Positions 1 to 64,000 of a DNA stretch of 64,000 nucleotides are shown here, piece by piece. A program made the translations under genes and the position numbers. The stretch is taken from positions 49,983 to 113,982 of the forward strand of contig JAGWOC010000001.1 in NCBI GenBank assembly GCA_028872875.1, given 5' to 3'. Within the stretch, counting starts at the first letter, position 1. The number at the start of each line of letters is the position of its first letter. The stretch comes from Chloroflexota bacterium. Its GTDB lineage: Bacteria > Chloroflexota > Dehalococcoidia > DSTF01 > JACRBR01. The notes under the pieces are model-generated. The model searched no databases, was not told the origin of the DNA, and saw nothing but the letters and a program-made list of their open reading frames with translations.

Positions 1-600
1 CCCCGACGCGTCGTCCGCTGCCTGCTTGCAGTTGCCGATGCCCGGCTTGTCGATGCGGGCCGGCATGATATTGCCGGCCCCAAGTCCCGCCTTGAGGAAG
101 TCGAATTCAAGTTCGACCTGCTTGCCATAGTCGAACTTGACATGCACGGCCCAGGGGACCGCGCCGCCACCGCCACTCTGCCCCGCGACCGCGCGCGCGC
201 CGACGCTCGGCGATCCGATGTGCAGGACGCCGGCGAAGAACCGGGGCGCCGGCCGCGACAGGACCACCTCGAAGAACCCCGGGTCCCCGGCGTGCGGGCC
301 GCTCTGCGGCGGGTTGTTGACGCTGACGCTGGCCTGATTGACCCCGTTGACGAATCCGTTGCGGCCGGCGTATTCGGTGGCCGCGCTGATCGCCTGCGTG
401 CGGTTGGCGCTCGTGGCATAGCTCTTCGCCGCCGCCAGCGCCGCGAAGTCCGCCGCCGTCTGGCTGGCGGAACGCTGCGTGTACGCCTGGCCGGCATCGA
501 CGGCGAGCGCGAGCAACCCCAGGATCACCGGCACGATGAGCGCGGCAAGGACAAGGACTTGACCGGATTGACGGCTGTGGAGGCGGTAGCAGAGGTTCAA
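1..600 (-). CDS. TadG-like Flp/Tad pilus assembly protein, N-terminal part; gene runs off the window start (C-terminus outside window)
   Basis: Not in the ORF track (no in-window stop, no ATG). Hand translation of the minus strand in the frame with codons 594-592, 591-589... gives LCYRLHSRQSGQVLVLAALIVPVILGLLALAVDAGQAYTQRSASQTAADFAALAAAKSYATSANRTQAISAATEYAGRNGFVNGVNQASVSVNNPPQSGPHAGDPGFFEVVLSRPAPRFFAGVLHIGSPSVGARAVAGQSGGGGAVPWAVHVKFDYGKQVELEFDFLKAGLGAGNIMPARIDKPGIGNCKQAADDASG, open down to position 1. A hydrophobic N-terminal segment followed by an AVD.G motif is typical of TadE/TadG (Tad_N) proteins. A candidate TTG start at 600-598 overlaps the TGA (599-597) of the upstream tadE-like gene. 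Confidence 0.5.
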   Translation of the reverse strand, partial: MNLCYRLHSRQSGQVLVLAALIVPVILGLLALAVDAGQAYTQRSASQTAADFAALAAAKSYATSANRTQAISAATEYAGRNGFVNGVNQASVSVNNPPQSGPHAGDPGFFEVVLSRPAPRFFAGVLHIGSPSVGARAVAGQSGGGGAVPWAVHVKFDYGKQVELEFDFLKAGLGAGNIMPARIDKPGIGNCKQAADDASG

Positions 601-1013
601 TGCACAATCACCATCGTCGAAGATGCGCGGAGCGTCATCGGGCCGATCCCGATCAGACCCCCGAAGAGCGGCCGGTACTGGTACGTCACCTGCACGGCGA
701 CCGGGCTGCCATCGCTGTTTGACCCCTGCGGCCACGTCGGCGTCACGGCGATGTCCGGCGCCGGAAAGCTGCGCGTGAACTGCTCGACGTGCGTCACGAG
801 GTCCGCTTCGTTGACACCCGGCCCGATCGGCGTCGACGACGCGCCGCCGTGCACGATCCCGTAGCGCGCACCCTCGCGCGCGGCATTGGCGATCGTGTTG
901 TAGGCGAACACCGCCCGTGCCCCGTCGATCGTCGCAAGGACGAGCAGCATCAGCAGCGGCGCGATCAGCGCGAACTCAACGAGACTCTGGCCACCATCCC
1001 GCCGCCGGCTCAC
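597..1013 (-). CDS. TadE/TadG-family Flp pilus assembly protein
   Basis: 138-aa ORF with N-terminal SLVEFALIAPLLMLLVLATIDGARAVFAYNTIANAAREGARYG, the TadE-like signature. Its start overlaps the stop of the upstream paralog (ATGA at 1010-1013). Confidence 0.8.
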   Translation of the reverse strand: MSRRRDGGQSLVEFALIAPLLMLLVLATIDGARAVFAYNTIANAAREGARYGIVHGGASSTPIGPGVNEADLVTHVEQFTRSFPAPDIAVTPTWPQGSNSDGSPVAVQVTYQYRPLFGGLIGIGPMTLRASSTMVIVH

Positions 1014-1462
1014 TGGAGCACCTTCGATGCCGCCCTGCTGTGGAGCTGGAACGTCGTAGGCAGCAGCGGCCAGCGGACCAGTGTGCTGTACTGCTGCTGC
1101 ACGTCAACCTGCACCTCGTCACCGCCCGACTGGTCGGCGGCCTGCACCACCGTCACGGTGGCGCCGGAGGCCGCGAGGTCGCTCCCGGCGAACGCCGCGT
1201 CCTCCATCTGCTGCTGGTAATTGCCGCTCTGCTGCACGTTCTGGTTCGAATTCGGCGGGTTGATGGAGGCGTACGCGGCGCCGTTGCGGGCGGCCTGGCT
1301 CACCTGCACCGCCCGGTAGTACACGCGCCCGTAGTCGACCGCGCCGAGGACGAGCAGCAGCAGGATCGGCGCCGTCAGCGCGAACTCGACGAGCGCCTGG
1401 CCGCGCTCGCCCGGCGCCGGGCCCCTGCCGCGCCGAAGCCTGTGCATCTGCCAACGCGTCAT
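1010..1462 (-). CDS. TadE-like pilus assembly protein (second paralog)
   Basis: The reading frame lies inside the longer track ORF 1010..2116. The likely start is ATG 1462 (MTRWQMHRLRRGRG...GQALVEFALTAPILLLLVLGAVDYGRVYYRAVQVSQAARNGAAYAS), and the TadE signature is clear. The upstream part of the track ORF is Arg-rich junk. Confidence 0.75.
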   Translation of the reverse strand: MTRWQMHRLRRGRGPAPGERGQALVEFALTAPILLLLVLGAVDYGRVYYRAVQVSQAARNGAAYASINPPNSNQNVQQSGNYQQQMEDAAFAGSDLAASGATVTVVQAADQSGGDEVQVDVQQQYSTLVRWPLLPTTFQLHSRAASKVLQ

Positions 1463-1615
1463 CGTTCGTCCACCTGCTGGAGATATCGGTATAGATTGGT
1501 GATTCTGAAGACACGGCGCCCGGCGCTTGCCCCGGCGCCGGCTCCCGGCGCACACTGGCCCTACGGCTCCCGCACCCCTCCCGGGGCGCGGCCGCACGAC
1601 GAACTGAGGCAGACC

Positions 1616-2236
1616 ATGGACGAAGAGGGCAAGGACCACCGCTGGTTCGCCGCGTTCTACGCGCTCGAATCGCGCGTCACCGAGCGCGGCAAGATGGCCG
1701 CGACGCGCCGCCGCCTGCTCGAAGGCCTCTCGGGCGACGTGATCGAGCTGGGCGCCGGCACCGGCGCGAACTTCGAGCACTACCCGCCCGAGGCCCGCGT
1801 CATCGCCATCGAGCCCGACCGCCACATGCTCAAGCGCGCGCAGGCGAAGCTGGCGGCGCTCGGCGCAGCCAATATCGACGTCCGCCGCGCGCCCGCGGAG
1901 CACCTGCCGTTCCCGGACCACTCCTTCGATGCCGCCGTCGTCACGCTCGTCCTCTGCACGGTGTCCGACGTGCCGCAGTCCCTCGCCGAGCTGCGCCGCG
2001 TGCTGCGCCCCGGCGGCGAGCTGCGCTTCATGGAGCACGTGCGCGGCGAGGGCGCGCTCGGGCGCATCCAGGGATTCGTACAGCCCGCCTGGGGCTGGTG
2101 CAGCGCCGGCTGCCACCTCGACCGCCGCACAGAAGACGCCCTCCGCGCCGCCGGCTTCGAGCTGACCTCCGTCAAGCGCTCGAAGCTGATGCCCTGGCTG
2201 CCCATGGTCCGCGGCGTCGCCAGGGCCCCCGCGTGA
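1616..2236 (+). CDS. class I SAM-dependent methyltransferase (Methyltransf_11-like)
   Basis: MDEEGKDHRW... contains VIELGAGTGANFEHY (SAM-binding motif I) and LRPGGELRFMEH. The start ATG 1616 lies in-frame inside track ORF 917..2236, whose N-terminal part is GC-frame junk. Confidence 0.8.
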   Translation: MDEEGKDHRWFAAFYALESRVTERGKMAATRRRLLEGLSGDVIELGAGTGANFEHYPPEARVIAIEPDRHMLKRAQAKLAALGAANIDVRRAPAEHLPFPDHSFDAAVVTLVLCTVSDVPQSLAELRRVLRPGGELRFMEHVRGEGALGRIQGFVQPAWGWCSAGCHLDRRTEDALRAAGFELTSVKRSKLMPWLPMVRGVARAPA

Positions 2237-2682
2237 GCCGCCAGGCCCATCTGGGCATCGACGTCGTGGTCGCGCGCACCCCCGCCCAGCGCGCCGACGC
2301 CCTCCGCGTCCGCATCGCCGTCTTCTGCGACGAGCAGGGCATCGCCCGGGAGGACGAGCTGGACGCGCTCGACGCCGACGCCGTGCACGTCGCCGGCTAC
2401 CTCGGCCCCGCGCCCGTCGCCGCCGGCCGGCTCGTGCTCGCCGAAGGCCGCGCGAAGGTCGGCCGCATGGCGGTGCTGCGCGAGCATCGCGGCCGCGGCT
2501 ACGGCGCCGCGATCCTCGCCGCGCTCGAGCGCGAGGCAGCAGCGCGCGGCATCCGCGACATCAGCCTGAGCGCGCAGCTCCACGCCGCCGGCTTTTACGA
2601 GCGCGCCGGCTACCGCCGCATCGGCGACGTCTACGACGAGGTCGGCATCCCCCACGTCGCGATGGAGAAGCGGCTGGGGTAA
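2233..2682 (+). CDS. GNAT family N-acetyltransferase
   Basis: The likely GTG start at 2233 overlaps the methyltransferase TGA (GTGA). AGRLVLAEGRAKVGRMAVLREHRGRGYGAAILAALEREAAARG is a GNAT acetyl-CoA binding motif (R/Q-x-x-G-x-G/A). Confidence 0.8.
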   Translation: MSRQAHLGIDVVVARTPAQRADALRVRIAVFCDEQGIAREDELDALDADAVHVAGYLGPAPVAAGRLVLAEGRAKVGRMAVLREHRGRGYGAAILAALEREAAARGIRDISLSAQLHAAGFYERAGYRRIGDVYDEVGIPHVAMEKRLG

Positions 2683-2782
2683 GCGTACTGGCGCGGCAGC
2701 TCTCTCGACCACGCCTTCAACCGATCGCGCCGCCGCTATATACTCACGCCACATTTCAAGCATCACGGAGCCAGACGCGGAG

Positions 2783-4087
2783 GTGCACGTGGGGACCGAT
2801 GGACACCCGGGGCCGCTGGCGGGCGTGCGCGTGCTCGAGTTCTCGGAGATCATCGCCGCGCCGTTCGCCGGCACCCTCCTCTCGGACATGGGCGCCGACA
2901 TCATCAAGGTCGAGCCGCCCGCCGGCGACCCCTGGCGCGGCTTCCAGCCGCTCGGCCTGCGCGAGGGACGCGGCTACATCTCCCTCAACCGCGGCAAGCG
3001 CGGCATCACCCTCGACCTCAACGCGCCGGAGGGGCGCGAGATCATCCACCGGCTCGTGCCGGACATGGACGCCGTCATCGTCAACTATCGCCCGGACGTC
3101 GCCGCCAAGCTCGGCATCGACTACGCCACGCTGTCGGCGATGAACCCGCGCCTGATCTACTGCGACAACACCGCCTTCGGTCGCAAGGGGCCGTACGCGC
3201 ACCGCCCCGGCTACGACCTGATCGCGCAGGCCGTCACCGGCCTGATGTCCGTCGAGGGCCGCCAGGAAAACGGCGTGCCGCTGGTCAACGCGCTCCCCTC
3301 CGCCGACATCTCGACCGGCGTCGCCATCGCCTGGGGCATCTGCGCGGCGCTCTACGCGCGCGAGCGGCGCGGCCACGGCCAGCGCATCGACACGACGCTG
3401 ATGGCGAGCGCGCTGGCGATCCAGGGCACGCGCTTCATGTCGATCGAAGCCGTCGACGCGGAGCAGCGCGAGGAGGCGCTCGCGAAGATCGACGAGCTGC
3501 GGCACAACGGCGGCTCGTACAAGGACCAGCTCGACACCATGCTCGCCGTGCGCCCGGCCATCGGTAACATCTACTATCGCTGCTACAAGACGGCCGATGG
3601 CTTCATCGCCGTCGGCTGCCTGAGCACGCCGCTCCGCGTCAAGCTGCTCGCCGCGATCGGGCTCGAAGACTGGCGCATCGGCAAGCACCCGGACGAGATC
3701 GACCCGGCCGACCCCAACGTCCAGCAGTACGGCAAGCACCTCGTGGCGCAGGCCGAGGCGATCTTCGCCGCGAAGGCCACCGAAGAGTGGCTGGGCATCC
3801 TCGACGCCGCCGGCGTGCCGGCCGGCCCGCTGCGCTTCACCGAGGAGCTGCTGGACGACGAGCAGGTGGTCGAGAACGGCTACGTCGTCAGCGTCGACCA
3901 CCCGCTGATGGGGCCCGTGCGCATGGCGGGGCCGATGATCCAGATGAGCGAGACGCCGCTCGCCGTGCACGGACCGTCGCCGACGCTCGGCCAGCACACC
4001 GACGAGGTGCTGCGGGAGCTGGGCTACGACGACGCACGCATCGAGGACCTGCGAGCGCGGGGCATCGTCGGCTCCCCGCCGGCATAA
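2783..4087 (+). CDS. CoA transferase family III (CaiB/BaiF-type)
   Basis: 434 aa with N-terminal GVRVLEFSEIIAAPFAGTLLSDMGADIIKVEPPAGDPWR, typical of family III CoA-transferases. GTG start. Confidence 0.85.
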   Translation: MHVGTDGHPGPLAGVRVLEFSEIIAAPFAGTLLSDMGADIIKVEPPAGDPWRGFQPLGLREGRGYISLNRGKRGITLDLNAPEGREIIHRLVPDMDAVIVNYRPDVAAKLGIDYATLSAMNPRLIYCDNTAFGRKGPYAHRPGYDLIAQAVTGLMSVEGRQENGVPLVNALPSADISTGVAIAWGICAALYARERRGHGQRIDTTLMASALAIQGTRFMSIEAVDAEQREEALAKIDELRHNGGSYKDQLDTMLAVRPAIGNIYYRCYKTADGFIAVGCLSTPLRVKLLAAIGLEDWRIGKHPDEIDPADPNVQQYGKHLVAQAEAIFAAKATEEWLGILDAAGVPAGPLRFTEELLDDEQVVENGYVVSVDHPLMGPVRMAGPMIQMSETPLAVHGPSPTLGQHTDEVLRELGYDDARIEDLRARGIVGSPPA

Positions 4088-4321
4088 GCGCCGGTGCGTG
4101 CTGACCGCCCCACCGCCGTAGCGAAGGAGCTTCAGCTCCGCTCTCCGGTGTGCCACACCGCCTGTACTCCGCCCGCGCAGGCGAACGCCGTCCGAGCCTG
4201 GACCGCCACGGCCCGCTCCCCATGACCGCCCGGACCCGCAACCCTGACCCAGGCGGCCCTTGCACGCGGCGCGGCCGAGGCGGGATGATACGGAAGAGCC
4301 GCGCGGGGTGGAGGTGTGACC

Positions 4322-4555
4322 ATGCCCGAAGACCCGAAAGACAGGCAGCCAGAGCGGATCGCGCTGGCCTACGAGGCGCTGAAGGGCGAGTGCCCCGCCT
4401 GCCGCGCCCAGATCGGGCCGGACTGGCAGTTCTGCGCGCACTGCGCGACGCGCCTCGCCACCCGCTGCCCGGGCTGCGGCGTCCCGCTGCCGCCGGCCGG
4501 CTCAAGCCGCTGCGGCCACTGCGGCATCGAGCTACCGGCAGCGCAAGCCCCGTAG
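4322..4555 (+). CDS. zinc-ribbon domain small protein (double Cys-x2-Cys pairs)
   Basis: GGAGG at 4307-4311 lies 10 nt before ATG 4322. The 77-aa product has CPACRAQIGPDWQFCAHCATRLATRCPGCGVPLPPAGSSRCGHCG, which is four CxxC pairs. Confidence 0.55.
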   Translation: MPEDPKDRQPERIALAYEALKGECPACRAQIGPDWQFCAHCATRLATRCPGCGVPLPPAGSSRCGHCGIELPAAQAP

Positions 4556-4581
4556 GGCAGCCTTCGCCGCGCGCGCGCCCG

Positions 4582-5934
4582 TTACCCCACGTCGACCAGC
4601 CGCTCGCGCAGCGCGTCCACGAGGCCGGCGACCGGCACCCGCACCTGCGCCATGCTGTCGCGCTCGCGGATCGTCACGGCCTGATCCTCTTCGACGGTCT
4701 GGAAGTCCACCGTCACGCAGAGCGGCGTGCCGATCTCGTCCTGCCGCCGGTAGCGCCGGCCGATGCTCTGCGCGTCGTCGTACTGCGTCATCCATTGTTG
4801 CCGCACGCGCGCGTAGACGTCGCGCGCCGTCGGCGTGAGCTTTTCGTTGCGGCTCAGCGGCAGCACCGCCACCTTGACCGGCGCGATCGCCGGGTGCAGG
4901 CGCAGCACCACGCGCTTCTCGCCCTTCTCGTCGACCTCCTCGTCGTACGCGTCCGCCAGGAACGCCAGCAGGCAGCGGTCGACGCCCAGCGACGGCTCGA
5001 TGACGTGCGGCACGATGTGCTCCTTGCGCTCGTCGTCGTAGTAGTTCAGGTCCTTGCCGCTGAACTTCGCGTGCTGCATCAGGTCGAAGTCGCCGCGATT
5101 GGCGATGCCCTCGAGCTCGGCCCAGCCGATGGGAAACAGGTACTCGACATCGGACGTCGCGCTGGAGTAGTGCGACAGCTCGTCGGGCGTGTGCGCGCGC
5201 AGCCGCAGCCGGTCCGCCTTCATGCCGAAGCGCGCGTACCACGCCATGCGGTCGCGCATCCACTGCTCGTGCAGGCGCGCCGCGTCCTCCGGGTGGCAGA
5301 AGTACTCGATCTCCATCTGCTCGAACTCGCGCGTGCGGAAGATGAAATTGCGCGGCGTGATCTCGTTGCGGAACGACTTGCCAACCTGCGCGACGCCGAA
5401 GGGGAGCTTGCGGCGCGTCGTCGTCAGCACATTCTCGAAGTTGACGAAGATGCCCGCCGCCGTCTCCGGCCGCAGGTAGACGGTCGCCGCGTCGTCCTGC
5501 ACCGGCCCGACGAAGGTCCGCAGCATCAGGTTGAACATGCGCGGCTCGGTGAAGGTGCCGCGCTGCCCGCACGACGGACAGACATCCGAGTCCAGCTCGT
5601 CGGCGCGGAAGCGCGACTTGCAGGCGCGGCAGTCCACCATCGGGTCGGTGAACGTATCGAGGTGGCCGCTGGCGCGCCAGACCTCCGGGTGCATGAGGAT
5701 GGCCGCATCGAGCCCGACCATGTCGTCGCGCTCCTGCACGTTGGCGCGCCACCACGCCCGCTTGACGTTGTTCTTCATCTCGACGCCGAGCGGGCCGTAG
5801 TCCCAGGCGCCCGCCAGGCCGCCGTAGATCTCGCTGCTCTGGAAGATGAAGCCGCGCCGCTTGCAGAGGGAGACGAGCGTCTCCATGTCGACGCGCGCGT
5901 CGACGGCGGCGTCGCCGCCCTTCGCATCCGTCAC
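4582..5934 (-). CDS. glyQS: glycine--tRNA ligase (dimeric alpha2 type)
   Basis: 450 aa with METLVSLCKRRGFIFQSSEIYGGLAGAWDYGPLGVEMKNNVKRAWW and class II aaRS motifs. GTG start at 5934 is preceded by GGGAGG (5 nt spacer). Confidence 0.95.
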   Translation of the reverse strand: MTDAKGGDAAVDARVDMETLVSLCKRRGFIFQSSEIYGGLAGAWDYGPLGVEMKNNVKRAWWRANVQERDDMVGLDAAILMHPEVWRASGHLDTFTDPMVDCRACKSRFRADELDSDVCPSCGQRGTFTEPRMFNLMLRTFVGPVQDDAATVYLRPETAAGIFVNFENVLTTTRRKLPFGVAQVGKSFRNEITPRNFIFRTREFEQMEIEYFCHPEDAARLHEQWMRDRMAWYARFGMKADRLRLRAHTPDELSHYSSATSDVEYLFPIGWAELEGIANRGDFDLMQHAKFSGKDLNYYDDERKEHIVPHVIEPSLGVDRCLLAFLADAYDEEVDEKGEKRVVLRLHPAIAPVKVAVLPLSRNEKLTPTARDVYARVRQQWMTQYDDAQSIGRRYRRQDEIGTPLCVTVDFQTVEEDQAVTIRERDSMAQVRVPVAGLVDALRERLVDVG

Positions 5935-6137
5935 GTGAACCTCCCGCCCTGGGTGGGCGATGACTCAGCCGCGACGCACCCCGGGCCGGCCGTCTGGCCG
6001 CCGTCGCCGACTTGTAGCGCAGGGTAACAGACGGCGCACGCCGTCAGTAGGCAGCGCCCCATCCCGCCAACAACAGCGACCGGCGACCGGTTTGACACCC
6101 CTTCGGGCTCGGCCATACGATGCCCGGAGCAGCGCGC

Positions 6138-6497
6138 ATGCAGGGAGGTGCCGTGCAGGAGGGACAGCTCAAGCTCGTCGTCATCATCACGTCGGACGCC
6201 GACGCCGAGAAGCTCACGCGGAAGCTCGTCGAGCAGGGCTACCCGGCGACGAAGATCAGCAGCACCGGCGGCTTCATGCGCAAGGGCAACGCCACGATCC
6301 TGTCCGGCGTCGAGGCGAACGAGGTGGACCAGATCGTCGCCATGGTGCACCTCGAGTGCTCGGCGCGCACCGAGTACGTGCCCGTGCAGACGCTGCCGTT
6401 CTTCGGCGAAGGCTCCGTGCTGCAGGAGCCGATCGAGGTGCGCACCGGCGGCGCCATCCTCTTCGTGCTGGACGTCGAGCGGTTCGAGAAGACGTAG
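6138..6497 (+). CDS. darA: DarA/PstA-type cyclic-di-AMP receptor (PII-like, DUF970)
   Basis: LKLVVIITSDADAEKLTRKLVEQGYPATKISSTGGFMRKGNATILSGVEANEVDQIV...GGAILFVLDVERF aligns along its length with the B. subtilis DarA pattern KLIVAVVQDQD...[23 protein letters not shown]...GGATVFVLPVDEF. The start is uncertain (ATG 6120, ATG 6138 or GTG 6153; GGGAGG at 6143-6148). Confidence 0.7.
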   Translation: MQGGAVQEGQLKLVVIITSDADAEKLTRKLVEQGYPATKISSTGGFMRKGNATILSGVEANEVDQIVAMVHLECSARTEYVPVQTLPFFGEGSVLQEPIEVRTGGAILFVLDVERFEKT

Positions 6498-6508
6498 AAG
6501 TTGTCAGT

Positions 6509-6536
6509 TCATAGTGCATAGTCCATAGTTCATAGT
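6509..6536. repeat. tandem heptad repeat (N-CATAGT)x4, AT-rich, 12 nt after the TAG stop of the darA-like gene
   Basis: The sequence tCATAGTgCATAGTcCATAGTtCATAGTcc was read directly. The same CATAGT motif recurs on the opposite strand at 63543-63561. Confidence 0.8.
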
Positions 6537-6591
6537 CCGGCCACGCACTGTTCACTCTCAACCGTTCGCCGATCGCTCAAGTCAGTCACGC

Positions 6592-7353
6592 ATGCACGCG
6601 AACGCCTCCCTCGACGACATCACTGCGTTTCTCGACGAGCTGCTCGGCGTGCGTGCGTACGCCGTCCCCGAGCCCGGCGCCAACGGCCTGCTCTACCGCG
6701 CTGGCCCCGGCGTCACGAAGGTCGCCGTCGCCGTCAACACCTCGATCACGACGATCGTCGGCGCGGCGAAGGCGGGCGCGCAACTGCTCGTCGTCCATCA
6801 CCCGCCGTGGGAGGACACCGACCGCCACCTGCGGCACGAGAAGCTCCTCGCGCTCGAGGCCGCCGGCATCTCGCTCTACGCCGCGCACGCCTCGCTCGAC
6901 TGCGCGCCGAAGGTCGGCAACGGCTGGGTGCTGGCGGATCTGCTCGGGGTGCCGGTCGAGGCGACGTTCGGTGAGTACCACGGTGGTCACGCCGGCGTCA
7001 TCGGCACGGCGGACGGCACGTTCGCGGAGCTGATCCAGCGCGCCTCGGCGCGGCTCGGCGTGCAGGTCGAGGCGTACCAGCACGCGCCGTCGTTCGGGCG
7101 CATCGCCATCGTCACGGGCGCCGGGGGCAACACCGGCGACATGGACGAGGCGCGGCGCCTCGGCTGTGACACCTACCTGACGGGCGAGGGCAGCATGTTC
7201 ACGCGGCTCTTCGCCAAAGAGACGGAGATGAACCTGATCTTCGGCACCCACCAGGCGACCGAGGCCCCTGGCATCCGGGCCCTCGGCCAGCGCATCGCCG
7301 ACGAAGCCCAGATCCCGTGGGAGTTCATCGCCGAATCCAGCGACGTCTTCTGA
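6592..7353 (+). CDS. Nif3-like dinuclear metal centre protein (GTP cyclohydrolase 1 type 2 homolog, YqfO/YbgI family)
   Basis: 253 aa carrying LLVVHHPPW, AAHASLD and ERLFAKETEMNLIFGTHQATE, the His/Glu-rich metal-binding motifs typical of NIF3. Confidence 0.8.
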   Translation: MHANASLDDITAFLDELLGVRAYAVPEPGANGLLYRAGPGVTKVAVAVNTSITTIVGAAKAGAQLLVVHHPPWEDTDRHLRHEKLLALEAAGISLYAAHASLDCAPKVGNGWVLADLLGVPVEATFGEYHGGHAGVIGTADGTFAELIQRASARLGVQVEAYQHAPSFGRIAIVTGAGGNTGDMDEARRLGCDTYLTGEGSMFTRLFAKETEMNLIFGTHQATEAPGIRALGQRIADEAQIPWEFIAESSDVF

Positions 7354-7381
7354 CCAAGGCGGCGAACCGGCGACCAGCCGC

Positions 7382-8896
7382 TCAGCGCCCGGCGATCACC
7401 TGCTCCGCCCCGATCGGGCGCAGGCCCTCCGGCGTCCAGCGCAGGTACAGGGCGTTACGCCCCGGCGGCTGCTGTCCCTCCGCGTACGCCTGCGCCGTCA
7501 GGTCGAACGCCACGGCGTCGCCGTAGAGCGCGCGCGCGACGCCCGGCACCCACGTGTACTGCTCCATCGGGTTCGTCCACAGCCCGTCGACGATGTAGAT
7601 CGTCGTGCCGGGCGGCACGGTCGGATAGTTCGCGCGCAGCTCGTCCACCAGGAGGCGCCAGCGCGCGGTCTCGCGCCCCGACTGCGTGTCGCGCGCGTAC
7701 GTCTGCCAGCCGTAGAGCGCGGCCACGGCCGCCACGAACACCAGCGCGAGCACGTTCACCGGCAGACGCGCCCAGCGATGCACGCCACGCAACCGCTCGT
7801 ACACGGCGTACGCGGCGATGGCGGCAAGCGGCGCGAAGAACGCCACCGCCGAGTAGGTGTAGCGCGACGCCGTCCAGATCTTCACCGGCACGAACGGCAG
7901 CAGCGCCAGCGCGATCCCCGGCACCGCGACGAGCGCGATCTTCGGGCCGCGCGCGGCGACCGCCAGCGACGCCACGATGACGGCGCCCGCGATCACCCAG
8001 CGCAGCGTGTCCGGGTCGTGCGGGATCGCCTTCGCCGGGTAGGCCATGAACGACAGGTACACCGCGTAGTTCGAGAACACGTGCGGTCCCCAGGTGTAGC
8101 CGTCGAACTTCAGTTGCGGGCAGGTGCACGTCTCGTAGAACCCCGTCCATCCCGCCGCCAGCGCCGTGAACGGCGCCGCGTGCAGCAACAGCCGCTGCGG
8201 CGCCCGCCACCAGCGCCGCGAGTACACCATGTACGCCACCACAACGACCGGCGCGAAGACGAACGAGCCCTCGTTGGCCAGGAAGCCGAGCGCGAACAGC
8301 ACGAACGAGAGCGCGAACGCCCGCGGGTCGCGCTCACCGTCGTCCGCGTAGGCCACCATGGCGAGCAGCGAGCCGAGCACGAAGAACATCGCCAGCACGT
8401 GCGGCAGCGCCGTAATGTACGTCACCGTGTCGAAGTGCGAGCCGGAGATGCCGAAGATCAGCGCCGAGACCGCGCCGATCGCCGGCCGCTTCGTCACCCG
8501 CGCGACGAGCGCGTACAGCAGCACCATCGATGACAGGTGGACGATGAGGTTGACGATCCGCCAGGGCATGGCGTTCAGGCCGAACGCACGCCATTCGACC
8601 ACGTACACGAGGCCCATCAACGGCCGCCAGTTCGGCACGAGATCCTGCATGCGGACCGTGTCGATGAGGTACTGGAGGTTCCCGCGCATCTGGATGTCGC
8701 CGAGCACGACGAAGTCGTCGCCTCCGAAGAAATAACGGAGCGTCGGCGCGTGGACGGCGATCGTGATGAGGAGCGCGGTGAGCAGTCCCCAGTGCCGGCG
8801 CGCGAACCGCAGGGCGTCGCTGGCGATGAGCGACGCGGCGGCCCGCGGCCGACGGAGGGCGAACCCATCCGCGGTCACGGTGATCGGGTACTTCAT
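7382..8896 (-). CDS. polytopic membrane glycosyltransferase (GT-C fold, PMT/ArnT/GT39-like)
   Basis: 504 aa with more than 10 predicted TM helices. The N-terminal loop carries GGDDFVVLGD after the first TM helix. Assignment is by pattern only. Confidence 0.45.
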   Translation of the reverse strand: MKYPITVTADGFALRRPRAAASLIASDALRFARRHWGLLTALLITIAVHAPTLRYFFGGDDFVVLGDIQMRGNLQYLIDTVRMQDLVPNWRPLMGLVYVVEWRAFGLNAMPWRIVNLIVHLSSMVLLYALVARVTKRPAIGAVSALIFGISGSHFDTVTYITALPHVLAMFFVLGSLLAMVAYADDGERDPRAFALSFVLFALGFLANEGSFVFAPVVVVAYMVYSRRWWRAPQRLLLHAAPFTALAAGWTGFYETCTCPQLKFDGYTWGPHVFSNYAVYLSFMAYPAKAIPHDPDTLRWVIAGAVIVASLAVAARGPKIALVAVPGIALALLPFVPVKIWTASRYTYSAVAFFAPLAAIAAYAVYERLRGVHRWARLPVNVLALVFVAAVAALYGWQTYARDTQSGRETARWRLLVDELRANYPTVPPGTTIYIVDGLWTNPMEQYTWVPGVARALYGDAVAFDLTAQAYAEGQQPPGRNALYLRWTPEGLRPIGAEQVIAGR

Positions 8897-9167
8897 CTCT
8901 TCAGTTGTTGCTCACGAACGGTGGCGGCAGGGGATGCCACACCAGGACGAGCGCTATTGTACGGAGGCGCGTCACTTGACGAAACGGCATAACCGTCGAG
9001 TGCCGGGTGTTATTTTCCCACCATCTTGACGGCCCACGGTGGGAATCCCGGCGTCACCGACTCGCCGGATCCGGCCCCGAAGCGGCGCGCTCGCACACGC
9101 TGAGACCGCGCGATCGATGGAGCGGGTACGAGCGAGTCCGAATCCGCCGAACGCCAGTGGCGCGCGG

Positions 9168-10502
9168 CTACGACGCGGCGAGCGCCCCCTCCAGCGAGGC
9201 CGCACCGTCGCGTTCCACGGCGTCCGCCGCCTCGAGCGCTGACTTCAAGCAGATCTCCGTCAGGTTGCCTTCGATGTCGCGCGCGTCGCCGGCGAAGTAG
9301 AGGTTCGCCGCCGTCTGCGAGCGCAGCGGCACGCGCATCGCCCGCTGCGGCGGCGTCTGCCGAAGCGCCGAAACGCGCACGTTGGGCAGCGACCGATCGA
9401 CCACAACGGCCTCGCGCCACCCCGCGAACCAGCGGTCGAGCCCGGCTTCGAGCGCCGCGCGGCGCCCGGCCAGCAGACCCTCATCGTCCGCCTCGTCGGG
9501 CGCGAGGTACGCCATCGCGTGCAGCAACTGCGCGCCCGGCGGCGCCAGGTCCGGCGTCACCTCGGAGTGCAGGCTGTAGTACAGGTCGCGCTCAATATCA
9601 AAGACGTACGCCAGATCCGTGCGCAGGCGCCGGCTGAACCCCAGATCCACGCACAGCGCCCGCACATCTTCGACGCCCGACCATCGCCCAAGCTCATCCG
9701 CCAGCGGCGAGCCATCCTCGGCGATCGACGGGGCATCCTGCGGCGGCAGGGTGCAGATGAACGCTGCGGCCTCGTGCCGCGCATCCTGCGTGACTGCCGC
9801 GATGACGCGTCCGCCGCCGGACTCAAGCCGCCGTACGTGCGCGCCGGTCACCAGCGCGCCGCCGTTCGCGCGCAGCACGCCGATGAAGGCATCGTACATC
9901 GTGCGCCAGCCGCCGCTCATGTAGCCGACGTAGTCTTTCGCGAAGAGGTTGCGCTGCAGGTGGCCCAGGAGGAATCGGGCGCTCAGCGCACGTGATGGGC
10001 GCGTGTAGGTGTTGACCGTGCCCAGCGCGACGGCGAATCGCCGCAGCCGCGCGTCGGAGACGTGCGCGTCGACCCAGTCGCCGTAGGTCTGGTCGCCGAG
10101 CGTCTCGGGCTTCGCGAAACGGATCGCCGCCATCAGCAGCGGCAGGCGCAGGCGGCTCGCGAGCGGGAAGAGCGGCGTGCGAAGCGCCTCGTGCGGGCGC
10201 GCGCCCACGGCGCCGAAGCGGTCGCCATCGGCCCAGTAGCTGCGAGTCGGCTGCACGTAACCATGCGGAATGTCCGGCACGCCAAGGCGGCGCAGGATCT
10301 CGCCGAGCACGCCGCTCTGCGGGCGATAGACCGCGTGCGGGCCGTAGTTGAGGGTGAAGCCCCGATCCTCGTACGTGTAGGCGCGCCCGCCCGGCTGATT
10401 GCCCTGTTCGAGCACCTTCACGCTGCAACCGGCCTTCGCGAGCAGCGCCCCGGTCGCCAGACCCGACACACCGCCGCCGATGATCACGACATCGCGGTTC
10501 AT
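9168..10502 (-). CDS. FAD/NAD(P)-binding oxidoreductase of the phytoene-desaturase (CrtI/CrtD) / amine-oxidase family
   Basis: ATG 10502 gives MNRDVVIIGGGVSGLATGALLAKAGCSVKVLEQGNQPGGRAYTYEDRGFTLNYGPHAV, a Rossmann GxGxxG plus CrtI-like GGRA motif. The start overlaps the anti-sigma stop (ATGA). The upstream 58 codons of the track ORF are junk. Confidence 0.8.
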   Translation of the reverse strand: MNRDVVIIGGGVSGLATGALLAKAGCSVKVLEQGNQPGGRAYTYEDRGFTLNYGPHAVYRPQSGVLGEILRRLGVPDIPHGYVQPTRSYWADGDRFGAVGARPHEALRTPLFPLASRLRLPLLMAAIRFAKPETLGDQTYGDWVDAHVSDARLRRFAVALGTVNTYTRPSRALSARFLLGHLQRNLFAKDYVGYMSGGWRTMYDAFIGVLRANGGALVTGAHVRRLESGGGRVIAAVTQDARHEAAAFICTLPPQDAPSIAEDGSPLADELGRWSGVEDVRALCVDLGFSRRLRTDLAYVFDIERDLYYSLHSEVTPDLAPPGAQLLHAMAYLAPDEADDEGLLAGRRAALEAGLDRWFAGWREAVVVDRSLPNVRVSALRQTPPQRAMRVPLRSQTAANLYFAGDARDIEGNLTEICLKSALEAADAVERDGAASLEGALAAS

Positions 10503-10804
10503 GGCGCCTCCTCTTCCTCCACTGTGGCCGTCAGGGCCTCGATCACGACCTCGATCGGCGAGCGGCCGTACGTTTCGTCGACGATCGCGCGGGTGAACTC
10601 CATGTACGCGGCGCCGGGCGTGCCGGGCTCGATGTGCGTTGCGGCATTGCCGCGCACGAAGCGCACGGTGCGGCACAGCGCGCGGTATGCGGCAGCGCAG
10701 CCGGCGCAGCCCGCGCGGTGCATCTCGACCGCCGCGCGCGCGTCACCGGACAGGTCGCCGTCGAGCAGGTCAGACAGCAGGGGCTCGATGTCACAGCAGG
10801 TCAT
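10499..10804 (-). CDS. zf-HC2-type anti-sigma factor
   Basis: 101 aa, MTCCDIEPLLSDLLDGDLSGDARAAVEMHRAGCAGCAAAYRAL, with an H-x3-C-x2-C zinc motif and an acidic tail. Its ATG (10804) overlaps the sigma-factor stop and its TGA overlaps the oxidoreductase ATG. Confidence 0.75.
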   Translation of the reverse strand: MTCCDIEPLLSDLLDGDLSGDARAAVEMHRAGCAGCAAAYRALCRTVRFVRGNAATHIEPGTPGAAYMEFTRAIVDETYGRSPIEVVIEALTATVEEEEAP

Positions 10805-11484
10805 CGCACCTCCTCGTGGCCTCGCTTCGCCACCTGCTCCCGCGCCCGCTTGATATGCCCCATCGTCGTGCAGGCGTTGCACTCGTTCTTCTGGTCGACG
10901 AGGGCACAGCGGTGCTCGAAGACCTCCGTCATCGCCTTGCGGCCGCGGTGCAGCTCCGTCTTGACGGACGCGAGCGAGGCTCCGATCGCGTGCGCCGCCT
11001 CTTCGCGCGAGAGCCCGAGCTGGTCGCACAGCACGATGGCCGCGCGCTGCTTCGCGGGAAGCGACATGGTGATGCAGTTGATGCAGGTGGCCGCGACCTC
11101 CCTGACCTCGGCCGCGCGCTCGGGCGTCAGGTAGAGGCTCTGTTCGATGTTGCGCGCCAGCTCGGAGTTCTCTTCGAACCACTGCCAGCGTCTGTCGAGG
11201 TCCCACGGCTTGCGGGCGCGCTGGTGGTCCAGGCAGGCATTCGTAGCAATCCGGTACAGCCACGTGCCGACCGACGATCGCAACTCGAACGTGCCGAACT
11301 TCGCGTACGCCTTGAGCAGCGTCTCCTGGACGAGGTCTTCGGCATCTTCGGGCGAACCGGTCATCTTCTCGCACAGGCGCAGGAGCGCGCCGCGGTGCTC
11401 CTCGGCGATCTCGCCGAAGGCCTCCTTGTCGCCCGCCAGCGCGCGCTCGAGGAGCGAGACTCCGTGCGGCTCAGGTGCACCCAC
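10801..11484 (-). CDS. ECF (sigma-70 family group 4) RNA polymerase sigma factor with a Cys-rich C-terminal extension
   Basis: Sigma2 region LVQETLLKAYAKFGTFELRSSVGTWLYRIATNACLDHQR and sigma4 region LPAKQRAAIVLCDQLGLSREEAAHAIGASLASVKTELHRGRKAM, followed by an extra roughly 38 aa (FEHRCALVDQKNECNACTTMGHIKRAREQVAKRGHEEVR). The likely start is GTG 11484 (VVGAPEPHGV), with AAGGGGGA 6 nt upstream. Confidence 0.8.
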   Translation of the reverse strand: MGAPEPHGVSLLERALAGDKEAFGEIAEEHRGALLRLCEKMTGSPEDAEDLVQETLLKAYAKFGTFELRSSVGTWLYRIATNACLDHQRARKPWDLDRRWQWFEENSELARNIEQSLYLTPERAAEVREVAATCINCITMSLPAKQRAAIVLCDQLGLSREEAAHAIGASLASVKTELHRGRKAMTEVFEHRCALVDQKNECNACTTMGHIKRAREQVAKRGHEEVR

Positions 11485-11605
11485 AACCCTGTCCCCCTTT
11501 CTGATTGGTTGGACGCGCCCGTGCACAAAAAGGTTACATCGCGCTGGCCGCGTGCGAGGTGCCCCGAGCGTCCGCGTGCTTCGCCGCGCGGCTACGGCAC
11601 GAAGA

Positions 11606-11797
11606 TCAGGCTACGGGCTCCGGCGGCAGCAGCGGTTCGAGCGAAGCGAGCAACCGGGGCGCATGCTCGGCCGCCGCGCGCCACAGGCGATCGCCCACGA
11701 TCTCGTCGTAGTCATGCACCAGTACGTCTCGCATTCCGGCGACAGCGCGCCACGGGATCTCCGTGCTTCCAAACTCAGGGTCATGCCGCCACTTACC
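11606..11797 (-). pseudogene. HepT-like (DUF86) toxin, C-terminal remnant only
   Basis: GKWRHDPEFGSTEIPWRAVAGMRDVLVHDYDEIVGDRLWRAAAEHAPRLLASLEPLL contains the R-x4-H-x-Y catalytic motif of HepT/DUF86 RNases. No in-frame start and no N-terminal half: the upstream in-frame codons are Arg-rich and overlap the end of the neighbouring gene. No MntA-like nucleotidyltransferase partner is visible. Confidence 0.5.
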
Positions 11798-11834
11798 CCG
11801 CCGTGCCGCGCTCCTGTCGCCGACGCGGCGCGCC

Positions 11835-12806
11835 TCACACCGCCTTCGGCTGGAAGATCGGCCGCACCTCGCCGTCCACGACGGTAACGACAAGCGCCAG
11901 CTTCGCGTACAGCCCCGGGTCGAGCGACCTGACGAAGGCGCCGATGTTCTCGTGCTCGGCATACTCGTAGATGGCGATCAGCGCGACGCCCCGCACGTCG
12001 GCCGCGACGGCGTCGAGGGCGGCGCTCGCGTCCTTTAGCCGCCTGCGCACGAGGCGGCGCAACAGCGTCCCGTCCGTCGGGTCGACGCGCGGCGGCGCCT
12101 GCGCGATGGCGAAGCCCGTGACGCCGAGCGGTTCGGCCGGGAGCCGCTGCACCGTCCACGCCTCGTCCGTCTCGAACTCGACGGCAGCCCCTGTCCCGAG
12201 CGCCTGCGACACCTGGGCGATCCGGTCGAACAGCACGTCGCGCGCCGCCGCGGACTGCGGCGCCCGCCGCATGCGGTTCGCGTTCACGTAGAAGGTGCCA
12301 TCGACGCGCTCGGTGATCTGCGTCCACCAGCGGCTCAGCCCTCCCGTCACCGAGGCGTAGCCCCCCTCATCGCGGAGCTTCGCGACCTGCACCTGCACCG
12401 GCAACGCCACCTCGCCCCGGCCGCCGGGCGAGAGCGGCGCCGCCGCCTGCTGGACGCGCTGCACGAAGTCCGACGCGTCCGGCTCCGCCGCCGGCACCGA
12501 CGCGCGCGGCGGCACCCAGAGCAGATGCGGCCCGCGCACGAGGCCGCCCGAGAGCCGCTCCTCCATCATCGCCCGCGCGTCCTCGGCCGCCGGATCCCCC
12601 TGCGGCTCCCAGAGCGGCGCGACGGCGAGCGCCAGCGTCCCCTGCGGCCCCTCGGCCACGAACACCGGCGGCTCACCGCCGGATGCCGAAGCCAGCGCGT
12701 AGGCGCGCCCGCTGCGGCCGGCGAACCACTCGATGACCAGCGCCGCCGCGTATGCGGACAACCGCTCCACTCCCGCATCAGCGGCGCCCGGCGGCTCACC
12801 GGCCAT
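11835..12806 (-). CDS. hypothetical protein (323 aa), function unknown
   Basis: The real frame begins at ATG 12806 (MAGEPPGAADAGVERLSAYAAALVIEWFAGRSG...). The first 90 codons of track ORF 11835..13076 are an alternative frame of the GT4 gene. The product has ordinary amino-acid composition, ends IAIYEYAEHENIGAFVRSLDPGLYAKLALVVTVVDGEVRPIFQPKAV, and overlaps the GT4 3' end by 11 nt. Confidence 0.5.
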   Translation of the reverse strand: MAGEPPGAADAGVERLSAYAAALVIEWFAGRSGRAYALASASGGEPPVFVAEGPQGTLALAVAPLWEPQGDPAAEDARAMMEERLSGGLVRGPHLLWVPPRASVPAAEPDASDFVQRVQQAAAPLSPGGRGEVALPVQVQVAKLRDEGGYASVTGGLSRWWTQITERVDGTFYVNANRMRRAPQSAAARDVLFDRIAQVSQALGTGAAVEFETDEAWTVQRLPAEPLGVTGFAIAQAPPRVDPTDGTLLRRLVRRRLKDASAALDAVAADVRGVALIAIYEYAEHENIGAFVRSLDPGLYAKLALVVTVVDGEVRPIFQPKAV

Positions 12807-14055
12807 GCAGCACCTCCTCGTAGACCCCCAGCGTCTCGCGCGCCGTGCGCTGCCATGTGAAATGGGCGCGGATGTGCTCCGCCGCGGCGGCACCCATGCG
12901 CGCGCATCGTGCGGGGTCGCTGAGCAGCGACTTGATCGCCGCGGCGAGCGCGTCCGGGTCGCCCGGCGCGACGAGCAGGCCGGTGCGGCCGTCGTCGATG
13001 AACTCGGGGAAGGCGCCGGCCGTCGTCGCGACGACCGGCGTGCCGCACGCCATCGCCTCGGCCGCCGGCAGGCCAAAGCCCTCGTACAGCGACGGCGAGA
13101 CGACGATCTGCGCGCTGTTGTAGAGCCGCACCAGCTCGTCCGTCGAGAGGCGCGGGATGTACTCCACGAAGCGCTTCAGCCCGTGCTTCCAGACGAGCGG
13201 CGGCACGACCTTCATGTCCTGCTCCTTCTTGTCCTTAAAGAGCAGCGTGAAATCCATCTCGTGCTGGAGCCGCGCGCAGGCTTCGATGAGGAAGCGCGCG
13301 CCCTTGTTGCGGTCCTCCGAGTCGCCCACGAACAGGATCGTGCCCGGCACGCGCTGCGCATCGGGCAGCGGGCGCATCACCTCGTGGTCGACGCCGTACG
13401 GCGTCTGGCGGATGTGCGCGAGCGGGATGTCCATCGAGCGGCTGACGGACTCCGCGGAGTTGCGCGAGCCGGTCAGCACGAGGTCGATGCCGTTGGCGAC
13501 GATCGACTGCATGCGCCAGGGGAACCACAGCTCCTTGACCACGCGCGCCGGGAGCGACTTCGCCTCGCGCAGGTTGTTCGCCTTGTCGATCGCCAGTGGG
13601 TGGTGAAGGCTCGCGACGACGCGCTTCCCCATCAGCCGCTTCATCGCCAGGATGCCGTAGCCAAGCGTCTGATTGTCGTGGACAAGGTCGAACGGCCCCG
13701 TCGCGGCCTCGATCTCGGCGAGCTCGCGGTAGGCGCGCACGCTGAACGTGAAGAAGAGCGACGCCAGCGAGGCGCGCGTCGACGCGAACTCGTAGAAGTT
13801 CCACGGGTGGAAGAACGCCAGCGGGTTGTGTTCGTGGTCGTAGGCGTGCTCGTCGCGGCCGTTCAGGAACGCCCAGAAGCTGTACGTGTGCAGCCGGTGG
13901 TGCACGACCCCCTCGGCGAGGCGCGGATACGGCCGGCCGGAGATCACGTGCACCTCGTGCCCGAGCTTCACCAGCTCGCGCGTCATGTAGTGCAGGTAGA
14001 CGCCCTGCCCGCCCGAGTACATGTTGCCCTGGTACATGATGAAGCAGATCTTCAT
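12796..14055 (-). CDS. glycosyltransferase family 4 (GT-B, Glycos_transf_1)
   Basis: MKICFIMYQGNMYSGGQGVYLHYMTRELVKLGHEVHVISG at the N-terminus and the C-terminal EGFGLPAAEAMACGTPVVATTAGAFPEFIDDGRTGLLV (the E-x7-E GT4 motif). Start ATG 14055. Confidence 0.85.
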   Translation of the reverse strand: MKICFIMYQGNMYSGGQGVYLHYMTRELVKLGHEVHVISGRPYPRLAEGVVHHRLHTYSFWAFLNGRDEHAYDHEHNPLAFFHPWNFYEFASTRASLASLFFTFSVRAYRELAEIEAATGPFDLVHDNQTLGYGILAMKRLMGKRVVASLHHPLAIDKANNLREAKSLPARVVKELWFPWRMQSIVANGIDLVLTGSRNSAESVSRSMDIPLAHIRQTPYGVDHEVMRPLPDAQRVPGTILFVGDSEDRNKGARFLIEACARLQHEMDFTLLFKDKKEQDMKVVPPLVWKHGLKRFVEYIPRLSTDELVRLYNSAQIVVSPSLYEGFGLPAAEAMACGTPVVATTAGAFPEFIDDGRTGLLVAPGDPDALAAAIKSLLSDPARCARMGAAAAEHIRAHFTWQRTARETLGVYEEVLHGR

Positions 14056-14211
14056 GCTGCCACGGGGCGATGGCCACGGGTACATGCAGGACGTGCGCCA
14101 GGGCGCGGTGCCGGTAGACAGCAGGCAACGGACGACAGACGACCGCCGCGCGCCCGCCGGGCGAGCCAGCCGCTCGACGCGACGGCACCGAAGCCGCGCC
14201 CGCGGCGACGG

Positions 14212-14769
14212 CTAATCGACATCCGACCACTCGTCCGGCGTCAGGTCGAGCGGCGGACGCGGCGGCGCCGGCGCTTCCTCGCGGGGCGGCTCGGCCGGCG
14301 GCGGGCGCTCGGGCCACGATGGCGGTGCGGCCCACGCCTGCGCGTCGGCCGGCGGCGCCGGCTCCGGCGCCCGCGGCGCCTCGACGAGCTGGATGCTGAG
14401 GCCGTGCGTCGCCGCCATCGTCACGAAGGCGGTACGGACGCCGGGCGCCGCCTCGACGGGCTCACTGACGCGCACGCCCCGCCCGGCCAGCTCCGCCACC
14501 GCCGCGTCCAGGTCATCGACTTCGAGCCCGAGCGTGTAGAAGCCCTCGCCGCGGCGCTCGATGTAGCGCATTACCGGATTGTCGACGTCGGCCGGCGCGA
14601 CGAGCTCCAGCGTGTCCTCGCCGAGCGCGACATCCGCCGAGCGGACGCCGAACGCGTCGACCGCGCCGACCGGCCCGGCGCCGGCGCCGAGGAGCGCGGC
14701 GAATGCCGCGCGCGCGGCCTCGAGGTCGCGCACGGCGGCCGTGACGTGGTGGATGCGGAGGACCTTCAT
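14212..14769 (-). CDS. VOC family protein (glyoxalase/bleomycin-resistance/dioxygenase fold) with a Pro-rich acidic C-terminal tail
   Basis: MKVLRIHHVTAAVRDLEAARAAFAALLG...GEGFYTLGLEVDDLDAAVAELAGRGVRV matches VOC/methylmalonyl-CoA-epimerase-like domains. A roughly 55-aa tail, PRAPEPAPPADAQAWAAPPSWPERPPPAEPPREEAPAPPRPPLDLTPDEWSDVD, follows. An alternative start lies at 14796. Confidence 0.7.
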   Translation of the reverse strand: MKVLRIHHVTAAVRDLEAARAAFAALLGAGAGPVGAVDAFGVRSADVALGEDTLELVAPADVDNPVMRYIERRGEGFYTLGLEVDDLDAAVAELAGRGVRVSEPVEAAPGVRTAFVTMAATHGLSIQLVEAPRAPEPAPPADAQAWAAPPSWPERPPPAEPPREEAPAPPRPPLDLTPDEWSDVD

Positions 14770-14796
14770 CGCCCCGATCCTAACCCACCCCGGCAC

Positions 14797-15313
14797 GCGA
14801 AAGAACAGCGGCCGGCACGGCGCGGGCCAGCGTCCAGCCGCTCACCCTGAACGAGCGGGCCGAAAGGCGTTCTCACAGATCACGCGTCACGCGCTGCAAG
14901 CTCCCCTTCCCCGCAGGGAAGGGGCCAGGGTTCGGTCCCGACGGCACGCAAGCCCGCGCGGGCTGAAGGCCCGCGCTCCCGAGCGCGCGGCGAAAGAACA
15001 GCGGCCGGCACGGCGGCCGCCCGCCTCGAACAGGCCCGCTCGCGCGCCGGACACTGGAAGGAGGAATGCCGGCGGTGGAATGCGTGGCCCGACGCCATCG
15101 CCGCGTCACGCGCGCGGGCTGCCGTATGGCCCGGATGGGAAAGCCCGCGCTACTGCAGCCGCGTATCGGGCGCTGGCCCGCAACCCCGCGCCGGCTGAAG
15201 CCCCGCGCTCCGCGTGCAGCGGTGCTGGTTCATCCGCTCGGGTGGCAACCCCGCGCGCCACGAAGAGGCCGTATCGGCCCATCGGCGTGCAACCCCGCCG
15301 CCCGGCGGGCGCC
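14797..15313. repeat. repeat-dense non-coding region (500 bp) between the beta-helix gene stop and the VOC gene start
   Basis: A 26-bp direct repeat GCGAAAGAACAGCGGCCGGCACGGCG occurs at 14797-14822 and 14990-15015. GGCTGAAG(G/C)CCCGCGCTCC occurs at about 14951-14969 and 15193-15211. CAACCCCGCG occurs three times (about 15180-15300). A 12-bp palindrome GCCCGCGCGGGC lies at about 14951. The palindromic element at 14901-14940 is listed separately. Confidence 0.75.
14901..14940. repeat. conserved palindromic element, copy A: CTCCCCTTCCCC-gca-GGGAAGGGGCCAGGGTTCGGTCCCG
   Basis: A 9-bp inverted repeat CCCCTTCCC / GGGAAGGGG (14903-14911 and 14916-14924) followed by GGCCAGGGTTCGGTC. A near-identical copy lies at 33479-33518. 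Both copies lie about 130-190 nt upstream of a minus-strand gene start (the VOC gene and katG). Confidence 0.8.
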
Positions 15314-16594
15314 TCAGGGCGTCGTCTCGCGGCAGACGCCGGGCGTGTTGTCGACGTTGCCGTAGATCGTGTTGCCGCTCGGTATGACCGCGCCGGCGCG
15401 GTAGATGCAGATCGCCGAGCCGCGGTTATCGTAGATGCTGTTCCCCGTGATGTGCCCGAGCGACGTGTTCACGAACGAGACGCCGATGCCGCGGTTGTCG
15501 TGGATGCGCGAGTTCGTCACATCGAGGTTCGCGCCCTGCGCCAGCACGCCGCCGCCGAGCCGGCCCGTCTCCGCGAGCACCACGCTGTCGTGGATGTCGT
15601 TGTTGTTGATGAGGCCGACCGCGCGCACCGGGAAGTACGGGCCGACGACGCCGTACTTCAGCGGGTCCGGGTAAGCGCGGAACTCGATCGCGTGCTCCTC
15701 GTTGCCGCTGTACTCGTCGCCGTCGGACGACATGTTCGCGCCCCAGACGAAGAGCCCCGTGAGCTTGTTGCGCCAGATGTGGTTGTTGCGCATCACCCCG
15801 CGCGTGCCCGGGAACATCACGATGCCCGTGCTCCCGCTCGCCTGGATCACGTTGCTGTCGAGGATGATGTTCGCGTCGCCGACGAACGCCGGCAGGTCCG
15901 CGAGGTAGCAGACCGGCACGTCGACGAGGCCCGGCGGCAGGAGCGAGCACGGCGTCTGGCCGGCGAAGACGCCCGGGCCCTGGTTGTCGGAGATCACGTT
16001 CTGCACGATCGCCGTCGTCGCCGCTTCGCCGACCGTCGAGACGCCGACGCCGCCGTTCTGCACGATCCAGTTGCGCTGCACCACAAGGTTCGAGCGGCGC
16101 CGCACGAGCACCGCGTCCCCCGCCATCGCGTAGATGATCGAGTCGGTGATGCGGCCCACGCTGCCCACGTCGTAGTGGATGCCGATGCCACCGCCGCCCA
16201 CATCCATCTGCTGGAAGACGATGTTCTGGCTCTGCCAGACGTAGGCGTTCGAGGGGTGTCCGTAGAACAGCATGAAGTTCTCGAACGTCAGGTCCTGGCT
16301 GCTGAAGATCAGCATGCTGTCCTTCGTGCCGCCGGCGACGATCGTCTCGTGCCGCCCGGCGCCGCGCAGCGTGATGCCGGCCTTGTTCTGGAAGAGCAGC
16401 GGCGGGTAGACGCCGGGGGCCATGCAGATCACATCGCCCGGCCGCGCGGCGTTGATCGCCGCCTGGATGTCCGCCGGCCCGGCGTTGCGGGTGCACGCCG
16501 CGGCCGCGATGCGGTGCGCCGGCGGTGCGCCGAGCGCCGCCAGCGCGGCGACAGCAACCAGTGAGACAAGCAGGCACAGCCGCGTCCGCGTCAT
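15314..16594 (-). CDS. secreted right-handed parallel beta-helix repeat protein (pectate-lyase/NosD-like fold)
   Basis: ATG 16594 with GGGAGG upstream. Signal peptide MTRTRLCLLVSLVAVAALAALGAPPA. Many repeats of the type I.NN.I..N...G........I.GN are present. The first 34 codons of the track ORF are upstream junk. The alternative overlapping ORF 15426..16655 was rejected. Confidence 0.75.
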   Translation of the reverse strand: MTRTRLCLLVSLVAVAALAALGAPPAHRIAAAACTRNAGPADIQAAINAARPGDVICMAPGVYPPLLFQNKAGITLRGAGRHETIVAGGTKDSMLIFSSQDLTFENFMLFYGHPSNAYVWQSQNIVFQQMDVGGGGIGIHYDVGSVGRITDSIIYAMAGDAVLVRRRSNLVVQRNWIVQNGGVGVSTVGEAATTAIVQNVISDNQGPGVFAGQTPCSLLPPGLVDVPVCYLADLPAFVGDANIILDSNVIQASGSTGIVMFPGTRGVMRNNHIWRNKLTGLFVWGANMSSDGDEYSGNEEHAIEFRAYPDPLKYGVVGPYFPVRAVGLINNNDIHDSVVLAETGRLGGGVLAQGANLDVTNSRIHDNRGIGVSFVNTSLGHITGNSIYDNRGSAICIYRAGAVIPSGNTIYGNVDNTPGVCRETTP

Positions 16595-16749
16595 CCTGAC
16601 CTCCCGAACCTCGCGACGACGTGGCGTCGCCGGCAGCCCTGCCGCACCGGAGCATCCTACCCGATGCGCCGCGCTGATGTCAGACCGTGGGAACATTCAC
16701 AGTTCGCACCCGCGAGTGCGAACGAAGCGGGCGGGGCAGGGGCGCGGGG

Positions 16750-17106
16750 ACGCTATACTACCTGCTGGCCGACCACCTGGGCGGCACGGTGGGCGTGATG
16801 GACACCAGCGGCAACGTCGTGGCGAAGCAGCAGTACTGTCCCTACGGCGCCGCGCGCACCGACGCGATCTCGACGGCGGCCCAGACCGATCGGCTCTTCA
16901 CCGGCCAGCGGCAGGAGCCCGGCGACGGGCGATGCGCTGGGGCTGTACGACTACCACGCGCGGTTCTACAGCACGGCGCTCGGCGCTTCGTGAGCGCGGA
17001 CACGGCACCGGCACAGCTAGTCCGTCCCCGCGCCCCGTCGCACGAGGAGTCGGCGTTCACGACGTCTGTTTCGGGGAGAGGAGTATTCTTGACGACGGGA
17101 GGCTGA
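16750..17106 (+). pseudogene. RHS repeat-associated core domain remnant (frameshifted, no upstream YD repeats)
   Basis: LYYLLADHLGGTVGVMDTSGNVVAKQQYCPYGAARTDAISTAAQTDRLFTGQRQEPGDG matches the RHS core consensus Y..DHLGS.....D.SG......Y.P.G...........FTGQ..D...GLY.Y.AR.YDP.LGRF.S.DP. The expected continuation LGLYDYHARFYSTALG is in the +1 frame (around 16925-16980) and RFVSADTAP in another frame (from about 16985), so at least two frameshifts have occurred. It ends 1 nt before the S9 peptidase ATG. Confidence 0.6.
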
Positions 17107-17107
17107 C

Positions 17108-18862
17108 ATGACGGCGGCCTGGCGTCGGCGATTCCTTGCCCCGAGCGTGTCAACGCCGCTGTGGGCGCTGGACGCTCCCGACAGACTGATGTATCGGTCG
17201 AACGCGAGCGGGAAGTGGGAGTTGCATACGTGGGACCGCACGACGGGCGTGCGCACGCAGGCCACGGAGCGGCCGGAGGGTACGCTCCAGGGTGCCATCG
17301 ACCGGACCGGCAAGTGGGTCTGGTGGTTCGACGATGAGCGAGGTAACGAGCTCGGGCGCTGGATGATCCAGCCCTTTGCGGGCGGCGAGGCGCGCGTCGC
17401 CGCGCCGGACGTGCCGCAAGCCTACACAACCGGGCTCACGCCCTGCCGTTCGTTCGCCGTGATGGGCCTCTCTCTGATGGAATCGGGCACCCGCGTGTAC
17501 ATCGTGCAGCTCGGCGCGCGTTCGAGACTCATCTACCAGCATCGACAATGGGCGGGGGAACCCGACGTGTCACGGGATGAGTCTCTGATTTGCCTGACGC
17601 ACGCGGAGCGCGGAGATATGCTTCACCCCGCGCTTCGCGTATTCACACCCACGGGCCGGACGGTAGCCGACCTCGACGACGGACCGGAGTGTGGACTCAC
17701 ATCGTTGGGCTGGTCGCCTGTGGCCGGCGACAATCGGCTGCTGGTGTTACACGAGCGGCGCGACGCGCCCGCCCTTCTCGTTTGGTCGGCCCAAAGCGGT
17801 GACCTACGCGAGTTGCCCATCGATCTGCAGGGCGACGTGGAAGGCGCCGACTGGTATCCAGACGCGTCCGAAATCCTCGTGCGGCGGACCTATCGCGGCC
17901 GATCCGAGCTGTACCGATACAACCTCTCTTCCGAGAGCTTGCGGCGTATTCCTACAGGGCCAGGGACTGTCCGGGTCGCGCGAGTGCGCCCCAACGGTGA
18001 AGTTTGGTATGGATGGTCGAGTTCCTCCGCGCCTCCGGAAGTCCGCGCCGGCGACGGCGTTCTGTTTCGGCCGCCGGGCGACCCTGCGCCGGCTGGCGTC
18101 GCTTACTCGGACCACGACGTGGCGGGCGTCCATTTCTTCATAGCGGAGCCCGAACGTCCGCGACCCCACCCAACGATCTTCATGGTCCACGGCGGCCCAA
18201 CCGCAGCCGATCTCGATATCTACCATCCCGCCGTTCAGGCGTGGGTTGACCACGGGTTTGCCGTGCTGCTCGTTAACTACCGAGGAAGCACCGGCTACGG
18301 GCGAGCATGGCGCGACGCCCTGCAGGGTGACCCGGGTTTTCCAGAGCTCAAGGACATCGCCGCTGCGCACGACTGGGTGCACGCATCCGGCATCGCTGAT
18401 CCCGCGCGGGTCATCCTGTCCGGCGAATCGTGGGGAGGGTACCTGACGCTGCTCGGGCTCGGCGTACAGCCGGAACGCTGGTCTCTGGGCATCGCGGCTA
18501 TCCCGATGGCCGACTGCGCCATGGCGTATGAAGATGTCGCAGAACCGCTCCAGGCCTACTTCCGCGCACTCTTCGGCGGCCCCCCCAGCGAGGTACAGGC
18601 GCTTTACGCCGAGCGTTCACCGCTCACGCATGCGGGGCGCATACGTGTCCCGGTGATGATCCTTGCGGGCGAGAACGACCCGCGCTGCCCGATCCGTCAG
18701 ATAGAGCACTACACCGCCCGCCTCGAAGAGCTTGGCAAGCCGTACGAGTTGTACCGCTTTAACCTCGGCCATGGCTCAGCGGTCGTCCAGGAAACGGTGC
18801 GGCAGGTGGAAGCTCAGATCGCCTTCGCGGCGCGGTGCCTCGGCACGCCCGCGCCCGAATGA
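17108..18862 (+). CDS. S9 family serine peptidase (prolyl oligopeptidase / acylaminoacyl-peptidase type; beta-propeller plus alpha/beta hydrolase)
   Basis: 584 aa. The C-terminal domain has IFMVHGGP, the nucleophile elbow GESWGGY, and D/H in GENDPRCP...LGHG. GGGAGG lies 7 nt upstream of ATG 17108. Confidence 0.85.
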   Translation: MTAAWRRRFLAPSVSTPLWALDAPDRLMYRSNASGKWELHTWDRTTGVRTQATERPEGTLQGAIDRTGKWVWWFDDERGNELGRWMIQPFAGGEARVAAPDVPQAYTTGLTPCRSFAVMGLSLMESGTRVYIVQLGARSRLIYQHRQWAGEPDVSRDESLICLTHAERGDMLHPALRVFTPTGRTVADLDDGPECGLTSLGWSPVAGDNRLLVLHERRDAPALLVWSAQSGDLRELPIDLQGDVEGADWYPDASEILVRRTYRGRSELYRYNLSSESLRRIPTGPGTVRVARVRPNGEVWYGWSSSSAPPEVRAGDGVLFRPPGDPAPAGVAYSDHDVAGVHFFIAEPERPRPHPTIFMVHGGPTAADLDIYHPAVQAWVDHGFAVLLVNYRGSTGYGRAWRDALQGDPGFPELKDIAAAHDWVHASGIADPARVILSGESWGGYLTLLGLGVQPERWSLGIAAIPMADCAMAYEDVAEPLQAYFRALFGGPPSEVQALYAERSPLTHAGRIRVPVMILAGENDPRCPIRQIEHYTARLEELGKPYELYRFNLGHGSAVVQETVRQVEAQIAFAARCLGTPAPE

Positions 18863-19094
18863 CTGCGCTCCGACAGGTCGGTTTCGACAATAGGCGACCG
18901 GTGGAGGCGATTCATGGCAATTTATCGCGCCGTGGGCATCTGCGGCACACGACGTTTCACTCAACCTTACACGTGCCGTCAAACACACGCGTTTCGTCCC
19001 GGCAGGCACGAACGTGGCGTTGACCCCGTCAGCGGATGAGCCTTAACCTCACCTCGTCAGACAGCTCGAAGCTAAACTAAGCGCTGTTCTATTC

Positions 19095-19487
19095 TTGCTC
19101 GGCGCGATAGTCAACCGGAACGGCTTCCTCTTGCTTTCGGCCCTGATCGGGGTATTCGCCTCGTGGAGGGTGGTTCATCCTGTAATTCGGAGCCATCAAG
19201 CGGAGGCCGCCGCGTCGCGGCGCGTCGCCGTCGCTATGCTCATTCTTGTCGCAATCGTGCTTGCCGGCGCGTTTACACTCGGATGGGTTCGTCTCGGTCT
19301 CGTTGTTGCCCTAGCTAGTCGTACTTGGCAGTGCGTTTATGGTGTGGAGCCGCCGCCAAGGCTGAGCGCTGCTCGCGGCGGGCGACCTCGCCGGAGAACC
19401 CGGACGGCCCGGATGGGGTTCAGGCGGCCGCCCCTCCGTCCTCCGTCCCCCGCCCCGCCTACCCCAGGCGCTCCGAGAGGAAGCTGA
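19095..19487 (+). CDS. hypothetical small membrane protein in a low-GC islet (doubtful)
   Basis: TTG-start ORF with two hydrophobic segments (FLLLSALIGVFASW and VAVAMLILVAIVLAGAFTLGWVRLGLVVALA). Codon usage is atypical for the window (ATA, GTA, ATT, CTT, TTT), local GC is clearly lower, and the 3' end overlaps the GH15 gene and turns Pro/Arg-rich. Confidence 0.25.
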   Translation: MLGAIVNRNGFLLLSALIGVFASWRVVHPVIRSHQAEAAASRRVAVAMLILVAIVLAGAFTLGWVRLGLVVALASRTWQCVYGVEPPPRLSAARGGRPRRRTRTARMGFRRPPLRPPSPAPPTPGAPRGS

Positions 19488-21486
19488 CCCGCTCCGGCTC
19501 GTGCTTCGGGCGGCCGCACGCGGGGCAGAGGTCGAAGCCCGCGCGCTTGCGGGTGAACTCGAGCACGGTGCGAACGAGCTCGGCGTGGCTCCACGTCAGC
19601 GGCGACACGGAAAGCGGCGCATCGCTGTACGGGTCCACCTGCTCGGCGAGCACGCCGCTCGGCAACGCGCGATCCGCCACCCACTGCATCAGCTCGGCGG
19701 CGGGCTGCAGCTCGGCCTCTGAGGTCGCGCGCGCGATCCGCCACTGCGCGAGCCAGAGCGTGCAGATGAACCACGGGTTGCCGGGGACATCGCCGGCATC
19801 GGGCGCACGCTGGTACTGATCGCGCTCGTAGCGCGCCAGGCCGCCGACCGGCGTCTTCACCCAGAGGCGCTCTCGCACGTCCTCCATCGTGCTGACGATG
19901 CGCGGGTCGGAGGCGTCGAACATGCCGAGCTGGAACAGGCCGCCGACGCTCGCATCGACGGTCATGTCGGGTGTGTAACCGCCATCGTCGTCGGGCGTCA
20001 GCGTCCGCACGAAGCGCCGCTCGCCTTCGTGCCAGAAGTGCTCGATCGTCGCCTGCTTCATCCGTTCCGCGGCCCCCGCCATGTGCTCCGCGTCGTCGCG
20101 GTCGCCGAAGGTGGCGAAGAAGTGGGACGCCGCCATCAGCCCGGCCCAGGTCGCCGCCACCGTCCAAGCGTGGACGCCCCAGCGCTCCTCCCAGAGATCG
20201 TACGAGGGCTTCGGCAGCCCCTCCGCGTCGACGTAGCGCAGCAGGAACTCGGCCGCCGGGCGGATCATCCCCTTGTAGAACGGCGTGATGAACTCGACGT
20301 CATGATGCCGGTCGAAGTGCCGCCAGAGCGCCCAGAGCGGCAGGCCCGTCTCGTCTTCCTGGATCGGCAACTGACGCCTGCCGTCGCGCACCCACGGGTG
20401 CCACGAGCTGGCGAGCGTGCCGTCGGTGTTGAACTTGTGCATCCAGTAGCCTTCCGGGTTCTGCACCTTCGCCAGGAAGTCGAAGGCCGGCCGCGTCGTG
20501 CCCTCGTAGCCGGCGTCGTCGAGCGCCGAGGCGACGAGCGCGCTGTCGCGCGGCCAGACGTACGCGTAGGTGTCGCGCGCGTAGGTGGCGATGTCGTAGT
20601 CGCTCGCCGCGACGATGCCGCCGTGGTGGTCGATCTGCGTGCTGATCGTCAGCAGGCTGCGCTTGAAGAGCCGGGCGACCGCGTCCGGCACGCCCTCGAG
20701 GTCGTTCTCCTCGGCGTTCGCCCAGACCTTCCAGTAGGCCTTCGTGCGCGCCTGCAAGCGCGCCGGCGACTTGTCGACGATCACCGCGTTCACGGTGGCG
20801 ACATCCTGGTACGAGGTCCCGCAGCCGATCCAGTACCACGCCGTCTCCGAGCCGTTCTCGCCGAGGACGAGCTGGAGCGCGCCGACGGAGTCGACGGCCC
20901 CCTGCACGACGGTGCTGCCGCTCAGCACGCCGTCCTCGGCGTCGCGCCAGGTGCCCTCCTTGCCGTCGCTCTCCTTTTTGCCGACGGCCCACTGGTCCAG
21001 CCCGGGGGGCCGGTTGCCCGTCTGGCCGCTCATCAGGAACCAGCGGCCGCCCTTGTAGTGGATCAGCGCCCGCTGCGACAGGTCGTAGTACGCCGTGTCG
21101 CCGATCTCCGTGCCGCCGATGTGGAAGTCGTTGTGGAAGAAGAGGCGCACCTCGCGCTGCTGCGCGCGCAGGTTGGTGACGACGAGCCGGCGCACCAGCG
21201 CGTACTCGTGGAAGTCCACCACGTCGGTACAGGCGATGCGCAGGCCGGCGGCGTCGTTCGTCAGGACGACGTCCGTCGCGAGCGTCTCCTCGACGTAGCG
21301 CTGCTCGACCTGCCAGGAGTCGTGCACCCAGCTAAAGCTGCCGTCGGCCCAGACGCCGAGCCCGAAGCGATGCCCGGCCGTGTGGTTGCGCCCGCCGATG
21401 TGCGGGAAGTAGATATCGCGCAGGTGGTAGCGGTCGTCGAAGTTGACCAGCAGACGGCCGTTGCCGATGGGGATGTCTCGCGGCAT
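19459..21486 (-). CDS. glycoside hydrolase family 15 (glucoamylase/glucodextranase/trehalase-type)
   Basis: 675 aa with an N-terminal beta-sandwich region and a C-terminal (alpha/alpha)6-type region carrying YAYVWPRDSALVASAL and WEERWGVHAWT, a GH15-like catalytic region. Confidence 0.8.
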   Translation of the reverse strand: MPRDIPIGNGRLLVNFDDRYHLRDIYFPHIGGRNHTAGHRFGLGVWADGSFSWVHDSWQVEQRYVEETLATDVVLTNDAAGLRIACTDVVDFHEYALVRRLVVTNLRAQQREVRLFFHNDFHIGGTEIGDTAYYDLSQRALIHYKGGRWFLMSGQTGNRPPGLDQWAVGKKESDGKEGTWRDAEDGVLSGSTVVQGAVDSVGALQLVLGENGSETAWYWIGCGTSYQDVATVNAVIVDKSPARLQARTKAYWKVWANAEENDLEGVPDAVARLFKRSLLTISTQIDHHGGIVAASDYDIATYARDTYAYVWPRDSALVASALDDAGYEGTTRPAFDFLAKVQNPEGYWMHKFNTDGTLASSWHPWVRDGRRQLPIQEDETGLPLWALWRHFDRHHDVEFITPFYKGMIRPAAEFLLRYVDAEGLPKPSYDLWEERWGVHAWTVAATWAGLMAASHFFATFGDRDDAEHMAGAAERMKQATIEHFWHEGERRFVRTLTPDDDGGYTPDMTVDASVGGLFQLGMFDASDPRIVSTMEDVRERLWVKTPVGGLARYERDQYQRAPDAGDVPGNPWFICTLWLAQWRIARATSEAELQPAAELMQWVADRALPSGVLAEQVDPYSDAPLSVSPLTWSHAELVRTVLEFTRKRAGFDLCPACGRPKHEPERVSFLSERLG

Positions 21487-21522
21487 GAAGCGCCTCCTGC
21501 GTCACGGCCCGGCCGGCGGCGC

Positions 21523-23232
21523 TTACGTCGCGCCGCCCCCGAGCATCGCACGCGCCTCCCGTGCCGCCTCCGCCAGCGGCACGACGCGCGCGTCCTTCTC
21601 CGTCCGCCGCTTCAGCTCGGCTCCGCCCGCCTCGATGCTGCGCGGGCTGACGGTGATCCGGAGCGGCATGCCCAGCAGGTCGGCATCGTTGAACTTCACG
21701 CCGGCCGAGAGGTCCTCGCGGTCGTCGTACAGCACCGCGAGCCCGGCGTCCTGGAGCTGCTGATACACCTGCTCCGCGCTCTCGCGGACGCCGGGCTTGT
21801 CGAAGCCGAGCGCCGTCAGGTGCACGTCGTACGGCGCGATCTGAGGCGGCCAGGTGATGCCGCGCTCGTCGTGGTTCGCCTCGATCGCCCCGGCGAAGAC
21901 GCGGCCGACGCCGATGCCGTAGCAGCCCATCACCGCCGGCCTCAGCTCGCCGGCCTCGTCCGAGAACTGCGCCTGCAGGCGCTCCGTGTAGACGGTGCCC
22001 AGCTTGAAGACGTGCCCCATCTCCATGCCGCGCTTCGTCTCGAGCGTGCCGCCGCAGCGCGGGCAGCGGTCGCCGGCGCGGGCGAGCGAGATATCGGCGA
22101 CGACGTCGGCGGTCCAGTCGCGGCCATAATTGACGTTGCGGTAGTGTACGTCGGGCTTGTTGGCGCCGGCGATGAGGTTGGACGAGCGAAGCGCGGAGTC
22201 GTCGGCGACGACCTTCACGCCCTTCAGCCCGACCGGCGACGCCGACCCCGCGATGAGCCCGTGCTTGCGCACGCCCGCGTCGTCGAGCAGCGCCAGGCCG
22301 GTCGCCTTCAGCGCGTTGCGCAGCTTCGCCTCGTTGACCTCCAGGTCGCCGCGGATGGCGACGAAGACGGGCGCGCCGTGCGCCTCGTAGAACACCGCCT
22401 TCAGCGTCTTCTCGTGCGGCACGCCGAGGAACGCGACGAGGTCGTCGATCGTCTTCTGCCCCGGCGTCGCGACCTCTTCGAGCGGCAGCGGTTCTTCCGA
22501 AGGCAGCTCGCGCTTCTTGTGGTCGGCCTTCTCCTCGTTCGCCGCGTAACCGCAGGTGCCGCAGAGCAGGATCATGTCCTCGCCGACCTCGGTGAGGTAC
22601 ATGAACTCCTCGCTGTCCTTGCCGCCGATCGCGCCGGAGTCGGCGAGCACGGGGACCGTCGGCACGCCGCAGCGGTCGAAGATGCGCGTGTAGGCGGCGC
22701 GCGCCGCCTGGTAGTTGGCGTCGAGCGCGTCCCAGTCGGTGTCGAAGCTGTAGGCGTCCTTCATCGTGAACTCGCGGGTGCGCATGAGGCCGCCGCGAGG
22801 GCGCGCCTCGTCCCGGAACTTCGTCTGGATCTGGTAGACGAGCAACGGCATGTCGCGGTAGCTCTGCACCTGCCGCTTGAACAGGTCGACGACGACCTCC
22901 TCGTGCGTCGGGCCGAGCACGAAGTCGCGCTCGCGGCGGTCCTGGAACTTCACGAGCACGTCGCCCATCGTGTCGAGCCGGCCGGATTCGGCCCACAGCT
23001 CCGCCGGCTGGATCGCCGGCATCATCACCTCTTGCCCGCCCGCGCGGTCCATCTCCTCGCGGATGATCTGCTCGATCTTGCGCATCACCCGCCAGCCGAT
23101 GGGCAGGTAGCTGTAGACGCCGGCGGCGAGCTGCTGCGCCAGCCCCGCGCGCAGCATCAACTGGTGGTTCGGGGTGTCCGCCTCGGCCGGCGCGTGCCGC
23201 AGCGTCTTGGCGAACAGGTGGGACATACGCAT
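21523..23232 (-). CDS. proS: proline--tRNA ligase (bacterial type with editing domain)
   Basis: ATG 23232 gives MRMSHLFAKTLRHAPAEADTPNHQLMLRAGLAQQLAAGVYSYLPIGWRV, the class II aaRS ProS signature. The upstream 27 codons of the track ORF are junk. Confidence 0.95.
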   Translation of the reverse strand: MRMSHLFAKTLRHAPAEADTPNHQLMLRAGLAQQLAAGVYSYLPIGWRVMRKIEQIIREEMDRAGGQEVMMPAIQPAELWAESGRLDTMGDVLVKFQDRRERDFVLGPTHEEVVVDLFKRQVQSYRDMPLLVYQIQTKFRDEARPRGGLMRTREFTMKDAYSFDTDWDALDANYQAARAAYTRIFDRCGVPTVPVLADSGAIGGKDSEEFMYLTEVGEDMILLCGTCGYAANEEKADHKKRELPSEEPLPLEEVATPGQKTIDDLVAFLGVPHEKTLKAVFYEAHGAPVFVAIRGDLEVNEAKLRNALKATGLALLDDAGVRKHGLIAGSASPVGLKGVKVVADDSALRSSNLIAGANKPDVHYRNVNYGRDWTADVVADISLARAGDRCPRCGGTLETKRGMEMGHVFKLGTVYTERLQAQFSDEAGELRPAVMGCYGIGVGRVFAGAIEANHDERGITWPPQIAPYDVHLTALGFDKPGVRESAEQVYQQLQDAGLAVLYDDREDLSAGVKFNDADLLGMPLRITVSPRSIEAGGAELKRRTEKDARVVPLAEAAREARAMLGGGAT

Positions 23233-23368
23233 CGGGTGACCCTCGGCCGCCGGCGTCCCGCGCCGGTGTCGGCTGTCGTGCGGAAGCTTATCGGACGCGC
23301 GGGGTGAGCTCACCCCACCTGCGTGCGCGGCCCCTCGGCGGCAGGCCCGCCTCGCCCACTGGCGCGCG

Positions 23369-23908
23369 TCAGGGTGTGGCGAGGAGCTTGCGGACGATCG
23401 GCGGCATCAGCGCGGCGAACGGCGACGGCGGCTCGGAGACGTCGTTGATCTCGAACCCGCGCGGCGTCGTGCGGTAGGTGCGGAAGCCGTCGACGCTCAC
23501 GTGCGCCCGGCGGCAGATGCGCTTCGCCTGCGCGCCGTAGCCGACGGGCACGTAGAGGTAGAACGCCACGCCCTTGACCGCCCCGTAGCGCGCCCACGCG
23601 CGCTTCGCCTCCGCCTCCGTGACCTGCTCGACCGTGGCGACCGCCACCGTCATCACCAGGTCGGTCTCGCCCGTGCTGCGCTTGGAGACGACGACGATGT
23701 CCGGGGCGATCTCGGCGTCGCCGACCTTCACGCCCATCGTCACCTCTGGCACGTTGATGTGCGTCCGGTAGGAGGGGTGCTCGGGCGTCGGAAACTGGAA
23801 GCGCCGGTCGGCGATCTCGTGGATCGCCTTCAGGTGCTTCTCGTCGACGGTGCGCGTCGTCCGTTCGAGCAGCTCGTCGACGTCTTCCCAGCGCGTATCA
23901 AGGGTCAT
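23369..23908 (-). CDS. hypothetical protein (179 aa)
   Basis: Ordinary amino-acid composition. The segment APDIVVVSKRSTGETDLVMTVAVATVEQVTEAEAKRAWARYGAVKGVAFYLYVP loosely recalls PD-(D/E)xK / Uma2-type nuclease cores. This is very tentative. Confidence 0.5.
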   Translation of the reverse strand: MTLDTRWEDVDELLERTTRTVDEKHLKAIHEIADRRFQFPTPEHPSYRTHINVPEVTMGVKVGDAEIAPDIVVVSKRSTGETDLVMTVAVATVEQVTEAEAKRAWARYGAVKGVAFYLYVPVGYGAQAKRICRRAHVSVDGFRTYRTTPRGFEINDVSEPPSPFAALMPPIVRKLLATP

Positions 23909-24081
23909 GGTTCCAGCTCCGGTGCGGCGTACGTTGGTTCGGGGGATGATAGTGCGAGACGCCGCCCACGCTCAAGGCCGCCGGATCCGGCCACCAGGAC
24001 TGCCCGCGTTTGACCCCCCGCTCCCTTGCCCCTCCCCCGCCCCCGGTGCTACGTTCGCATTCCGAGCACCGGAGGTGGCGC

Positions 24082-25185
24082 ATGAAGTTCGGCATCTTCT
24101 ACGAGCTGTCCGTGCCCCGGCCCTGGGGGCCGGAGTCCGAGCGCACCGTCTACCTGAACGCGCTCGAACAGGTGCGCCTCGCCGACGAGCTGGGCTTCGA
24201 CCAGGTCTGGTGCGTCGAGCACCACTTCCTCGAGGAGTACTCACACTCGTCGGCGCCCGAGCTCTTCCTCACCGCCTGCGCCATGCAGACGCAGCGCATC
24301 CGCATCGGCCACGGCATCGTCGTCTGCGTGCCGCAGTTCAACCACCCGGTGCGCATCGCCGAGCGCACGGCCGTGCTCGATATCCTCTCCGGCGGCCGGC
24401 TCGAGGTGGGCACCGGCCGCTCCGCGACGTGGACGGAGCTGGCCGGCTTCCAGGCCGACCCCGACGAGACGAAGAAGACCTGGGACGAGATCGTCCGCTG
24501 CCTGCCGAAGATGTGGACGCAGGAGCGCTTCAGCCACCAGGGCCGCGCCTTCTCGATGCCCTCCCGCGCCATCCTGCCGAAGCCGTACCAGAAGCCGCAC
24601 CCGCCGCTGTGGGTCGCCGTCACCAGCCCCGGCACCGAGCTCGACGCCGCCGACCGCGGCCTCGGCAGCCTCGGCCTGACCTTCGGCGGCATCGCCGAGC
24701 AGGAGACGAAGATCGCCGAGTACCGGCGGCGCATCCGCGTGTGCGACCCGGTCGGCGACTTCGTGAACGAGCAGGTGAACACCGTCAACTTCCTCTACTG
24801 CCACGAGGACGCGGCGACGGGCATCAAGACTGGCCAGCGGCTCGCGGGCACCTTCAACTACCTCGCGGCGCAGCTCCTCGCCGCGCGCGAGGCCTACCCC
24901 ACCCGCTCGTACCCCTCGCTCGGCCTGCTGCCGCAGCTCCGGCAGGAGGCCGCCGGCCCCGGCGACGGCGCCCGCGTGCCCGAGGGGCTGTGCATCGGCG
25001 ACCCGCAGCGGGTCATCGAGGTGGTGAAGCGCTGGGAATCGGTGGGCGTCGACCGCATCAACTTCCTGCTGAACGCGATGGAGACGGTGCCGCAGGAGCA
25101 GGTGCTCGAAAGCCTGCGCCTCTTCGCCAGCGAAGTAATGCCGGCATTCGCGACGGAAGCGGCGGCACCGGCCGCGGCGGGGTAG
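24082..25185 (+). CDS. LLM-class flavin (FMN/F420)-dependent oxidoreductase (luciferase-like monooxygenase)
   Basis: GGAGGTGG lies upstream of ATG 24082. MKFGIFYELSVPRPWGPESERTVYLNALEQVRLADELGFDQVWCVEHHF is the canonical LLM TIM-barrel N-terminus. Confidence 0.85.
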   Translation: MKFGIFYELSVPRPWGPESERTVYLNALEQVRLADELGFDQVWCVEHHFLEEYSHSSAPELFLTACAMQTQRIRIGHGIVVCVPQFNHPVRIAERTAVLDILSGGRLEVGTGRSATWTELAGFQADPDETKKTWDEIVRCLPKMWTQERFSHQGRAFSMPSRAILPKPYQKPHPPLWVAVTSPGTELDAADRGLGSLGLTFGGIAEQETKIAEYRRRIRVCDPVGDFVNEQVNTVNFLYCHEDAATGIKTGQRLAGTFNYLAAQLLAAREAYPTRSYPSLGLLPQLRQEAAGPGDGARVPEGLCIGDPQRVIEVVKRWESVGVDRINFLLNAMETVPQEQVLESLRLFASEVMPAFATEAAAPAAAG

Positions 25186-25216
25186 CAGCGAGCGCGCGGA
25201 GCACGAGGAGAGCGCC

Positions 25217-25432
25217 ATGTGGTGGCAAGACGTGCTATGGGGCCTCTGGAACGGGCTCAGCGCCTGGGTGGTCCTTATCGCCCACGCGTTCGGCGCCTGG
25301 GAGCGCTTCCCGTTCTACAACGTCGCGAGGAGCGGCAACTGGTACGACCTGGGATTCCTGATCGGCGCGGGCTCTCCGTTGCTCGGCGCCGCCGGCGGCC
25401 GCGGCCAAAGCCGGCATCGGACGCGCGGTTGA
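25217..25432 (+). CDS. hypothetical small hydrophobic protein (71 aa)
   Basis: GAGGAGAG lies 5 nt before ATG 25217. MWWQDVLWGLWNGLSAWVVLIAHAFGAWERFPFYNVARSGNWYDLGFLIGAGS is Trp-rich with one likely TM segment. Confidence 0.45.
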   Translation: MWWQDVLWGLWNGLSAWVVLIAHAFGAWERFPFYNVARSGNWYDLGFLIGAGSPLLGAAGGRGQSRHRTRG

Positions 25433-25499
25433 ACGCGAGCCCTCAGCGCGCCTCGGTAGCGATGAGATGCGCTGCGCCGAGAGGCCCCCACGGAGGACG

Positions 25500-26333
25500 A
25501 TGAAGTACGGCTTCGTGCTCCCCTTCGGCGACGCGCGCACCGCCGCGGACCTCGCGCACGAGGCGGAGGCGGCCGGATGGGACGGCTTCTTCGTCTGGGA
25601 GCCGGTGTGGGGCGTCGATGCCTGGGTGTCGCTTGCGGCGGCGGCGATGCGCACCGAGCGCATCCGTCTCGGGACGATGATCACCCCGCTCTCGCGCATG
25701 CGCCCGTGGAAGCTGGCGAGTGAGGCCGCCACGCTCGACAACCTCTCCGGCGGGCGCGTCATGCTCTCCGTCGGCCTCGGCGCCGTCGATACGGGGTTCG
25801 CCGAGTTCGGCGAAGTCACCGGCCGCCGGACGCGAGCCGAGCTGCTGGATGAAGCGCTCGACATCGTGACCGGGCTCTGGCACGGCCAGCCGTTCAGCTA
25901 CGACGGCAAGCACTACACTGTGCGCCCGACGACGTTCGCGCCGCCGCCGCCGCCCGTGCAGCAACCGCGCATCCCCATCTGGGTCGTCGGCGCCTGGCCG
26001 CACCCGCGGTCGATGCGCCGCGCGCTGCGCTACGATGGTCTCCTGCCGAGCGCACGCGGCGAGGACGGTGCGATGCGGCAGGCGACACCGGACGAGTTGC
26101 GCGACATCGCGTCGCACGTCAGCGCGCGCCGCGCAGGCGCGGTGCCGTTCGACATCGTCGTCGAGGGCACGACCCCGGCCCAGGATGCGGATCGCGCGGC
26201 GGCGAAGGTGCGGGCCTGGGCGGACGCCGGCGCGACGTGGTGGCTGGAAGCGCGCTGGGACGCTGAGCAGCAGCCGGGCGCGCTGGATGGCCTGCGCCGG
26301 CGCATCGCCGCGGGACCGCCCGGCGGCGGCTGA
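25500..26333 (+). CDS. LLM-class F420/flavin-dependent oxidoreductase
   Basis: GGAGGA lies upstream of ATG 25500. MKYGFVLPFGDARTAADLAHEAEAAGWDGFFVWEP...LSGGRVMLSVGLG matches the luciferase-like family. Confidence 0.8.
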   Translation: MKYGFVLPFGDARTAADLAHEAEAAGWDGFFVWEPVWGVDAWVSLAAAAMRTERIRLGTMITPLSRMRPWKLASEAATLDNLSGGRVMLSVGLGAVDTGFAEFGEVTGRRTRAELLDEALDIVTGLWHGQPFSYDGKHYTVRPTTFAPPPPPVQQPRIPIWVVGAWPHPRSMRRALRYDGLLPSARGEDGAMRQATPDELRDIASHVSARRAGAVPFDIVVEGTTPAQDADRAAAKVRAWADAGATWWLEARWDAEQQPGALDGLRRRIAAGPPGGG

Positions 26334-26352
26334 AGCAGACACGGAGGGACAC

Positions 26353-27102
26353 ATGCCGCTCTCAGGTACGCTCGACATCCGAACGCTCGCCGGGGACGCG
26401 CCGCGCCTAGCGTCGCTGCACCCCGACCCTTGGGAGCTCGAGGACGCGCAGGTGCTCCAGCTCATGTACGAGATCGACGACGCGCACATCCTCGGACTCT
26501 TGCCGCCCGCGCTGCACCCGACGATCCCGCCCGTCGTGACGTTCACCGTCGCGCGCTTCACGGAGAGCCCCGTCGGACCGTTCACGCTGGCGCAGGCGCG
26601 GCTCGGCTGCCGGGCCGGCGTGCGGCCGCGCGGCTTCCTGCTGCGCGCGTACTGCGACGCCGCGGCCGCGCGGGACGCGCTCGCCTCGGGCTGGGGCTAC
26701 GACTGCCGGGACGGCGAGATCTCGCTGCACCGCTACCACGACAGCATCACGACGACCGTGCACGCCGACGGCGCCGACGTGCTACGGGCCTCGCTCGTCG
26801 ACCCGGAGCCGATCTCCGGCGGCGACATCCAGTACACCGCGAACATGAACCTCGCCCGCGTCGACGAGGGCGGCGGCGAGCAGGCGCTGCTCGTGCAGGT
26901 CGACCCCGAATACCGCTTCCACCACGCCGAGCGCGGCCGGCCCCGCATCGACGTCTTCGCGCGCGAGGCGTGGGCGGCGCGCGGCGTCGAGCCGGTCTAC
27001 CCGGTGGCGGCGACGTTCGCGCGCTGCGATACCGGCCTCCCGCGCATCCGCTACGTCTGCGACCCGAACAAGCCCGCGCTCGTCGGCACCCGCGAGGTGT
27101 GA
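26353..27102 (+). CDS. acetoacetate-decarboxylase-like (ADC superfamily) protein, function unknown
   Basis: GGAGGGA lies upstream of ATG 26353. FTVARFTESPVGPFTLAQARL resembles the ADC-family Y.dSPvGPY.E core. Tentative. Confidence 0.45.
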   Translation: MPLSGTLDIRTLAGDAPRLASLHPDPWELEDAQVLQLMYEIDDAHILGLLPPALHPTIPPVVTFTVARFTESPVGPFTLAQARLGCRAGVRPRGFLLRAYCDAAAARDALASGWGYDCRDGEISLHRYHDSITTTVHADGADVLRASLVDPEPISGGDIQYTANMNLARVDEGGGEQALLVQVDPEYRFHHAERGRPRIDVFAREAWAARGVEPVYPVAATFARCDTGLPRIRYVCDPNKPALVGTREV

Positions 27103-27178
27103 ACGCAGCTCTCGACGTACTACACTGACAGCCACCGGGCCAGGCCTTTGCGGCCACCCGTCATAGCAGGTGCCGACC

Positions 27179-28450
27179 ATGACCACGACCGCATCCGAAA
27201 TCGAGCAGAAGGCGCGAGAGGCGAAGGCCGCAGCGCGCAGGCTGGCCACGCTTTCGACCGAAGTCAAGAACGCCGCGCTCAACGCACTGGCCGACGCCCT
27301 CGGCGCGCGCGCCGCCGAGGTCCTCGCCGCCAACGCCGCCGACCTCGAACGCGGCCGCGCCGACGGCCTCTCGGCCTCCGTCCTCGACCGGCTGACGCTG
27401 ACGGAGGCGCGCCTGCGGGGCATCGCGGACGACGTCCGGAACGTCGCGCGCCTGCCCGACCCGGTCGGCGAGATGCTGGAGATGCGCACGCTGCCGAACG
27501 GGCTGCTGGTGGGAAAGATGCGCGTGCCCTTCGGCGTCATCGGCGCGATCTACGAGAACCGCCCGAACGTCACCGTCGATATCGCCTCGCTCTGCCTGAA
27601 GGCGGGCAGCGCCACGATCCTGCGCGGCGGCAAGGAGGCGCTCCAGTCCAACATCGTCCTCGGCCGCATCATCACGGAGGCGCTGCGCGCCGCCGGGGCG
27701 CCCGCGGGCGCCGTGCAGGTCATCGAGTCCAGCGACCGCGCCATCGTCAGCGAGATGCTGGCGATGAAGCAATACATCGACCTCATCGTCCCGCGCGGCG
27801 GCGAGGAGCTGATCCGCTTCGTCGAGCAGCACGCGTCGATGCCGGTGCTGATCGGCGGCATCGGCGTCTGCCACACGTACATCGACCGCGCAGCCGATCT
27901 CGACAAGGCCCGCGATATCGTCGTCAACGCCAAGACGCGCCGCTACAGCATCTGCAACGCGCTCGACACGCTCGTCGTCCACGCCGATGTCGCGCCGCGC
28001 TTCCTGCCGATGGTCGCGGCCGCGCTCGCCGAGAAGGGCGTGGAGTTGCGCTGCGACGAGCGCGCGTTCGCCCTGCTCGAAGGCAGCGAGCGCGTCGTGC
28101 GCGCGACGGACGCCGACTTCGGCAAGGAGTTCCTCGCGCTCGTCGCGTCCGTCAAGGTCGTCGATTCCTACGAGACTGCCCTGGACTTCCTCTACCGCTA
28201 CAGCAGCGGCCACTCCGACGCCATCGTCACCGAGGACTACACGACGGCGATGCGCTTCCTGCGCGAGATGGACACCGCTGTCTGCTACGTGAACGCCAGC
28301 ACGCAGTTCACCGACGGTGCCCAGTTCGGCCTCGGGGCGGAGATCATCGATGCCACGCAGAAGTCGCACGCACGCGGCCCCGTCGGCCTGCGCGAGATCT
28401 GCACCTACAAGTGGGTCGTCTTCGGCGACGGCCAGGTCAGGCCGGCATAG
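27179..28450 (+). CDS. proA: glutamate-5-semialdehyde dehydrogenase (gamma-glutamyl phosphate reductase)
   Basis: Collinear with E. coli ProA: VPFGVIGAIYENRPNVTVDIASLCLKAGSATILRGGKEA, the nucleophile C in VCHTYIDRAAD...NAKTRRYSICNALDTLVVH, and C-terminal STQKSHARGPVGLREICTYKWVVFGDGQVR. An alternative GTG start lies at 27170. Confidence 0.9.
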   Translation: MTTTASEIEQKAREAKAAARRLATLSTEVKNAALNALADALGARAAEVLAANAADLERGRADGLSASVLDRLTLTEARLRGIADDVRNVARLPDPVGEMLEMRTLPNGLLVGKMRVPFGVIGAIYENRPNVTVDIASLCLKAGSATILRGGKEALQSNIVLGRIITEALRAAGAPAGAVQVIESSDRAIVSEMLAMKQYIDLIVPRGGEELIRFVEQHASMPVLIGGIGVCHTYIDRAADLDKARDIVVNAKTRRYSICNALDTLVVHADVAPRFLPMVAAALAEKGVELRCDERAFALLEGSERVVRATDADFGKEFLALVASVKVVDSYETALDFLYRYSSGHSDAIVTEDYTTAMRFLREMDTAVCYVNASTQFTDGAQFGLGAEIIDATQKSHARGPVGLREICTYKWVVFGDGQVRPA

Positions 28451-29198
28451 CGTTGCGGCGCCGGTCGCGCGTCCGCAACACGAGCGTGTCACCGTCGCGA
28501 TAGAGCATCGGCACGGACTCGAAGACGTCGAGCTGCGACGCGAACCAGAGGTCCTGCTCGAAGCCCAGGCCGAGCAGCGCGCGGCCGTGCGCCGACTGAC
28601 GGAGCGCGCGCATCGCGTCGCCGCGGTACCAGCGCCAGAGGTGGTACGCCGCCCACGCCTCGTCGGTCATGGCGACCGTCTCGTCGGCATCGCGCACGGC
28701 CTCGACGATCGCTCCGGCCGCCACGCTGTCTTCGAGGCTGAACGCCGTGCCGCGCTCGCTGCCGGCGCAGACCAGCGCCAGGTCGAGCTTGCGGCGCGCG
28801 GCCTCGTCGAGCAGACACCGCGCGGCCGCCCGGCGGTTCACCAGCGCGGCCACGGCGACGACCGGCGCCGCCGCGGCGGCCGCAACAGCGCGCGTGCCGT
28901 TGGTGGTGAACACCACCGCCGACTTCCCCTTGAGCGAGAGGCCCGCTAACTCGGCCGGCGAGTTGCCGTAGTCGAAGCCCGGCACCGGCGCCGACTTCAC
29001 CTCCCCGCAGAGCAGCGAGAAGTTGCGCAGCGCGAGCTGCCGCGCGTCGCGCAGCGTGCCCGCGACGATGGCGCGCAGCAGCCCGCGCTCGAACATCGTG
29101 ACGAGCGATGACGACGCGCGCAGCACGTCCACCACCCCGACCGCGTGGCCGTCAGGCGCACGCAGCAGCGCGGGCGTCAGTGCGACGGTGATCCGCAT
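28437..29198 (-). CDS. 2-phosphosulfolactate phosphatase (ComB) family protein
   Basis: 253 aa. MRITVALTPALL...VGVVDVLRASSSLVTMFERG resembles the ComB N-terminus (VIDVLRATTT). By pattern only. Confidence 0.5.
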   Translation of the reverse strand: MRITVALTPALLRAPDGHAVGVVDVLRASSSLVTMFERGLLRAIVAGTLRDARQLALRNFSLLCGEVKSAPVPGFDYGNSPAELAGLSLKGKSAVVFTTNGTRAVAAAAAAPVVAVAALVNRRAAARCLLDEAARRKLDLALVCAGSERGTAFSLEDSVAAGAIVEAVRDADETVAMTDEAWAAYHLWRWYRGDAMRALRQSAHGRALLGLGFEQDLWFASQLDVFESVPMLYRDGDTLVLRTRDRRRNAMPA

Positions 29199-29372
29199 GA
29201 CCCGAGCCTACGCCGCGACGGCCCGTCCGTCGAGGCGCCGCGTCAAGCACGGCAAGCGCCGACACGAAGATGATGCGCGCCCGCGTCAAGTTGACAGTCC
29301 GTTGGCAGCAGTGCCCTCCCCACACAGAGCAGGGCTCCCGGTGTCCGGCCAGCGATCGCATATGATGCGAGC

Positions 29373-29795
29373 ATGCGCTTCCTCATCGGTTCCGACGCGG
29401 CGGGCGAGGCGCCTGACGCTATCGCGCAGGCTCTGCGCGACCGCGGGCACGAAGTGACGCGCTGCGGGGCGCTCGCGGGCGCCGCTGCCGGCTGGGCGGA
29501 CATCGCCCGCGACGTCGCGTCGCGGGTCGCCCGCGGCGAAGCCGACCAGGGGGTGCTGTTCTGCTGGACGGGCACCGGCGTCTCGATCGCCGCCAACAAG
29601 GTGCCGGGGATCCGGGCCGCGCTCTGCTCCGACGCCGAGACGGCTCGCGGCGCCCGCGCCTGGAACGACGCCAACATCCTCTGCCTGAGCCTGCGCACGG
29701 CGACGCCCGCGCTGGCGCGCGAGATCATCTCCGCCTGGCTCGCCGCCACGCCCGACGGCACGGAGGCGGAGCAGATCGCCCGCATCGAGCGCTGA
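29373..29795 (+). CDS. rpiB: ribose-5-phosphate isomerase B (RpiB/LacA/LacB family)
   Basis: MRFLIGSDAAGEAP...GVLFCWTGTGVSIAANKVPGIRAALCSDAETARGARAWNDANILCL is the RpiB signature with the catalytic Cys in CWTGTG. Confidence 0.85.
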   Translation: MRFLIGSDAAGEAPDAIAQALRDRGHEVTRCGALAGAAAGWADIARDVASRVARGEADQGVLFCWTGTGVSIAANKVPGIRAALCSDAETARGARAWNDANILCLSLRTATPALAREIISAWLAATPDGTEAEQIARIER

Positions 29796-29908
29796 CCCGC
29801 CTTCGCCTCCCACGCCAACGTCTGACCTAGCGTTGATCGGCCCCGCAGCACCCTCCCGCGTGCCCGCGCCTACTGGCCCGACGCGATCGGCCCCGCTACG
29901 CTGCCCGC

Positions 29909-30547
29909 ATGGAGATCACCTGGCTTGGACACGCCTGCTTCCGCATCCGCGCGAAGGAAGCGACCGTCATCACCGACCCCTGCGACAGGTCGACGGGCTA
30001 CAGCCTCGGCCGCCCGTCCGCGGACATCGTCACCGTCAGCATCCACGACCGCGCGCATGACTACGCCGAGGGCGTCGCCGGCTCCCCGCGCGTGATCGAC
30101 GGCCCCGGCGAGTTCGAGATCGCGCACGCGTCGATCGTCGGCATCACCACGTACCGCGGCAAGGGACGGCAGGTCGAGTCCGGGCGCAACGTGGCGTACG
30201 TCATCGAGCTCGAGGACGTGCGCATCGGCCATCTCGGGGGCATCGGCCACGTGCCGACGTCGGACCAGCTCGAGGAGATGAGCAACGTCGATGTGCTGCT
30301 CGTGCCGGTGGGCGGCGGCGAGTCGCTCGACGCCCCGCCCGCGGCCGAGACGGTCAGCCTGATCGAGCCGAAGCTCGTGATCCCGATGCACTACAAGACG
30401 GACGTCGAGAAGACGAAGCTCGACCCTGTCGACCGCTTCCTGAAGGAGATGGGCGCCGCGGCGACCCAGCCCCAGGCCAAACTCTCCGTCACCCGCAGCT
30501 CGCTGCCCGGCGAGACGCAGGTGCTGGTGCTCGAGGTCAAGCGCTAG
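29909..30547 (+). CDS. MBL-fold metallo-hydrolase (UPF0173-type)
   Basis: MEITWLGHACFRIRAKEATVITDP...IHDRAHDYAEG...LLVPVGGGESLD is the UPF0173 metal-dependent hydrolase pattern. Confidence 0.7.
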   Translation: MEITWLGHACFRIRAKEATVITDPCDRSTGYSLGRPSADIVTVSIHDRAHDYAEGVAGSPRVIDGPGEFEIAHASIVGITTYRGKGRQVESGRNVAYVIELEDVRIGHLGGIGHVPTSDQLEEMSNVDVLLVPVGGGESLDAPPAAETVSLIEPKLVIPMHYKTDVEKTKLDPVDRFLKEMGAAATQPQAKLSVTRSSLPGETQVLVLEVKR

Positions 30548-30607
30548 GCGGGCGGCCCAGACGCGCCCGCCTCAGCGGGCCCACCACCGCAGACGCCGAC
30601 CCGCGGT

Positions 30608-31111
30608 TCAGTGCCCAACACCGCCGGCGCCCGCCGCCGGCGCCTGCCGGCCGCCCGGTTGCACAGCCTGCCCCGAGGCGGGCTCCATGCGCTGGCTCGC
30701 GGAGGATCCTGCGCAGCGGGGGCATACGCCGTAGAAGTCGAGCCGTTGCCCCATGACCTGAAAGCCGCTCGCCCTGGTCAACGTCTCTCGCAGGCTGGCG
30801 ACGGCCCCATCCTCGTCGATCCTGGCATCCGTGATACTGCTGCACTTGACGCAGATGAGGTTAGCGTGCAGCAGAGGGTTTGCGTCGTAGCGGGTACCGA
30901 GGCGAAAGTGGAGTGGCTGTACCAAACCCTTTTCGGACAGGACGTTCAGCGTGTTGTACACGGTCGCTCGCGTGATGTGCGGTACGTGCTGCCTGACACG
31001 CTCATACACGTCTTGAGCGGATGGATGATCGGTTGAGTTGGCAAGCACTTCTGCTACAGCCAGCCGCTGTGCGGTCACCCTGATACCCCGCTGCCTCAAC
31101 GTTGCAATCAT
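30608..31111 (-). CDS. Fur family transcriptional regulator (PerR/FurA-like; sits downstream of katG)
   Basis: TAQRLAVAEVLANSTDHPSAQDVYERVRQHVPHITRATVYNTLNVLSEKGLV is a winged-helix region. CVKCSS...CPRC are the two CxxC structural-Zn pairs. Confidence 0.85.
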   Translation of the reverse strand: MIATLRQRGIRVTAQRLAVAEVLANSTDHPSAQDVYERVRQHVPHITRATVYNTLNVLSEKGLVQPLHFRLGTRYDANPLLHANLICVKCSSITDARIDEDGAVASLRETLTRASGFQVMGQRLDFYGVCPRCAGSSASQRMEPASGQAVQPGGRQAPAAGAGGVGH

Positions 31112-31189
31112 GATCCCTCACCTGCACGCAGCGCACCGCCCGCGGCCGCCCTGCGGCGCGGTACGACCGTTACGAGCGCCCCGCGCAGA

Positions 31190-33355
<2,166 letters not shown>

Positions 33356-33478
33356 TTACCATGTGCGTGCCGACAGCCGCTTCTCAGTCCCACCGACCCT
33401 CTAGCGCTCCGCCAACTTGATGGCCATTGAACTCGCTGATGGCGAAAGCTGCGCGATGTCGGACTCGGCCTCCGCGCC

Positions 33479-33518
33479 GAACTCCCCTTCCCCCGGAGGG
33501 AAGGGGCCGGGGGTTAGG
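33479..33518. repeat. conserved palindromic element, copy B: CTCCCCTTCCCCC-gga-GGGAAGGGGCCGGGGGTTAGGTCGGCG
   Basis: Inverted repeat CCCCTTCCC (33481-33489) / GGGAAGGGG (33495-33503). Same architecture as 14901-14940. It lies in the katG 5' region, between the PerR box and the katG start. Confidence 0.8.
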
Positions 33519-33549
33519 TCGGCGGGGCCCGCTTGCCGGCTGGCCTTGT

Positions 33550-33564
33550 TTAGAATCATTATAA
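33550..33564. promoter_or_regulatory. PerR/Fur-box-like operator TTAGAATCATTATAA upstream of katG
   Basis: 14 of 15 positions match the B. subtilis PerR-box consensus TTATAATNATTATAA. It sits in an AT-rich patch of the divergent katG / giant-surface-protein intergenic region. Confidence 0.6.
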
Positions 33565-33740
33565 AGGACTGCCATCGCTTGTCAAGCTGTGTGTGCCGGG
33601 ACACCATCGCATGCGTTACGTAATCTTTTCAGCGCGTCAACGGTTGCTGGCCTACAACCATTGCATTAGTCCGCTCAAAGAGTAGGATCGTCCCACCATC
33701 GTCGGAATGCTCTCACGGCATGGGGCCGAAACGAGGCGGC

Positions 33741-36700
33741 ATGTTCTCAGCACGCGCGTGTGCGGGGGCCCTTGCCCTCCTGGCCATCGGCGTCATCGTG
33801 GCGGGTGGCTCGCCCGGGCCCCTGCAGGGCGCCCGGCTGCCGGCCGCTGTTGCGGTAGCGCCGGCGGCGACGCCCGCCATACCCATGGTGGCTGTCGGCG
33901 GCCGGCACACCTGTGCGCTCAACAGCAACGGCGCCGTGCGCTGCTGGGGCCGCAACGCCGACGGCGAGCTCGGCGACGGCACGACGATCAGCCGGCAGCG
34001 CCCGGCCCTCGTCGCCGGCCTGAGCAGCGGCGTCACGGCGATCGCCGCGGGCTTCTCGCACACCTGTGCGCTGACCACCGGCGGCGGCGTCAAGTGCTGG
34101 GGCAGCAACGCCGACGGCGAGCTGGGCGACTTCACGCAGGTGAACCGATCGATGCCGGTCGACGTGATCAACCTAACGACCGGCGTCGTCGCCATCTCCG
34201 CCGGCGACCGCCACACGTGCGCGCTGCTGGCGGCCGGCGGCATGCGCTGCTGGGGCTACAACGTCTACGGCGAGGTCGGCAACGGCACCAGCGGCAACCT
34301 CTGGCTCGGCGCCGTCGACGTCTGCACGAGCGGCTCCGGCATTGGCTGCGCCGGCGGCGCGCCGCTCACCGGCATCGCATCGATGTCGGCCGGCGGCATC
34401 AACACCTGCGCCGTGACGACGGCCGGCGCCCTGAAGTGCTGGGGCGGCAACTACAGCGGCCAGTTGGGCCTCGGCATCCTGTCGGACAGCCCGCTGCCGC
34501 CCGGGGGCGTCTGTCCTACGTCCCCGGACGCCAACGCCACGTGCATCTCCCTTCCGACCGACGTCCCGAGCCTGCAGAGCGGGGTCGCGGCGGTCAACGC
34601 GGGCCAGACCGCGTGCGCGCTGACCACGGCCGGCGGCGTGATGTGCTGGGGGCTCAACAATGTGGGGGAGACCGGCAGTGGCATCGTGTCGCCCTGCAAC
34701 CCGAAGGTGCCGCCGCAGCCATACGTGGCGTGCGATCGCCCGCAGCCCGACCCGGCCGCTGTGAGCGGCCTGAGCAGCGGCGTCGCCGCGATCTCGGGCG
34801 GCTGCGCACTGCTGTTGACCGGCGGGGTGAAATGCTGGGGAGAAAACCTGTTCGGCCAGATCGGCGACGGCACGACAACCGTCCGGACGACGCCGGTGGG
34901 CGTGTTGGGCCTGGGGTCCGGCGTCGCATCGATCGGTCCGGGCCAAGACGCCGTGCACCACTGCGTCACGATGGCCGCGGGCGGCCTGAAGTGCTGGGGG
35001 TCGAACAGTTGGGGCCAGTTGGGCGCGACATCTGCCGACACTTGCTTTCTCGGCTTTGCCTGCAGCCTCGTGCCGATCGACGTGCAGCAGTGCACGATCT
35101 GCGTGCTCGACATGTCTTTCGAGCACCAGGTCTATCCCGACGAGGCCAACTGGGCGCCGGTCGCCGCGCAAGGGACGGTCGATGGCAACCAGGTGCGCGT
35201 CAAGGCGACGCTCCGGAACCAGGCGGGCACCGATCAGCCGGTCACGGTCGAGTTCCGTGACGCGGACACGGGTACGCTCCTGCCCGGCGGCTCGATCGAT
35301 GGCACGGTACCGGCGTCGGGCGAGTTACCCGTCACCTACGTCTGGAATACAGACGGTTTTGCCTGGGACGGCGGCGCCGCGCGCAGCCCCCGGCACGTCC
35401 GCGTCACCGTCCTGCAGGGCGCGACGACGCAGGACACCGACATCCGCGGCATCAAGATCGTCCCGAAGCCGGTCGTGCTGGTGCACGGCTGGAACAGCAA
35501 TTTCGGCACCTGGGCGTCATACCAGGGGTTCCTGACGTCGGTCAGCCCGGACTGGAAGGCGTTTGCTGTCGGCGACGGCCAGGCGCCCGGCGTCATGAAC
35601 ACGGGCTCGATGTCCCATCCCTTCACGCTGACCAACACCATCGACCAGAACGCCATCGAGATGTCGCAGTACGTGCACGGCGTCCGCCAACAGATGAACG
35701 CATGGCACGTCGATGTGGTCGCGCACTCCATGGGCGGGCTGATCTCGCGGGACTACATCCAGTACTGGATGCCGCCGGACGCGTATGCGCGTCCCGTCAT
35801 CGACCATCTCGTGATGCTCGGCACGCCGAACCAGGGCACCTCGTGCGCCGACCTCGGGGCGGCCATCCTTGGGCCGCTGGGAGCCGGCGCCTTCCTGTTT
35901 CCGGCGACCCTGCAACTCACCAAGACCTACCTCGCGATCTTCAACCAGCAGGTGACGAACCGCCGCGGCGTGAAGTTCTCGATTTCCGCAGGCGACCCGA
36001 TCCCGATCACTTGCCTCGAAGGTGCGGGCGACGAGATCGTGCCGTACCGAAGCGCCCTCATGCTCGACCCGCTGCCCGGGACGCCGATCACCGACTCGGA
36101 GTCGCGCTCGATCCTGCACCACCACATGCCGGGCGATCCGGGCCAGTTCAACCAGTTCGTCAAGCCGCGGCTCACCGGCGTCCTGCCAGCGCCCGCGGCA
36201 GCGTCGGCCGCTGGTGCGCACGCGCCCGTACGAGCTGTCGCCGCCGTTGCACCGCCGCCGGTCGTCGCGCCGCAGATCCTGGCGGGAGTCGGTGTCGAGG
36301 TCGCGGCCGGGGGGATGGCGGACGTGCCCTTCACGGTGACCGATGGCACGCGCATCGGTGTGACGCTGATCGCCGCGTCCTCGGTGACGACAGAGCTGCA
36401 CAATCCAGTGGGTACGGTCGCGGCCTCGGCCGCGGCGGGCAGCGACGCCGCGCAGGCGGGCCTGCGCACGCTCACGGTCGATACCCCCAGCGCCGGCGTC
36501 TGGACGCTGCACCTCGTGAACACGGATGGCGCCGCGCCGGCAGACGTCGCCGGGTCGGCGTGGGTCGACGGCAGCGCGGTGCAGCTCGTCCTCGCGCCGC
36601 CCACACCGGCTCCGGACGGCTCAGTCCCGCTCACCGCCACGCTCACCAACGGGGGCAGCGCGCTGGCGGGCGCCACCATCACGGCCATGCTCACGGGCGC

Positions 36701-39700
36701 CGACGGCCTGCACGGCCCGGCGACTCTGCTCGATGACGGGCTGCACGGCGACGGCGCGGCCGGCGACGGGATCTACGGCGGCACGACGGCCGCGCTAGCC
36801 CCCGGGCTTTACAGCGTCGCGGTACAGGCCACCGCCCCCGGCGTCTCGCGATTCACAACCGGCGCGGTCGAGATCGCGACCGCGGCCGCCACGCCCACAC
36901 CGACGGCCAGCGCGACCGCCAGCAGCACGCCGACAAGCGCCGCCACCGCCACACCCACGCCGACGGACACGCCCACCGCTGTGCCGACCGCGACCGACAC
37001 GCCGGCCGTCACCAGCACCGCGACGGCGACGCCAACGGCGACCGCGACGCCCTCGCTCGTGTACAACGTGAACAGCACCGCCGACGTCGTCGATGCGCAC
37101 CCCGGCGACGGCGTCTGCGCCACCGGGGCCGGCGAGTGCACGCTCCGTGCCGCGGTCATGGAGGCCAACGTCCAGTCGATCCGCGCCGGCATGCCGACGA
37201 TCAACCTCCCGGCGGGCGTCTACACGCTGACTCGCGGCCCGGCCGACGACATCCGCTTCGGGTCGGACTTCGTTGATTCGTCGGGCGACCTGGATCAGCG
37301 GAGCATGGCCATCCACGGCGCCGGTCCCTCCGCCACGATCATCGACGGCGGCCGCATCGACCGGATCTTCGAGGTGTTCGGTGACCACGTCACGATCAGC
37401 GGCGTCACGCTCCGCAACGGCGATGCGAAGCTTGCGGACGGGACGCAGACGGTCGGCGACGCGATCTTCGTCTACGGCCCCGGGAGTGCGAAGCTGTCGC
37501 TCAGCGACGCCGTCATCAGCGGCAACGGCGCCGGCGATGCCGCGATCGCGGTCAACGGCGCGCTCACGATCACCGACAGCACCATCGAGGGGAACGCCGG
37601 CGGCGGCATCCGCGTCGGGAACGGTTCGCTCTCCCTGCTGCGCAGCAGCGTCAAGGGCAACGCCGGCGCCGGCATCCGCACCGAGAATCAGTACGGCTTC
37701 GGGACCGCGACCGTCACGGACAGCACGATCAGCGGCAACCACCTCGGTGGTGACGGCGCGGGCGTCTGGAACAGCGGCGCGCTGACGCTCCTCCGCAGCA
37801 CCGTCAGCGGCAACACCGCCGGTGGCCGCGGCGGCGGCATCGCGAACTTTGGCACGGCGACGATCACCGACAGCACGATCAGCAGCAACGCCGCCGAGGT
37901 GGACGGTGGCGGCATCTTCAACGACTTCCCGCGCGCCGCGCACCTGACGCTCACGAACGTCACCGTCGCGCACAACCTCGCGGATAGCGACCAGACGGGC
38001 TCGGGCGACGGCGGCGGCGTCTACAATGGCGGCATCGGCACCGTTACGCTCACCAACACGCTCCTCGCCGCGAACACCGATGCGGGCGGAGAGGCGCCGG
38101 ACTGCGGCGGCTCGCTCGTGTCCGGCGGGCACAACCTCCTCCAGTCCTCAGCCAGCTGCGCGCTCTCGCCGCAGGCCGGCGACCGCATCGGCGTCACGGC
38201 CGCGCTCGGCCCGCTCGCCGACAACGGCGGCCCGACGTTCACCCACGCCCTCCTCGCGGGCAGCCCGGCGATCGACGCCGCCGACCCGCTGATGTGTGGC
38301 GCGACGGACCAGCGCAGCCGAGTCCGCCCCGTCGATGGCAACGCCGACGGCACCCCCGTGTGCGACATCGGCGCCGTCGAGTTCGACCCTGCGGACGGGC
38401 CGCCGGCGTCGCTGGCGCCGCCCCCGCCCGCACCGGCGCCGCTCGTCGCGTTCACCGTCGACAGCTTCGCCGACGGCGTCGACGCCGCGCCCGGCAACGG
38501 CGTCTGCGCGACGGCCGGCGGCGCCTGCACGTTGCGCGCCGCCGTCATGGAGGCGAACAAGCTCTCCGGCACGAACGTCATCAGGCTCGGCGCCGGCACC
38601 TACCAGCTCTCGATCCCGACGCTGGAGGTCTACGCCCCGGACGCCTCGCGGGGCGACCTTGACGTGTCCGAAGGGCTCGTCATCGAAGGCACGGGCGCGG
38701 CGGCGACCGTCATCGACGGTGGAGGGCTCGACGGCGTCATCAACAGCGGCGGGGTGCTGGAGCTCAAGGGACTGACGATCCGCAACGGCGCGCCGTCGCA
38801 CACCCCGGGCGGCGCCAGCGTCGGCGGCGGCGGCGTGGGCGCGCTCGTCCTGCTGCTCCAGGATGTGGACGCGACGGGGAACCAGGGCACCGCGGTCGGC
38901 GGCGGCTGGATCGTCGCACGCCGCATCCACGTCACTTCGAATAGCATCGGATCCGCGGTATCTACAGGGTACGGCTCGCTGTTCCTGGCCGACAGCATCG
39001 TCAGCGGCACGGCCTTCGGCGGCGGCATCACGACGAGCGTCCCGGCCGTGGTCCTCCGCTCCACCGTCACGGGAAACGCCCGGAGCGGCATCGACATCCA
39101 GGACGCGTCGGCCGACATCATCGACAGCACGATCAGCGGCAACCACGCCGACACGAGTGGTGGCGGCGTCGAGATTGGGTACGGCGACGTGCGCATCAGC
39201 GGCACGACCATCGACGGCAACAGCAGCACCGGCAGCGGCGGCGGCATCGACAACAACGGCACCCTCGTGCTCACCAACAGCACGATCAGCGGCAACAGCG
39301 CCAGCCAGTGGGGCGGCGGCCTGATCAACAACAATCTTGGCACGGCGACACTGCGCAACGTGACGATCACCGCCAACACGGCGCAAAGCGGCGGCAGCGC
39401 CTTCGGCGATGGCGGAGGCATCTACCAGAGCAGCATCCACGCGATCACCCTCGAAAACACGATCATTGCCGGCAACACCGACGCCGGCGGCCAGGCGCCC
39501 GACTGCTCGGGCACGCTCCCGTCGCCGTCCTACAACCTGATCGGCGACATGAGCGGCTGCACGATCGTCGGCACCAGCACGGCGAACATCCTCGGTCGGG
39601 CCGCCCGCCTCGGCCCGCTGCAGGACAACGGCGGGCCGACGCTGACGCACGCGCTGCTCGCCGGCAGCCCCGCCATCGACCAGGGCGGCGACGCCCTGTG

Positions 39701-40448
39701 CGCGCCGACGGACCAGCGCGGCGTCCGCCGCCCGATCGACGGCGACGGCGACGGCGTGGCGGCGTGCGACATCGGCGCCTTCGAGGCCCCAGCCGTCGCC
39801 GGCGCACCGACGGCAACACCCACGAGCACGCCAACCGCCACGCCAACCGCCACGGCGACGGACACGCCGGTGGCTACCAGCACGCCCACGTCCACCCTGA
39901 CGCCGCCCGCGACCAGCACCAGCACGCCGCCCGCCTCCGCAACCAGCACCGCGACGGATACACCGGTGCCGACCACGACCGCGGCACCCACGGCGACCGC
40001 CACAACCACGGCCGTGCACACCGCGACGGCCACAGCTACCTCCATCGCGACGAGCACGCCCACGCCGCCCGCCACCGCGACGGCCGTGCCCCCGGCGAAG
40101 GCGACAGCAAGCAGCACGTCCACCGTGACGGCGACGGCGACGCCCACGCCGGCGGGCTCGGCGGCACCGATCTACTCTGTCGCCACGGCGACCCCGTCAT
40201 CCGCTCCGGCGCCGAGCCCGTCGCCATCCGGCGCCACGCCCCGGGCGACCCCTACGCTGGTCAGTAGCGCGCTCGCCGCCACGGCACAACGCGGCGGCTC
40301 GGCGCCGGTTGCCGGTCTACCCAACACCGGCGCAGCACCGCCCAGGGCGTCCGCCGGGCCGCGCACATGGCTTATGGCGGCTGGCGTGCTCGCCCTCATC
40401 GCGCTCGCGGCCGCACACGCCGCGTCACGCGGGCGGCGCCGCCGCTAG
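33741..40448 (+). CDS. giant LPXTG-anchored multidomain surface protein: signal peptide, RCC1 propeller, beta-sandwich, LipA-type lipase domain, 2x CSLREA/beta-helix/choice-of-anchor-Q-like modules, T/P-rich linkers, LPNTG sorting signal
   Basis: Single ORF 33720..40448. ATG 33741 is preferred (GAGG 5 nt upstream; signal peptide MFSARACAGALALLAIGVIVAGG). RCC1-type repeats with recurring HTCAL...CWG.N..GELG. Lipase-like block PKPVVLVHGW...VDVVAHSMGGLISRDY (AHSMGG at 35721-35738). Two modules begin GDGVCAT..C.LRAAVMEAN (37138-37170 and 38526-38558) and end GGPT.THALLAGSPAID...TDQR...RP.DG..DG...CDIGA(V/F)E (38361-38384 and 39766-39789). C-terminus LPNTG (40317-40331) + AAGVLALIALAAAHAA + RGRRRR. 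Confidence 0.85.
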   Translation: MFSARACAGALALLAIGVIVAGGSPGPLQGARLPAAVAVAPAATPAIPMVAVGGRHTCALNSNGAVRCWGRNADGELGDGTTISRQRPALVAGLSSGVTAIAAGFSHTCALTTGGGVKCWGSNADGELGDFTQVNRSMPVDVINLTTGVVAISAGDRHTCALLAAGGMRCWGYNVYGEVGNGTSGNLWLGAVDVCTSGSGIGCAGGAPLTGIASMSAGGINTCAVTTAGALKCWGGNYSGQLGLGILSDSPLPPGGVCPTSPDANATCISLPTDVPSLQSGVAAVNAGQTACALTTAGGVMCWGLNNVGETGSGIVSPCNPKVPPQPYVACDRPQPDPAAVSGLSSGVAAISGGCALLLTGGVKCWGENLFGQIGDGTTTVRTTPVGVLGLGSGVASIGPGQDAVHHCVTMAAGGLKCWGSNSWGQLGATSADTCFLGFACSLVPIDVQQCTICVLDMSFEHQVYPDEANWAPVAAQGTVDGNQVRVKATLRNQAGTDQPVTVEFRDADTGTLLPGGSIDGTVPASGELPVTYVWNTDGFAWDGGAARSPRHVRVTVLQGATTQDTDIRGIKIVPKPVVLVHGWNSNFGTWASYQGFLTSVSPDWKAFAVGDGQAPGVMNTGSMSHPFTLTNTIDQNAIEMSQYVHGVRQQMNAWHVDVVAHSMGGLISRDYIQYWMPPDAYARPVIDHLVMLGTPNQGTSCADLGAAILGPLGAGAFLFPATLQLTKTYLAIFNQQVTNRRGVKFSISAGDPIPITCLEGAGDEIVPYRSALMLDPLPGTPITDSESRSILHHHMPGDPGQFNQFVKPRLTGVLPAPAAASAAGAHAPVRAVAAVAPPPVVAPQILAGVGVEVAAGGMADVPFTVTDGTRIGVTLIAASSVTTELHNPVGTVAASAAAGSDAAQAGLRTLTVDTPSAGVWTLHLVNTDGAAPADVAGSAWVDGSAVQLVLAPPTPAPDGSVPLTATLTNGGSALAGATITAMLTGADGLHGPATLLDDGLHGDGAAGDGIYGGTTAALAPGLYSVAVQATAPGVSRFTTGAVEIATAAATPTPTASATASSTPTSAATATPTPTDTPTAVPTATDTPAVTSTATATPTATATPSLVYNVNSTADVVDAHPGDGVCATGAGECTLRAAVMEANVQSIRAGMPTINLPAGVYTLTRGPADDIRFGSDFVDSSGDLDQRSMAIHGAGPSATIIDGGRIDRIFEVFGDHVTISGVTLRNGDAKLADGTQTVGDAIFVYGPGSAKLSLSDAVISGNGAGDAAIAVNGALTITDSTIEGNAGGGIRVGNGSLSLLRSSVKGNAGAGIRTENQYGFGTATVTDSTISGNHLGGDGAGVWNSGALTLLRSTVSGNTAGGRGGGIANFGTATITDSTISSNAAEVDGGGIFNDFPRAAHLTLTNVTVAHNLADSDQTGSGDGGGVYNGGIGTVTLTNTLLAANTDAGGEAPDCGGSLVSGGHNLLQSSASCALSPQAGDRIGVTAALGPLADNGGPTFTHALLAGSPAIDAADPLMCGATDQRSRVRPVDGNADGTPVCDIGAVEFDPADGPPASLAPPPPAPAPLVAFTVDSFADGVDAAPGNGVCATAGGACTLRAAVMEANKLSGTNVIRLGAGTYQLSIPTLEVYAPDASRGDLDVSEGLVIEGTGAAATVIDGGGLDGVINSGGVLELKGLTIRNGAPSHTPGGASVGGGGVGALVLLLQDVDATGNQGTAVGGGWIVARRIHVTSNSIGSAVSTGYGSLFLADSIVSGTAFGGGITTSVPAVVLRSTVTGNARSGIDIQDASADIIDSTISGNHADTSGGGVEIGYGDVRISGTTIDGNSSTGSGGGIDNNGTLVLTNSTISGNSASQWGGGLINNNLGTATLRNVTITANTAQSGGSAFGDGGGIYQSSIHAITLENTIIAGNTDAGGQAPDCSGTLPSPSYNLIGDMSGCTIVGTSTANILGRAARLGPLQDNGGPTLTHALLAGSPAIDQGGDALCAPTDQRGVRRPIDGDGDGVAACDIGAFEAPAVAGAPTATPTSTPTATPTATATDTPVATSTPTSTLTPPATSTSTPPASATSTATDTPVPTTTAAPTATATTTAVHTATATATSIATSTPTPPATATAVPPAKATASSTSTVTATATPTPAGSAAPIYSVATATPSSAPAPSPSPSGATPRATPTLVSSALAATAQRGGSAPVAGLPNTGAAPPRASAGPRTWLMAAGVLALIALAAAHAASRGRRRR

Positions 40449-40481
40449 GGCTGAGCGCCTGGTGCAGGGCGCAGACGGAGA

Positions 40482-41675
40482 TTACGGCAGATAGTCGAGC
40501 GGGTTCTCGCGCACGCCGTTGTCGATCACTTCGAAGTGCAGGTGGCGGCCCGTCGAGTAGCCGGTCGAGCCGATAATCCCCAGCTCCGCGCCCTGCGCCA
40601 CCTGCTGTCCCTGCGTCACCGCGATTGAGCTGAGGTGCGCGTACACCGTCTCGATGCCGGCCGCGCTCTTTACGATCACATACAGCCCGTACGAGCAGCA
40701 GGCGTTGCCGCCGGCGAATACCACAGTGCCGCTCGTCGCCGCCGCGACCGGCGCGCCTGGCAGGTTGAAGCCATCGATGTCGATGCCGAGCGGGTGCGAT
40801 GGACCGTAGTAGCTCGAGATCGGTCCGACGACCGGCCAGATCAGCCCGTGCGACGACTTCGGCCCGCCCCGTACCGCCGCGCCGCCGCCCGACGGGCTCG
40901 TGCTGCCCCCGCCCGATGGCGCAGGCGTCGGCTGCGGCTCCGGTGCCGGTGACGCTGCACCCGCCGGCCCGGCAACAGGGCCCGGTGCCGGTACCTTCCC
41001 GCCTGGCACGAAGAGCAGTTGCGTTTCTTTGATGTTGTCCGCCGCCGCGATGTGGTTCGGCGCAAACGATGTGATGGCAGACACCTCCACGCCGAAGCGC
41101 GTCGCAATGTCGCTGAGCGTCTCGCCATACCGCACCTCGTGCAGGATGCCGTTGCCCGCCGGTACGATGATCGACTGGCCGAGCTTCAGGAAGTTCGAGT
41201 CCTGGATCTCGATGTTGTTGGCGGTAATGTACTGCGGCTCGATCCCGAAGCGCGCGGCGATCGCGGTCACCGTGTCGCCCGCCTGAACCTGGTAGACCTG
41301 GTACGGCGGCAGGTCGGGCGGTGGCGCCACGCTGGCCGCACGGACCGCCGCGCCCTCATCGGGCAGCGGCGCCGGCGGCGGCGACGGTGCTGGCGTCGGC
41401 GATGCGCTGAGGGACGCCAGTTGCTCAGCCACCTGCTGCGCCTGCGCGGGCGGCGCCTGTGCGGCGCGTAGTGTCCGGGTGAGCGCGCTTGCCCGCACCA
41501 CGGTGTCCTGCGCGGGGGGGACGCTCGAGCCAACGCCCGGTAGCGACAGGCCTGTGACGGGCGCGGCGAACGCCTGCGATCGGCCCGGTGCACGCGGACC
41601 GAACATCATGGCGTAGCCAGCAGCGAGCAGGATCAACGCCAAGACCAGGCCGTGCACATACGGCCGCCGCTGCAC
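40482..41675 (-). CDS. M23 family metallopeptidase with two LysM domains and an N-terminal TM anchor
   Basis: GTG start. Two LysM blocks (YQVQAGDTVTAIAARFGIEPQYITANN...LGQSIIVP and HEVRYGETLSDIATRFGVEVSAIT). A C-terminal M23 domain carries HGLIWPVVGPISSYYG...GIDIDG...GYSTGRHLHFEV. Confidence 0.85.
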   Translation of the reverse strand: MQRRPYVHGLVLALILLAAGYAMMFGPRAPGRSQAFAAPVTGLSLPGVGSSVPPAQDTVVRASALTRTLRAAQAPPAQAQQVAEQLASLSASPTPAPSPPPAPLPDEGAAVRAASVAPPPDLPPYQVYQVQAGDTVTAIAARFGIEPQYITANNIEIQDSNFLKLGQSIIVPAGNGILHEVRYGETLSDIATRFGVEVSAITSFAPNHIAAADNIKETQLLFVPGGKVPAPGPVAGPAGAASPAPEPQPTPAPSGGGSTSPSGGGAAVRGGPKSSHGLIWPVVGPISSYYGPSHPLGIDIDGFNLPGAPVAAATSGTVVFAGGNACCSYGLYVIVKSAAGIETVYAHLSSIAVTQGQQVAQGAELGIIGSTGYSTGRHLHFEVIDNGVRENPLDYLP

Positions 41676-42054
41676 GCGACCACCACGCGCCCGCGAGTGT
41701 CGTCTTGCCCTGCTGGCATCGAGTCGCGCCCGTTGATCACGGAACGAGCGCGGGCTGAGCGTGCCTCTGATGCTCCCCCACTCCTACTTCAAGCGCCTGC
41801 TCGCGTGCTGCCGCACAGTGTAACCGCTGTAGCACACACCCCTGGGCCCGGCACCACACTCACCTGACGAACGCGGGCCAGCGTGCCCGGGGCCCGCACA
41901 CGGCCTGCATTCTAACCCACCCTGAGCAAATGCCAAGACAGCCATCTGGCTCATTTTGGTGGTGAAGCTGCGTCTCAACAGCCTGATCCCCGATTCTGGA
42001 TCCACCGAACCCACCGTTCCAAACCCCCTATAATGAAGGTGATCTTCGAGAGAG

Positions 42055-43335
42055 GTGCGGCTTGTCTACGTGATCGATCGAGCAGATGTCCACCTGACAG
42101 CGGGGGACGGTGGCCACGGGCTCATCAGCTTCCACCGCGAGAAGTTCGTGCCCCGGGGCGGTCCAGACGGCGGCGACGGCGGCCGCGGCGGCAATGTAGT
42201 GCTGGCCGTTGATCCGGCTGTACACGGTCTCGGTGGGTTCCGTTACCGACGCCAGTACCGCGCGGCCCGCGGCGGTAACGGGGCAAAGAACAAGAAGCAT
42301 GGGAGTAACGGAGAGGATCTGACGCTGCGCGTGCCGCCCGGCACAACGGTACGGATGGCAGGCACAGGAGAGGTGATCGGCGATTTGCTGCACGAAGGCG
42401 ATCGGCTCATCGTGGCGCGGGGAGGACGAGGCGGACGCGGCAACGTGCACTTTGCTACGCCGACGCATCAGGCGCCGTATATCTCCGAAACCGGGCAGCG
42501 TGGTGAAGACGTGCGGGTCGAGCTTGAACTCAAGCTGCTGGCGGACGTCGGTCTCGTGGGGCTCCCGAATGCCGGAAAGTCCACACTGCTTCGCGCGGTG
42601 TCTCGTGCCACGCCCAAAGTCGCCGACTATCCGTTCACGACCGTTGAGCCGTACCTCGGTGTGGTCGAGGTCGGCTACGATTCATACGTCATGGCGGACA
42701 TCCCGGGCCTGATCGAAGGAGCGCACGAGGGCGCCGGCCTCGGGCTGGAGTTCCTGCGGCACATCGAACGTACCCGGCTCCTGATCCACGTCGTCGATGC
42801 CGCGGCCGAGGATCCGTTGCGGGCCATCGACGTGATCGATGCTGAGCTGGCGGCGTACGCACCGGAGTTGGGACGCCGGCGCCAGATCCTGGCATTCAAC
42901 AAGATGGACGTGCCGCAGGCAGCCGCCCGGCGGGATACCCTCGCGGAGGCGGCAAGGCGGCTCGGGCGCACACCGGCGTTCATCTCCGCGGCCGCGCGCC
43001 AGGGGACCGCCGAACTGGCGCAGCTCGCCTTCCAGGAGCTGGCACGCGCGCGCGAAGAGGAGCCTCAACCGGAGCTCGCGGACGCGCCCCCGGTCCTGCG
43101 CCCGCGGCCGCGCGGCCCGCAGTTCCGCATCGAGCGCGAGGACGGGGCGTTTCGCGTGGTCGGCGAGCGGCCCGTCGTGCTCGTCGAGATGCTCGCGCTC
43201 CAGTCCGACGATTCTCGTGCCGAGGCCATGCGCCGGCTGGGCCGGATGGGCGTCGTCGCGGCGCTCAAGCGGGCTGGTGCGCGCGCCGGCGACCCGGTGC
43301 GGTTCGGCGACATCGAGCTGCGGTGGGAATCATGA
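42055..43335 (+). CDS. obg: GTPase Obg/CgtA
   Basis: Obg fold with Gly-rich N-terminus (AGDGGHG...GGPDGGDGGRGGNVV), G-domain GLVGLPNAGKSTLL...DIPGLIEGA...NKMD, and C-terminal OCT/TGS-like domain. The exact start is uncertain (GTG 42055). Confidence 0.93.
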   Translation: MRLVYVIDRADVHLTAGDGGHGLISFHREKFVPRGGPDGGDGGRGGNVVLAVDPAVHGLGGFRYRRQYRAARGGNGAKNKKHGSNGEDLTLRVPPGTTVRMAGTGEVIGDLLHEGDRLIVARGGRGGRGNVHFATPTHQAPYISETGQRGEDVRVELELKLLADVGLVGLPNAGKSTLLRAVSRATPKVADYPFTTVEPYLGVVEVGYDSYVMADIPGLIEGAHEGAGLGLEFLRHIERTRLLIHVVDAAAEDPLRAIDVIDAELAAYAPELGRRRQILAFNKMDVPQAAARRDTLAEAARRLGRTPAFISAAARQGTAELAQLAFQELARAREEEPQPELADAPPVLRPRPRGPQFRIEREDGAFRVVGERPVVLVEMLALQSDDSRAEAMRRLGRMGVVAALKRAGARAGDPVRFGDIELRWES

Positions 43336-43934
43336 GGGTCGGCATCCTCGGCGGCACCTTCGACCCCGTGCACATCGGCCATCTGGTGCTGGCGGAGCAG
43401 GCGCGCACGGCGCTTGCGCTCGACTGCGTGCTGTTCGTGCCTGCGGGCGACCCGTGGCGGAAGGGCCGCCCGCTCATGACGCCCGGGGCGGTGCGGCTCG
43501 ATATGCTGCGCCTCGCGACAGCCGGCAACGAGGGCTTTGGGATCGCGGACATCGAGCTGCGGCGCCCCGGGCCGACGTACACCGCCGACACGCTCGAGAC
43601 GCTGGCGGCGGAGCGCCTCGACGACGAGTTCTGGTTCATCGTCGGCGCCGATGCGCTGGCCGACCTGCCGAACTGGCACGAGCCTGAGCGTATCGTGCGC
43701 CACGCGACGCTCGCCGTGGCTCCGCGCGACGCGTCCTCGCCGCTGGCCCCGGCCTTGCCAGGCATCGAGGCGCGCATCGAGCGCGTTCCCATGCCGCGGA
43801 TCGACGTTGCATCGAGCGACATCCGGGCGCGCATCGCTGCCGGCCGCAGCATCCGGTATCTCGTGCCCGACGCGGTGCGGGAGCACATCGAGCGCCACGG
43901 TCTGTACCGCGCCGGGGCGCCGGCGAAGGCCTGA
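43332..43934 (+). CDS. nadD: nicotinate-nucleotide adenylyltransferase
   Basis: MRVGILGGTFDPVHIGHLVLAEQA is the (H/T)xGH nucleotidyltransferase motif. The ATG overlaps the obg TGA (ATGA at 43332-43335). Confidence 0.9.
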   Translation: MRVGILGGTFDPVHIGHLVLAEQARTALALDCVLFVPAGDPWRKGRPLMTPGAVRLDMLRLATAGNEGFGIADIELRRPGPTYTADTLETLAAERLDDEFWFIVGADALADLPNWHEPERIVRHATLAVAPRDASSPLAPALPGIEARIERVPMPRIDVASSDIRARIAAGRSIRYLVPDAVREHIERHGLYRAGAPAKA

Positions 43935-43944
43935 CGGACGGCGA

Positions 43945-44646
43945 TCAGCCTGGGGCGATGAGATTGCGGCCCTCGATCCGCCAGCCAGGGGGCAGCGTTG
44001 CGGCGATGAATGACACGCGCGGCACCGGCGGCCAGAAAAACGGGCGCAGGTTCGCCTCGCGCGTGTAGTCGAAGCCGCTGCGCTCGGCGAGCCCCATCAG
44101 GCTCTGCTGCGTAGCGTGGCGGCCGGGGTAGCGGCGCAGCCAGAGGCGCTGCCACCAAGCGAAGCGGCCTGCCGGCGGGGCAAGATCCCACGCCAGCATC
44201 AGTGCCCCCGGCCGCAGCACGCGTGCGGCCTCGCGCAGTACCGCTTGGGCGCCGCGGACGTCGAGGAAGCGCAGCAGGTCGTCGCAGTACACGACGTCGA
44301 ACGCACCGTCCCGAAACGGCAGCGCGTCCGGCCCCGCGAGCACCGCCGTTGCCGGCCGCCCGTTGTCGAGAAAGGCGCGCTCGGCCCGCCGGGCGAGCTT
44401 CGGCGAAGGCTCGACGCCGGCCGCGGAGACGCCCTGGAAGCGGAGCTTCTGGTCGAAGAGCAGGATCCGGCTGCCCGCGCCGCAGCCGATCTCCAGCATG
44501 CGGGTGTCCGCCTGCATCAGCATCTCGCGAGGCAGCGAGTACGCGGGCGGGTTGGAGAACATCTGCCCGGGGACGGACTGCAGGAAGCGCCGCCACCACG
44601 AGCCCGCGAGCTGCCGCTCGCGCTCGGCGATCTGGTCGGGAGTCAT
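43945..44646 (-). CDS. class I SAM-dependent methyltransferase
   Basis: [15 protein letters not shown] (motif I) ... [13 protein letters not shown] ... LRPGALML. Confidence 0.75.
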
Positions 44647-44829
44647 CGGGGGAAGGGTAGGGGATCGGTGGGAAGCGGCAACCCGGCGCGGCGCACCTCG
44701 GAGGTGTGGATATGGATACCAGTGCGCGATCGGGTCATATCACGGCGTCAATACGGTCCGCATGACCGACTTCATCTCCCTGCTCACTGCGGGCTGACGC
44801 CGACCGCGCGAAGAGGCGCGGGTTATACA

Positions 44830-45888
44830 ATGCGCGCGATGGCAAAGAAGGAATCCCAGCCAGAGCGCGTCGTCGCCGGCGAGCCGCAGGACGGTGACCT
44901 CCTGGTCGATACGTCGCTGCGGCCGAAGCGCCTCGGCGAATACATCAACCAGCAGAAGGTCAAGGACAACATCGCCATCAGCATCGAGGCGGCGCGCCAG
45001 CGCGGCGAGCCGCTCGACCATGTGCTGCTCTACGGGCCGCCCGGGCTCGGCAAGACGACGCTCGCCTACATCATCGCCGCCGAGATGCAGGTCAGCATCC
45101 GCGTTACGTCGGGCCCGGCGATCGAGCGCATCGGCGACCTTGCCGCGGTCCTCACCAGCCTGCAGCCCGGCGACGTGCTCTTCATCGACGAGATCCACCG
45201 CCTGTCCCGCGTCGTCGAGGAGTTCCTCTACCCCGCGCTCGAGGAGTCGGCGATCGACTGGGTCACCGGCAAGGGGCCCGGCGCGCGCTCGATCCGCCTC
45301 GCGATCAAGCCGTTCACGCTGATCGGCGCGACGACGCGCTACGCGATGATGTCGCCGCCGCTCCGCGACCGCTTCGGCGGCGTCTACCGGCTCGACTTCC
45401 ACGACGTGGATGCGCTCTCCCAGATCATCCGGCGCTCCGCGTCCATCCTCGGTGTGCCGGTCGATGCCGCCGGCACGACGGCGATCGCGCAGCGCGCGCG
45501 GGGGACGCCGCGCGTCGCCAATCGGCTCCTGCGCCGCGTCCGCGACTACGCCCAGGTGAAGGCCGACGGCGCCATCACTGCGGCCGTCGCCGCGGAGGCG
45601 CTCGCCCGGCTCGAGATCGACGAGCTGGGCCTCGACAGCGTGGACGAGCGCGTCCTGCGCACGATCATCGAGAAGTTCGAGGGTGGGCCCGTCGGGCTGG
45701 AGACGATCGCGGCATCGATCTCCGAGGACGCCGACACGATTATGGACGTGTACGAGCCGTATCTCCTGCAGCTCGGCTTCATCCAGCGCACGCCGCGCGG
45801 CCGCCAGGCGACCCGCCGCGCCTACGAACACCTCGGGATCGCGCCCCGGGCCGGCGCCCCCGCCCCGCAGCGAGCGCTCTGGGAGTAG
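44830..45888 (+). CDS. ruvB: Holliday junction branch-migration helicase RuvB
   Basis: ATG 44830 (MRAMAKKES...). Walker [15 protein letters not shown], Walker [11 protein letters not shown], sensor region, and a C-terminal winged helix. The upstream part of track ORF 44116..45888 is antisense junk. No ruvA is adjacent. Confidence 0.95.
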
Positions 45889-45923
45889 CGCCACGGGCGC
45901 GGCCACGACGGGAGGGACCAGCG

Positions 45924-46142
45924 ATGGCGCACGACGTGACGTTCCGGATCCCCGAGCGCCGGGTGGGCAACAGCGACATCGAGATCGCGGTGCGCGAGGA
46001 CGGCGACCTGCTCGGCACACTCGGGATCAGCAAGGGCGCGCTGCTGTGGATGCCCGCGAACAAGCGGCGCGGCTTCGTGCTCGAGTGGGCGGCCTTCGAC
46101 CGCCTCGCGCGCGAGCACGGCCGCCGCGCGCAGGCACGATGA
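45924..46142 (+). CDS. hypothetical small protein (72 aa)
   Basis: GGGAGGGA lies 8 nt before ATG 45924. MAHDVTFRIPERRVGNSDIEIAVREDGDLLGTLGISKGALLWMPANKRRGFVLEWAAFDRLAREHG has ordinary composition. Confidence 0.45.
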   Translation: MAHDVTFRIPERRVGNSDIEIAVREDGDLLGTLGISKGALLWMPANKRRGFVLEWAAFDRLAREHGRRAQAR

Positions 46143-46194
46143 GCTGGTGCGTGCGGGCGAGGCTGCGGCGAGCGAGTGAGCTTGACCATAGTTC

Positions 46195-46204
46195 ACCTAT
46201 AGGT
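46195..46204. promoter_or_regulatory. perfect 10-bp palindrome ACCTATAGGT in an AT-rich promoter region immediately upstream of the XRE regulator gene; TTGACC -35-like hexamer at 46182-46187
   Basis: Read directly from the sequence. No Shine-Dalgarno precedes ATG 46211 (ttaacaaATG), suggesting a leaderless or weakly initiated mRNA. Confidence 0.5.
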
Positions 46205-46210
46205 TAACAA

Positions 46211-46657
46211 ATGACAACCCGCGCGAGTGTCGTACAACGGCCACCAAGCAACGTTGAGAAGGACCGAGCGATCCGTGATGGACGCAGTAGAACCCGCGAG
46301 TTCGAGCTCGAATGGCTGCTGCTCGACCTCGAAGAGCAGATCTGCGCTGCGATGCAGGCAACAAGCATCGCCCGCAGCGAGTTGGCCGAGCGGCTGGGCA
46401 CTTCCCGTGCGTTCGTCACCAAGCTCCTCAGCGGTCACGCAAACCTTACGCTGCGCACCCTCGTGCGCGTGGCGAACGCACTCGATGTGGATATTGACCT
46501 CCGGTTGAGGCCGCGCAGAGTCGACGGCAGGCGCCAGGCGACGGTTCGGCCCGCGATGCGGGCGCCAGTGAAGCCAAGGGCCCCGGTATCGAAATCAGCG
46601 GGTCGCAAGGCGGCGTCCGCCGCGGCGCGAAGCCGCAAGGAGCGCACGACGCGGTGA
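46211..46657 (+). CDS. XRE-family helix-turn-helix transcriptional regulator with a long basic C-terminal tail
   Basis: LEEQICAAMQATSIARSELAERLGTSRAFVTKLLSGHANLTLRTLVRVANALDVDIDLRL is an HTH_3 (Cro/C1-type) domain. The tail RPRRVDGRRQATVRPAMRAPVKPRAPVSKSAGRKAASAAARSRKERTTR is basic. Its TGA overlaps the pyrE GTG. Confidence 0.75.
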   Translation: MTTRASVVQRPPSNVEKDRAIRDGRSRTREFELEWLLLDLEEQICAAMQATSIARSELAERLGTSRAFVTKLLSGHANLTLRTLVRVANALDVDIDLRLRPRRVDGRRQATVRPAMRAPVKPRAPVSKSAGRKAASAAARSRKERTTR

Positions 46658-47265
46658 CCCTGCACGACGACCTCCGGCAGCTCAAGTCCGCCGTCGAGCG
46701 CTACGCTATCGCCGTCCAGCCGCGGCCGGTGCAGCTCGCGTCCGGCGGCTGGAGCACGTACTACGCCGACGTGCGCGTGCTGACGCTGCACCCGCTGTAC
46801 GCCAGGCTCATCGGCCAGTTCATGGCGCCCGCCGTCATCGACTCTGGCGCCGAGGCGGTCGGCGGCATGGCGATGGGCTGCATCGCGCTGGCGAGCGCCG
46901 TCGCCGCGGCCGCGCTCGAACAGGGCCGCACGCTGCCGACGTTCTTCGTGCGCCCGCAGCCAAAAGACCACGGGCCGCAGGCCAAGTCCGCGATCTCGCA
47001 GTCGATCGCTGAAGACGAGGGGCCGCTCGTGCGGCCGGGCCGCCGGGTCGCGGTTGTCGAGGATACGGTGACGCAGGGCGGGTCGGCGATGAAGGCAGTT
47101 GAGGCGATCGAGGCGGAGGGCTGCGAGGTCGTGCTGGTGATGGCCGTCGTCGAGCGCCACGAGGGCGGCGGCGCGCGCTTCCGCGAGCGCGGCATCCCCT
47201 TCCGGCGCCTCTTCTACACCGACGAGCGGGGCACGCTCTACGCCGACGAAGAGCTTGAGCGGTAG
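46654..47265 (+). CDS. pyrE: orotate phosphoribosyltransferase (short Thermus-type form)
   Basis: QLASGGWSTYYADVRVLTLHPLYARLIGQFM parallels the Thermus PyrE segment LLRSGMHSPFFLQSAALLQHPLYAEAVGEAL. RVAVVEDTVTQGGSAMKAVEAIEAEG is the PRPP-binding motif. FVRPQPKDHG is like RKEAKDHG. The GTG start overlaps the upstream TGA. Confidence 0.75.
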   Translation: MTLHDDLRQLKSAVERYAIAVQPRPVQLASGGWSTYYADVRVLTLHPLYARLIGQFMAPAVIDSGAEAVGGMAMGCIALASAVAAAALEQGRTLPTFFVRPQPKDHGPQAKSAISQSIAEDEGPLVRPGRRVAVVEDTVTQGGSAMKAVEAIEAEGCEVVLVMAVVERHEGGGARFRERGIPFRRLFYTDERGTLYADEELER

Positions 47266-47301
47266 ATCACCACGAACGCGTCACCGGGGCGCTGAGGCAC
47301 C

Positions 47302-47694
47302 CTACGCCGCCCCCGCACGCGCGGCTTCGATGGTCCGTAGCGCCGCCGCCGGGTCGGGCACCTCGATGATCAGCCGGCTGTAGCGCTGGCCCTCGAGCTC
47401 GACCACGATGACGCGCTCCAGGTGGCCGTACCAGACGTCCCAGAAGACCCGCTCCCCCTGCCCGTAGTACGAGCCCGCGCGCACGATGCCCGGGACGCTC
47501 GTGCCGGGAAGGCGCCAGCCCCGCGGCCGGCGTGCCGCCTCGGCATCCTGGCGCACACCCGTGATGCTGTGGGCGGGCACGTCGATGCGGCTCTTGAACG
47601 CCCAGAACTTGTCGAGCCCGATGACCTCGAACCGCACCTGGCCGCCGGCGACGCTGACTTCGACCATCACCCGCACTCCTGCCGCGCTCATCAT
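47302..47694 (-). CDS. hypothetical protein (130 aa), possibly bacterial PH-domain-like
   Basis: Only the C-terminal 130 codons of the long antisense track ORF 47302..49239 look protein-like: MMSAAGVRVMVEVSVAGGQVRFEVIGLDKFWAFKSRIDVPAHSITGV...GSYYGQGERVFWDVWYGHLERVIVVELEGQRYSRLIIEV. The rest is antisense to the GH1 gene. Confidence 0.45.
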   Translation of the reverse strand: MMSAAGVRVMVEVSVAGGQVRFEVIGLDKFWAFKSRIDVPAHSITGVRQDAEAARRPRGWRLPGTSVPGIVRAGSYYGQGERVFWDVWYGHLERVIVVELEGQRYSRLIIEVPDPAAALRTIEAARAGAA

Positions 47695-47820
47695 AGCGCG
47701 CAGGCCCGGGCGCTTCCGCGTGCTGCCGCGCCCGCATACACTCGCGATGCCCGCGGGCGATGACGGCGGGCGGGAGGAAGCCCGCTGCCGGTGGTCCCGC
47801 CCAGACGGAAGGTGGCTGCG

Positions 47821-49182
47821 ATGAAGACGGTGAAGTTCCCGGCAGGTTTCGAGTGGGGCACGGCGACCGCGTCGTACCAGGTCGAAGGCGCCGTCAGGGA
47901 GGACGGGCGCGGCGAGTCGATCTGGGATCGCTTCAGCCACACCGAGGGCCGCGTCCTCAACGGCGACACGGGCGACATCGCGTCCGACCAGTACCACCGC
48001 TACAAGGAAGACGTCGCGCTGATGAAGGAGCTGGCGCAGACCGGCTACCGGTTCAGCATCGCCTGGCCGCGCATCTTTCCCGATGGCGCAGGGAAGCTCA
48101 ATCAGGCCGGCCTTGACTACTACAACCGCCTGGTCGACGAGTTGCTCGAGAACGGCATCCGCCCGTTTCCGACGCTGTACCACTGGGACCTGCCGCAGGC
48201 GCTCCAGGACGCCGGCGGCTGGACGAACCGCGACATCATCGAGCGGTTCACGACGTACGCGCGCACCTGCATCGACGCGCTGGGCGACCGCGTCAAGCAC
48301 TGGATGATCTTCAACGAGCCGTGGGTGTTCGTGTTCATGGGCTATCTGTACGGCAACCACGCACCGGCCATCCGCGACGCCTCGCAGGCGATGCGGGCGT
48401 CGCACATCGTCAACCTCGCGCACGCCTCCGCCGCGCGGGCGATGCGCGCCGCCGGCACCGCGGACGCCATCGGCTCCGCGTTCAGCATGGGCGCGACCTA
48501 CCCCGCATCGGACAGCGCGGCGGACATCGCGGCGGCCGAGCGCCAGCACGCGTTCGCCAACGACTGGTTTCTGCGGCCGATCATGAAGGGCGAGTACCCG
48601 CAGGCCTACGTCGACCAGGAGAAGGCCCTGGCGCGGATGGACATCCGCCCCGGCGACCTGGAGGCGCTGCCTGAGCCGCTCGACTTCGTCGGCATCAACC
48701 TCTACACCCGCAGCATCGTCGCCGCGGCGCCGGGCGAACCGAACCTTGGTCTTCGGCAGATGCAAGGCCCGGGGCCGCGCACCGAGTTCCATTGGGAGAT
48801 CTGGCCCGCGGCGATCTACCGGATGATCATGCGGGTCTCGAAGGACTACGGCCGGCCGCCGATTTACATCACCGAGAATGGCTGCTCCTTCGGCGACCGC
48901 CCGGGGCCCGATGGCCGCGTACACGACGACCGCCGCATCGACTTCTACAGGGGCTACATCGGTCAGGTCGCGCGCGCGCTCGACGAGGGTGCCGACGTGC
49001 GCGGCTATTACACGTGGACGCTCATCGACAACTTCGAGTGGGCGATGGGCTTCAGTCAGCGATTCGGGATCATCGACGTCGCCTTCGAGGACGGCCAGAA
49101 GCGCACCATCAAGGACAGCGGCTACTGGTACCGCGACCTGATCCGCGCCGGCGAAATCGCCTACGACGAGACGCTGGTCTGA
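47821..49182 (+). CDS. GH1 beta-glucosidase
   Basis: GAAGGTGG lies upstream of ATG 47821. FPAGFEWGTATASYQVEGA, the acid/base in MIFNEPW, the nucleophile in YITENG, and WTLIDNFEW are the canonical GH1 motifs. Confidence 0.92.
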   Translation: MKTVKFPAGFEWGTATASYQVEGAVREDGRGESIWDRFSHTEGRVLNGDTGDIASDQYHRYKEDVALMKELAQTGYRFSIAWPRIFPDGAGKLNQAGLDYYNRLVDELLENGIRPFPTLYHWDLPQALQDAGGWTNRDIIERFTTYARTCIDALGDRVKHWMIFNEPWVFVFMGYLYGNHAPAIRDASQAMRASHIVNLAHASAARAMRAAGTADAIGSAFSMGATYPASDSAADIAAAERQHAFANDWFLRPIMKGEYPQAYVDQEKALARMDIRPGDLEALPEPLDFVGINLYTRSIVAAAPGEPNLGLRQMQGPGPRTEFHWEIWPAAIYRMIMRVSKDYGRPPIYITENGCSFGDRPGPDGRVHDDRRIDFYRGYIGQVARALDEGADVRGYYTWTLIDNFEWAMGFSQRFGIIDVAFEDGQKRTIKDSGYWYRDLIRAGEIAYDETLV

Positions 49183-49288
49183 GGTCGCATGCACGGCCGG
49201 GGCGCCGGTGCCGGTGCCCTGCGGAGCGCGGGGCTTCATCAGCCCGCGCGGGGTTCCGCGTCGACCGTCCGGGCGCGCATCCTCCGGC

Positions 49289-50185
49289 CTACTCCTCGTC
49301 GACCAGCCCCGCCGTGTCGAAGGCGAACGCGATCACGGTGATCCCCGCCGCCGCCAGCGCGCGGCGCAGCCCGGCCGCGCCTTCCGCGCTCGACGCGTAG
49401 AAGACGAGCGCGCCGCCGCCGCCCGCGCCGCACGCCTTGCCCGCCGTCGCTCCGTTCGCCGCTGCCAGCTCGAAGATCGCATCCACCGTTTCGTTCGTGA
49501 CGGTGGGGTGCAGCCGCTTCTGCTGCGTCCAGTTCTCGTTGATCACGTGTCGCACGCCGCCGAAGTCGCTCGCGAGGAGCGCGTCGCGCATCGCCTGCGC
49601 GTACTGCTTGAGCGCCAGCAGGGCCCCGGTGACGTCGTCGTCGTGGCGCGCGTACGCCGACCAGACGTGGGCGTGGATTTCGCCGGACAGGCGCGAGACA
49701 CCGCTATCGGCCAGCACGAGCCGCTGTTCGAGCGCGCGTAGCGCGGCCTCCGGCAGCGCCAGCCGCTCGATGCGCACGGGAAGGACATCGGCGTGCGTTC
49801 GGGCGCGATCGAGCCTTCGCTGCTCGGCCGAGGGGAACGTCATCGAGTTCAGCCCGCCGTAGCAGGCGGCGTACTGGTCTTGCCGCCCGCCGACGACGCC
49901 TTCGGCCGATTCCGCGGCGAACGCCGCCTCGGCGATCTCGTCGAGGTCCGCCTCCGGATGGCGCAGCGCCGCCGTCAGCACGTGCTCGCACGCGGACGCT
50001 CCCAGCCCGCCCGCGGCGACGTCGCGCGTGTGCGCGATCGCCCCCGCCCGGTCCACCGTGGCGCGCACGTATTTGTCGATGGTGACGTTGACGACGGCCC
50101 CGCCCTCCGCGTCGGCGAAGATCGGCACGTCCGTCCAGCCGCCGGCGAGGTCGATGCGCAGCGGTGCGCGCGCGGATCGCGTCAT
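49289..50185 (-). CDS. GHMP-family sugar kinase (heptose-7-phosphate kinase / fucokinase-like)
   Basis: PLRIDLAGGWTDVP (RISFAGGGTD-like), GGLGASACEHVLTAAL (motif 2) and KACGAGGGGALVFY (motif 3). Confidence 0.7.
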   Translation of the reverse strand: MTRSARAPLRIDLAGGWTDVPIFADAEGGAVVNVTIDKYVRATVDRAGAIAHTRDVAAGGLGASACEHVLTAALRHPEADLDEIAEAAFAAESAEGVVGGRQDQYAACYGGLNSMTFPSAEQRRLDRARTHADVLPVRIERLALPEAALRALEQRLVLADSGVSRLSGEIHAHVWSAYARHDDDVTGALLALKQYAQAMRDALLASDFGGVRHVINENWTQQKRLHPTVTNETVDAIFELAAANGATAGKACGAGGGGALVFYASSAEGAAGLRRALAAAGITVIAFAFDTAGLVDEE

Positions 50186-50333
50186 GGTCTGATTGTCGCC
50201 GCTGTGAACGCGATTGGAAACACCGCCTGAACGCCGATGTCAACTCGACAAGTTTGCCGAGCGTTTACGTGCCCTTCACGGGCCACCAATGCAGTCCCGA
50301 TGCGCGTCGCCGATGATGTGCGCGGAGGACGTG

Positions 50334-51866
50334 ATGCCCGAGTCCCGTGCGGCCCGCGTGCGTATCACCCGCAGGCGCTTCCTCGGCGGCGCGGCGGCGA
50401 CGGCCGCCGTGCTCACCGCCGGCGGCGCGTCTGCCGTCGTCCTGCGCGATCGCGGCGGGGGCAGCGCGCAGCGTACGGCGATCAAGCCCGGCGCGCTGCC
50501 GCGGACGACGCCGGGCACGCCGTCGAACCCCCTGGCCACGGCCGATCTGCGCCTCCGTCACCTGCTACGGCGCACGACGTTCGCCGCACTCCCTGCTGAC
50601 ATCCAGCGCTTCTCGGGTCAGCCGCTCGACCACGTCGTCGACCAGTTGCTCGACACGGCCGCCGTCGATGACAGCGCCGCCGAGGCGAAGCTGGCCTCGT
50701 TCGCGCTGGACCTCACGAAGCCGCAGGACATCATCTCCTGGTGGCTCGCGCGCATGACGCTCACCCGGCGGCCGATGCTCGAGCGGATGACGCTGTTCTG
50801 GCACGGCCTGCTGACCAGCGGCCTGGCGAAGACCGGCGCAAAGGGCGCGCCGCTGCTGCTGAACCAGAACAACCTCTTCCGCGCGCACGCGTTCGACAAG
50901 CTCGACGTGCTGCTCAAGGCCGTCGTGCGCGACCCCGCGATGATGCTCTGGCTCGACATCGAGACGAGCCGCAAGGGCCACCCCAACGAGAACTATCCGC
51001 GCGAGCTCATGGAGCTGTTCACCCTGGGCGTGGGAAACTACACCGAGCAAGATGTGCGCGAGTCGGCGCGCGCGCACACCGGCTACTCGCTGAACCGCGC
51101 CGACTACACGTTCGTGTTCCGCCCGGCGCTGCACGATAACGGCCAGAAGACGTTCCTGGGCCAGACAGGCAACTGGGACGCGGACAGCATCGTGGACATC
51201 ATCCTCAAACAGCCCGCCGCCGGCGACCACTTCGCCCGCAAGCTGTTCGAGTTCTTCGCCTATCCGGCGCCGGACGCGGCGACGCTCAAGCCGATCGCCG
51301 GCGTGGCGCGCAGCAGCGGCTTCGACACGAGGGCCGTCGTGCGTGCGGTGCTGACGTCGGACGCGTTCTACGCGCCACAGGCCTATCGGGCGATCGTCAA
51401 GAGCCCGACGGACTACGTCGTCGGCGCGGCACGGCTGCTCGGCGTGGAGAGCAACGGGCGCGCGCTGGCGGGTGCGAGCAGGCTGATGGGGCAGGTGCTC
51501 TTCAACCCGCCGAACGTCGCCGGCTGGCCGGGCGGGCGTACCTGGATCGGCACCAGCACGTGGTTCGCGCGCGTGAACTTCGCCGCGGCGCTGATCAACG
51601 CCAGCGCCGCGAAGCGCGGGACGCAGACGCAGGCCGCCGGGGCCGCGCCGCTCTTCGCCGCGCCGCCGGCCTCGGCCGACGACGCGATCGTGCAGGCCGC
51701 GACGCTCACCGTCGACGGGCGCATCAGCGACGCCGTGCGGTCGACCCTGAAGGACTACCTCGAGACGGGCGGCGGCTTCGCGACACTCCCGCCCGCCCAG
51801 CGGGACGAGCGCCTGCGCGGCCTGGGTGCCTTGCTGCTCGCGTCCCCGGAGTACCAGCTCGCCTGA
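50334..51866 (+). CDS. DUF1800 family protein with Tat signal
   Basis: GGAGGA lies 4 nt before ATG 50334. MPESRAARVRITRRRFLGGAAATAAVLTAGGA is a twin-arginine signal. WWLARMTLTRRPMLERMTLFWHGLLTS is the DUF1800-like core. It is paired with a downstream DUF1501 gene, as is typical. Confidence 0.6.
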   Translation: MPESRAARVRITRRRFLGGAAATAAVLTAGGASAVVLRDRGGGSAQRTAIKPGALPRTTPGTPSNPLATADLRLRHLLRRTTFAALPADIQRFSGQPLDHVVDQLLDTAAVDDSAAEAKLASFALDLTKPQDIISWWLARMTLTRRPMLERMTLFWHGLLTSGLAKTGAKGAPLLLNQNNLFRAHAFDKLDVLLKAVVRDPAMMLWLDIETSRKGHPNENYPRELMELFTLGVGNYTEQDVRESARAHTGYSLNRADYTFVFRPALHDNGQKTFLGQTGNWDADSIVDIILKQPAAGDHFARKLFEFFAYPAPDAATLKPIAGVARSSGFDTRAVVRAVLTSDAFYAPQAYRAIVKSPTDYVVGAARLLGVESNGRALAGASRLMGQVLFNPPNVAGWPGGRTWIGTSTWFARVNFAAALINASAAKRGTQTQAAGAAPLFAAPPASADDAIVQAATLTVDGRISDAVRSTLKDYLETGGGFATLPPAQRDERLRGLGALLLASPEYQLA

Positions 51867-51877
51867 GGAGGCGCACG

Positions 51878-53125
51878 ATGATCACGAGGCGCGATTTCGT
51901 GAAGAAGGGCGTGGCGCTGGTCACGCTGGGAAGCATGCACGCGATGCTGCCGCCGGTGTTCAAGGGCGCGTTCGCGATCCGCGCGTCGGACGCCGAAGCG
52001 GACACGCTGCCGGCGCGCACGCTCGTCATCCTGCAGTTCGCGGGCGGCAACGACGGGTTGAACACCGTCGTGCCCTATCGCGACCCCGCCTACGCGAAGG
52101 CGCGACCGTCGATCGGCGTCAAGGCGGACGCCGTGTTGGCGCTCGATGACCATGTCGGCCTGCACCCGAAGCTCGCGGGCCTGAAGAAGCTGTGGGACAG
52201 CAAGAAGCTCGCGGTGGTGCAGGGTGTCGGCTACCCGGACCCGAACCTCTCGCACTTCCAGTCCATGCTGATCTGGGAGAACGCCGGCCGGCAGGCGGCA
52301 AACGGCGAAGGGTGGCTCGCGGGCTACCTCGACCGCCTCGAGGCGGAGGAGCACGACCCGCTGCACGGTTTCAACGTCGGGCAGTTCGTGGCGCCGGAGC
52401 TGTACGCGGCCAACGCGCCCACTGTCGCCGCCCCGAGCGCAAACGCGTACGGCTTCCAGCGCCTGGCCCCGGACGAGGCGGAGGCGCGCCGGCGCCAGAC
52501 CGCGCTGCTGAAGATGTACGAGCAGTTCCCGAAGGACACGCCGTACGCCGCGCTGCTCGAAAGCACGGCCGGCGACGCCGTCTCCAGCTCGCAGGCGGTC
52601 GACGCGGCCGCGACCGCGCACACCCCCACCGTGGCATACCCGGAGACCTCGCTCGCGAGCGGGCTCAAGCTCGTGTCGCAGGTGATCGCCAGCGGGGCGA
52701 AGCTGCGCGTCGCGCACGTGACGCTCGGCGGCTTCGACACGCACTCCGGCCAGCAGCCGGAGCAGGAGAAGCTGCTCGGCGACGTCGGCGACGCGCTCGC
52801 CGCCTTCTATGCGGACCTCGCGTCGTACGGCAAGGACGGCGACGTGCTGACGATGACCTGGTCCGAGTTCGGCCGCCGCGTGCAGGAGAACGCGAGCCAG
52901 GGCACCGATCACGGCACCGCCGCGCCGATGTTCCTCGTCGGCGGCAGCGTCAAGGGCGGGCTGTACGGCGAGGCGCCGTCGCTGACGAGCCTCGATAACG
53001 GCAACCTGAAGTTCACGACGGACTTCCGTTCGGTGTACGCCACGCTGCTCGAACAGTGGTGCGGCGCCCCCGCCGATGCCATCCTCGGCGCCCACTACCC
53101 GCAGATCGGCGGGCTCGTGGCGTAG
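51878..53125 (+). CDS. DUF1501 family protein with Tat signal (sulfatase-like fold)
   Basis: GAGGAGG lies 6 nt before ATG 51878. MITRRDFVKKGVALVTLGS is a Tat signal. LVILQFAGGNDGLNTVVPY...GGFDTHSGQ...QGTDHGTAAPMFLVGG are DUF1501 signatures. Confidence 0.65.
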   Translation: MITRRDFVKKGVALVTLGSMHAMLPPVFKGAFAIRASDAEADTLPARTLVILQFAGGNDGLNTVVPYRDPAYAKARPSIGVKADAVLALDDHVGLHPKLAGLKKLWDSKKLAVVQGVGYPDPNLSHFQSMLIWENAGRQAANGEGWLAGYLDRLEAEEHDPLHGFNVGQFVAPELYAANAPTVAAPSANAYGFQRLAPDEAEARRRQTALLKMYEQFPKDTPYAALLESTAGDAVSSSQAVDAAATAHTPTVAYPETSLASGLKLVSQVIASGAKLRVAHVTLGGFDTHSGQQPEQEKLLGDVGDALAAFYADLASYGKDGDVLTMTWSEFGRRVQENASQGTDHGTAAPMFLVGGSVKGGLYGEAPSLTSLDNGNLKFTTDFRSVYATLLEQWCGAPADAILGAHYPQIGGLVA

Positions 53126-53257
53126 GGGCGCAGCTTGCCGCGCCCCGGTCCGGCCCCCGGCCGCTGTGTGCCGTGCCCGACCCATTGGTGTGGCTGTTAC
53201 GGCCGCCTCGCGTAGGGGCGCTGCTTGCCGCGCCCCGGTCCGCCGCCCGGCCGCTGT
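53121..53257. repeat. two copies of a 47-bp direct repeat (53121-53167 and 53211-53257; 44 of 47 identical), each containing a GC hairpin GGGGCGC-agcttgc-CGCGCCCC and starting with CGTAG
   Basis: Read directly. The first copy starts at the TAG stop of the DUF1501 gene. No U-tract follows either hairpin. Confidence 0.8.
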
Positions 53258-53297
53258 TCGCGGCCCCCTCCGCGGTCCGCACCAGCGGCGATCGGCT

Positions 53298-54575
53298 ATG
53301 CTGTCGCCGATGCCGCGCGAAGCTGCGAAGTATCGGATCACCGGTGGCCACCGGCTGCACGGCCGTGTGCACATCAGCGGCTCCAAGAACGGCGCCGACT
53401 ACGCGATGGCGGCCGCGCTCCTCACCGCCTCCGACGTCGTGCTGCACAACGTGCCCGAGATCGGCGACGTGCGCCAGATGGAGGAGATCCTCGCGCACCT
53501 CGGGGCCACGGTGGAGCACCCGGCGCCGCACACGCTCCGGATCAACGCGGCGGACCTGTCGCGCTTCGAGGTGCCGGCGCGCCTCGCGGCGCAGCTCCGC
53601 GCCAGCTTCCTCGTGATGGGGCCGCTCCTAGCGCGCATGGGCCGCGCGTCCTGCCCGCCGCCGGGCGGCGACGCCATCGGCATCCGCCCGCTCGACGTAC
53701 ACCTCGCCGGCTTCCGCATGCTCGGCGCCACCGTCGAAGAGGACGGCCAGGCCTTCGACGTGCGCCTCGACGGCCCCCTGCGCGCCGGCCGCGTGCTGCT
53801 CGACTACCCGAGCGTCATGGGCACGCTCAACGTCATGCTCGCCGCGACGCTCGCCGATGGTGCCACGACGATCATCAACGCGGCGAGCGAGCCCGAGATC
53901 GCCAGCCTGGCACAGATGCTGAACGCGATGGGCGCGAACATCACCGGCGCCGGCTCCAACGTCGTGCGCATCGAGGGCGCCCGCGCGCTCGGCGGTGTCG
54001 AGCACCGCGTCATCCCGGACCGGCTCGAAGCCGGGACCTTCGCGCTGGCGGCGGCGATCACGCGGGGCGAGGTGTTGCTCGAGGACGCGGTCCCGGAGCA
54101 CCTGGATGCGCTGCTCTGGAAGATGGAGGAGGCAGGGGCCGCCGTGCGCGCCACCGAGGCCGGACTGCACGTCGCCGGCGCCGTGCGCTACCGCGCCGTG
54201 AGCGCGCAGGCGCTGCCGTATCCGGGCCTCGCCTCCGACCTGCAGCCGCAGCTCGCGGCCTTCCTCACCCAGGCCGAGGGCGCCAGCACGATCCACGAGC
54301 GCGTCTTCGACAACCGGCTGCTGTACATCAGTGAGCTGCGCAAGATGGGCGCGGACGTCATGGCGACGGGCACCACGGCCATCATCACGGGGCCGACCCA
54401 GCTTCGCGCCGCACCTGTCACCGCGCTCGACGTGCGCGCCGGCAGCGCCTGCGTCCTCGCCGCGCTCGTCGCCGAGGGGACGACCGAGATCAGCGATGTC
54501 TACCACATCGACCGCGCGCACGAGGACCTTCATGGTAAACTGCGCGCGCTCGGCGCCTCGATCGAGCGCGCCTGA
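53298..54575 (+). CDS. murA: UDP-N-acetylglucosamine 1-carboxyvinyltransferase
   Basis: ATG 53298 (MLSPMPREAAKYRITGGHRLHGRVHISGSKNGA...). Catalytic Cys in GRASCPPPGGDAIGIRPLD. Full-length EPSP-synthase fold. The upstream part of the track ORF is translation of the repeat region. Confidence 0.93.
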   Translation: MLSPMPREAAKYRITGGHRLHGRVHISGSKNGADYAMAAALLTASDVVLHNVPEIGDVRQMEEILAHLGATVEHPAPHTLRINAADLSRFEVPARLAAQLRASFLVMGPLLARMGRASCPPPGGDAIGIRPLDVHLAGFRMLGATVEEDGQAFDVRLDGPLRAGRVLLDYPSVMGTLNVMLAATLADGATTIINAASEPEIASLAQMLNAMGANITGAGSNVVRIEGARALGGVEHRVIPDRLEAGTFALAAAITRGEVLLEDAVPEHLDALLWKMEEAGAAVRATEAGLHVAGAVRYRAVSAQALPYPGLASDLQPQLAAFLTQAEGASTIHERVFDNRLLYISELRKMGADVMATGTTAIITGPTQLRAAPVTALDVRAGSACVLAALVAEGTTEISDVYHIDRAHEDLHGKLRALGASIERA

Positions 54576-54690
54576 GCCGGAAGAGCCCGTCGTCTCGCAC
54601 GCGCGCGCCGGTCCCGCTGCCATCGCAGCAGCACGTTGTCCTGTCCGCGTCTCCGGCGTGAGGCGCTGACCCGGGAGGGGAGAAGGATCG

Positions 54691-55722
54691 ATGTTACCCA
54701 AGAGGATTGGAGTCGACCTGGGCACGGCGAACGTGCTGGTCTACGTCAAGGGCCGCGGCATCGTCATCAACGAGCCGTCCGTCGTCGCCCTCGCCAACCG
54801 CGATAACACCGTCGTCGCCGTCGGGCGAGAGGCGCAGGAGATGATGGGCCGCGTCCCCGGCAGCATCAGCGTCATCCGGCCGATGCGCGACGGCGTCATC
54901 GCCGACTACCTGATCACCGAGGCGATGCTCCGCTACTTCATCCAGAAGGTGATCGGCCGGTTGAACCTGATCAAGCCGGAGGTGATGGTCTGCATCCCCG
55001 CCGGCGTCACGAGCGTCGAGCAGCGCGCCGTGCGCGACGCGGCGGAGCAGGCCGGCGGGCGGCGCCCCGTGCACCTGGTGCCGGAGCCGCTCGCCGCAGC
55101 GATCGGCGCGCGCATCCCTGTCAACTCGCCCAGCGGCAACATGGTCGTGGACATCGGCGGCGGCCGCACGGAAGCCGCCGTGATCTCGATGTACGGCATC
55201 GTTGTCAGCGAGAGCGTCCGCGTCGCCGGCGACCGGCTCGACGATGCGATCGTGGCCTACGTCAAGCGCCGCTATAACCTGCTGATCGGCGACCGCACCG
55301 CGGAGGAGATGAAGGTCACGATCGGCGCCGCGGTCCCCCTCGAGCAGGAGCTGAAGATGGACGTGCGCGGCCGCGACCAGATCAGCGGCCTGCCGAAGAC
55401 CGTCACCGTCTCGACGAGCGACGTCACGGCGGCGATCCAGGACGCGCTCGCGACCATCGTCTCCGTCGTGCGGACCGTGCTGGAGCGCACGCCGCCCGAG
55501 CTCGCGTCCGACGTCATCGACCGCGGCATCGTGCTCACGGGCGGTACGGCGCTGCTGCGCCACCTCGACATCCTGCTGACGCAGGAGACCGGCATCCCCT
55601 GCCAGGTCGCCGAGAACCCGATCGACTGCGTCGCCATCGGCGCCGGCGTCGCCCTCGAGTACCTCGACGTCATCAAGCGCAGCCTGCCGACCGAAGAGGA
55701 GACGCTCGTCGCGAGCTACTAG
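54691..55722 (+). CDS. mreB: rod-shape-determining actin homolog MreB
   Basis: [28 protein letters not shown]...[13 protein letters not shown]...[11 protein letters not shown] are the actin-fold phosphate 1/2 and adenosine motifs. No mreC/mreD follow. Confidence 0.95.
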
Positions 55723-55907
55723 CGGCGCGCCCTGGCGCCTCCACGTTCCCGTGGCTGACCCGTGAGCGAGGGCTCTTCCGGCACCGCATTGCGGATTCCT
55801 CACTCCCCGGCGGCTGATTCCGGTCTCCGCGATCTGTTACCGTGGATGAACGCGCCCTTCGCCCGCCGTGTGGCGCCCCGCGGACGGAAGCAGACCAGGA
55901 GGCCCCG

Positions 55908-56654
55908 TTGTCGACGCTCGCCAGCCCGTCCCCCCAACCCGCGCCCACCCCCGCCGCCCCCGACCTCATCATCGATGCCCGCGACGTCGTCAAGACCTAC
56001 CACTCCGACAAGGTGGTCGTCCACGCCCTGCGCGGCGTCTCCCTGAGCGTCCCGCGCGGCGAGATGATGGCCATCATGGGCCCGTCCGGCTGCGGCAAGA
56101 CGACGCTGCTCAACTGCATGAGCGGCCTCGACGTCATCGACGAAGGGCTCATCCTGATCAACGGCGGCGACATCAACAAGATGTCCGACAACCGCCGCAC
56201 GGAGTTCCGGGCGAAGCAGATGGGCTTCGTCTTCCAGTTCTACAACCTGCTCCCCGTCCTCAGCGCCATCGAGAACGTCGAGCTGCCCCTTCTCGTGTCC
56301 GGCACGAAGGCCAGCGTGGCCCGGAAGAAGGCCGAGGCCGCGCTCGACCTCGTGCACCTCGCCGAGTGGGCGCGCCACCGCCCCGCGCAGCTCTCCGGCG
56401 GCCAGCGCCAGCGCGTCACGATCGCCCGTGCGCTCGTCAACAACCCGGCCATCGTCTGGGGCGACGAACCGACGGGCGACCTCGACACGGAGAACGCCGA
56501 CGAGGTGATGGACCTGATCGCCGACCTCAACCGGCGCGAGGGCCAGACCTTCGTCATCGTCACCCACGCGCCCGAAGTCGCCGCGCGCTGCCACCGCATC
56601 ATCCGCATGCGCGATGGCAAGGTGGTCAGCGAGGAGGCAGGCGGCAGCACGTGA
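55908..56654 (+). CDS. ABC transporter ATP-binding protein (MacB/LolD-type)
   Basis: AGGAGG lies 5 nt before TTG 55908. Walker [10 protein letters not shown], signature [15 protein letters not shown], Walker [13 protein letters not shown]. The first 22 codons of the track ORF are upstream junk. Confidence 0.88.
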
Positions 56655-59600
56655 CCAGCCTCTTCGGCATCCCGATGAACGATGTGATGATCGCGCTGCT
56701 GATCCTGCTGGGGATCGCGGTGGCGACCGTCGGCTGGGTCGTGCTGCGCAACCGCGTCATGTTCCTCATCGGTGTGCGCAACATCCCGCGCCGCCGCGCC
56801 CAGACCACGCTGATCATCGTCGGCCTGATGCTGAGCACGCTGATCATCGCCGCCGCCTTCAGCATCGGCGACACCGTCAACTACAGCATCACGAACCAGG
56901 GGTTCGAGGAGCTGCACAGCATCGACGAGACCGTGCAGGCGCAGGCGAGCAGCTCGGACGGGGGCGGCCTGGGCTCGGTCGTCTCGCCGCTGCCCATCCC
57001 GCAGGCACAGGCCGACAGCTTCGCGCAGGCGTTCCGGGCCATCCCCGGCATCGATGGCGCCGTCCCCGTCCTCCGCGGCAGCGTGCCCGTCACCGACCAG
57101 CGCAGCGGCCTCGCCGAGCGGAGCGCGGTCGTCGCCGGCGCCGACCCGGCGCGGATGGCCGGCTTCCCCGACATTGAGAGCACGAGCGGCGCCCTCCTGT
57201 CGCTCGCCGCGCTCGGGCCGGACGAGGTCTACGTCAACAGCTCGCTCGCCAGCAAGCTCGACGCAAAGCCCGGCGACCGCGTCACCTTGTACGTGGGCGG
57301 GCAGCCAACCACGTTCACCGTGAAGGACATCGTCAAGGACCGCGTGCTCACGGGCAGTGTGTTCGGCCAGCCGCAGGGCATGGCGATGAGCCTGGCGCGC
57401 GCGCAGGAGCTGTTCAAGCGCCCCGGCGAGGTGGACTTCATCGCTGTCTCGAACAACGGCGGCGTGCACAGCGGCATCAACAACTCGACCGCCATCACTG
57501 CCGCGCTGAACCAGAAGCTGGCGGCGCTCGGGGGCACGAAGTGGAAGGCCGACGCCACCAAGCAGCACCTGGTGAACCAGGCGGAAAAGGCGGCGAGCGG
57601 GCTGACCGCCTTCTTCGTCGTGCTCGGCCTCTTCTCCATCGCCTCCGGCATGCTGCTGATCTTCCTCATCTTCGTCATGCTCGCCGCCGAGCGGAAGATG
57701 GAGATGGGGATGACGCGCGCCATCGGCACCAAGCGGCGTCACCTGATGCAGATGTTCCTCTCCGAGGGCATGGCGTACAACCTGATGGCCGCGGCCGTGG
57801 GCTGCGCGCTCGGCGTCGCGGTCTCGCTGGTGATGGTGCGGGTAATGGCCGCGCTCTTCAGCCAGTTCAACCTCTCCATCGTCTTTCACGTGACCGCGCG
57901 CAGCCTGGTCGTGTCGTACGCGCTCGGCGTCGTGCTGACGTTCCTCACGGTGACCTTTTCGTCGTGGCGCATCAGCAGCCTCAACATCGTCAGCGCCATC
58001 CGCGACATCTCCGATGCCAGCGGCAAGCGGCCGGGACGCTGGTCGGCCGCCTTCGGCTTGCTCTTCGCCGTCGCCGGCCCGCTGCTGCTCTGGCTTGGCG
58101 TCGCGTCGCTGCAGGCGTTCCCGTACATGCTCGGGATCACGGTGCTGGCGATCGGCGTGGCGCTGCTCGCGCGGTTCGTCGGCCTGCCATCGCGGCCGGT
58201 GTTCACGGTGGCCGGCCTCTTCCTCGTCGGCGTCTGGCTGGTCGGCGCCGGCAACCACCTGCCGCCGAGCGGCATGCACGGCGGCATCGAGATGTTCTTC
58301 CTCAGCGGCATCGCGATGGTCACGGCGTCGACCTTCGTGCTGGTGTACAACGCCGACCTGCTGCTGCTCCTGCTCTCGCCCTCCGGCGGCGCCTTCTCGA
58401 AGCTCACCCCTTCGATCCGCACCGCGGTCGCCTACCCGCTCGCGAACAAGTTCCGCACCGGCATGACGATCGCCATGATCTCGCTCGTGGTCTTTGCCCT
58501 GGTGATGATGTCGACGATGAACGCGAACTTCAGCCGCATCTTCCTGAGCAAGGAGGCGCAGGGCGGCTACGACGTGCAGGTGACGCAGAACCCGAACAAC
58601 CCCATCCCCGACCTGAAGGCGGAGCTGGCAAAGAACGGATTCGATACAACAGCGATCAAGAACGTGAGCCCCGTGCTGGTCGCGAACGCGCGCGCTGCCA
58701 ACGTGCGGATGGCGCCGCCGGCCGGTGCGAGCCCGAGCATCAGCACGCCGCCGTACGACTTCGCTCCCTACCGCACGCTCGGCATGTCTGCCTCCTTCAT
58801 CGAGCACAACGCCGTGACCTTCCAGTCGCGCGCGAACGGCTTCGCCAGCGACGCCGCAGTCTGGCGCGCGCTCGCCGAGAACCCCGGGTACGCGGTCATC
58901 GACGCGTCGTCGCTCGGCGGCGCCGGCTTCAGCTTCGGCGGCGGCTCGCGGTTCCGGCTGCGGGGCGTGCATTCGACGGACACCACCTTCGCTCCGATCG
59001 CCGTGCAGGTGCGCGATGCGGCGACGGGCGCCACTCGCAGCGTCAAGATCATCGGCATCATCACGCTGCAGGCGAGCGAGACGTTCTCCGGCCTCTTCCT
59101 GACGCAGCAGACGTTCGACGCGCTGTTCACGCGCCCGGAGACGACCATCGACTTCGTGAAGCTGGCGCCCGGCACCGACGCGCGGACCGCCGCCAAGGGC
59201 ATCGAGAAGGCGCTGCTCCTCGACGGCGTCCAGGCCGATGCGCTGCGCGCGCTGATCGACCAGCGCCAGGCGCTCAGCCAGGGGTTCCTCTACCTCATCC
59301 AGGGCTTCATGGGGCTCGGCCTCTTCGTCGGCATCGCCGCCGTCGGCGTCATCGCCTTCCGGACGGTGGTGGAGCGGCGGCAGCAGATCGGCATGTTGCG
59401 CGCGATCGGCTACACGAAGGCGGCGGTCGCGCTGAGCTTCGTCATGGAGTCGTCATTCATCGCGCTGCTCGGGGTGCTGAGCGGGATCGGCCTCGGGCTG
59501 CTGCTCGCGCACCAGTTGATCACCGGCGCGGACTTCGCGCCGAATGCCATCTCGGGCTTCTACATCCCGTGGCTGCAGGTCGCCGGCATCGGTCTCTTCG

Positions 59601-59686
59601 CGTTCCTTGCCTCGCTCGTCATGACGATCATTCCTTCACGGCAGGCGTCGTCGATCCCGATCGCCGAGGCGCTCCGCTACGAATAG
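56651..59686 (+). CDS. ABC transporter permease with duplicated FtsX-type domains (MacB-like; 1011 aa)
   Basis: GTG 56651 overlaps the ATPase TGA (GTGA). Two repeats of (TM - large extracytoplasmic domain - 3 TM with FtsX-like [15 protein letters not shown] / [13 protein letters not shown]). The upstream part of track ORF 55868..59686 is another frame of the ATPase gene. Confidence 0.85.
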
Positions 59687-59741
59687 CGCGCCGCCTGCTC
59701 GCTGCCGTAGTCTGAAGCGCCGCGACAGGCGCACGGTCGCC

Positions 59742-59981
59742 GTGAGGCGCGGAAGCGAACAGGACGCCGCCGTGAAGACAGAGATCTGGGAATCCGACCC
59801 GTTCACGCCGAAGAAGGGCCAGCTCCTGGCGACGCTGGACAGCGAGTATCGCTTCCAGAAGGGTGACGAGGTCTACTTCGATGACGCCCCCACGCGCCTC
59901 AAGGTGCGCATCATCGACGTCCGTGTGCACATCAAGGGCGACGGTGCGGTGCACCGCGAGATCCTCGCCTTGAAGCTGTAG
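59742..59981 (+). CDS. hypothetical small protein (about 70-79 aa)
   Basis: VKTEIWESDPFTPKKGQLLATLDSEYRFQKGDEVYFDDAPTRLKVRIIDVRVHIKGDGAVHREILALKL has ordinary composition. The start is uncertain (GTG 59742 or GTG at VKTEI). No clear SD. Confidence 0.4.
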   Translation: MRRGSEQDAAVKTEIWESDPFTPKKGQLLATLDSEYRFQKGDEVYFDDAPTRLKVRIIDVRVHIKGDGAVHREILALKL

Positions 59982-60114
59982 CCCCGCCAGCCGCCCCCGA
60001 CTGCGGCGATGAAGGTGGGCGCCCCTCGCCCGCGCCCCGGGGAGCGCGCCGCATCCGCCCGGTGTCACTCGCAAGCGCGCTGCTTCGTTGACCCACAGGT
60101 GACTCGATGCTACA

Positions 60115-60132
60115 TTGCGCAAAATTGCGCAA
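60115..60132. promoter_or_regulatory. Rex-operator-like 18-mer TTGCGCAAAATTGCGCAA (two copies of the self-complementary octamer TTGCGCAA) overlapping the -10 of a TTGACC-17-TACATT promoter upstream of rex
   Basis: -35 TTGACC at 60088-60093, a 17-nt spacer, and -10 TACATT at 60111-60116. The 18-mer is palindromic except for its 2 central nt. The Rex consensus TTGTGAAnnnnTTCACAA shares the outer TTG...CAA and the 18-bp geometry. Confidence 0.55.
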
Positions 60133-60174
60133 TCGCCCGGCTTCTCCCGCCCCCGCCGCCGCGCAGGAGCCTCC

Positions 60175-60816
60175 ATGCCCATCGAGATCCCTGACGTCGT
60201 GATCGACCGCCTTCCCGTGTATGCCCGGGCGCTCGCGCTGCTCGACCGCAACGGCCGCGCAGTCGTGAGCTCCCAGGAGCTCGGCGCCCAGCTTGGCGTC
60301 ACGCCCGCCCAGATCCGTAAGGATCTCAGTTACTTCGGCCGCTTCGGCAAGCAGGGGCGCGGCTACAGCGTCCCCCGGCTGCTCGAGGAGCTGCGCCAGA
60401 TCCTCGGCCTCGACCGCGAGTGGACGATGGTGCTCGTCGGCGTTGGCCAGCTCGGCCGCGCCATTCTCGCCTACGGTGGGTTCGCGCCGCAGGGCTTCCG
60501 CATCATCGGCGCCTTCGATGCCGAGCCCGCCACCATCGGCCAGCAGGTCAACGGTGCGCGTGTGCAGCCGGCTTCCGAGCTCGAGGCATCGCTGCGCACG
60601 CGACCGGCCGACATCGGCATCGTCGCCACGCCGGCCGCGCAGGCGCAGCAGGTCATCGACCGGCTCGTCGGCTGCGGCGTCAAGGCGATCCTGAACTACG
60701 CGCCGATCGCCGCCCACGTGCCGCCGCACGTGCACATCAAGGACATCGACCCCGTGCTGTCGCTGCAATCGATGACCTTCTACCTCAAGAGCCAGCTCAC
60801 GGCGCCCGTGAAGTAG
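60175..60816 (+). CDS. rex: redox-sensing transcriptional repressor Rex
   Basis: AGGAG lies upstream of ATG 60175. RLPVYARALALLDRNGRAVVSSQELGAQLGVTPAQIRKDLSYFGRFGKQGRGYSV is the wHTH. VLVGVGQLGRAILAY is the Rossmann NADH-binding GxGxxG. Confidence 0.9.
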   Translation: MPIEIPDVVIDRLPVYARALALLDRNGRAVVSSQELGAQLGVTPAQIRKDLSYFGRFGKQGRGYSVPRLLEELRQILGLDREWTMVLVGVGQLGRAILAYGGFAPQGFRIIGAFDAEPATIGQQVNGARVQPASELEASLRTRPADIGIVATPAAQAQQVIDRLVGCGVKAILNYAPIAAHVPPHVHIKDIDPVLSLQSMTFYLKSQLTAPVK

Positions 60817-60848
60817 CGCGACGCGCGGCGCCGCCGCATTCCCGCCGC

Positions 60849-61769
60849 TCAGCGCCGCAGCCCGTTCCGCAGGAAGAACCAGAGGTTCGCTGGCCGCTCG
60901 GCGAGCCGCCGCATCAGGTACGGATACCAGTGCGTCCCGTACGGCACGTAGATGCGGACGCCGTAACCCCGCGCCCTGAGCGAGCGCTGGAGCTCCGGAC
61001 GGATGCCGTAGAGCATCTGGAACTCGTATCGATCGGGGGCGACCCCGTGCCGCCGGGCGGAGCGCAGCGCCGCCCGCACCATGCGCCCGTCGTGCGTCGC
61101 CACGGCGAGGCGTCCGCCCGGCGCCATCGCCGCGAAGTATGCGTCGGCGAGCCGCGTGAAGCTCTCGTCCACCTCGCGCTTCGACGCGAACGCCATGGTC
61201 TCCGCCTCGCGATACGCGCCCTTGACCAGCCGCACCGGCGCCCCCTCGCGCGCGAGCGCGTCGATGTCCGCGGCGCTCCGCCGCAGGTACGCCTGGATGA
61301 CGACGCCGACGCCCGTGTGCCGCTCCCGCGCCCGGCGGAAGATGTCGAGCGTTGCCTCGGTGTAGCGCGCGTCCTCCATGTCGATGCGCACGAAGGTGCC
61401 GGCCGCGGCTGCGGCGCGCAGCACCTCGTCCAGCGACCGCTCTGCCAGCGGGCGGTCGAACGCCAGCCCCAGTTCGGTCAGCTTGATCGAGATGCTGCTG
61501 CGCAGGCCGCGCGCCTGCGCCGCCGCCGCGAACGACGTGGACTCGGCAACCGCGGCGCGCACCTCGCGCTCGCTGGTCACCGCTTCGCCCAGGTACGAGA
61601 CGGTAGCATCGAATCCCCCGGCGTTGAGCCGCGCCACGGCGGCGAGCGCATCCGCCTGGCGCTGGCCCGCGACGAAGCGCCGCGAGAAGCCGCGGAAGCC
61701 CGGCACGGAGGTCGCGATGCGTTCGGCGGTGCCGCTGCGCGAGAGGGCGAAGATCAGCGCGCTGAGCAT
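60849..61769 (-). CDS. proline dehydrogenase (monofunctional PutA-like PRODH)
   Basis: ATG 61769 (MLSALIFALSRS...). RIDMEDARYTEATLDIF...GVGVVIQAYLRRS...VRLVKGAY...YEFQMLYG are the PRODH TIM-barrel motifs. The upstream 26 codons of the track ORF are junk. Confidence 0.8.
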   Translation of the reverse strand: MLSALIFALSRSGTAERIATSVPGFRGFSRRFVAGQRQADALAAVARLNAGGFDATVSYLGEAVTSEREVRAAVAESTSFAAAAQARGLRSSISIKLTELGLAFDRPLAERSLDEVLRAAAAAGTFVRIDMEDARYTEATLDIFRRARERHTGVGVVIQAYLRRSAADIDALAREGAPVRLVKGAYREAETMAFASKREVDESFTRLADAYFAAMAPGGRLAVATHDGRMVRAALRSARRHGVAPDRYEFQMLYGIRPELQRSLRARGYGVRIYVPYGTHWYPYLMRRLAERPANLWFFLRNGLRR

Positions 61770-61922
61770 GCAGGCAGCGTACGCGGCCAGGCGCCCGCCC
61801 GCACGGTGTCCGCGGCGCGCCGTGCCGGGCCGACTCGCCGCCCCCACGCGGTTGGCCGTATCTGCCGCGATCGGCTAGATTGGGCTGCCTGCTCCGGCCC
61901 CGCGATCTCCCGAGGTAGCCCG

Positions 61923-63488
61923 ATGAACACCGCCGAGTTCCTGCAGATCAGTTCCATGGTGGTACCCGACCGCACGGCCCTCGTGTGCGGCGACAAGCGC
62001 GTCACCTTTGCGGAGATGGCGGATCACGTCAACCGGCTGGCGAACTGGCTGCAGGGCGCCGGCGCCGGGCCCGAGCGGCCCGTCGGCGTCATCTCGGTGA
62101 ACGGCATCGAGTACATCGAGACGTACTATGCAGCCGCCAAGATCGGGGCCACGTTCGTGCCGCTCAACTATCGCGCGAAGCACGAAGAGCTGACCTACAT
62201 GATCAACACGTCGGACATCCACGTGCTCTTCGCCGGCCAGCGCTACCTCGAGCTCGTCGCGAAGCTGCGGCCCGAGACCGCGCACGTCGAGCGCTTCGCC
62301 TGCTACGACGTCCGCGCCGAGGGCATGGGCTACTATCCGGACATCATCGCGCAGTCGAGCCCGGACGAGCCCTTCGTCGAAGTCGACGAGAGCCGCCCGA
62401 GCGCGCTCATCTACACCTCCGGCACGACGGCGCTGCCGAAGGGGGTCGCGCTGAGCTACCTGAACCTGTCCGTGTACGTGACGAACACGATGAGCCCCGC
62501 CGACCCCGGCGTCGAGCCCGACGTGACGCTGCTCTCGGTGCCGATCTTCCACGTCGCCGGCGTGACGCCGATCATGTCGTCGGTCTGGGGCGGCCGCACG
62601 CTCGTCATCCTGCCGCAGTTCGACCCGAAGCTCTGGCTCGAAGCCGTGCAACATGAGCGCGTGACGCACAGCTTCGTCGTGCCGACGATGCTCAAGCGCA
62701 TCATGGAGCACCCGGACTTCGACACGTACGACCTCAGCTCGCTCAAGCTCATCACCTACGGCGCCGCGCCGATGCCGTACGAAGTCGTGAGCCGCGCCGT
62801 CGACGTCTTCGACTGCGGGCTGATGAATGCCTACGGCCAGACCGAGAGCACGTCCACCATGACCTACCTCGGCCCGGAGGACCACCAGATCCCGAAAGAG
62901 CCCGGTCCCGAGCGCGAGAAGAGGCTGCACCGCCTGCGTTCCGTCGGCCGCGCGATGGACGACATCGCCATCGCCATCATGGACGACCAGGGGAAGGTGC
63001 TCGGCGCGGGCGACGAAGGCGAGATCTGCGTCCAGGGCGCGCGCATCATGAGCGAGTACTACAAGCAGGCCGAGGCCACCGCCGCCGCCATCCACGACGG
63101 CTGGCTGCACACCGGCGACCTCGGCTACATGGACGACGAGGGCTACCTCTTCATCACCGGTCGCAAGAAGGACCTGATCATCCGCGGCGGCGAGAACATC
63201 TCCTCCGGCGAGATCGAGGCGACGCTCGACGAGCACCCGAAGGTCGAGGAGTCGGCCGTGATCGGCGTGCCCGACCCCGACTGGGGCGAGGTGATCAAGG
63301 CCGTCGTCGTGCCGAAGCCGGGCCAGAGCATCGAGCCGCAGGAGCTCATCGAATACACGAAGGCGCGCCTGGCGAGCTACAAGGCGCCGACGTACTTCGC
63401 CTTCGTCGGCGAGCTTCCCCGCAACCCCATGGGCAAGGTGCTCAAGACCGAGCTGCGCAAGCTCTACGGCAAGCCGGTGAATGAATAG
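61923..63488 (+). CDS. AMP-dependent synthetase/ligase (acyl-CoA synthetase family)
   Basis: ATG 61923 (MNTAEFLQISSMVVPDRTALV...). AMP-binding box LIYTSGTTALPKGV, then YGQTE and the C-terminal GWLHTGDLGYMDDEGYLFITGRKKDLIIRGGENI. Confidence 0.9.
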   Translation: MNTAEFLQISSMVVPDRTALVCGDKRVTFAEMADHVNRLANWLQGAGAGPERPVGVISVNGIEYIETYYAAAKIGATFVPLNYRAKHEELTYMINTSDIHVLFAGQRYLELVAKLRPETAHVERFACYDVRAEGMGYYPDIIAQSSPDEPFVEVDESRPSALIYTSGTTALPKGVALSYLNLSVYVTNTMSPADPGVEPDVTLLSVPIFHVAGVTPIMSSVWGGRTLVILPQFDPKLWLEAVQHERVTHSFVVPTMLKRIMEHPDFDTYDLSSLKLITYGAAPMPYEVVSRAVDVFDCGLMNAYGQTESTSTMTYLGPEDHQIPKEPGPEREKRLHRLRSVGRAMDDIAIAIMDDQGKVLGAGDEGEICVQGARIMSEYYKQAEATAAAIHDGWLHTGDLGYMDDEGYLFITGRKKDLIIRGGENISSGEIEATLDEHPKVEESAVIGVPDPDWGEVIKAVVVPKPGQSIEPQELIEYTKARLASYKAPTYFAFVGELPRNPMGKVLKTELRKLYGKPVNE

Positions 63489-63552
63489 TTCAGAGTGAGT
63501 TCATCGTGAATAGTGGACAGTGGATGGCGGGAGCCACACACAAACTATGGAA

Positions 63553-64000
63553 CTATGAACTCGCGCGGTACTCGCGCGCGCCCCGCACGTCGCGCCCTGC
63601 CTCCACGTCATCGATAAAATCAAAGACCGCCTGCTTCCAGAGCTGCGGCTGGTAGTCCGGCGTCGCGTGCGCCGCCCCGCGCACCGTCGCCATGCGCGCG
63701 TGCGGGATGAGCGATGCATCGCGCAGCGCGCAGGGATAGAACAGGTCCCACTCCCCGCACGAGACCAGCGCCGGCGCCGCGATCGACGGCAGGCGTGGCA
63801 CCAGGTCCGGCCGCGCGATCAGCGCCCGCGCGACGTGCACGTAGCCCGCCGCCGTCATGTCGGCGACCTTGCGGGCGTTCTCGGCGTCCTGCTCCTCCAT
63901 CGACGCGCGCCGCGTGCGTGCGTAGAGGTCCTGCTCGCGCCGGTAGCGGTTCTCGCGCTCGACCAGCTCCGCGAGCCCGTACTTCTCCGCGACGAGCGCC
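63553..64000 (-). CDS. alpha/beta-hydrolase-fold protein, C-terminal part (gene continues past the window end)
   Basis: The track ORF 63553..63900 remains open upstream to 64000 in the same frame (...LVAEKYGLAELVERENRYRREQDLYARTRRASMEEQD...). The C-terminal block CGEWDLFYP...GAAHATPDYQP is typical of the catalytic Asp/His region of alpha/beta hydrolases. Confidence 0.5.
   Translation of the reverse strand, partial: ALVAEKYGLAELVERENRYRREQDLYARTRRASMEEQDAENARKVADMTAAGYVHVARALIARPDLVPRLPSIAAPALVSCGEWDLFYPCALRDASLIPHARMATVRGAAHATPDYQPQLWKQAVFDFIDDVEAGRDVRGAREYRASS

Follow-up and report, generated by a model that had tools for sequence, protein, structure and literature searches.

A candidate autoregulated ECF sigma factor module of Dehalococcoidia with a cysteine-bearing sigma factor, a ZAS anti-sigma factor and a flavoenzyme output

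INTRODUCTION

Control of an ECF sigma factor usually rests with one of two devices, a distinct anti-sigma protein or a C-terminal extension that the sigma factor itself carries. The described systems nearest to the locus analysed here are CorE/CorE2, ECF41 and the ECF56 pair SigG1–RsfG, and by the features compared below the locus fits none of the three. In CorE and CorE2, Myxococcus xanthus factors first classed as ECF44 and since placed in ECF238, a Cys-rich domain (CRD) and a Cys motif in the linker are both essential (PMC4937300, PMC6851896). CorE-like factors carry a strictly conserved CxC (PMC6851896) and a Cys-rich C-terminal domain of 21–50 residues, the tail of which is spaced C-x4-C-x2-C-x-C in CorE and CC-x3-C-x2-C-x-C in CorE2 (spacings from PMC9023288). 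They are found in metal-related gene contexts, have no cognate anti-sigma factor and are not autoregulated (supplement of 10.1101/2019.12.11.873521). More generally, reviews describe sigma factors with Cys-rich tails as lacking anti-sigma factors.

ECF41 (SigJ-like) sigma factors have a conserved linker and a regulatory C-terminal extension, a SnoaL_2 domain of ~100 aa; they have no anti-sigma factor, and their sole target is a single adjacent oxidoreductase, Amino_oxidase types included. The ECF41 promoter is TGTCACA-n16-CGTC (PMC3426412). SigG1–RsfG of Streptomyces tsukubaensis (ECF56) combines an extended sigma factor with a co-transcribed soluble anti-sigma factor that has no Pfam domain. 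Two further systems invite comparison. SigR–RsrA (ECF12) pairs its sigma factor with a soluble C-H-C-C anti-sigma factor of ~100 aa in an autoregulated operon, with the thioredoxin system as output. ECF48, ECF52 and ECF53 hold sigma factor and ZAS in one polypeptide, with extensions that also include transmembrane helices and extracytoplasmic domains; proteolysis is their presumed means of activation.

RESULTS

Three overlapping genes form a conserved unit

Within the 64-kb stretch of DNA analysed here (the window), an ECF sigma factor, a zf-HC2 anti-sigma factor and a flavoenzyme are encoded by three genes that overlap by ATGA at both junctions, and all of the coordinates given in the first-pass annotation were confirmed:

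11484-10801, minus strand: ECF sigma factor gene (227 aa; GTG start at 11484, stop at 10803-10801)
10804-10801, minus strand: ATGA overlap of sigma and anti-sigma genes, stop and start shared
10804-10499, minus strand: zf-HC2 anti-sigma gene (101 aa; ATG start at 10804)
10502-10499, minus strand: ATGA overlap of anti-sigma and enzyme genes, stop and start shared
10502-9168, minus strand: amine-oxidase/CrtI-superfamily flavoenzyme gene (444 aa; ATG start at 10502)

The order sigma factor, anti-sigma factor, enzyme is kept in all 12 related loci from Dehalococcoidia, with varying flanking genes; the 4-nt sigma/anti-sigma overlap is kept in 10 of these loci and the ATGA between anti-sigma and enzyme genes in eight. 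This three-gene arrangement is far beyond chance, and the sequences support a co-transcribed, translationally coupled unit of sigma factor, ZAS anti-sigma factor and flavoenzyme. In one close relative, contig L013 is without the C-terminus of the sigma factor, the anti-sigma gene and the enzyme gene; therefore, either the module is dispensable or L013 is misassembled. No convincing terminator candidate was found 3' of the enzyme gene, and tRNA and Rfam scans of the 64-kb window returned no matches.

A predicted autoregulatory promoter precedes the sigma factor gene

The first-pass annotation had proposed searching for an autoregulatory ECF promoter 5' of the sigma factor gene, and a predicted one is indeed present there, together with a ribosome-binding site read from the sequence:

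11538-11512, minus strand: predicted autoregulatory ECF-type promoter TGTAACC(TTT)-N16-CGTC (-35 at 11538-11532, -10 at 11515-11512)
11497-11492, minus strand: ribosome-binding site GGGGGA, 7 nt 5' of the sigma GTG

The pattern TGTAACC-N16-CGTC has a single full match in the 64-kb window, that 5' of the sigma factor gene, and TGTAACCTTT-N13-CGTC(T/C)AA stands at equal distance 5' of the sigma factor gene in 15 of 15 loci examined (the window, L001-L013 and L052). Compared with the ECF41 promoter, the spacing and the -10 element are identical and the -35 element shares five of seven bases. All of the relatives have ribosome-binding sites of the GAAGGG/GGGAG type at the corresponding position. 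A longer sigma factor ORF extending up to 11526 was set aside because its start lies upstream of the predicted promoter.

Three other promoter matches were rejected as targets, and their locations are consistent with chance: a pattern match at 19975-19999 on the plus strand lies within a GH15 gene and is without the extended motif, a match with three mismatches at 9927-9953 lies within the enzyme gene itself, and a second match in L004 falls within a coding region. A sigma-70-like promoter was looked for within 8700-11800 and none was found; given this and the overlap of the genes, the enzyme gene has no room for a promoter of its own, as the annotation of the locus as one operon implied. The operon is probably the whole regulon within the scope of the target search, namely the 64-kb window and the 8-17 kb flanks of the relatives.

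The anti-sigma factor keeps an RsrA-type ligand set and is repeatedly fused to the sigma factor

The anti-sigma factor matches Pfam zf-HC2 (4.7e-7), and its PF13490 score of 30.2 bits (cut-off 22.2) places it among the ZAS proteins. Its conserved features are as follows:

10798-10796, minus strand: predicted zinc ligand C3, invariant
10720-10697, minus strand: predicted zinc ligands H29-x3-C33-x2-C36 (HRAGCAGC), invariant
10672-10652, minus strand: RTVRFVR motif, conserved

C3, H29, C33 and C36, which together make up the C-H-C-C ligand set of RsrA, are invariant in 49 of 49 anti-sigma sequences; a PGTPG motif is conserved as well, and Cys4, Cys44 and the EEEE tail are not. The initial description of a minimal 101-aa HxxxCxxC protein with an EEEE tail fits the window sequence, of which the tail is not a conserved feature. 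Since the maximum Kyte–Doolittle value over a 19-residue window is 0.8, no transmembrane helix is predicted, and the protein would be a soluble class-I ZAS. Likewise, the proposed redox switch following SigR–RsrA logic survives in part: because the C-H-C-C set is retained throughout, a thiol-redox input to the module is plausible, but the RsrA equivalog model TIGR03988 gives it only 19.2 bits (cut-off 62.5), which places the protein outside RsrA proper. Note that many ZAS proteins are redox-insensitive, and a C-H-C-C set does not prove sensitivity. The module further differs from SigR–RsrA in its promoter, in its flavoenzyme output and in a sigma factor with its own Cys cluster.

In 38 of 120 sigma factor homolog clusters the anti-sigma domain is fused to the C-terminus of the sigma factor via variable, basic linkers of 26-62 residues. 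These fused proteins end ~100 aa past the start of the ZAS, and the enzyme gene still directly follows. At least eight fusion or fission changes are required on a neighbour-joining (NJ) tree. As far as sequence can tell, such natural fusions are Rosetta-stone evidence for a presumed 1:1 sigma/anti-sigma complex. The ZAS part here is a soluble domain on a flexible linker and fused and split forms interconvert repeatedly, in contrast to ECF48, ECF52 and ECF53 with their transmembrane extensions; in the window itself the two genes are split. A search for anti-sigma homologs returned 16 stand-alone family members and no additional fusions with the enzyme beyond the one described below.

The sigma factor belongs to the ECF family and carries an invariant cysteine cluster

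The sigma factor matches Pfam Sigma70_r2 (2.8e-18) and Sigma70_r4_2 (8.9e-12), and the sigma70-ECF model TIGR02937 (87 bits, cut-off 42.9) assigns it to the ECF (group 4) sigma-70 factors:

11406-11209, minus strand: sigma-2, residues 27-92 (Sigma70_r2)
11085-11074, minus strand: C134-I-N-C137 (CxxC) in the first helix of sigma-4, invariant
11076-10930, minus strand: sigma-4, residues 137-185 (Sigma70_r4_2)
10917-10804, minus strand: C-terminal extension, residues 190-227, ~38 residues after region 4
10908-10870, minus strand: C193-x8-C202-x2-C205 in the extension, followed by a variable basic tail

A homolog search gave 120 clusters of 66-92% identity, and all clusters named at source are from Dehalococcoidia or Chloroflexi. 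The protein scores under every NCBIfam equivalog cut-off. The best models for its core, TIGR02960 (128 bits against 264.75) and PRK08241 (131 against 240), align with residues 11-191 only; we infer from the shared SnoaL-type extended architecture that these models represent ECF56, and scores at about half of the cut-offs, with no SnoaL_2 match, place the protein outside that group. The pairing of an extension with a co-transcribed soluble anti-sigma factor is shared with SigG1–RsfG, the anti-sigma factor here being a ZAS, unlike RsfG; among the PDB sequence matches of the sigma factor, the SigG1 structure 7qh5 ranks second. The SigZ (ECF238s9) model TIGR02959, used as a proxy for ECF238 assignment in place of the ECF Hub group HMMs, gives 84.8 bits against 168.65, below the scores of SigM, SigW and PRK08241, and a SigH/SigR-type model reaches 62 bits against a cut-off of 251. 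The SigJ structure 5xe7 is a weak match (3.8e-4). As in ECF41, a conserved linker, a C-terminal extension and a lone oxidoreductase as the apparent target occur together; however, the ECF41 signature motifs WLPEP and NPDKL are absent, and a ~38-aa Cys tail plus ZAS takes the place of SnoaL_2. In those portions of the Casas-Pastor supplements that were accessible, no ECF group pairs a ZAS with Amino_oxidase, and the motif strings do not occur.

The extension is present in 120 of 120 homolog clusters, and this conservation rules out a frame artefact. C193, C202 and C205 are invariant in 121 of 121 sequences, as are C134 and C137 (CxxC, reading C-I/V-N-C); C38 and C153 are also invariant. The first-pass annotation had described the extension as H/C-rich (HxC...CxxC): the cysteines bear this out, but H191 is variable (H in 72, T in 30, K in 12 and D in 4 of 121 sequences). 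The invariant C134-x2-C137, C38 and C153 are not mentioned in that annotation.

CxxC and C-x8-C-x2-C were found together in 24 of 24 covered representatives, and CxxC is absent from the remaining ones. The 24 include a wider, apparently undescribed ECF clade of ~30% identity in which the motif inside sigma-4 reads H-x3-C-x2-C; no shared neighbour gene was found for its members P0250, P0254 and P0260, all on short contigs. The Cys motif is invariant in lineages with and without the anti-sigma factor. C38, C84 and C153 are conserved solely in the clade with the anti-sigma factor, which suggests, from the alignment, an added thiol chemistry there.

The AlphaFold2 (AF2) model of the fused homolog P0003, whose residue numbers run one ahead of those in the window protein, has confident domains and a linker and Cys loop with pLDDT below 50; the pTM of the whole model is 0.38, which gives no docked arrangement of sigma and anti-sigma factors. 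Over residues 196-211 this low-confidence stretch forms the loop with the CxxC pair of the CRD, the sole part of the extension that AF2 fails to fold without a ligand. Foldseek searches with the model returned generic ECF sigma factor structures alone.

That a sigma factor should carry its own Cys cluster is indeed unusual, as first proposed, yet there are precedents in CorE, CorE2 and OrbS that had gone uncited. CorE/CorE2 come closest in having an on-board cluster; compared by published spacings, the window protein differs in having CxxC in 121 of 121 sequences instead of CxC, and a ~38-residue tail with three invariant cysteines spaced C-x8-C-x2-C. It differs further in having a ZAS overlapping or fused at every locus, a conserved autoregulatory promoter and no metal-related gene context.

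The flavoenzyme falls outside the curated desaturase families

The third gene product matches Pfam Amino_oxidase (1.4e-24) and NAD_binding_8, and carries GGGVSG at residues 9-14. PF01593 (87.6 bits against 19.8) and PF13450 place it in the amine-oxidase/GR2 flavoprotein superfamily. Its AF2 model is confident (pLDDT 93, pTM 0.91), and the top Foldseek matches 3ka7 (E-value 1.7e-27), 2ivd, 4rep and 5mog share 15-21% identity with it; TM-scores reach 0.82 at most, with plant PDS 5mog, and 2ivd gives 0.73. The structural neighbours include PPO, PDS, CrtD-like proteins and amine oxidases. The enzyme remains under every NCBIfam cut-off: CrtI TIGR02734 gives 85.9 bits against 238.1, mainly over the N-terminal FAD-binding part, the protoporphyrinogen oxidase (HemY) model TIGR00562 gives 56.3 against 97.85, and the scores for HpnE, CrtD and CrtO are far below the cut-offs. 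No carotenoid genes were found among the conserved neighbours or the 37 ORFs of the window. Since all curated family cut-offs are missed and carotenoid genes are not found nearby, the 'carotenoid-type desaturase' target originally proposed is unsupported, and so is the analogy with light-responsive LitS/CrtS.

Orthologs of the enzyme (56-71% identity) lie 3' of the anti-sigma gene in 12 of 12 loci. At E<=1e-10 the enzyme has 188 homologs, and among the 120 listed all named ones are from Dehalococcoidia or Chloroflexi. One protein, P0180, is an in-frame fusion of anti-sigma factor and enzyme.

DISCUSSION

We consider it reasonably probable that the three genes make up a self-contained, autoregulated ECF module of one Dehalococcoidia clade, in which an anti-sigma factor and a Cys-bearing sigma factor control a flavoenzyme output. 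The sigma factor itself would recognise TGTAACC-N16-CGTC, such that one promoter drives the coupled operon for sigma factor, soluble zinc-binding anti-sigma factor and flavoenzyme. In the resting state the anti-sigma factor, with its zinc site of Cys3, His29, Cys33 and Cys36, would bind the sigma factor 1:1. Thiol oxidation or alkylation, or loss of zinc, may then free the sigma factor, which would raise the levels of all three proteins, with fresh reduced anti-sigma factor closing the loop. On the sigma factor, C134-x2-C137, which lies in helix 1 of sigma-4, and C193-x8-C202-x2-C205, directly after the last helix, may form a metal site, with Zn or possibly Fe-S as the occupant, that pins the C-terminal tail to sigma-4. 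If CorE and CorE2 are a guide, this site may be needed for, or tune, the active conformation. The flavoenzyme would be the output, acting on a small molecule as an oxidase or desaturase.

The sigma factor cysteines could instead be a purely structural zinc site in an ordinary ECF/ZAS pair, with the anti-sigma factor sensing an unrelated signal or simply stoichiometry. Structural Zn(Cys)4 staples are widespread, the invariance of the Cys motif with or without an anti-sigma factor fits a folding element, and the redox insensitivity of many ZAS proteins points the same way. However, the cysteines are regulatory in all characterised sigma factors with such a tail (CorE, CorE2, OrbS), and the restriction of C38, C84 and C153 to the anti-sigma clade suggests more than folding. 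On balance we regard a purely structural role as unlikely, if far from negligible.

Alternatively, the sigma factor might sense metal in the manner of CorE, CorE2 and OrbS, its Cys cluster being switched on or off by a specific ion (Cu, Zn, Cd or Fe) and the anti-sigma factor only buffering basal activity. The architecture matches, with a Cys motif before sigma-4 and a Cys-rich tail that are both invariant; in CorE/CorE2 these two elements set metal specificity, and in OrbS Fe(II) prevents binding to core polymerase. We find this improbable given that the Cys spacing is unlike that of CorE, CorE2 or OrbS, that CorE-like factors differ in the respects compared above, and that metal-efflux, chaperone or oxidase genes are not linked to the module.

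The flavoenzyme might itself be part of the sensor: H2O2 or a reactive product, set free beside the anti-sigma factor, would oxidise the zinc thiolate of the latter and release the sigma factor, allowing induction by substrate without a receptor. Many amine-oxidase-family enzymes yield H2O2. Linkage of the enzyme to the sigma/anti-sigma pair is as strict as that between the two regulators and is mostly by translational coupling, its family is essentially confined to the module, and P0180 joins it to the anti-sigma factor. On the other hand, this fusion is single and of the kind that a 1-nt error at the ATGA junction would produce, and Wecke et al. saw no signalling role for the analogous ECF41 neighbours. 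A sensory role for the enzyme is, in our judgement, doubtful.

It is still more doubtful that the five sigma factor cysteines bind a redox cofactor such as Fe-S and make the sigma factor an oxygen or oxidant sensor, working with the ZAS and a flavoenzyme whose product is the inducer. Were this so, the wider clade of 270-283-aa proteins with H-x3-C-x2-C and C-x8-C-x2-C would be unrecognised 'ZAS-in-sigma' one-component regulators.

Finally, a light- or singlet-oxygen/redox-sensing pair that switches on a phytoene-type desaturase, as in LitS/CrtS, CarQ–CarR or RpoE–ChrR, is very improbable: the enzyme folds like members of the phytoene desaturase superfamily (CrtI 4dgk is matched as well as 5mog and CrtD-like 4rep), some homologs are annotated 'phytoene dehydrogenase-like' at source and singlet-oxygen sensors exist among ZAS proteins, but PPO and amine oxidases are matched just as well, the enzyme shares only 15-21% identity with any desaturase, and a lone desaturase without its substrate pathway—genes for phytoene synthase, prenyl synthase or cyclase are absent from the conserved neighbourhood and from the 37 window ORFs—does not make a carotenoid operon.

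The favoured reading, an autoregulated module with flavoenzyme output, has implications beyond this locus. The Dehalococcoidia clade unites two controls, a Cys-rich tail and an anti-sigma factor. Repeated fusion and splitting of sigma and anti-sigma factors has left natural single-chain and two-chain versions for comparison. With a single promoter, a single output gene and nothing in the membrane, the module is small enough to be of interest for learning how Cys-rich tails regulate sigma-4, and also for use as an orthogonal switch of gene expression that may be redox-gated, with the practical limit that the hosts are uncultured.

In favour of this reading, the window also encodes a KatG-type catalase-peroxidase, which suggests an oxygen-exposed lifestyle.

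A conserved three-gene module in Dehalococcoidia

As the first-pass annotation had proposed from the sequence alone, an ECF sigma factor, a zf-HC2 (ZAS) anti-sigma factor and an FAD oxidoreductase are encoded head to tail in one minus-strand operon of the window. Gene coordinates and Pfam domains confirm the arrangement, and the claimed ATGA overlaps can be read directly from the sequence at both junctions:

GTG 11484 to stop 10803-10801, minus strand: ECF sigma factor, 227 aa (Pfam Sigma70_r2 and Sigma70_r4_2)
ATG 10804 to 10499, minus strand: anti-sigma factor, 101 aa (Pfam zf-HC2)
ATG 10502 to 9168, minus strand: FAD oxidoreductase, 444 aa (Pfam Amino_oxidase and NAD_binding_8)

The G+C content of the operon (0.70) equals that of the rest of the window. 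A scan with one genome per species yielded 13 close relatives, every one a MAG of Dehalococcoidia or Chloroflexi. The order sigma, anti-sigma, oxidoreductase is kept in all 12 complete loci, with oxidoreductases 56-71% identical to the window protein. The 4-nt sigma/anti-sigma overlap recurs in 10 of the 12 and the ATGA junction between anti-sigma and oxidoreductase in eight; the remaining junctions are spaced by -1 to +19 nt or carry a MAG frameshift. The genes that flank the operon in the window were not found beside it in any of these 12 loci. The three genes form a conserved module rather than a chance grouping.

In a collection of 5.8 billion proteins the sigma factor has homologs in at least 120 clusters; those listed are 66-92% identical, and every source-named cluster among the 120 listed is from Dehalococcoidia or Chloroflexi. 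The enzyme has only 188 homologs at E <= 1e-10; identity is 57% or more throughout the best 120, and those among them that carry a name are all from the same clade. The sigma family has a sharp boundary: when 1.84 billion representatives were searched with a profile, three full-length 50%-identity clusters scored above 420 bits, and the next full-length proteins reached 144 bits or less.

A stretch of about 1.96 kb is missing from one closely related contig (L013; 88-95% nucleotide identity, 1.6x coverage), which runs collinear with the window on either side of it. L013:1570-1612 corresponds to window 11056-9099, and the C-terminal third of the sigma factor, the anti-sigma factor and the entire oxidoreductase are gone. 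Either this strain has lost the module or the contig is misassembled.

A single conserved promoter points to autoregulation

A predicted ECF autoregulatory promoter, which the first-pass annotation had suggested looking for 5' of the sigma gene, is present: window 11540-11508 reads GATGTAACCTTTTTGTGCACGGGCGCGTCCAAC, and the pattern TGTAACCTTT-N13-CGTC(T/C)AA lies at an equal distance from the sigma start codon in the window and in loci L001-L013 and L052. In geometry it equals the experimentally defined ECF41 promoter, TGTCACA-n16-CGTC (PMC3426412), with an identical -10 element and five of seven -35 bases in common. The full motif occurs once in the 64-kb window, upstream of the sigma gene; weaker matches, considered as further targets, all fall inside coding regions and within chance expectation, and were rejected. 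An unrelated promoter for the oxidoreductase had been named as an observation that would speak against the first-pass reading; no sigma-70-type promoter was found inside or just after the operon, and no convincing terminator either. From the motif we infer that the operon is autoregulated and, within the available DNA (the window and the relatives' loci), probably its own sole target.

Two cysteine elements frame sigma-4

Seven cysteines are invariant in an alignment of 121 sigma family members, namely C38, C134, C137, C153, C193, C202 and C205; an eighth, C84, is conserved in 98%. The cysteine cluster previously noticed in the C-terminal extension (residues 190-227) is upheld as C193-x8-C202-x2-C205, whereas the histidine of its supposed HxC motif is not conserved. 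The cluster begins at the end of the last sigma-4 helix, and a partner element, C134-x2-C137, sits on the first. Of the 150 top-scoring representatives in the profile search, 24 have both; they consist of family members together with a wider set of ECF sigma factors, mostly 270-283 aa, of about 30% identity. One further representative has lost a single cysteine, and the remaining full-length matches have neither element. C38 and C153 are confined to the Dehalococcoidia family; in the wider clade C84 occurs only sporadically. The paired elements suggest a metal site tying the C-terminal tail to sigma-4. In the AF2 model of a natural sigma-anti-sigma fusion (P0003), sigma-2, sigma-4 and the anti-sigma domain are folded confidently, with pLDDT below 50 over the linker and over residues 196-211, the cysteine loop; such low values would be expected of a ligand-dependent element, and prove nothing.

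The wider clade (P0250-P0349; for example L053:5001-5852) comes from varied metagenomes, and its ECF sigma factors measure 231-336 aa, most of them 270-283 aa. Their first sigma-4 helix bears H-x3-C-x2-C, which is the ZAS signature within sigma-4, and C-x8-C-x2-C follows sigma-4. Their extra tail of about 65 aa has no Pfam match, the single locus with usable flanks shows no anti-sigma neighbour, and we found no match between the clade and a described ECF group.

In relatives the anti-sigma factor is recurrently fused to its sigma factor

C3, H29, C33 and C36 of the anti-sigma factor are invariant in all 49 sequences, split and fused; C4 and C44 are not conserved in this set, and neither is the acidic EEEE tail that had been singled out as a feature. 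The ligand set is the same Cys-His-Cys-Cys as in RsrA. Orthology to RsrA was rejected, as the RsrA model reaches 19 bits, below its cut-off of 62.5. The protein is soluble, to judge from its Kyte-Doolittle profile, which peaks at 0.8 (19-residue window) and so shows no hydrophobic segment.

In 38 of the 120 listed sigma clusters a basic, variable linker of 26-62 residues joins the ZAS domain to the C-terminus of the sigma factor, giving proteins of 330-370 aa, and several fusion clusters were found across multiple contigs and sources. On a tree built by neighbour joining from the sigma part, fusion or fission must have happened at least eight times, a rough number given that the tree has no branch support. 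In the fused loci the enzyme gene still lies immediately next and the promoter is unchanged. These fusions are strong comparative evidence that sigma and anti-sigma act as a 1:1 pair. In a single case (P0180; JGI sample 3300056388, 10.7-kb contig) the ZAS anti-sigma factor is instead joined in frame to the oxidoreductase as a 547-aa protein, the gene for which overlaps by 4 nt with a separate sigma gene upstream; this could be a real fusion or a 1-nt error at the ATGA junction.

The probable output is a flavoenzyme of the amine-oxidase superfamily

The AF2 model of the oxidoreductase is of high quality (pLDDT 93, pTM 0.91), and its structural neighbours are all distant, at 15-21% identity: an uncharacterised Methanosarcina oxidoreductase (3ka7), protoporphyrinogen oxidases, a CrtD-like desaturase, plant phytoene desaturase (TM 0.82), and CrtI along with many amine oxidases. 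The protein falls below all curated NCBIfam cut-offs by a wide margin: PRK07233, 105 bits (cut-off 252); crtI_fam, 86 (238); HpnE, 76 (283); PPO, 56 (98). No carotenoid genes are linked to the module or occur among 37 heuristically called window ORFs; apart from the module, the window contains housekeeping genes and a KatG-type catalase-peroxidase. On this evidence the carotenoid-type desaturase, one of the options named in the first-pass annotation, is unsupported, and the protein is therefore, to judge from its sequence and fold, a flavin oxidase or desaturase.

Relation to known ECF systems

All three proteins are recognised at the generic level (ECF sigma, ZAS, amine-oxidase superfamily), and none clearly passes a test for a specific family. 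On the sigma core the best-scoring models, TIGR02960/PRK08241, reach about half their cut-offs; their SnoaL-type extended architecture suggests that they represent ECF56, a group in which SigG1-RsfG sets a precedent for combining an extension with an anti-sigma factor. In CorE/CorE2 (ECF44/ECF238) a Cys-rich domain at the C-terminus and a Cys motif ahead of sigma-4.2 are both essential. Their motif is CxC rather than CxxC, the cysteine spacing differs, and, unlike the module, they have no anti-sigma factor, are not autoregulated as a group and lie in a metal-related gene context. OrbS, which senses Fe(II), has a differing Cys tail. ECF41 shares the single adjacent oxidoreductase target but has a SnoaL_2 domain and lacks an anti-sigma factor, and ECF48/52/53 contain fused ZAS domains but carry membrane segments. 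The part of the Casas-Pastor tables available to us lists no ECF group combining ZAS with an Amino_oxidase neighbour, and we found no paper linking Dehalococcoidia with ECF sigma and anti-sigma factors.

The module can best be viewed as an uncharacterised variant of ECF/ZAS signalling, extended by an on-board Cys element of the CorE kind and by recurrent sigma-anti-sigma fusion, with a single flavoenzyme as its output; it is real, conserved and more structured than first noticed. From conservation and by analogy, we lean towards a mechanism in which a thiol or metal signal would gate sigma release and the sigma-4 tail would be stapled by a metal. Our confidence in the operon, promoter and partner assignments is much higher, and that in the nature of the signal is lower. 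The hosts are uncultured and no known principle is overturned; the module would be of interest to researchers of ECF regulation and to builders of orthogonal switches.

Surroundings of the module

Several other features of the window were recorded:

7382-8896, minus strand: 504-aa polytopic membrane protein, the operon's immediate downstream neighbour
11636-11764, minus strand: HepT/HEPN toxin gene remnant, just upstream of the sigma promoter
11835-12797, minus strand: conserved ORF of about 320 aa, between a GT4 glycosyltransferase gene and the HepT remnant
23953-26333, plus strand: two neighbouring luciferase-like monooxygenase genes, possibly F420- or flavin-dependent
28437-29207: 2-phosphosulfolactate phosphatase homolog
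31190-33355, minus strand: KatG-type catalase-peroxidase with two peroxidase-domain stretches (2.2e-71)

The membrane protein, which has a sub-threshold DUF6541 match (20 bits, cut-off 29), is 97% identical in L013 and unlinked to the module in other genomes. The HepT remnant matches its profile over the last third only (7.6e-10) and contains the R-x4-H-x-Y motif (RDVLVHDY); no MNT antitoxin partner was seen. The ORF of about 320 aa, the C-terminus of which shares 91% identity with its L013 counterpart, has no match in Pfam or NCBIfam. Finally, the catalase-peroxidase hints at exposure of this Dehalococcoidia lineage to oxygen or peroxide.

Follow-up and report, generated by a model that had tools for sequence, protein, structure and literature searches.

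The window, a 64-kb stretch of DNA from a Chloroflexota MAG, contained two look-alike sequences of about 40 nt, here called copies A and B, one upstream of a VOC gene and the other upstream of katG. Pfam assignments placed copy A between a Glyoxalase_4/VOC gene (14212-14769, minus strand) and a right-handed beta-helix gene (15314-16696, minus strand). The genes around copy B were KatG (31190-33325, minus strand), followed by a Fur-family gene (30608-31111, minus strand), and, on the other side, a 2242-aa RCC1/beta-helix open reading frame (33720-40448, plus strand). The resemblance between the copies, recorded in an earlier note on this DNA, was real and far above chance, and it was limited to about 40 nt. 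Both copies were intergenic, both were singletons in the window rather than inverted pairs, and both were on the plus strand, in agreement with the same orientation claimed for them. Copy A was located exactly where the note had put it (14901-14940), whereas the sequence quoted for copy B at 33479-33518 actually lies at 33482-33524, about 3 nt to the right. The reported spacing to the genes held, with copy A 132-171 nt before the VOC start and copy B 157-199 nt before the katG start. The parts of the two copies and the nearby katG signals were as follows.

14901-14940, plus strand: copy A, whole element CTCCCCTTCCCCGCAGGGAAGGGGCCAGGGTTCGGTCCCG, a somewhat decayed family member
14903-14911, plus strand: copy A, pyrimidine (Y) arm CCCCTTCCC
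14912-14915, plus strand: copy A, loop 1, CGCA
14916-14924, plus strand: copy A, purine (R) arm GGGAAGGGG, able to pair with the Y arm in a 9-bp Watson-Crick hairpin
14925-14927, plus strand: copy A, loop 2, CCA (GCCA in the 8-nt register of the triplex finder)
14928-14935, plus strand: copy A, putative reverse-Hoogsteen (RH) arm GGGTTCGG, antiparallel to the R arm
33482-33524, plus strand: copy B, whole element CTCCCCTTCCCCCGGAGGGAAGGGGCCGGGGGTTAGGTCGGCG, in agreement with the family consensus
33484-33492, plus strand: copy B, Y arm CCCCTTCCC
33493-33497, plus strand: copy B, loop 1, CCGGA
33498-33506, plus strand: copy B, R arm GGGAAGGGG
33507-33509, plus strand: copy B, loop 2, CCG, which predominates among family members and is the second loop of E. 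coli TMECO type B
33510-33518, plus strand: copy B, putative RH arm GGGGTTAGG
33585-33558, minus strand: predicted katG promoter, TTGACA-16-TATAAT, 12/12 matches to the sigma-70 consensus, outside the element
33564-33550, minus strand: AT-rich PerR-like box TTATAATGATTCTAA, overlapping the -10 of the katG promoter

The order given earlier for katG, namely PerR box, element, and ribosome-binding site, was right, since the PerR-like box (33550-33564) and the promoter precede copy B, which is predicted to occupy about +27 to +69 of the katG 5' UTR relative to a putative transcription start. The mRNAs of the VOC gene and katG, both on the minus strand, would carry the C-rich complement of copies A and B. 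The earlier description of the neighbors as two stress-type genes is doubtful for the VOC gene, because JGI names its homologues methylmalonyl-CoA epimerase. The region around copy A described as repeat dense (14797-15313) proved to be a stretch of about 200 nt duplicated imperfectly in tandem.

The layout shared by the two copies was CT-CCCCTTCCC-N4/5-GGGAAGGGG-CC(A/G)-G/T-rich tail. A perfect 9-bp inverted repeat with a spacer of 4 to 5 nt had been claimed for each, and CCCCTTCCC and GGGAAGGGG were indeed separated by 4 nt in copy A and 5 nt in copy B. Within the window, CCCCTTCCC-N3-7-GGGAAGGGG matched at 14903-14924 and 33484-33506 only, both on the plus strand; there were 0 matches in 100 dinucleotide-preserving shuffles of the window, and none was expected by chance. 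The folding energy of the hairpins was unexceptional for their base composition in comparison with shuffles (z = -0.5 to -1.4), as scored by tools that count Watson-Crick pairs only.

The conserved tail described in the earlier note was present in both copies, and a property that the note had missed was that the tail mirrors the purine arm: read antiparallel, G faces G and T faces A. Placement of G opposite G and T opposite A in an antiparallel third strand is the purine-motif (reverse-Hoogsteen) rule, and a pyrimidine arm, a purine arm, and a Hoogsteen arm arranged serially on one strand make up a class II intrastrand triplex motif. In copy B, 8 of the 9 triplets between GGGGTTAGG and the R arm GGGAAGGGG were of allowed types, and the remaining one was an A·G mismatch, the same as the mismatch conserved throughout the family. 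In the shorter arm of copy A, GGGTTCGG, which has a shortened G run, 7 triplets of 8 were of the allowed G·G-C and T·A-T types, and the other was a C·G mismatch. Because the tail mirrors the purine arm, the element was filed in the BoxC/PIT/TMECO class. A purpose-written triplex finder (stem of at least 8, exact Watson-Crick hairpin, at most one Hoogsteen mismatch, and short loops) returned exactly copies A and B from the 64-kb window; it found no class I site in the window and nothing in 100 dinucleotide shuffles.

The class II definition used for comparison was that of ITxF (Holder et al. 2015, PMC4666352) and of the PIT element (Hoyne et al. 2000). In both copies, a pyrimidine arm was followed by a complementary purine arm (perfect over 9 bp, against a stem of 6 to 15 nt), and the loops were within the range of 1 to 6 nt (loop 1, 4 nt in A and 5 nt in B; loop 2, 3 to 4 nt in A and 3 nt in B). 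Each had an antiparallel reverse-Hoogsteen arm with no more than the one mismatch allowed for stems of >7, and the motif occurred above chance (2 in the window versus 0 in 100 shuffles). A further property of the class, dispersal in intergenic positions without bias for strand, gene orientation, or gene function, was found in the wider family described below.

The pattern CCCCTTCCC-N3-7-GGGAAGGGGCC was used to scan 185,579 species genomes (GTDB), among which at least 120 stretches with the hairpin were found. Most of the matches listed had in common the 5' CT, the hairpin, a CCG linker, and the tail GGGGTTAGGT, usually GGGGTTAGG(T). The hosts among the matches listed included the following: many Chloroflexota, with several matches per genome; “delta proteobacterium” MAGs; Alphaproteobacteria; Betaproteobacteria, comprising Casimicrobiaceae and others; Nitrospirota; Candidatus Binatus; Nostoc; and Hymenobacter. 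A single Chloroflexota chromosome, OY759972.1, had at least 9 copies across 0.66-4.13 Mb. Canonical members numbered 90, in 73 of the 120 listed loci. Their second loop was CCG in 63 cases, CCA in 7, and TTA in 5, and their tail was GGGGTTAGG in 71, GGGGATGGG in 14, and GGGGATAGG in 5. A T directly followed the tail in 83% of canonical members; a putative T·A-T triplet, formed with the T...A pair that usually closes loop 1, explains this T. Exact TMECO type-B motifs, CCCTCTCCC-N3-GGGAGAGGG-CCG-GGGTGAGGG, were present in Chloroflexota genomes that also carry the CCCCTTCCC variant. Matches in actinomycetes were plain long palindromes of a different kind and were rejected as family members. A closely related, highly conserved subfamily of a class previously known mainly from Proteobacteria, and noted in Cyanobacteria, thus reaches Chloroflexota and several other phyla.

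The near-identity of the subfamily across at least six phyla extends to the A·G position, which breaks the triplex rule, and to the conserved 5' CT. Conservation of positions that the rule does not explain is a hint of recognition by a sequence-specific partner or of a mechanism of mobility.

Covariation of the tail with the stem was assessed with 52 polypyrimidine/polypurine hairpins from the element-bearing loci, all of which lacked the search seed. The 3' tail fitted its own purine arm with at most one mismatch in 40 of these hairpins and perfectly in 29, whereas tails randomly re-paired with arms gave 18.4 +/- 2.9 fits, with a maximum of 26 in 1000 trials. Among the 40 asymmetric arms, the antiparallel register fitted 29 and the parallel register 9. 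The tail was one-sided, the opposite side showing at least 3 mismatches. Examples of purine arms and the tails that co-vary with them are AGGAAAGGGGG with GGGGGATAGGT, AAAGGGGG with GGGGGTTT, AGGAGAGAGG with GGAGAGAGGT, and GGGAGGGGG with GGGGGTGGG. The third-arm base facing A was T in 263 cases, A in 70, and G in 1; this T/A degeneracy is what would be expected of T·A-T and A·A-T triplets and is unlike Watson-Crick pairing or a fixed protein site. The covariation is the strongest evidence for the putative three-arm design and, extending over dozens of stems under the purine-motif rule, provides comparative evidence that the design itself is maintained.

To count gene context, genes in 105 high-GC loci were called from GC3 by a method that recovers those of the window. 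In these loci, 102 of 126 elements (81%) were intergenic, though intergenic bases made up 20%, and the arrangements of flanking genes were about equally frequent, with no orientation bias (>E>, 25; <E<, 27; >E<, 17; <E>, 17).

The earlier note had left three readings side by side, namely a shared stress operator, a structured 5'-UTR RNA motif, and a REP-like dispersed repeat. A palindromic site for a regulator that co-controls the VOC gene and katG in response to oxidative or electrophile stress would suit the perfect 9-bp palindrome of the core and the presence of two same-orientation copies, one upstream of katG and one upstream of another gene. An operator would be conserved upstream of orthologous targets, and the element was absent at both loci in relatives: two relatives with KatG 88% and 87% identical (L121 and L122) retain the promoter and the PerR-like box upstream of katG and have no element there or elsewhere in 22 kb each, and two others with the syntenic beta-helix/VOC/GT4 locus (L144 and L145; VOC 82-84% identical) lack it as well. 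The beta-helix/VOC spacer is 335 and 244 nt in the latter two versus 544 nt in the window, where the extra length includes the tandem duplication; the conserved part of the syntenic spacer is a different segment of about 50 nt adjoining the VOC start. An empty site for copy A was sought in the second tandem unit and in the spacers of these relatives, in which the alignments were too diverged to give boundaries or target duplications. A tblastn search of the 120 listed element-bearing loci detected no KatG, VOC, Fur, or beta-helix homologue. With the element present in all gene arrangements and in at least six phyla, copy B downstream of the predicted katG promoter, and the VOC homologues named as epimerases, a shared operator is extremely unlikely. 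For annotation, a tempting false lead is thereby removed: katG in the window has an ordinary consensus promoter and a PerR-like box, and the conserved leader of the VOC gene is the other 50-nt segment. A cis-acting RNA, that is, a 5'-UTR hairpin or riboregulator or a 3' stabilizer or terminator-like hairpin in the transcripts of adjacent genes, is a very unlikely account, even with copy B within the predicted katG 5' UTR and a 9-bp GC hairpin possible on either strand. Six copies in a “delta proteobacterium” locus (L056) do end 1-6 nt before start codons of tail genes, so that the G-rich tail there could also act as a ribosome-binding site; over all loci, however, a start codon just after the tail was not enriched (17 of 148 elements, compared with 12 for the mirror control and a rate of 17% for random positions). 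A general role of the tail as a ribosome-binding site was accordingly rejected, the pattern being striking in L056 only. A search of Rfam 15, which the earlier note had proposed, gave no match to the window at the gathering threshold and only chance-level miRNA/ctRNA matches at permissive E-values. The absence of orientation bias, the C-rich complement expected in the mRNAs of the window, and the reports that purine-motif triplexes do not form in RNA and that PIT lacks promoter and terminator activity (PMC4666352) also argue against an RNA motif. Folding of the G tracts of the purine arm and tail into a G-quadruplex would compete in principle with a triplex, according to Holder et al. (PMC4666352), and copy B offers four G3+ tracts, provided that a loop of 10 nt is tolerated. 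The family consensus has three G3+ tracts and one GG only, many co-varying members (e.g., AAAGGGGG/GGGGGTTT and GGAGAGGGGG/GGGGGTGAGG) are incapable of a three-tetrad quadruplex, and neither the mirror rule nor an antiparallel fit well above the parallel one would be required for it; moreover, the G-quadruplex was excluded by NMR for TMECO (PMC4666352). We regard this reading as scarcely credible, and both it and a pyrimidine-motif reading of the complementary strand were rejected on sequence grounds.

The reading as a REP-like dispersed repeat was essentially right: many copies occur regardless of gene context, and none is conserved in the related genomes, which are the two outcomes that the earlier note had set against an operator or RNA motif. 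A more specific version takes the element as a REP/REPIN-like mobile element, whose hairpin and flanks are recognized by a dedicated nuclease or transposase (RAYT/IS200-like or other) and copied around the genome, with the mirror tail as part of the recognition site rather than as a triplex arm; it overlaps the triplex explanation in part. The element is dispersed, intergenic, and multi-copy, its presence differs between relatives, and it is nearly identical over at least six phyla, including the 5' CT and the A in TTAGG, which the rule does not explain. Locus L056 carries 9 copies in 8 kb, some of them as inverted pairs about 30 nt apart, and five such pairs have been reported in E. coli K-12 (PMC4666352). 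This locus is a P2-like tail module (gp25, Baseplate_J, Tail_P2_I, a gp53-like fiber protein, and GH108), in which the elements occupy the intercistronic gaps. Its 10 open reading frames encode phage tail proteins, with no transposase among them, and TMECO shows no association with transposons, phages, or plasmids (PMC4666352). The element was absent from cultured phage genomes. Few plasmids carried it (10 records, chiefly megaplasmids of Sphingomonas, with one plasmid of Calothrix), and 21 stretches with the same tail were found in IMG/VR; an association with plasmids or phages is thus weak. In addition, a protein site would not be expected to allow the tail to co-vary with the stem under a G·G and T/A·A rule. 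We therefore consider a REPIN-like element of this kind possible but unlikely. A combined version, in which the CCCCTTCCC/GGGGTTAGG subfamily would be a structure-defined mobile “triplex REPIN,” transferred horizontally between phyla, perhaps via phage or tailocin DNA, and copied by a structure-specific enzyme, is speculative and more doubtful. If true, it would account for the retention of the 5' CT, the CCG loop, and the rule-breaking A across Chloroflexota, Nostoc, Nitrospirota, Binatus, and Betaproteobacteria, as well as for the nine copies, some in inverted pairs, in the tail-operon gaps of L056.

Very probably, judging from sequence comparison, copies A and B are members of a family of dispersed intergenic repeats built like a class II, G/C-rich, purine-motif intrastrand triplex. 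The sequences obey the triplex rule, and tail and stem co-vary under it over many different stems. The family is intergenic and present in many copies, whatever the type and orientation of the neighboring genes. The copies in the window probably behave like the rest of the family and would be lineage-specific insertions or remnants; if they influence katG and the VOC gene at all, they probably do so incidentally. In the proposed mechanism, the G-rich plus strand would become single-stranded during replication, repair, or supercoiling-driven extrusion, and the pyrimidine and purine arms would then pair into the 9-bp hairpin. The 3' G/T tail could fold back over the 3-nt CCG or CCA loop, run antiparallel to the purine arm in the major groove, and make G·G-C and T·A-T triplets.

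Among known systems, PerR/Fur-box operators resemble the element in being palindromic and close to the katG promoter; the PerR-like box of the window is AT-rich and lies on the -10 (33550-33564), whereas the element is GC-rich, downstream of the promoter, and not conserved with katG. H-DNA mirror repeats likewise involve purine-motif G·G-C and T·A-T triplets and are linked to polymerase stalling and instability, but H-DNA arises from a duplex mirror repeat in which half of one strand is donated, while the element has three arms in series that combine a palindrome with a mirror. REP, BIME, and REPIN sequences are also short GC-rich extragenic palindromes with many copies, sometimes in inverted doublets, and vary between strains. 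An associated RAYT gene is part of the definition of REPs. They lack a third arm that forms a mirror repeat, and they are normally species specific, unlike the element with its near-identity across phyla.

The closest system is BoxC, which was found in E. coli in the 1990s (Bachellier et al.) and is also present in other Proteobacteria; it was rediscovered by Hoyne and Maher (Hoyne et al. 2000, 2002) as the “potential intrastrand triplex” (PIT) element, and renamed TMECO by Holder et al. in 2015, with the sequence CCCTCNCCC-N3-6-GGGNGAGGG-N3-GGGNGAGGG and a second loop of TTA (type A) or CCG (type B) (PMC4666352). Oligonucleotides of E. coli TMECO, the only ones for which triplex folding has been shown, formed a very stable triplex by CD and NMR, and in vivo DMS footprinting of TMECO gave no triplex protection (PMC4666352). 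TMECO is always intergenic, without strand or gene-function bias, and sometimes occurs in inverted pairs; PIT/TMECO elements block DNA polymerase in vitro, and TMECO loci have raised variability between strains (PMC4666352). A type-A query taken from the text of Holder et al. matched 5409 of 5426 complete E. coli genomes, at a median of 15 places per genome, and almost all matches were chromosomal and unannotated. Holder et al. do not mention Chloroflexota (PMC4666352), and a full-text literature search for the sequences themselves yielded nothing beyond unrelated papers on eukaryotic primers or miRNAs. The element differs from TMECO in that the window copies have the stem CCCCTTCCC/GGGAAGGGG and the tail GGGGTTAGG (B) or GGGTTCGG (A) in place of CCCTCNCCC/GGGNGAGGG/GGGNGAGGG, and so fall outside the strict TMECO/BoxC sequence pattern; its mismatch (A·G) is in the Hoogsteen arm, whereas that of TMECO “type A mm” is in the Watson-Crick stem; and, unlike E. 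coli TMECO, it is a variant from a Chloroflexota MAG known from sequence alone. It is accordingly classed as a putative class II G/C-rich intrastrand triplex repeat that is distinct from strict TMECO and is widespread outside Proteobacteria. The second loop was rated as agreeing with TMECO, being CCG (type B) in copy B and CCA in copy A, and the family shares the loop types, with CCG dominant and TTA present. The element and TMECO further have in common a 9-nt C/T arm, a loop of 3-6 nt, a purine arm, a 3-nt loop, and a mirroring G-rich arm; one conserved mismatch; and a multi-copy, intergenic, unbiased distribution that sometimes includes inverted pairs and varies between relatives.

The conserved ~50 nt lying directly 5' of the VOC start codon were near-invariant in the three genomes compared (the window and L144 and L145, two relatives with a syntenic VOC locus), reading CGCTGTTCTTTCGCG(C/T)GCCGGGGTGGGTTAGGATCGG(G/A)GCGATG, whereas identity of the VOC protein across the same genomes was just 82-84%. 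The features of this region are as follows.

14212-14769, minus strand: "VOC/glyoxalase" gene
14766-14815, minus strand: conserved VOC leader, from comparison of three genomes (in the relatives, L144:5960-6003 and L145:4089-4132)
14790-14989: duplication unit 1
14983-15225: duplication unit 2

The earlier note had placed the palindromic element in the VOC 5' leader; judged by sequence comparison, the conserved leader of this gene is not that element but the start-adjacent segment of ~50 nt. The repeat-dense region that the note had described around copy A of the element proved to be an imperfect tandem duplication (14790-15225; unit, ~200 nt; column identity, ~77%), through which the distal half of the conserved leader, GCGAAAGAACAGCGGCCGGCACGGCG, is present twice, at 14797 and 14990. 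Homologues of the window VOC protein repeatedly carried the JGI name methylmalonyl-CoA/ethylmalonyl-CoA epimerase, and the protein may be a metabolic epimerase instead of a stress enzyme.

At katG, the PerR box proposed previously was recovered as a PerR-like sequence, TTATAATGATTCTAA, overlapping the -10 of a predicted promoter that matches the sigma-70 consensus perfectly, and a similar TTGACA and AT-rich box are kept 5' of katG in relatives L121 and L122. The features here are the following.

30608-31111, minus strand: Fur-family gene, after katG
33550-33585, minus strand: predicted katG promoter (12/12 sigma-70 consensus match) and PerR-like box
33720-40448, plus strand: giant ORF, 2242 aa

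The giant ORF, transcribed divergently from katG, combines RCC1 repeats at the N terminus with a region resembling lipases/thioesterases, internally repeated beta-helix-type units, and Thr/Pro-rich linkers.

Among the matches listed, Chloroflexota MAGs (L010, L018, L023, L051, L062, L067, L068, L108, and L109) carried the element embedded in a longer conserved composite repeat of ~110 nt, laid out as ggcagcggcggaccggcgccgcca..ct [element] ccaacccgcctcc..ccgaaaaacctacccctgt; one copy, at L018:6729-6763, precedes a 16S rRNA gene by ~350 nt. What looks like a single conserved locus was common to several Burkholderiales among these matches (L015, L024, L063, L070, L077, L091, and L095; Methylibium, Xenophilus, Hydrogenophaga, Piscinibacter, and Ideonella), with the same hairpin as the window element, except that the complementary strand carries the third arm; one instance, in L091, is GAGGGAAGGGG / GGGGATGGGTG, with 11/11 triplets. 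Next in the shared locus, on the opposite side, comes a further hairpin, CCCGCCCGTGGGCGGG.

Nine triplex-type elements were found within 8 kb in a "delta proteobacterium" MAG.

L056 1-8000: CAWBJH010000001.1, 928001-936000

The genes constitute a P2-like tail or tailocin cluster (gp25, Baseplate_J, Tail_P2_I, gp53-like fibre, and GH108) whose intercistronic gaps are occupied by the elements; six of the nine terminate 1-6 nt 5' of a start codon, and in three of the gaps elements are paired in inverted, REPIN-like fashion.

In Chloroflexota MAGs, exact copies of the E. coli-type TMECO type-B motif, CCCTCTCCC-N3-GGGAGAGGG-CCG-GGGTGAGGG, were present together with a third subfamily, CCCCCTCTCC-N7-GGAGAGGGGG-CCG-GGGGGTGAGG.

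L027:2850-2882; L060; L082; L086; L094:242-274 and 2709-2741: TMECO type-B motifs, with the third subfamily alongside

What the first reader, a model, noticed from the sequence alone, without database searches (positions are those of the whole stretch)
16750..17106. Frameshifted RHS core-domain remnant next to a secreted beta-helix protein and an S9 peptidase
Seen in the sequence. YYLLADHLGGTVGVMDTSGNVVAKQQYCPYGAARTD...RLFTGQRQEPGDG is followed by out-of-frame LGLYDYHARFYSTALG and then RFVSADTAP. This reproduces the RHS repeat-associated core consensus (Y..DHLGS...D.SG.....Y.P.G......FTGQ..D...GLY.Y.AR.YDP.LGRF.S.DP) but needs two frame changes (around 16925-16935 and 16981-16990). It looks like a 1-nt loss in GGC-GC-TTC versus expected GGC-CGC-TTC. 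No YD-repeat shell, toxin domain or immunity gene is present. The fragment abuts the S9 peptidase ATG (17108) and is divergent from a secreted parallel-beta-helix protein. A low-GC islet with an odd-codon-usage ORF follows downstream (18863-19330). Inference: this is the decayed tip of a former RHS / polymorphic-toxin locus, marking an old accessory insertion.
Basis: partly seen in the sequence, partly recalled or inferred. Interest (0 to 1): 0.55.

Follow-up and report, generated by a model that had tools for sequence, protein, structure and literature searches.

The report
Decayed orphan RHS toxin cassette remnant
This is a dead 316-bp leftover of a bacterial RHS toxin "tip" gene, sitting in a small insertion hotspot where related genomes carry an intact toxin cassette, a defence cassette or nothing, so it is ordinary genome decay but well documented.

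Summary
Window 16687-17002 (+) is a relic of an RHS "core fragment + toxin tip" gene.

- **Family match:** the frame-corrected peptide passes TIGR03696 (34.6 bits, cutoff 32.5). The uncorrected ORF does not.
- **Intact ortholog:** a 391-aa ORF in a related Chloroflexota MAG (L047) aligns at 91%.
- **Lesions:** +4 nt at 16926-16929 inside a paralog-like tract, -1 nt at 16986/7, and nothing left of the gene after 17002.

The same GH15 | beta-helix junction exists in five states:
- empty, 97 bp, in an outgroup (L042)
- intact orphan RHS-CT plus TM-protein array (L047)
- stub plus DruA/NurA/HerA cassette (L038)
- two stubs plus an Imm32 immunity gene (L026)
- in the window, the stub, a foreign S9 peptidase (GC3 0.77 against about 0.95 for native genes), a small TM ORF and an 80-bp toxin-tip relic

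- No genome examined has a YD-shell gene at this locus, so this was an orphan-type cassette array.
- The low-GC ORF belongs to the old array and is a candidate orphan immunity gene.
- The S9 peptidase is the later intruder.

This is a known kind of decay, so interest is low to moderate.

The parts
15314..16594 (-). Left flanking core gene: secreted right-handed beta-helix protein (426 aa)
   Evidence: Pfam Beta_helix 8.3e-26 and NosD. Orthologs at 96%, 92% and 74% amino-acid identity flank the same site in L026, L038 and L042.
16595..16671 (.). Beta-helix upstream spacer that is still alignable with the empty-site outgroup; not part of the island
   Evidence: blastn window 15311-16671 = L042 9281-7926; alignment A2.
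16672..19428 (.). Accessory island (2.76 kb) inserted between GH15 and the beta-helix gene
   Evidence: Outgroup L042 has 97 bp here. Homology with L026 and L038 resumes at window 19423-19429. No tRNA gene or recombinase nearby.
16687..17002 (+). Relic of an orphan RHS gene: GTG start and short leader (16687-16737), then an RHS core fragment (16738-17002) broken by two frame changes and cut off before the DPxG core end
   Evidence: TIGR03696 34.6 bits after frame correction. tblastn of the L047 391-aa ortholog: residues 1-80 = 16687-16926 (91%, E=2.8e-43) and residues 82-99 = 16934-16987 in another frame. blastn homology with L047 ends at 17002. In-frame GC3 is 0.947, which is native-like.
16918..16975 (+). 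Paralog-like (probable gene-conversion) tract containing the +4 nt indel (16926-16929) that causes frame change 1
   Evidence: Identity to the orthologous L026 copy 2 is 81.5% plus 4 gap positions, against 97% in the first 107 bp. Identity to the L032 orphan paralog is 91%. L047 and L026 share the other version, so the window's is derived.
16986..16987 (+). Site of the 1-nt deletion (frame change 2), which restores the original frame
   Evidence: Window GGCG-CTTC against L047 GGCGCCTTC.
17003..19076 (.). Lineage-specific foreign segment that replaced the core end, the first toxin tip, its partner gene and most of a second tip; it carries the S9 peptidase gene 17108-18862 (+)
   Evidence: No counterpart in L026, L038, L047 or L042. 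Pfam Peptidase_S9 1.6e-38. GC3 is 0.768 against 0.95-0.96 for flanking genes. The only close database relative is the identical protein P0037; the next best is 63%. None of 23 orthologous loci elsewhere has RHS, GH15 or beta-helix neighbours.
19077..19330 (+). Small membrane-protein ORF (called 19095-19487, TTG start; hydrophobic helices), a candidate orphan immunity gene of the old array; low GC
   Evidence: blastn 19077-19299 = L047 226-1 (74%, E=3e-37), where it follows the second CT fragment. About 62% amino-acid identity by eye. GC3 0.646. No Pfam or PADLOC family.
19350..19428 (+). 80-bp relic of a toxin-tip (CT2-type) coding sequence
   Evidence: 83% identity to L026 9088-9169 (the N-terminus of ORF160) and 80% to L047 673-622 (the CT2 fragment). 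ORF160 and CT2 are homologous to the CT of the intact 391-aa gene (blastp 1.75e-8 and 2.9e-12).
19459..21486 (-). Right flanking core gene: GH15 glycoside hydrolase (675 aa)
   Evidence: Gene calls with PF00723 in L026, L038 and L042. tblastn 96%, 95% and 76% identity.

Best explanation
**What it is.** Window 16687-17002 is a non-functional relic of an orphan-type RHS toxin cassette, that is, a short core fragment fused to a C-terminal toxin tip.

**How it arose.**
1. In the common ancestor of a small clade of about 70%-GC Chloroflexota, an array of such cassettes with small membrane-protein partner genes was inserted between the co-directional housekeeping genes GH15 and beta-helix. The array had no YD-shell delivery gene at this site.
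2. One relative (L047) still has the first cassette intact. It is 391 aa, with a complete NPLRYTDPTGH core end and a Gly/Ala/Cys-rich tip of about 260 aa.
3. In the window's lineage the cassette was inactivated in four ways:
   - a patch of paralog-like sequence with a +4 nt indel
   - a 1-nt deletion
   - replacement of everything from core residue ~105 (in L047's numbering) to the middle of the array by about 2.1 kb of foreign DNA carrying an S9 peptidase gene
   - deletion of most of a second tip, leaving an 80-bp relic
4. One small membrane-protein ORF of the array survives.

**Shown:** homology, lesions, synteny, the empty site, and the compositional foreignness of the S9 gene.

**Inferred:** the order of events, gene conversion as the source of the patch, the immunity role of the membrane ORFs, and membrane-targeting activity of the lost toxin.
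For: - **Identity of the relic:**
- **Intact ortholog at the same junction:** blastn window 15295-17002 = L047 3902-2199, 90.8% over 1,710 bp. The L047 ORF passes TIGR03696 at 55 bits across the full model 1-76/76.
- **Exact lesions:**
- **Same stub, same 5' junction, different 3' breakpoints:** L038 breaks at about window 16853, L026 copy 2 at 16975, and the window at 17002.
- **Empty site in outgroup L042.** More distant relatives have a ProRS-(APH)-beta-helix arrangement without RHS.
- **Imm32 next to the stub in L026:** 32.5 bits against GA 27. Zhang 2012 (PMC3482391) lists Imm32 as the immunity partner of RHS-borne Ntox7 and Ntox37, including in Chloroflexi.
- **Array leftovers in the window:**
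- **GC3 values:** stub 0.95, native genes 0.95-0.96, S9 0.77, TM ORF 0.65.
- **Family size and architecture:** 264,899 representatives at E<=1e-3. Full-length members are 2,000-2,900 aa with this motif 150-400 aa from the C-terminus, and many 340-480 aa proteins start with it.
Against: - No full-length rhs gene was found at the locus in any lineage, so how an orphan array arose here is unexplained. Classical dissociated tips lie downstream of a parent rhs gene.
- Only 64 kb of the window's genome could be examined, so the proposed conversion donor was not identified.
- The L047 contig ends inside the array, so the complete ancestral layout up to GH15 is unknown. The relative order of the TM ORF and the CT2 relic differs between the window and the visible part of L047.
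- The direction of the S9 event (gain here rather than loss elsewhere) rests on GC3 and absence from relatives, not on a rooted reconstruction.
- The -1 nt change is a CC-to-C difference that could be a sequencing error.
- The first 107 bp of the stub are more conserved between lineages (97-98%) than the flanking genes (91-95%; P about 0.005 to 0.13 depending on the pair). This is unexpected for free decay.
Confidence: 0.9

Rival explanations
1. Sequencing or assembly artefact: the frame changes are errors, or the MAG contig is chimeric at a repeated RHS core, so no real pseudogene exists.
For: The second change is a one-base difference in a CC run. RHS cores are repeats that often break assemblies, and many database relatives are contig-end fragments. 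The L047 contig ends inside the array.
Against: - The +4 nt indel sits in a cluster of 10 substitutions and is not a homopolymer slip.
- Even with both frames repaired, the gene lacks its shell, its core end and its toxin.
- The same left junction occurs in independent assemblies from at least four lineages (L026-L031, L038-L040/L048, L047 and the window).
- Both flanks align continuously with relatives.
Confidence: 0.04
2. Exapted leader: the relic is retained because its promoter and open frame now drive or regulate the downstream S9 peptidase (and, in L038, the DruA cassette).
For: - The ORF 16687-17106 keeps the ancestral GTG start, stays open through two compensating frame changes, and stops 1 nt before the S9 ATG.
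- The first 107 bp are 97-98% identical between lineages against 91-95% for the flanks.
- In all three derived lineages, new cargo lies directly downstream in the same orientation.
- A -35-like 9-mer, TTCACAGTT, marks the island's left edge and recurs upstream of DruA.
- Orphan rhs cassettes in Salmonella have internal promoters (PMC7043789).
Against: - The consensus scan found no sigma-70-type promoter on the + strand.
- The S9 gene has its own GGGAGG ribosome-binding site.
- Breakpoints differ in every lineage.
- An open 139-codon frame has roughly a 7% chance in 70%-GC DNA (my estimate).
- The conservation excess is weak in two of three pairs and can equally come from conversion by conserved paralogs.
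Confidence: 0.05
3. Active recombination anchor: the conserved core stub serves as the homology patch through which new cassettes are repeatedly captured, as in the Jackson circular-intermediate model, so the site is a working cargo-exchange platform rather than a dead relic.
For: - In L026, a 1.37-kb insert is flanked by ~40-bp direct repeats of the core start. That is what a single crossover with a circle carrying a core fragment would produce (PMC2935791).
- The window shows a paralog-like tract.
- L038 alone has 33 extra in-frame RHS-like nucleotides.
- There are four different contents to the right of one shared left junction.
Against: The S9 and DruA cargos show no RHS homology at either end, and they join the stub at different, apparently arbitrary positions. 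This looks like illegitimate replacement. Only the L026 event has the signature of homologous capture.
Confidence: 0.08

Closest known systems
Dissociated rhs C-terminal 'tips' / orphan rhs-CT-rhsI modules of Enterobacteriaceae (Jackson 2009, PMC2935791; Poole 2011, PMC3150448; Koskiniemi 2014, PMC3967940)
   Same: - A core fragment of variable length is fused to a variable toxin tip and followed by a small partner gene.
- Modules are strung in arrays.
- There are signs of recombination through the core (direct repeats in L026, a mosaic tract in the window).
- Relics and pseudogenes are common.
   Different: - No parent full-length rhs gene lies upstream at this locus in any lineage examined.
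- The host is a high-GC Chloroflexota MAG rather than a T6SS-bearing proteobacterium.
- The window's copy has lost its tip entirely and holds an unrelated S9 peptidase in its place.
RHS repeat-associated core domain (TIGR03696) at the end of YD-shell toxins (Rhs/TcC/teneurin-like cocoon proteins)
   Same: The motifs YxLxDHLGS...Y.PYG...FTGQ...GLY.Y.ARFY...GRF.S.D are present. The intact ortholog has the full domain, including the DPxG autoproteolysis-type end.
   Different: The window copy covers only model positions 1-51 of 76, needs two frame corrections, and has no YD repeats upstream.
Polymorphic toxin-immunity cassettes with Imm32 (Zhang et al. 2012, PMC3482391)
   Same: The sister lineage has an Imm32-family gene immediately downstream of its stub. 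That paper lists Imm32 with the RHS-borne Ntox7 and Ntox37 toxins, including in Chloroflexi.
   Different: The window itself has no Imm32. Its surviving small ORF is a membrane protein with no assigned family.
Variable-cargo hotspots ('defence/accessory islands') between conserved core genes (general knowledge, not tested against a specific catalogue)
   Same: The same two flanking genes are found with an empty site, a toxin array, a DruA/NurA/HerA cassette or a metabolic gene in close relatives.
   Different: There is no integrase, tRNA gene or att-like repeat at the site, and the island is very small (0.1-4.7 kb).

Membership tests
RHS repeat-associated core domain (TIGR03696) | Profile score at or above the curated cutoff (32.5 bits) | tested here: met
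   34.6 bits, E=2.1e-8, but only for the frame-corrected peptide. The ORF as encoded gives no hit.
RHS repeat-associated core domain (TIGR03696) | Complete domain, including the C-terminal NP....DP.G end that precedes the toxin | tested here: not met
   The match covers model positions 1-51 of 76. No such motif occurs in any frame after 17002. The ortholog L047 has it (NPLRYTDPTGH; model 1-76/76, 55 bits).
Full-length RHS / YD-shell toxin | Long YD-repeat shell (>1000 aa) upstream of the core in the same frame | tested here: not met
   A divergent beta-helix gene starts 93 bp upstream. tblastn and Pfam find no other RHS material in the 64-kb window. The same truncated start occurs in L026, L038 and L047.
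Orphan / dissociated rhs tip (Jackson 2009; Poole 2011) | Begins with a fragment of the conserved core | tested here: met
Orphan / dissociated rhs tip (Jackson 2009; Poole 2011) | The core fragment continues into a variable C-terminal toxin domain | tested here: not met
   Lost in the window after 17002; only an 80-bp tip relic remains at 19350-19428. Met in ortholog L047, which has a CT of about 260 aa with no known family.
Orphan / dissociated rhs tip (Jackson 2009; Poole 2011) | Cognate immunity gene immediately downstream | tested here: inconclusive
   The window keeps a small membrane ORF (19095-19330) homologous to an ORF of the L047 array, but it has no family assignment. L026 has a bona fide Imm32. 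Immunity function was not tested.
Orphan / dissociated rhs tip (Jackson 2009; Poole 2011) | Lies downstream of a full-length rhs gene of the same clade | tested here: not met
   No parent gene was found at the locus in the window, L026, L038 or L047. The rest of the genomes could not be searched.
Genomic island / variable hotspot | Same flanking genes with different content in relatives, and an empty site in an outgroup | tested here: met
Genomic island / variable hotspot | Integration machinery or target (integrase, tRNA gene, flanking att repeats) | tested here: not met
   No tRNA gene, no convincing flanking direct repeats, and no recombinase among the ORFs of the interval.

The most novel reading that the evidence does not exclude
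The RHS core stub is not just debris. It may be a persistent docking-and-expression site: a conserved ~100-bp homology patch with its own start signals, through which unrelated cargo (toxin tips, a DruA/NurA/HerA defence cassette, an S9 peptidase) is repeatedly captured and expressed. That would make orphan RHS fragments a general gene-capture platform in Chloroflexota.
Probability: 0.07. Interest if true: 0.6.

Novelty: new member of a known kind. Interest (0 to 1): 0.3.

Why it matters
Its main value is for annotation and as an example:
- The 139-codon ORF upstream of the S9 peptidase should be annotated as an rhs pseudogene relic, not as a protein.
- The S9 peptidase is a recent foreign arrival.
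- The low-GC ORF is a leftover of a toxin-immunity array.

More broadly, the five states of one junction form a compact natural time series. They show how polymorphic-toxin cassettes are gained, patched by paralogs, overwritten by unrelated cargo (including a defence cassette) and eroded in uncultured Chloroflexota, a phylum where RHS biology has hardly been studied and where no T6SS-type delivery context is evident.

Tried and rejected
- **Exact-sequence look-ups** of the window's S9 and beta-helix proteins, and of P0037, found no contig. The window's own genome could therefore not be explored beyond 64 kb.
- **Synteny through the S9 peptidase** led nowhere. The 23 orthologous loci (48-60% identity) have no RHS, GH15 or beta-helix neighbours.
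- **S9 peptidase as an RHS-delivered toxin domain** was considered and rejected. It has its own start and ribosome-binding site, and it aligns end to end (from residue 3-14) with stand-alone 580-590-aa orthologs.
- **Motif and feature scans** gave nothing relevant:
  - Rfam: nothing credible.
  - tRNA genes: none.
  - Tandem repeats: nothing relevant.
  - Promoter/terminator scan: only a minus-strand promoter-like site for the beta-helix gene.
- **Pfam, NCBIfam and PADLOC** gave no family for the window's TM ORF, L026's TM75, TM81 and ORF160, or L047's CT, 196-aa protein and CT2 fragment.
- **A 33-nt deletion in the window** relative to L038 was my first reading. L047 shares the window's short form, so L038's extra RHS-like 33 nt are either ancestral and lost twice or patched in by conversion. 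This is unresolved.
- **The perfect 14-nt inverted repeat** bracketing the stub (16739-52 / 17023-36) does not extend further. My own rough estimate is that about 0.15 such repeats would occur by chance in this region, so it may be chance.

Full report
**1. Checking the observation**

- GTLYYLLADHLGGTVGVMDTSGNVVAKQQYCPYGAARTDAISTAAQTDRLFTGQRQEPGDG is in one frame.
- DALGLYDYHARFYSTALG is in the next frame.
- RFVSADTAP is back in the first frame.

The two shifts compensate, so a 139-codon ORF (16687-17106, GTG start) remains open and ends 1 nt before the ATG of the next gene.

The frame-corrected peptide scores 34.6 bits (E=2.1e-8; cutoff 32.5) on TIGR03696, the RHS repeat-associated core domain, over model positions 1-51 of 76. 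The ORF as encoded scores nothing. Pfam gives only a sub-threshold PF03527 hit.

A search of 5.8 billion proteins returned 36 relatives (best E=4e-29), from Chloroflexota/Limnocylindrales-type metagenomes wherever a source names the organism. They carry the same motifs in one frame, for example P0001 ...FTGQRQEPAAGDALGLYDYRARFYSTLVGRFVSAD. The resemblance is therefore far beyond chance.

- a secreted-looking beta-helix protein on the opposite strand (15314-16594)
- an S9 peptidase (17108-18862)
- a 59%-GC stretch (18863-19349) in a 70%-GC window

No other RHS material is present in the 64 kb.

**2. The same locus in relatives**

P0007 is a 66-aa ORF, 86% identical to the query. It lies in a syntenic locus of a sister lineage (L026-L031, for example GCA_040960765.1). 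There the same 426-aa beta-helix gene and the same 675-aa GH15 gene, followed by ProRS, flank the RHS fragment, but there is no S9 peptidase. Flanking DNA is 93-95% identical to the window.

A second close lineage is L038, L039, L040 and L048, with the beta-helix protein at 92% identity. It has a DruA-NurA-like-HerA/DUF87 cassette between the two genes. The alignment with the window nevertheless runs from the beta-helix gene through the first ~110 bp of the RHS fragment (window 15295-16853, 89.6%).

An outgroup (L042; beta-helix 74%, GH15 76%) has the two genes co-directional and only 97 bp apart. Homology to the window stops at 16671 on one side and resumes inside GH15 on the other. More distant relatives have ProRS-(APH)-beta-helix and no RHS.

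So window ~16672-19428 is an insertion into a conserved gene string, and the site carries different contents in close relatives.

**3. The intact ortholog**

I scanned metagenome contigs for the 42 nt of the stub that are identical in all three lineages. This found JADEYI010001494.1 (L046/L047, GCA_015470965.1).

There the stub is the start of an intact 391-aa gene that is divergent from the beta-helix gene. It reads VGAFTVRTRECARSGRGIGAGTLYYLLADHLGG...FYSTTVGAFASADSQGSQGSDRYAYVSDNPLRYTDPTGH, followed by a Gly/Ala/Cys-rich C-terminal domain of about 260 aa. It passes TIGR03696 over the whole model (55 bits, 1-76/76).

The window aligns to this contig continuously from the beta-helix gene to window 17002 (90.8% over 1,710 bp), so the two are orthologous.

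Downstream in L047 come three further elements:
- A 196-aa protein with two hydrophobic helices starts 13 bp after the stop.
- A second, 5'-truncated tip fragment (CT2) follows. It is homologous to the first CT (blastp E=2.9e-12).
- An ORF follows whose visible part is about 62% identical in protein (read by eye from the translations), and 74% identical in DNA, to the window's low-GC ORF at 19077-19299.

The contig then ends.

The window's 19350-19428 matches the N-terminal part of CT2-type tips (80% to L047 673-622; 83% to L026 9088-9169). The low-GC 'islet' and the 80 bp next to GH15 are therefore leftovers of the same toxin array, not a separate insertion.

In L026 the ORF just after the stub (10284-10457) is an Imm32-family immunity protein (32.5 bits, GA 27). 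Zhang et al. 2012 (PMC3482391) list Imm32 as the partner of the RHS-borne Ntox7 and Ntox37 toxins, with both toxin families recorded in Chloroflexi among other phyla.

**4. The lesions in the window's copy**

Alignment against L047 shows four lesions.
- **Indel with substitutions.** A +4 nt indel at 16926-16929 lies within a 58-bp tract (16918-16975). The tract differs from the orthologous sequence shared by L047 and L026 at 10 positions, giving 81.5% identity against 97% in the first 107 bp. The same tract is 91% identical to a paralogous orphan core elsewhere in the sister genome (L032). I interpret this as a gene-conversion patch from a paralog.
- **Deletion.** A 1-nt deletion lies at 16986/7 (GGCGCCTTC to GGCGCTTC).
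- **Truncation.** Homology ends completely after 17002, before the DRYAYV..NP....DPTG core end.
- **Missing tip.** The rest of the first tip is absent.

The 5' truncation, meaning a GTG start plus a 16-residue leader joined to the core at ...GTLYY, is shared by all four lineages and predates their split.

Each lineage has a different 3' breakpoint:
- L038 breaks after ...YWPYGAA, at window ~16853.
- L026 copy 2 breaks at window 16975.
- The window breaks at 17002.

The stub is therefore not maintained as a coding sequence. Its in-frame GC3 (0.947) equals that of native genes (0.95-0.96), so it is an old or native-derived sequence.

**5. The S9 peptidase is the intruder**

Window 17003-19076 has no counterpart in any relative. 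It occupies the place of about 2.0 kb of array in L047 (2199 to 226).
- The S9 gene's GC3 is 0.768.
- Apart from the identical protein P0037 (NCBI Chloroflexota MAG, 126-kb contig), the best of more than 5,600 relatives is 63% identical. That set includes proteins from the sister assemblies.
- Orthologs elsewhere are stand-alone genes of 580-590 aa with the same N-terminus and unrelated neighbours.

The S9 peptidase is thus a horizontally acquired gene that overwrote the middle of the array. It is not an RHS payload.

**6. How it works**

The window's element does not work as a toxin. It lacks a delivery shell, the self-cleavage end and the toxic tip. It is a pseudogene relic.

The ancestral unit is of the type described for Enterobacteriaceae as dissociated tips or orphan rhs-CT/immunity modules:
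- a core fragment of variable length plus a variable tip, arrayed, and exchanged by homologous recombination through the core (PMC2935791)
- reactivatable by recombination with a full rhs gene (PMC3967940)
- or acting as internal toxin-antitoxin pairs (PMC7043789)

Recombination through the core is visible here too.
- L026 carries a 1.37-kb insert flanked by ~40-bp direct repeats of the core start.
- The window has the paralog-like patch.
- L038 alone has 33 extra in-frame RHS-like nucleotides (GREIAVRQAPDASGT).

The glycine-zipper-like hydrophobic C-terminus of the L047 tip, and the membrane-protein partners, suggest a membrane-targeting toxin. That is inference only, because no family could be assigned.

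**7. What does not fit, and the rivals**

- **No parent gene.** Classical tips lie downstream of a parent rhs gene, and none is seen here in any lineage. The origin of a parentless array is open. One possibility is deletion of a parent gene down to the ~50 bp at 16672-16721. Another is insertion of an already truncated array.
- **Excess conservation.** The first 107 bp of the stub are more conserved between lineages than the flanks: 2-3 differences where 6-9 are expected, with P from 0.005 to 0.13. Three further observations go with this:
  - The ORF remains open.
  - Its stop abuts the S9 start.
  - A -35-like 9-mer (TTCACAGTT) at the island edge recurs upstream of DruA in L038.

  Together these keep alive, at low probability, the ideas that the stub is an exapted leader or promoter, or a recombination anchor. 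Against them, breakpoints differ in every lineage, the cargos have no RHS homology at their ends, the scan found no + strand promoter, and conversion by conserved paralogs explains the conservation.
- **Sequencing artefact.** A pure artefact is unlikely, because the +4 indel is embedded in substitutions and the truncations are independent of the frame changes.

**8. Comparison with known families, and verdict**

The profile of this core finds about 265,000 cluster representatives. Full-length proteins are 2,000-2,900 aa with the motif 150-400 aa from the C-terminus, and many 340-480-aa proteins begin with it. The family and the cassette architecture are therefore commonplace.

The window's element is a new, decayed member of a known kind. 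Interest is low to moderate. The case is not surprising to a specialist, but it gives an unusually clear multi-state picture of one small hotspot in uncultured Chloroflexota.

Noticed in passing
L038 3617-7630 (also L039, L048); same site as window 16672-19428: In a 92%-identical lineage the GH15 | beta-helix junction holds DruA (PADLOC 4e-114), a NurA-like 373-aa protein and a HerA/DUF87 ATPase, directly downstream of the RHS stub. DruA without DruB-E, paired with a NurA/HerA module, is an unusual combination.
   Followed up: partly
window 16696-16704; L026 8503; L038 7890, 7677 and 13354: The AT-rich 9-mer TTCACAGTT (-35-like TTCACA) marks the shared left edge of the island in all lineages. 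It recurs just upstream of DruA and in one other intergenic region of L038. It is absent from the outgroup loci examined.
   Followed up: partly
window 16739-16752 and 17023-17036: A perfect 14-nt inverted repeat (GGGGCGCGGGGACG / CGTCCCCGCGCCCC) brackets the RHS relic. The right arm lies 20 bp inside the foreign S9 segment. It may be chance or a trace of the replacement event.
   Followed up: no
L026 8526-8565 and 9930-9985: Direct repeats of about 40 bp of the RHS core start flank a 1.37-kb insert carrying two small membrane-protein ORFs (75 and 81 aa) and a CT2-type tip fragment (ORF160). This is the signature expected from a single crossover with a circular tip-carrying intermediate.
   Followed up: partly
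L047 1336-2511 (-), 733-1323 (-), 276-815 (-): An intact 391-aa orphan RHS gene has a C-terminal domain of about 260 aa that is Gly/Ala/Cys-rich, with a glycine-zipper-like hydrophobic stretch, and matches no Pfam or NCBIfam family. It is followed by a 196-aa two-helix membrane protein and a second tip fragment. This is a candidate new toxin/immunity pair.
   Followed up: partly
L032 7206-10402 (GCA_040960095.1): A second RHS locus in the sister genome has a 673-aa ORF with RHS repeats, core and CT, then a 107-aa ORF, then an orphan core-only ORF (P0001, 133 aa) that ends right after RFVSADSVRPPDAP. This is another eroding array.
   Followed up: no
window 9145-11053; 11761-11782; 25443-26348: Other differences from the sister genome L026:
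- A flavin amine-oxidase gene (9168-10676) is present only in the window.
- Most of a HepT/MNT toxin-antitoxin pair (L026 3184-3841) is missing in the window.
- A 380-aa ORF without any Pfam hit (25443-26585, minus strand) is present only in the window.
   Followed up: no
window 33720-40448 (+): A 2,242-aa ORF has N-terminal RCC1-like repeats and a DUF7379 domain. Most of its length has no family assignment.
   Followed up: no
window 17108-18862 (+): The S9 peptidase has GC3 of 0.77 in a genome whose native genes have about 0.95. Its nearest non-identical relative among 5.8 billion proteins is 63% identical, so it is a clear recent horizontal acquisition of unknown source.
   Followed up: partly

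Follow-up and report, generated by a model that had tools for sequence, protein, structure and literature searches.

A predicted PerR-type operator over the katG promoter of an uncultured Chloroflexota bacterium

Catalase-peroxidase genes stand beside genes for redox regulators of the Fur family in mycobacteria (furA-katG) and in Streptomyces (furS-cpeB and furA-catC), and in each case the regulator and the enzyme belong to one autoregulated unit. The Fur box of Bacillus subtilis is TGATAATNATTATCA. The consensus for the PerR box of the same species has been given as TTATAATnATTATAA (PMC11631912), and the ligands of the regulatory site of B. subtilis PerR include His37, Asp85, His91, His93 and Asp104 (PMC4866751). 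Two residues are regarded as canonical for PerR, an Asp rather than Fur's Glu at position 104 in the metal site and an Asn rather than Fur's Arg in the recognition helix, although both are also found in Irr proteins (PMC8638967).

The locus described here lies in a 64-kb window (the whole stretch of DNA that was analysed) from an uncultured, Dehalococcoidia-like member of the Chloroflexota, and consists of katG, a Fur-family regulator gene behind it and a palindrome over the predicted promoter in front. The reading we favour, and hold to be probable, is that a PerR-type repressor blocks the katG promoter, autoregulates its own gene and is relieved by peroxide.

The palindrome, the predicted katG promoter and the probable transcription unit

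The site at 33550-33564 is a 15-bp inverted repeat of 7-1-7 architecture that reads TTAGAATCATTATAA on the plus strand and TTATAATGATTCTAA on the minus (katG) strand; it is annotated, with no strand assigned, as a predicted operator on the grounds of its PerR-box match, the shuffled controls and its matrix score. Against the B. subtilis PerR box (TTATAATNATTATAA) it matches at 13 of the 14 specified positions, the sole mismatch being G for T at position 4. The preliminary description had counted 14 matches in 15; its near-consensus site stands, with the count corrected. Within the 64-kb window this is the only site, on either strand, with three or fewer mismatches to the PerR box, and none of 100 dinucleotide-preserving shuffles of the window yielded any such site. 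The box differs at one position from the PerR consensus, at three from the B. subtilis Fur consensus and at five from that of Zur, the latter two consensus sequences reportedly being those of Fuangthong and Helmann 2003. Scored with a palindromic matrix built from related loci (described below), from whose training set it was absent, the window box reaches 22.9 bits and is the only match in the window at or above 8 bits; a search for a second operator found no other match at that level. The AT-rich patch that had been remarked upon in the divergent region is borne out, G+C falling locally to about 49-51% around the box in a window of 70.2% G+C. The box is contained in the 394-bp spacer between the divergent genes.

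A predicted sigma-70 promoter, TTGACA-16-TATAAT, lies on the minus strand from 33585 down to 33558, with its -35 hexamer at 33580-33585 and, after a 16-nt spacer, its -10 hexamer at 33558-33563. It matches at 12 of 12 hexamer positions and is the only such promoter on either strand of the 64 kb, where our own scan found three promoter sites of 10/12 or better; it is also the only promoter-like site in the divergent spacer. On the katG strand the spacer reads cagcTTGACAagcgatggcagtccttTATAATgattctaaac. Read in the same direction, the left half of the box contains the -10 hexamer and the right half covers the expected transcription start, which would lie near 33551 because of the position of that hexamer. 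The box thus overlaps the -10 hexamer and the start site of a katG promoter that is predicted, not mapped. As to whether it overlaps the promoters of the two divergent genes, a question raised earlier, the overlap is with the predicted katG -10 and no plus-strand promoter overlaps it. A repressor dimer on the promoter is the classical Fur-family repressor arrangement.

The coincidence with the -10 hexamer could also be turned against an operator. TATAAT supplies 6 of the 14 specified box positions, so that one half of the box is simply a -10 hexamer, and the 15-mer might resemble a PerR box by chance, as an A+T-rich -10 and start region to which no Fur-family protein binds. The positions outside the hexamer argue otherwise, since 7 of the 8 specified there match too, an outcome whose probability, by our own binomial estimate, is about 4e-4 even if 25% per base is assumed. 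The comparison with related genomes, given in the next section, bears on the same point.

The predicted 5' leader, of about 226 nt (33326-33551, minus strand), would extend from the start near 33551, as placed by the -10 hexamer, to the katG ATG. It contains a perfect, G+C-rich hairpin of 9 bp (CCCCTTCCC-N5-GGGAAGGGG, 33484-33506), and a second inverted repeat, CCCCCGG/CCGGGGG, overlaps it (33484-33513). The hairpin is not conserved in relatives, the fold of the leader (238 nt) was no more stable than that of shuffled sequences (z = -0.31), and an Rfam scan of 33250-33800 with E values up to 1 returned noise only and no family; a riboswitch or structured leader was rejected on the strength of the fold statistic. 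No second promoter was found in the leader. The sequences in front of katG in the window and in one relative (L001) could be aligned no further than the ribosome-binding site.

katG (31190-33325, minus strand) is preceded by an AGGAGAG ribosome-binding site and encodes a full-length bifunctional catalase-peroxidase of 711 aa (PF00141), which scores 1284 bits with the NCBIfam catalase/peroxidase model NF011635 (cut-off 981) and 1155 bits with TIGR00198. As had been described, a Fur-family gene lies downstream of katG on the same strand; it starts 78 nt past the katG stop, and a search of the intervening spacer (31112-31189, minus strand) for a promoter or terminator found neither. This gene (30608-31111, minus strand) has its own ribosome-binding site and encodes the PerR-like repressor MDE3094445.1, of 167 aa (PF01475). 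The genes that follow, an MBL-fold gene (29909-30547) and rpiB (29373-29795), converge on the plus strand, so the unit would end at the regulator gene, and a Pfam scan of the minus-strand ORFs past the regulator gene (29243-30391) gave no matches. From the absence of a promoter or terminator in the spacer and from the convergent genes downstream, we infer that katG and the regulator gene are co-transcribed as a bicistronic unit, in which case the box would autoregulate the repressor too.

On the other side of the spacer is the plus-strand gene at 33720-40448, whose product of 2242 aa carries RCC1 repeats and a lipase-like domain. Its features are a signal-peptide-like N-terminus, a beta-propeller of the RCC1-like kind, a DUF7379/lipase-like domain and a long remainder that is uncharacterised. 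The preliminary description had suggested, with a hedge, that the box might also control this divergent surface-protein gene, and a shared operator repressing both genes would be compatible with the other readings. In its favour, the box does lie in the shared 394-bp spacer, and TAGAAT (33551-33556) could serve as a plus-strand -10 hexamer. Neither the promoter scan nor our own inspection, however, found a plus-strand promoter with an acceptable -35 overlapping the box, and the ATG of the RCC1-repeat gene is 156 nt downstream of it. Nor is this gene a neighbour of katG in relatives, where the gene upstream of katG is of the RF-1 domain, DUF2180 or DinB-like kind and lies on the same strand as katG. 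Control of the RCC1-repeat gene by the box is thus very improbable in our judgement, and that part of the earlier proposal is not upheld.

The palindrome in related genomes

A profile scan with one genome per species gave 80 loci (here numbered with the prefix L), all from Dehalococcoidia/SAR202 metagenome-assembled genomes (MAGs) and amounting to 927 kb, each covering about 6 kb on either side of a regulator gene. Where block shuffles preserving local composition predict 0.5 sites with two or fewer mismatches to the B. subtilis consensus, the 80 loci contain 13; for one mismatch at most, 6 were found and 0 expected. Each of the 13 falls within the promoter region in front of an operon encoding a regulator homologue. 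A palindromic matrix iterated on the upstream regions of DUF1800 operons gave TTAKAATSATTMTAA, which keeps the PerR-specific T-A at positions 2-3. The Dehalococcoidia/SAR202 lineage has G or T at position 4. With this matrix, 31 of 48 upstream regions of DUF1800 operons score above 10 bits, and across the 80 loci the matches that reach 12 bits fall mostly at regulator-operon promoters, with about five elsewhere. More than 25 promoters of regulator-encoding operons carry near-identical 15-mers; the box of L043 is identical to that of the window, and L015 and L041 also carry the box.

The boxes overlap or abut the -10 hexamers of promoters that match at 10-12 of 12 positions, and they do so in three registers. 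In one (TAGACA-18-TATAAT) the box covers the spacer and the -10 hexamer, in another (TTGACA-17-TATyAT) it follows closely after the -10 hexamer, and in the third, which is that of the window, it lies over the hexamer. The three registers indicate that the palindrome is conserved independently of the -10 hexamer. A chance resemblance would have some footing in the three closest relatives, which have no full palindrome (see below), but it is hard to reconcile with an identical 15-mer in L043, with near-identical ones at more than 25 promoters, including registers that do not coincide with the -10 hexamer, and with 13 sites where 0.5 were expected in the 80 loci; we therefore judge it very unlikely. 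Taken by itself, a function of the window box as an operator is highly likely.

Linkage of the regulator gene to katG takes three forms and is seen, apart from the window, at no fewer than six distinct loci. In L001, L084/L094, L095 and L081/L082/L097 katG again comes first and the regulator second; the contrast drawn earlier with the mycobacterial furA-katG order holds for the window and likewise for L001, L081, L084 and L095. In L081/L097, where the regulator is 71% identical, the promoter is TTGACT-16-TATACT, and the box, TTATACTGATTCTAA, is placed relative to it just as in the window; the L081 box scores 17.7 bits and is followed by DUF2180, katG and the regulator gene. In L003 and L004 (regulator 56-57% identical) katG and the regulator gene are divergent, and the boxes in the spacers score 17.5 and 14.7 bits.

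The three closest relatives (L001, L084/L094 and L095) have regulators 82-85% identical to that of the window with the same recognition helix, but a 7-1-7 palindrome is absent from their katG promoters, where only half-sites were found. Their promoter is TTGACA-18-TAAAGT, around which lie two direct half-sites, ATTCTAA and GTTCTAA, with a distance of 17 nt between them (located by sequence comparison at L001:3440-3500, L084:2440-2500 and L095:418-480, with no strand assigned); the highest scores obtained with the matrix are 9.2, below 7 and 11.8 bits. Either the operator has decayed in this sub-lineage or another arrangement of half-sites is used. These relatives are the main evidence against a simple story of a conserved operator.

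Two further features of the katG-linked loci may be recorded. A small cysteine-rich DUF2180 ORF (48-64 aa) recurs beside the regulator homologue (L081:2398-2544, L085:1667-1861, L091:3495-3674 and L102:3334-3510), and in L081 it separates katG from the promoter that bears the box; no such ORF was found in the leader or the rest of the window. In L103 (834-2013), a distant metagenomic relative, the order is of the mycobacterial type, with the gene for a more distant Fur-family homologue (40% identical) directly preceding a katG of the same orientation.

Most members of the subfamily are encoded not beside peroxide-defence genes but in DUF1800-DUF1501-NHL operons of unknown function. About 55 of the 80 loci have an operon of DUF1800, DUF1501, an NHL beta-propeller and the regulator, in that order (for example L043:2037-6438), preceded by the PerR-type palindrome at a strong sigma-70-like promoter. 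The full DUF1800-DUF1501-NHL operon was not found in the window. A distant DUF1800/DUF1501 pair is present at 50580-53119 (plus strand), 34-35% identical to the pair of L043 and with no PerR-type box nearby.

In the 23 loci that have neither DUF1800 nor katG, clustering of the neighbours gave mixed contexts and no common peroxide gene. Neighbours in this group include a thioredoxin-reductase-like gene, a rhodanese, a STAND-TPR gene and MscS. Genes for a thioredoxin-reductase-like flavoprotein and a CoA-binding-domain protein precede the regulator homologue in L026, L040, L041, L044 and L076, which have no DUF1800, and in L041 a box, TTGGAATTATTATAA, is directly upstream of the regulator gene. 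One MAG (CBDFHM01) contributes two loci, L012 and L027, and so has two paralogues of the Fur subfamily, one in a DUF1800 operon and one elsewhere, which implies that the katG-linked and the DUF1800-linked regulators may be distinct paralogues and not orthologues.

We put forward, tentatively and as a possibility that falls short of probable, that the Chloroflexota have a PerR-like subfamily of their own marked by the invariant change of His to Asn in the sensing site, whose main autoregulated target in most Dehalococcoidia/SAR202 genomes is the DUF1800-DUF1501-NHL-regulator operon, under the same palindrome, and not a catalase, with the link to katG in the window a lineage-specific rewiring.

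The regulator and its probable signal

MDE3094445.1, which the NCBI record names 'transcriptional repressor' from a Chloroflexota MAG, has a full-length Fur-family domain (PF01475, E 1.2e-24). The two CxxC pairs noted in the preliminary description are C87-x-x-C90 and C130-x-x-C133; all four cysteines are invariant in 34 homologues, and from this sequence conservation alone they are predicted to form a structural Zn(Cys)4 site. In sequence searches of the PDB the best match was B. subtilis PerR (2fe3, E 2.8e-23), followed by Streptococcus pyogenes PerR (4i7h), while the actinobacterial Fur-family proteins 3eyy, 2o03 and 3mwm scored below the Firmicutes PerR proteins. The top NCBIfam model was the PerR equivalog NF052545, at 104.1 bits and under its cut-off of 180; next came the Bacillus Fur model with 85 bits and another PerR model with 84. 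Across the subfamily the PerR model ranked first for 34 of 34 members, every score being under the cut-off, and the Bacillus Fur model ranked second or third. With Irr models the regulator scores just 45-46 bits. The AlphaFold model (pLDDT 85.8) has the Fur fold and 2fe3 as its top Foldseek match, with Fur and Mur structures close behind PerR; the fold cannot separate the subfamilies.

Alignment to 2fe3 places H29, D76, H82 and D95 at the positions of His37, Asp85, His91 and Asp104. H29, H82, N84 and D95 are invariant in the subfamily, whereas a few members have Glu instead of Asp at position 76. The His93 ligand of B. subtilis PerR is replaced by Asn84 throughout the subfamily, whose motif PHAN(L/V)xC has His-Ala-Asn in place of the His91-Tyr-His93 of B. 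subtilis. S. pyogenes PerR also aligns with Asn at the His93 position, so that the change is compatible with at least one accepted PerR. Both canonical PerR residues are present, as D95 and as N53 (in ATVYNTL); Irr proteins share them, but the regulator has both CxxC pairs. Judged by these sequence features the regulator resembles PerR yet is a divergent, lineage-specific branch, which lacks one defining ligand and fails the curated cut-offs.

These departures from PerR would also fit a real operator served by a metal sensor, Fur- or Mur-like and responsive to iron or manganese, through which katG would be tuned to metal status. An Asn, an oxygen-donor ligand, instead of His93 throughout the subfamily, scores below every curated PerR cut-off with the Bacillus Fur model second or third, Mur and Fur structures beside PerR in Foldseek, and the occurrence of most homologues in DUF1800-DUF1501-NHL operons without a known peroxide role all lean that way. 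Yet the metal site has Asp and not the Fur-typical Glu, the DNA helix has Asn and not Fur's Arg, and S. pyogenes PerR carries Asn at the same position as the subfamily. The box, moreover, is closer to the PerR consensus (one mismatch) than to those of Fur (three) or Zur (five), and the regulator is linked to katG in three arrangements at six or more distinct loci besides the window. On balance we consider a metal sensor unlikely.

Peroxide is the likelier signal, a view to which the PerR-type residues, the PerR-type box and the repeated linkage to katG in three arrangements point. The preliminary description had proposed a peroxide-responsive repression of katG. Repression stands as the best reading, through the promoter overlap, the likeness to PerR and the recurrence of the palindrome at promoters of regulator operons, whereas the peroxide signal is an extrapolation, tempered by the Asn for His93 and the sub-cut-off scores.

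In the PerR-type switch that we favour, the metal-loaded, dimeric Fur-family protein encoded at 30608-31111 would bind the 7-1-7 repeat; we take MDE3094445.1 itself to be the protein that binds. Seated over the -10 hexamer and the start site, the repressor would keep RNA polymerase off a promoter that drives a bicistronic katG-perR-like transcript, and the regulator would thereby be autoregulated. H2O2 would inactivate the repressor, presumably through metal-catalysed oxidation as in B. subtilis PerR, and the very strong promoter, once freed, would fire to supply catalase-peroxidase together with fresh repressor, by which the switch would be reset.

Significance and comparison with known systems

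The proposed peroxide-stress switch is of an ordinary kind, with a textbook mechanism that will not surprise a specialist. What the locus offers is a testable model of peroxide defence for uncultured, high-G+C Chloroflexota, in which operator, promoter, repressor and target are all specified, and the lineage-specific matrix TTAKAATSATTMTAA is usable for predicting regulons in complete Dehalococcoidia/SAR202 genomes. Our literature searches found no description of PerR regulation in Chloroflexota or SAR202, none of DUF1800/DUF1501 linked to a Fur- or PerR-family regulator, and nothing relevant on a Fur-family regulator downstream of katG.

The more interesting by-product is the subfamily-wide change of His to Asn, together with the DUF1800-DUF1501-NHL operon in whose company the regulator is found in most related genomes. 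As the commonest partner of the regulator, this operon provides a functional lead for two large unknown families. If the regulator senses peroxide or the balance of Mn and Fe, the DUF1800/DUF1501 pair would belong to an oxidative-stress or metal response; if true, this would concern some of the most abundant deep-ocean bacteria, and the katG-linked arrangement of the window would be a lineage-specific rewiring of a DUF1800/DUF1501 regulon.

Set beside the B. subtilis Fur box, the palindrome of the window has the same 7-1-7 architecture and AAT-N-ATT core, but T and A at positions 2 and 14, where the Fur box has G and C. The likeness to the mycobacterial and Streptomyces operons is that a Fur-family regulator gene and a catalase-peroxidase gene share one unit; the differences are that katG comes first and the regulator second here, that a 7-1-7 PerR-type palindrome lies over the -10 hexamer, and that, among PDB entries, Firmicutes PerR is closer to the regulator than the Fur-family proteins of actinobacteria are. 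S. pyogenes PerR (4i7h) shares the His-x-Asn motif, being HVN where the window protein has HAN and B. subtilis HYH, but it has an extra His two residues upstream (HQHVN), where the subfamily described here has Pro, Leu or Ser.

The closest overall correspondence is with B. subtilis PerR and its Per boxes at katA, mrgA and ahpC. In both systems a 7-1-7 operator (predicted in the window, as is the promoter) lies over the core promoter of a peroxide-defence gene. Both have a Fur-family repressor, with a Cys4 zinc site (predicted in the window protein), equivalents of H37, D85, H91 and D104, and Asn in the recognition helix. The systems differ in the host, which here is an uncultured, Dehalococcoidia-like member of the Chloroflexota, in the target, which is the bifunctional KatG and not the monofunctional KatA, and in the position of the regulator gene, which here lies behind its target and is probably co-transcribed with it. 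They differ further in the Asn for His93, in G/T at position 4 of the box and in PerR scores that fall below the cut-off here.
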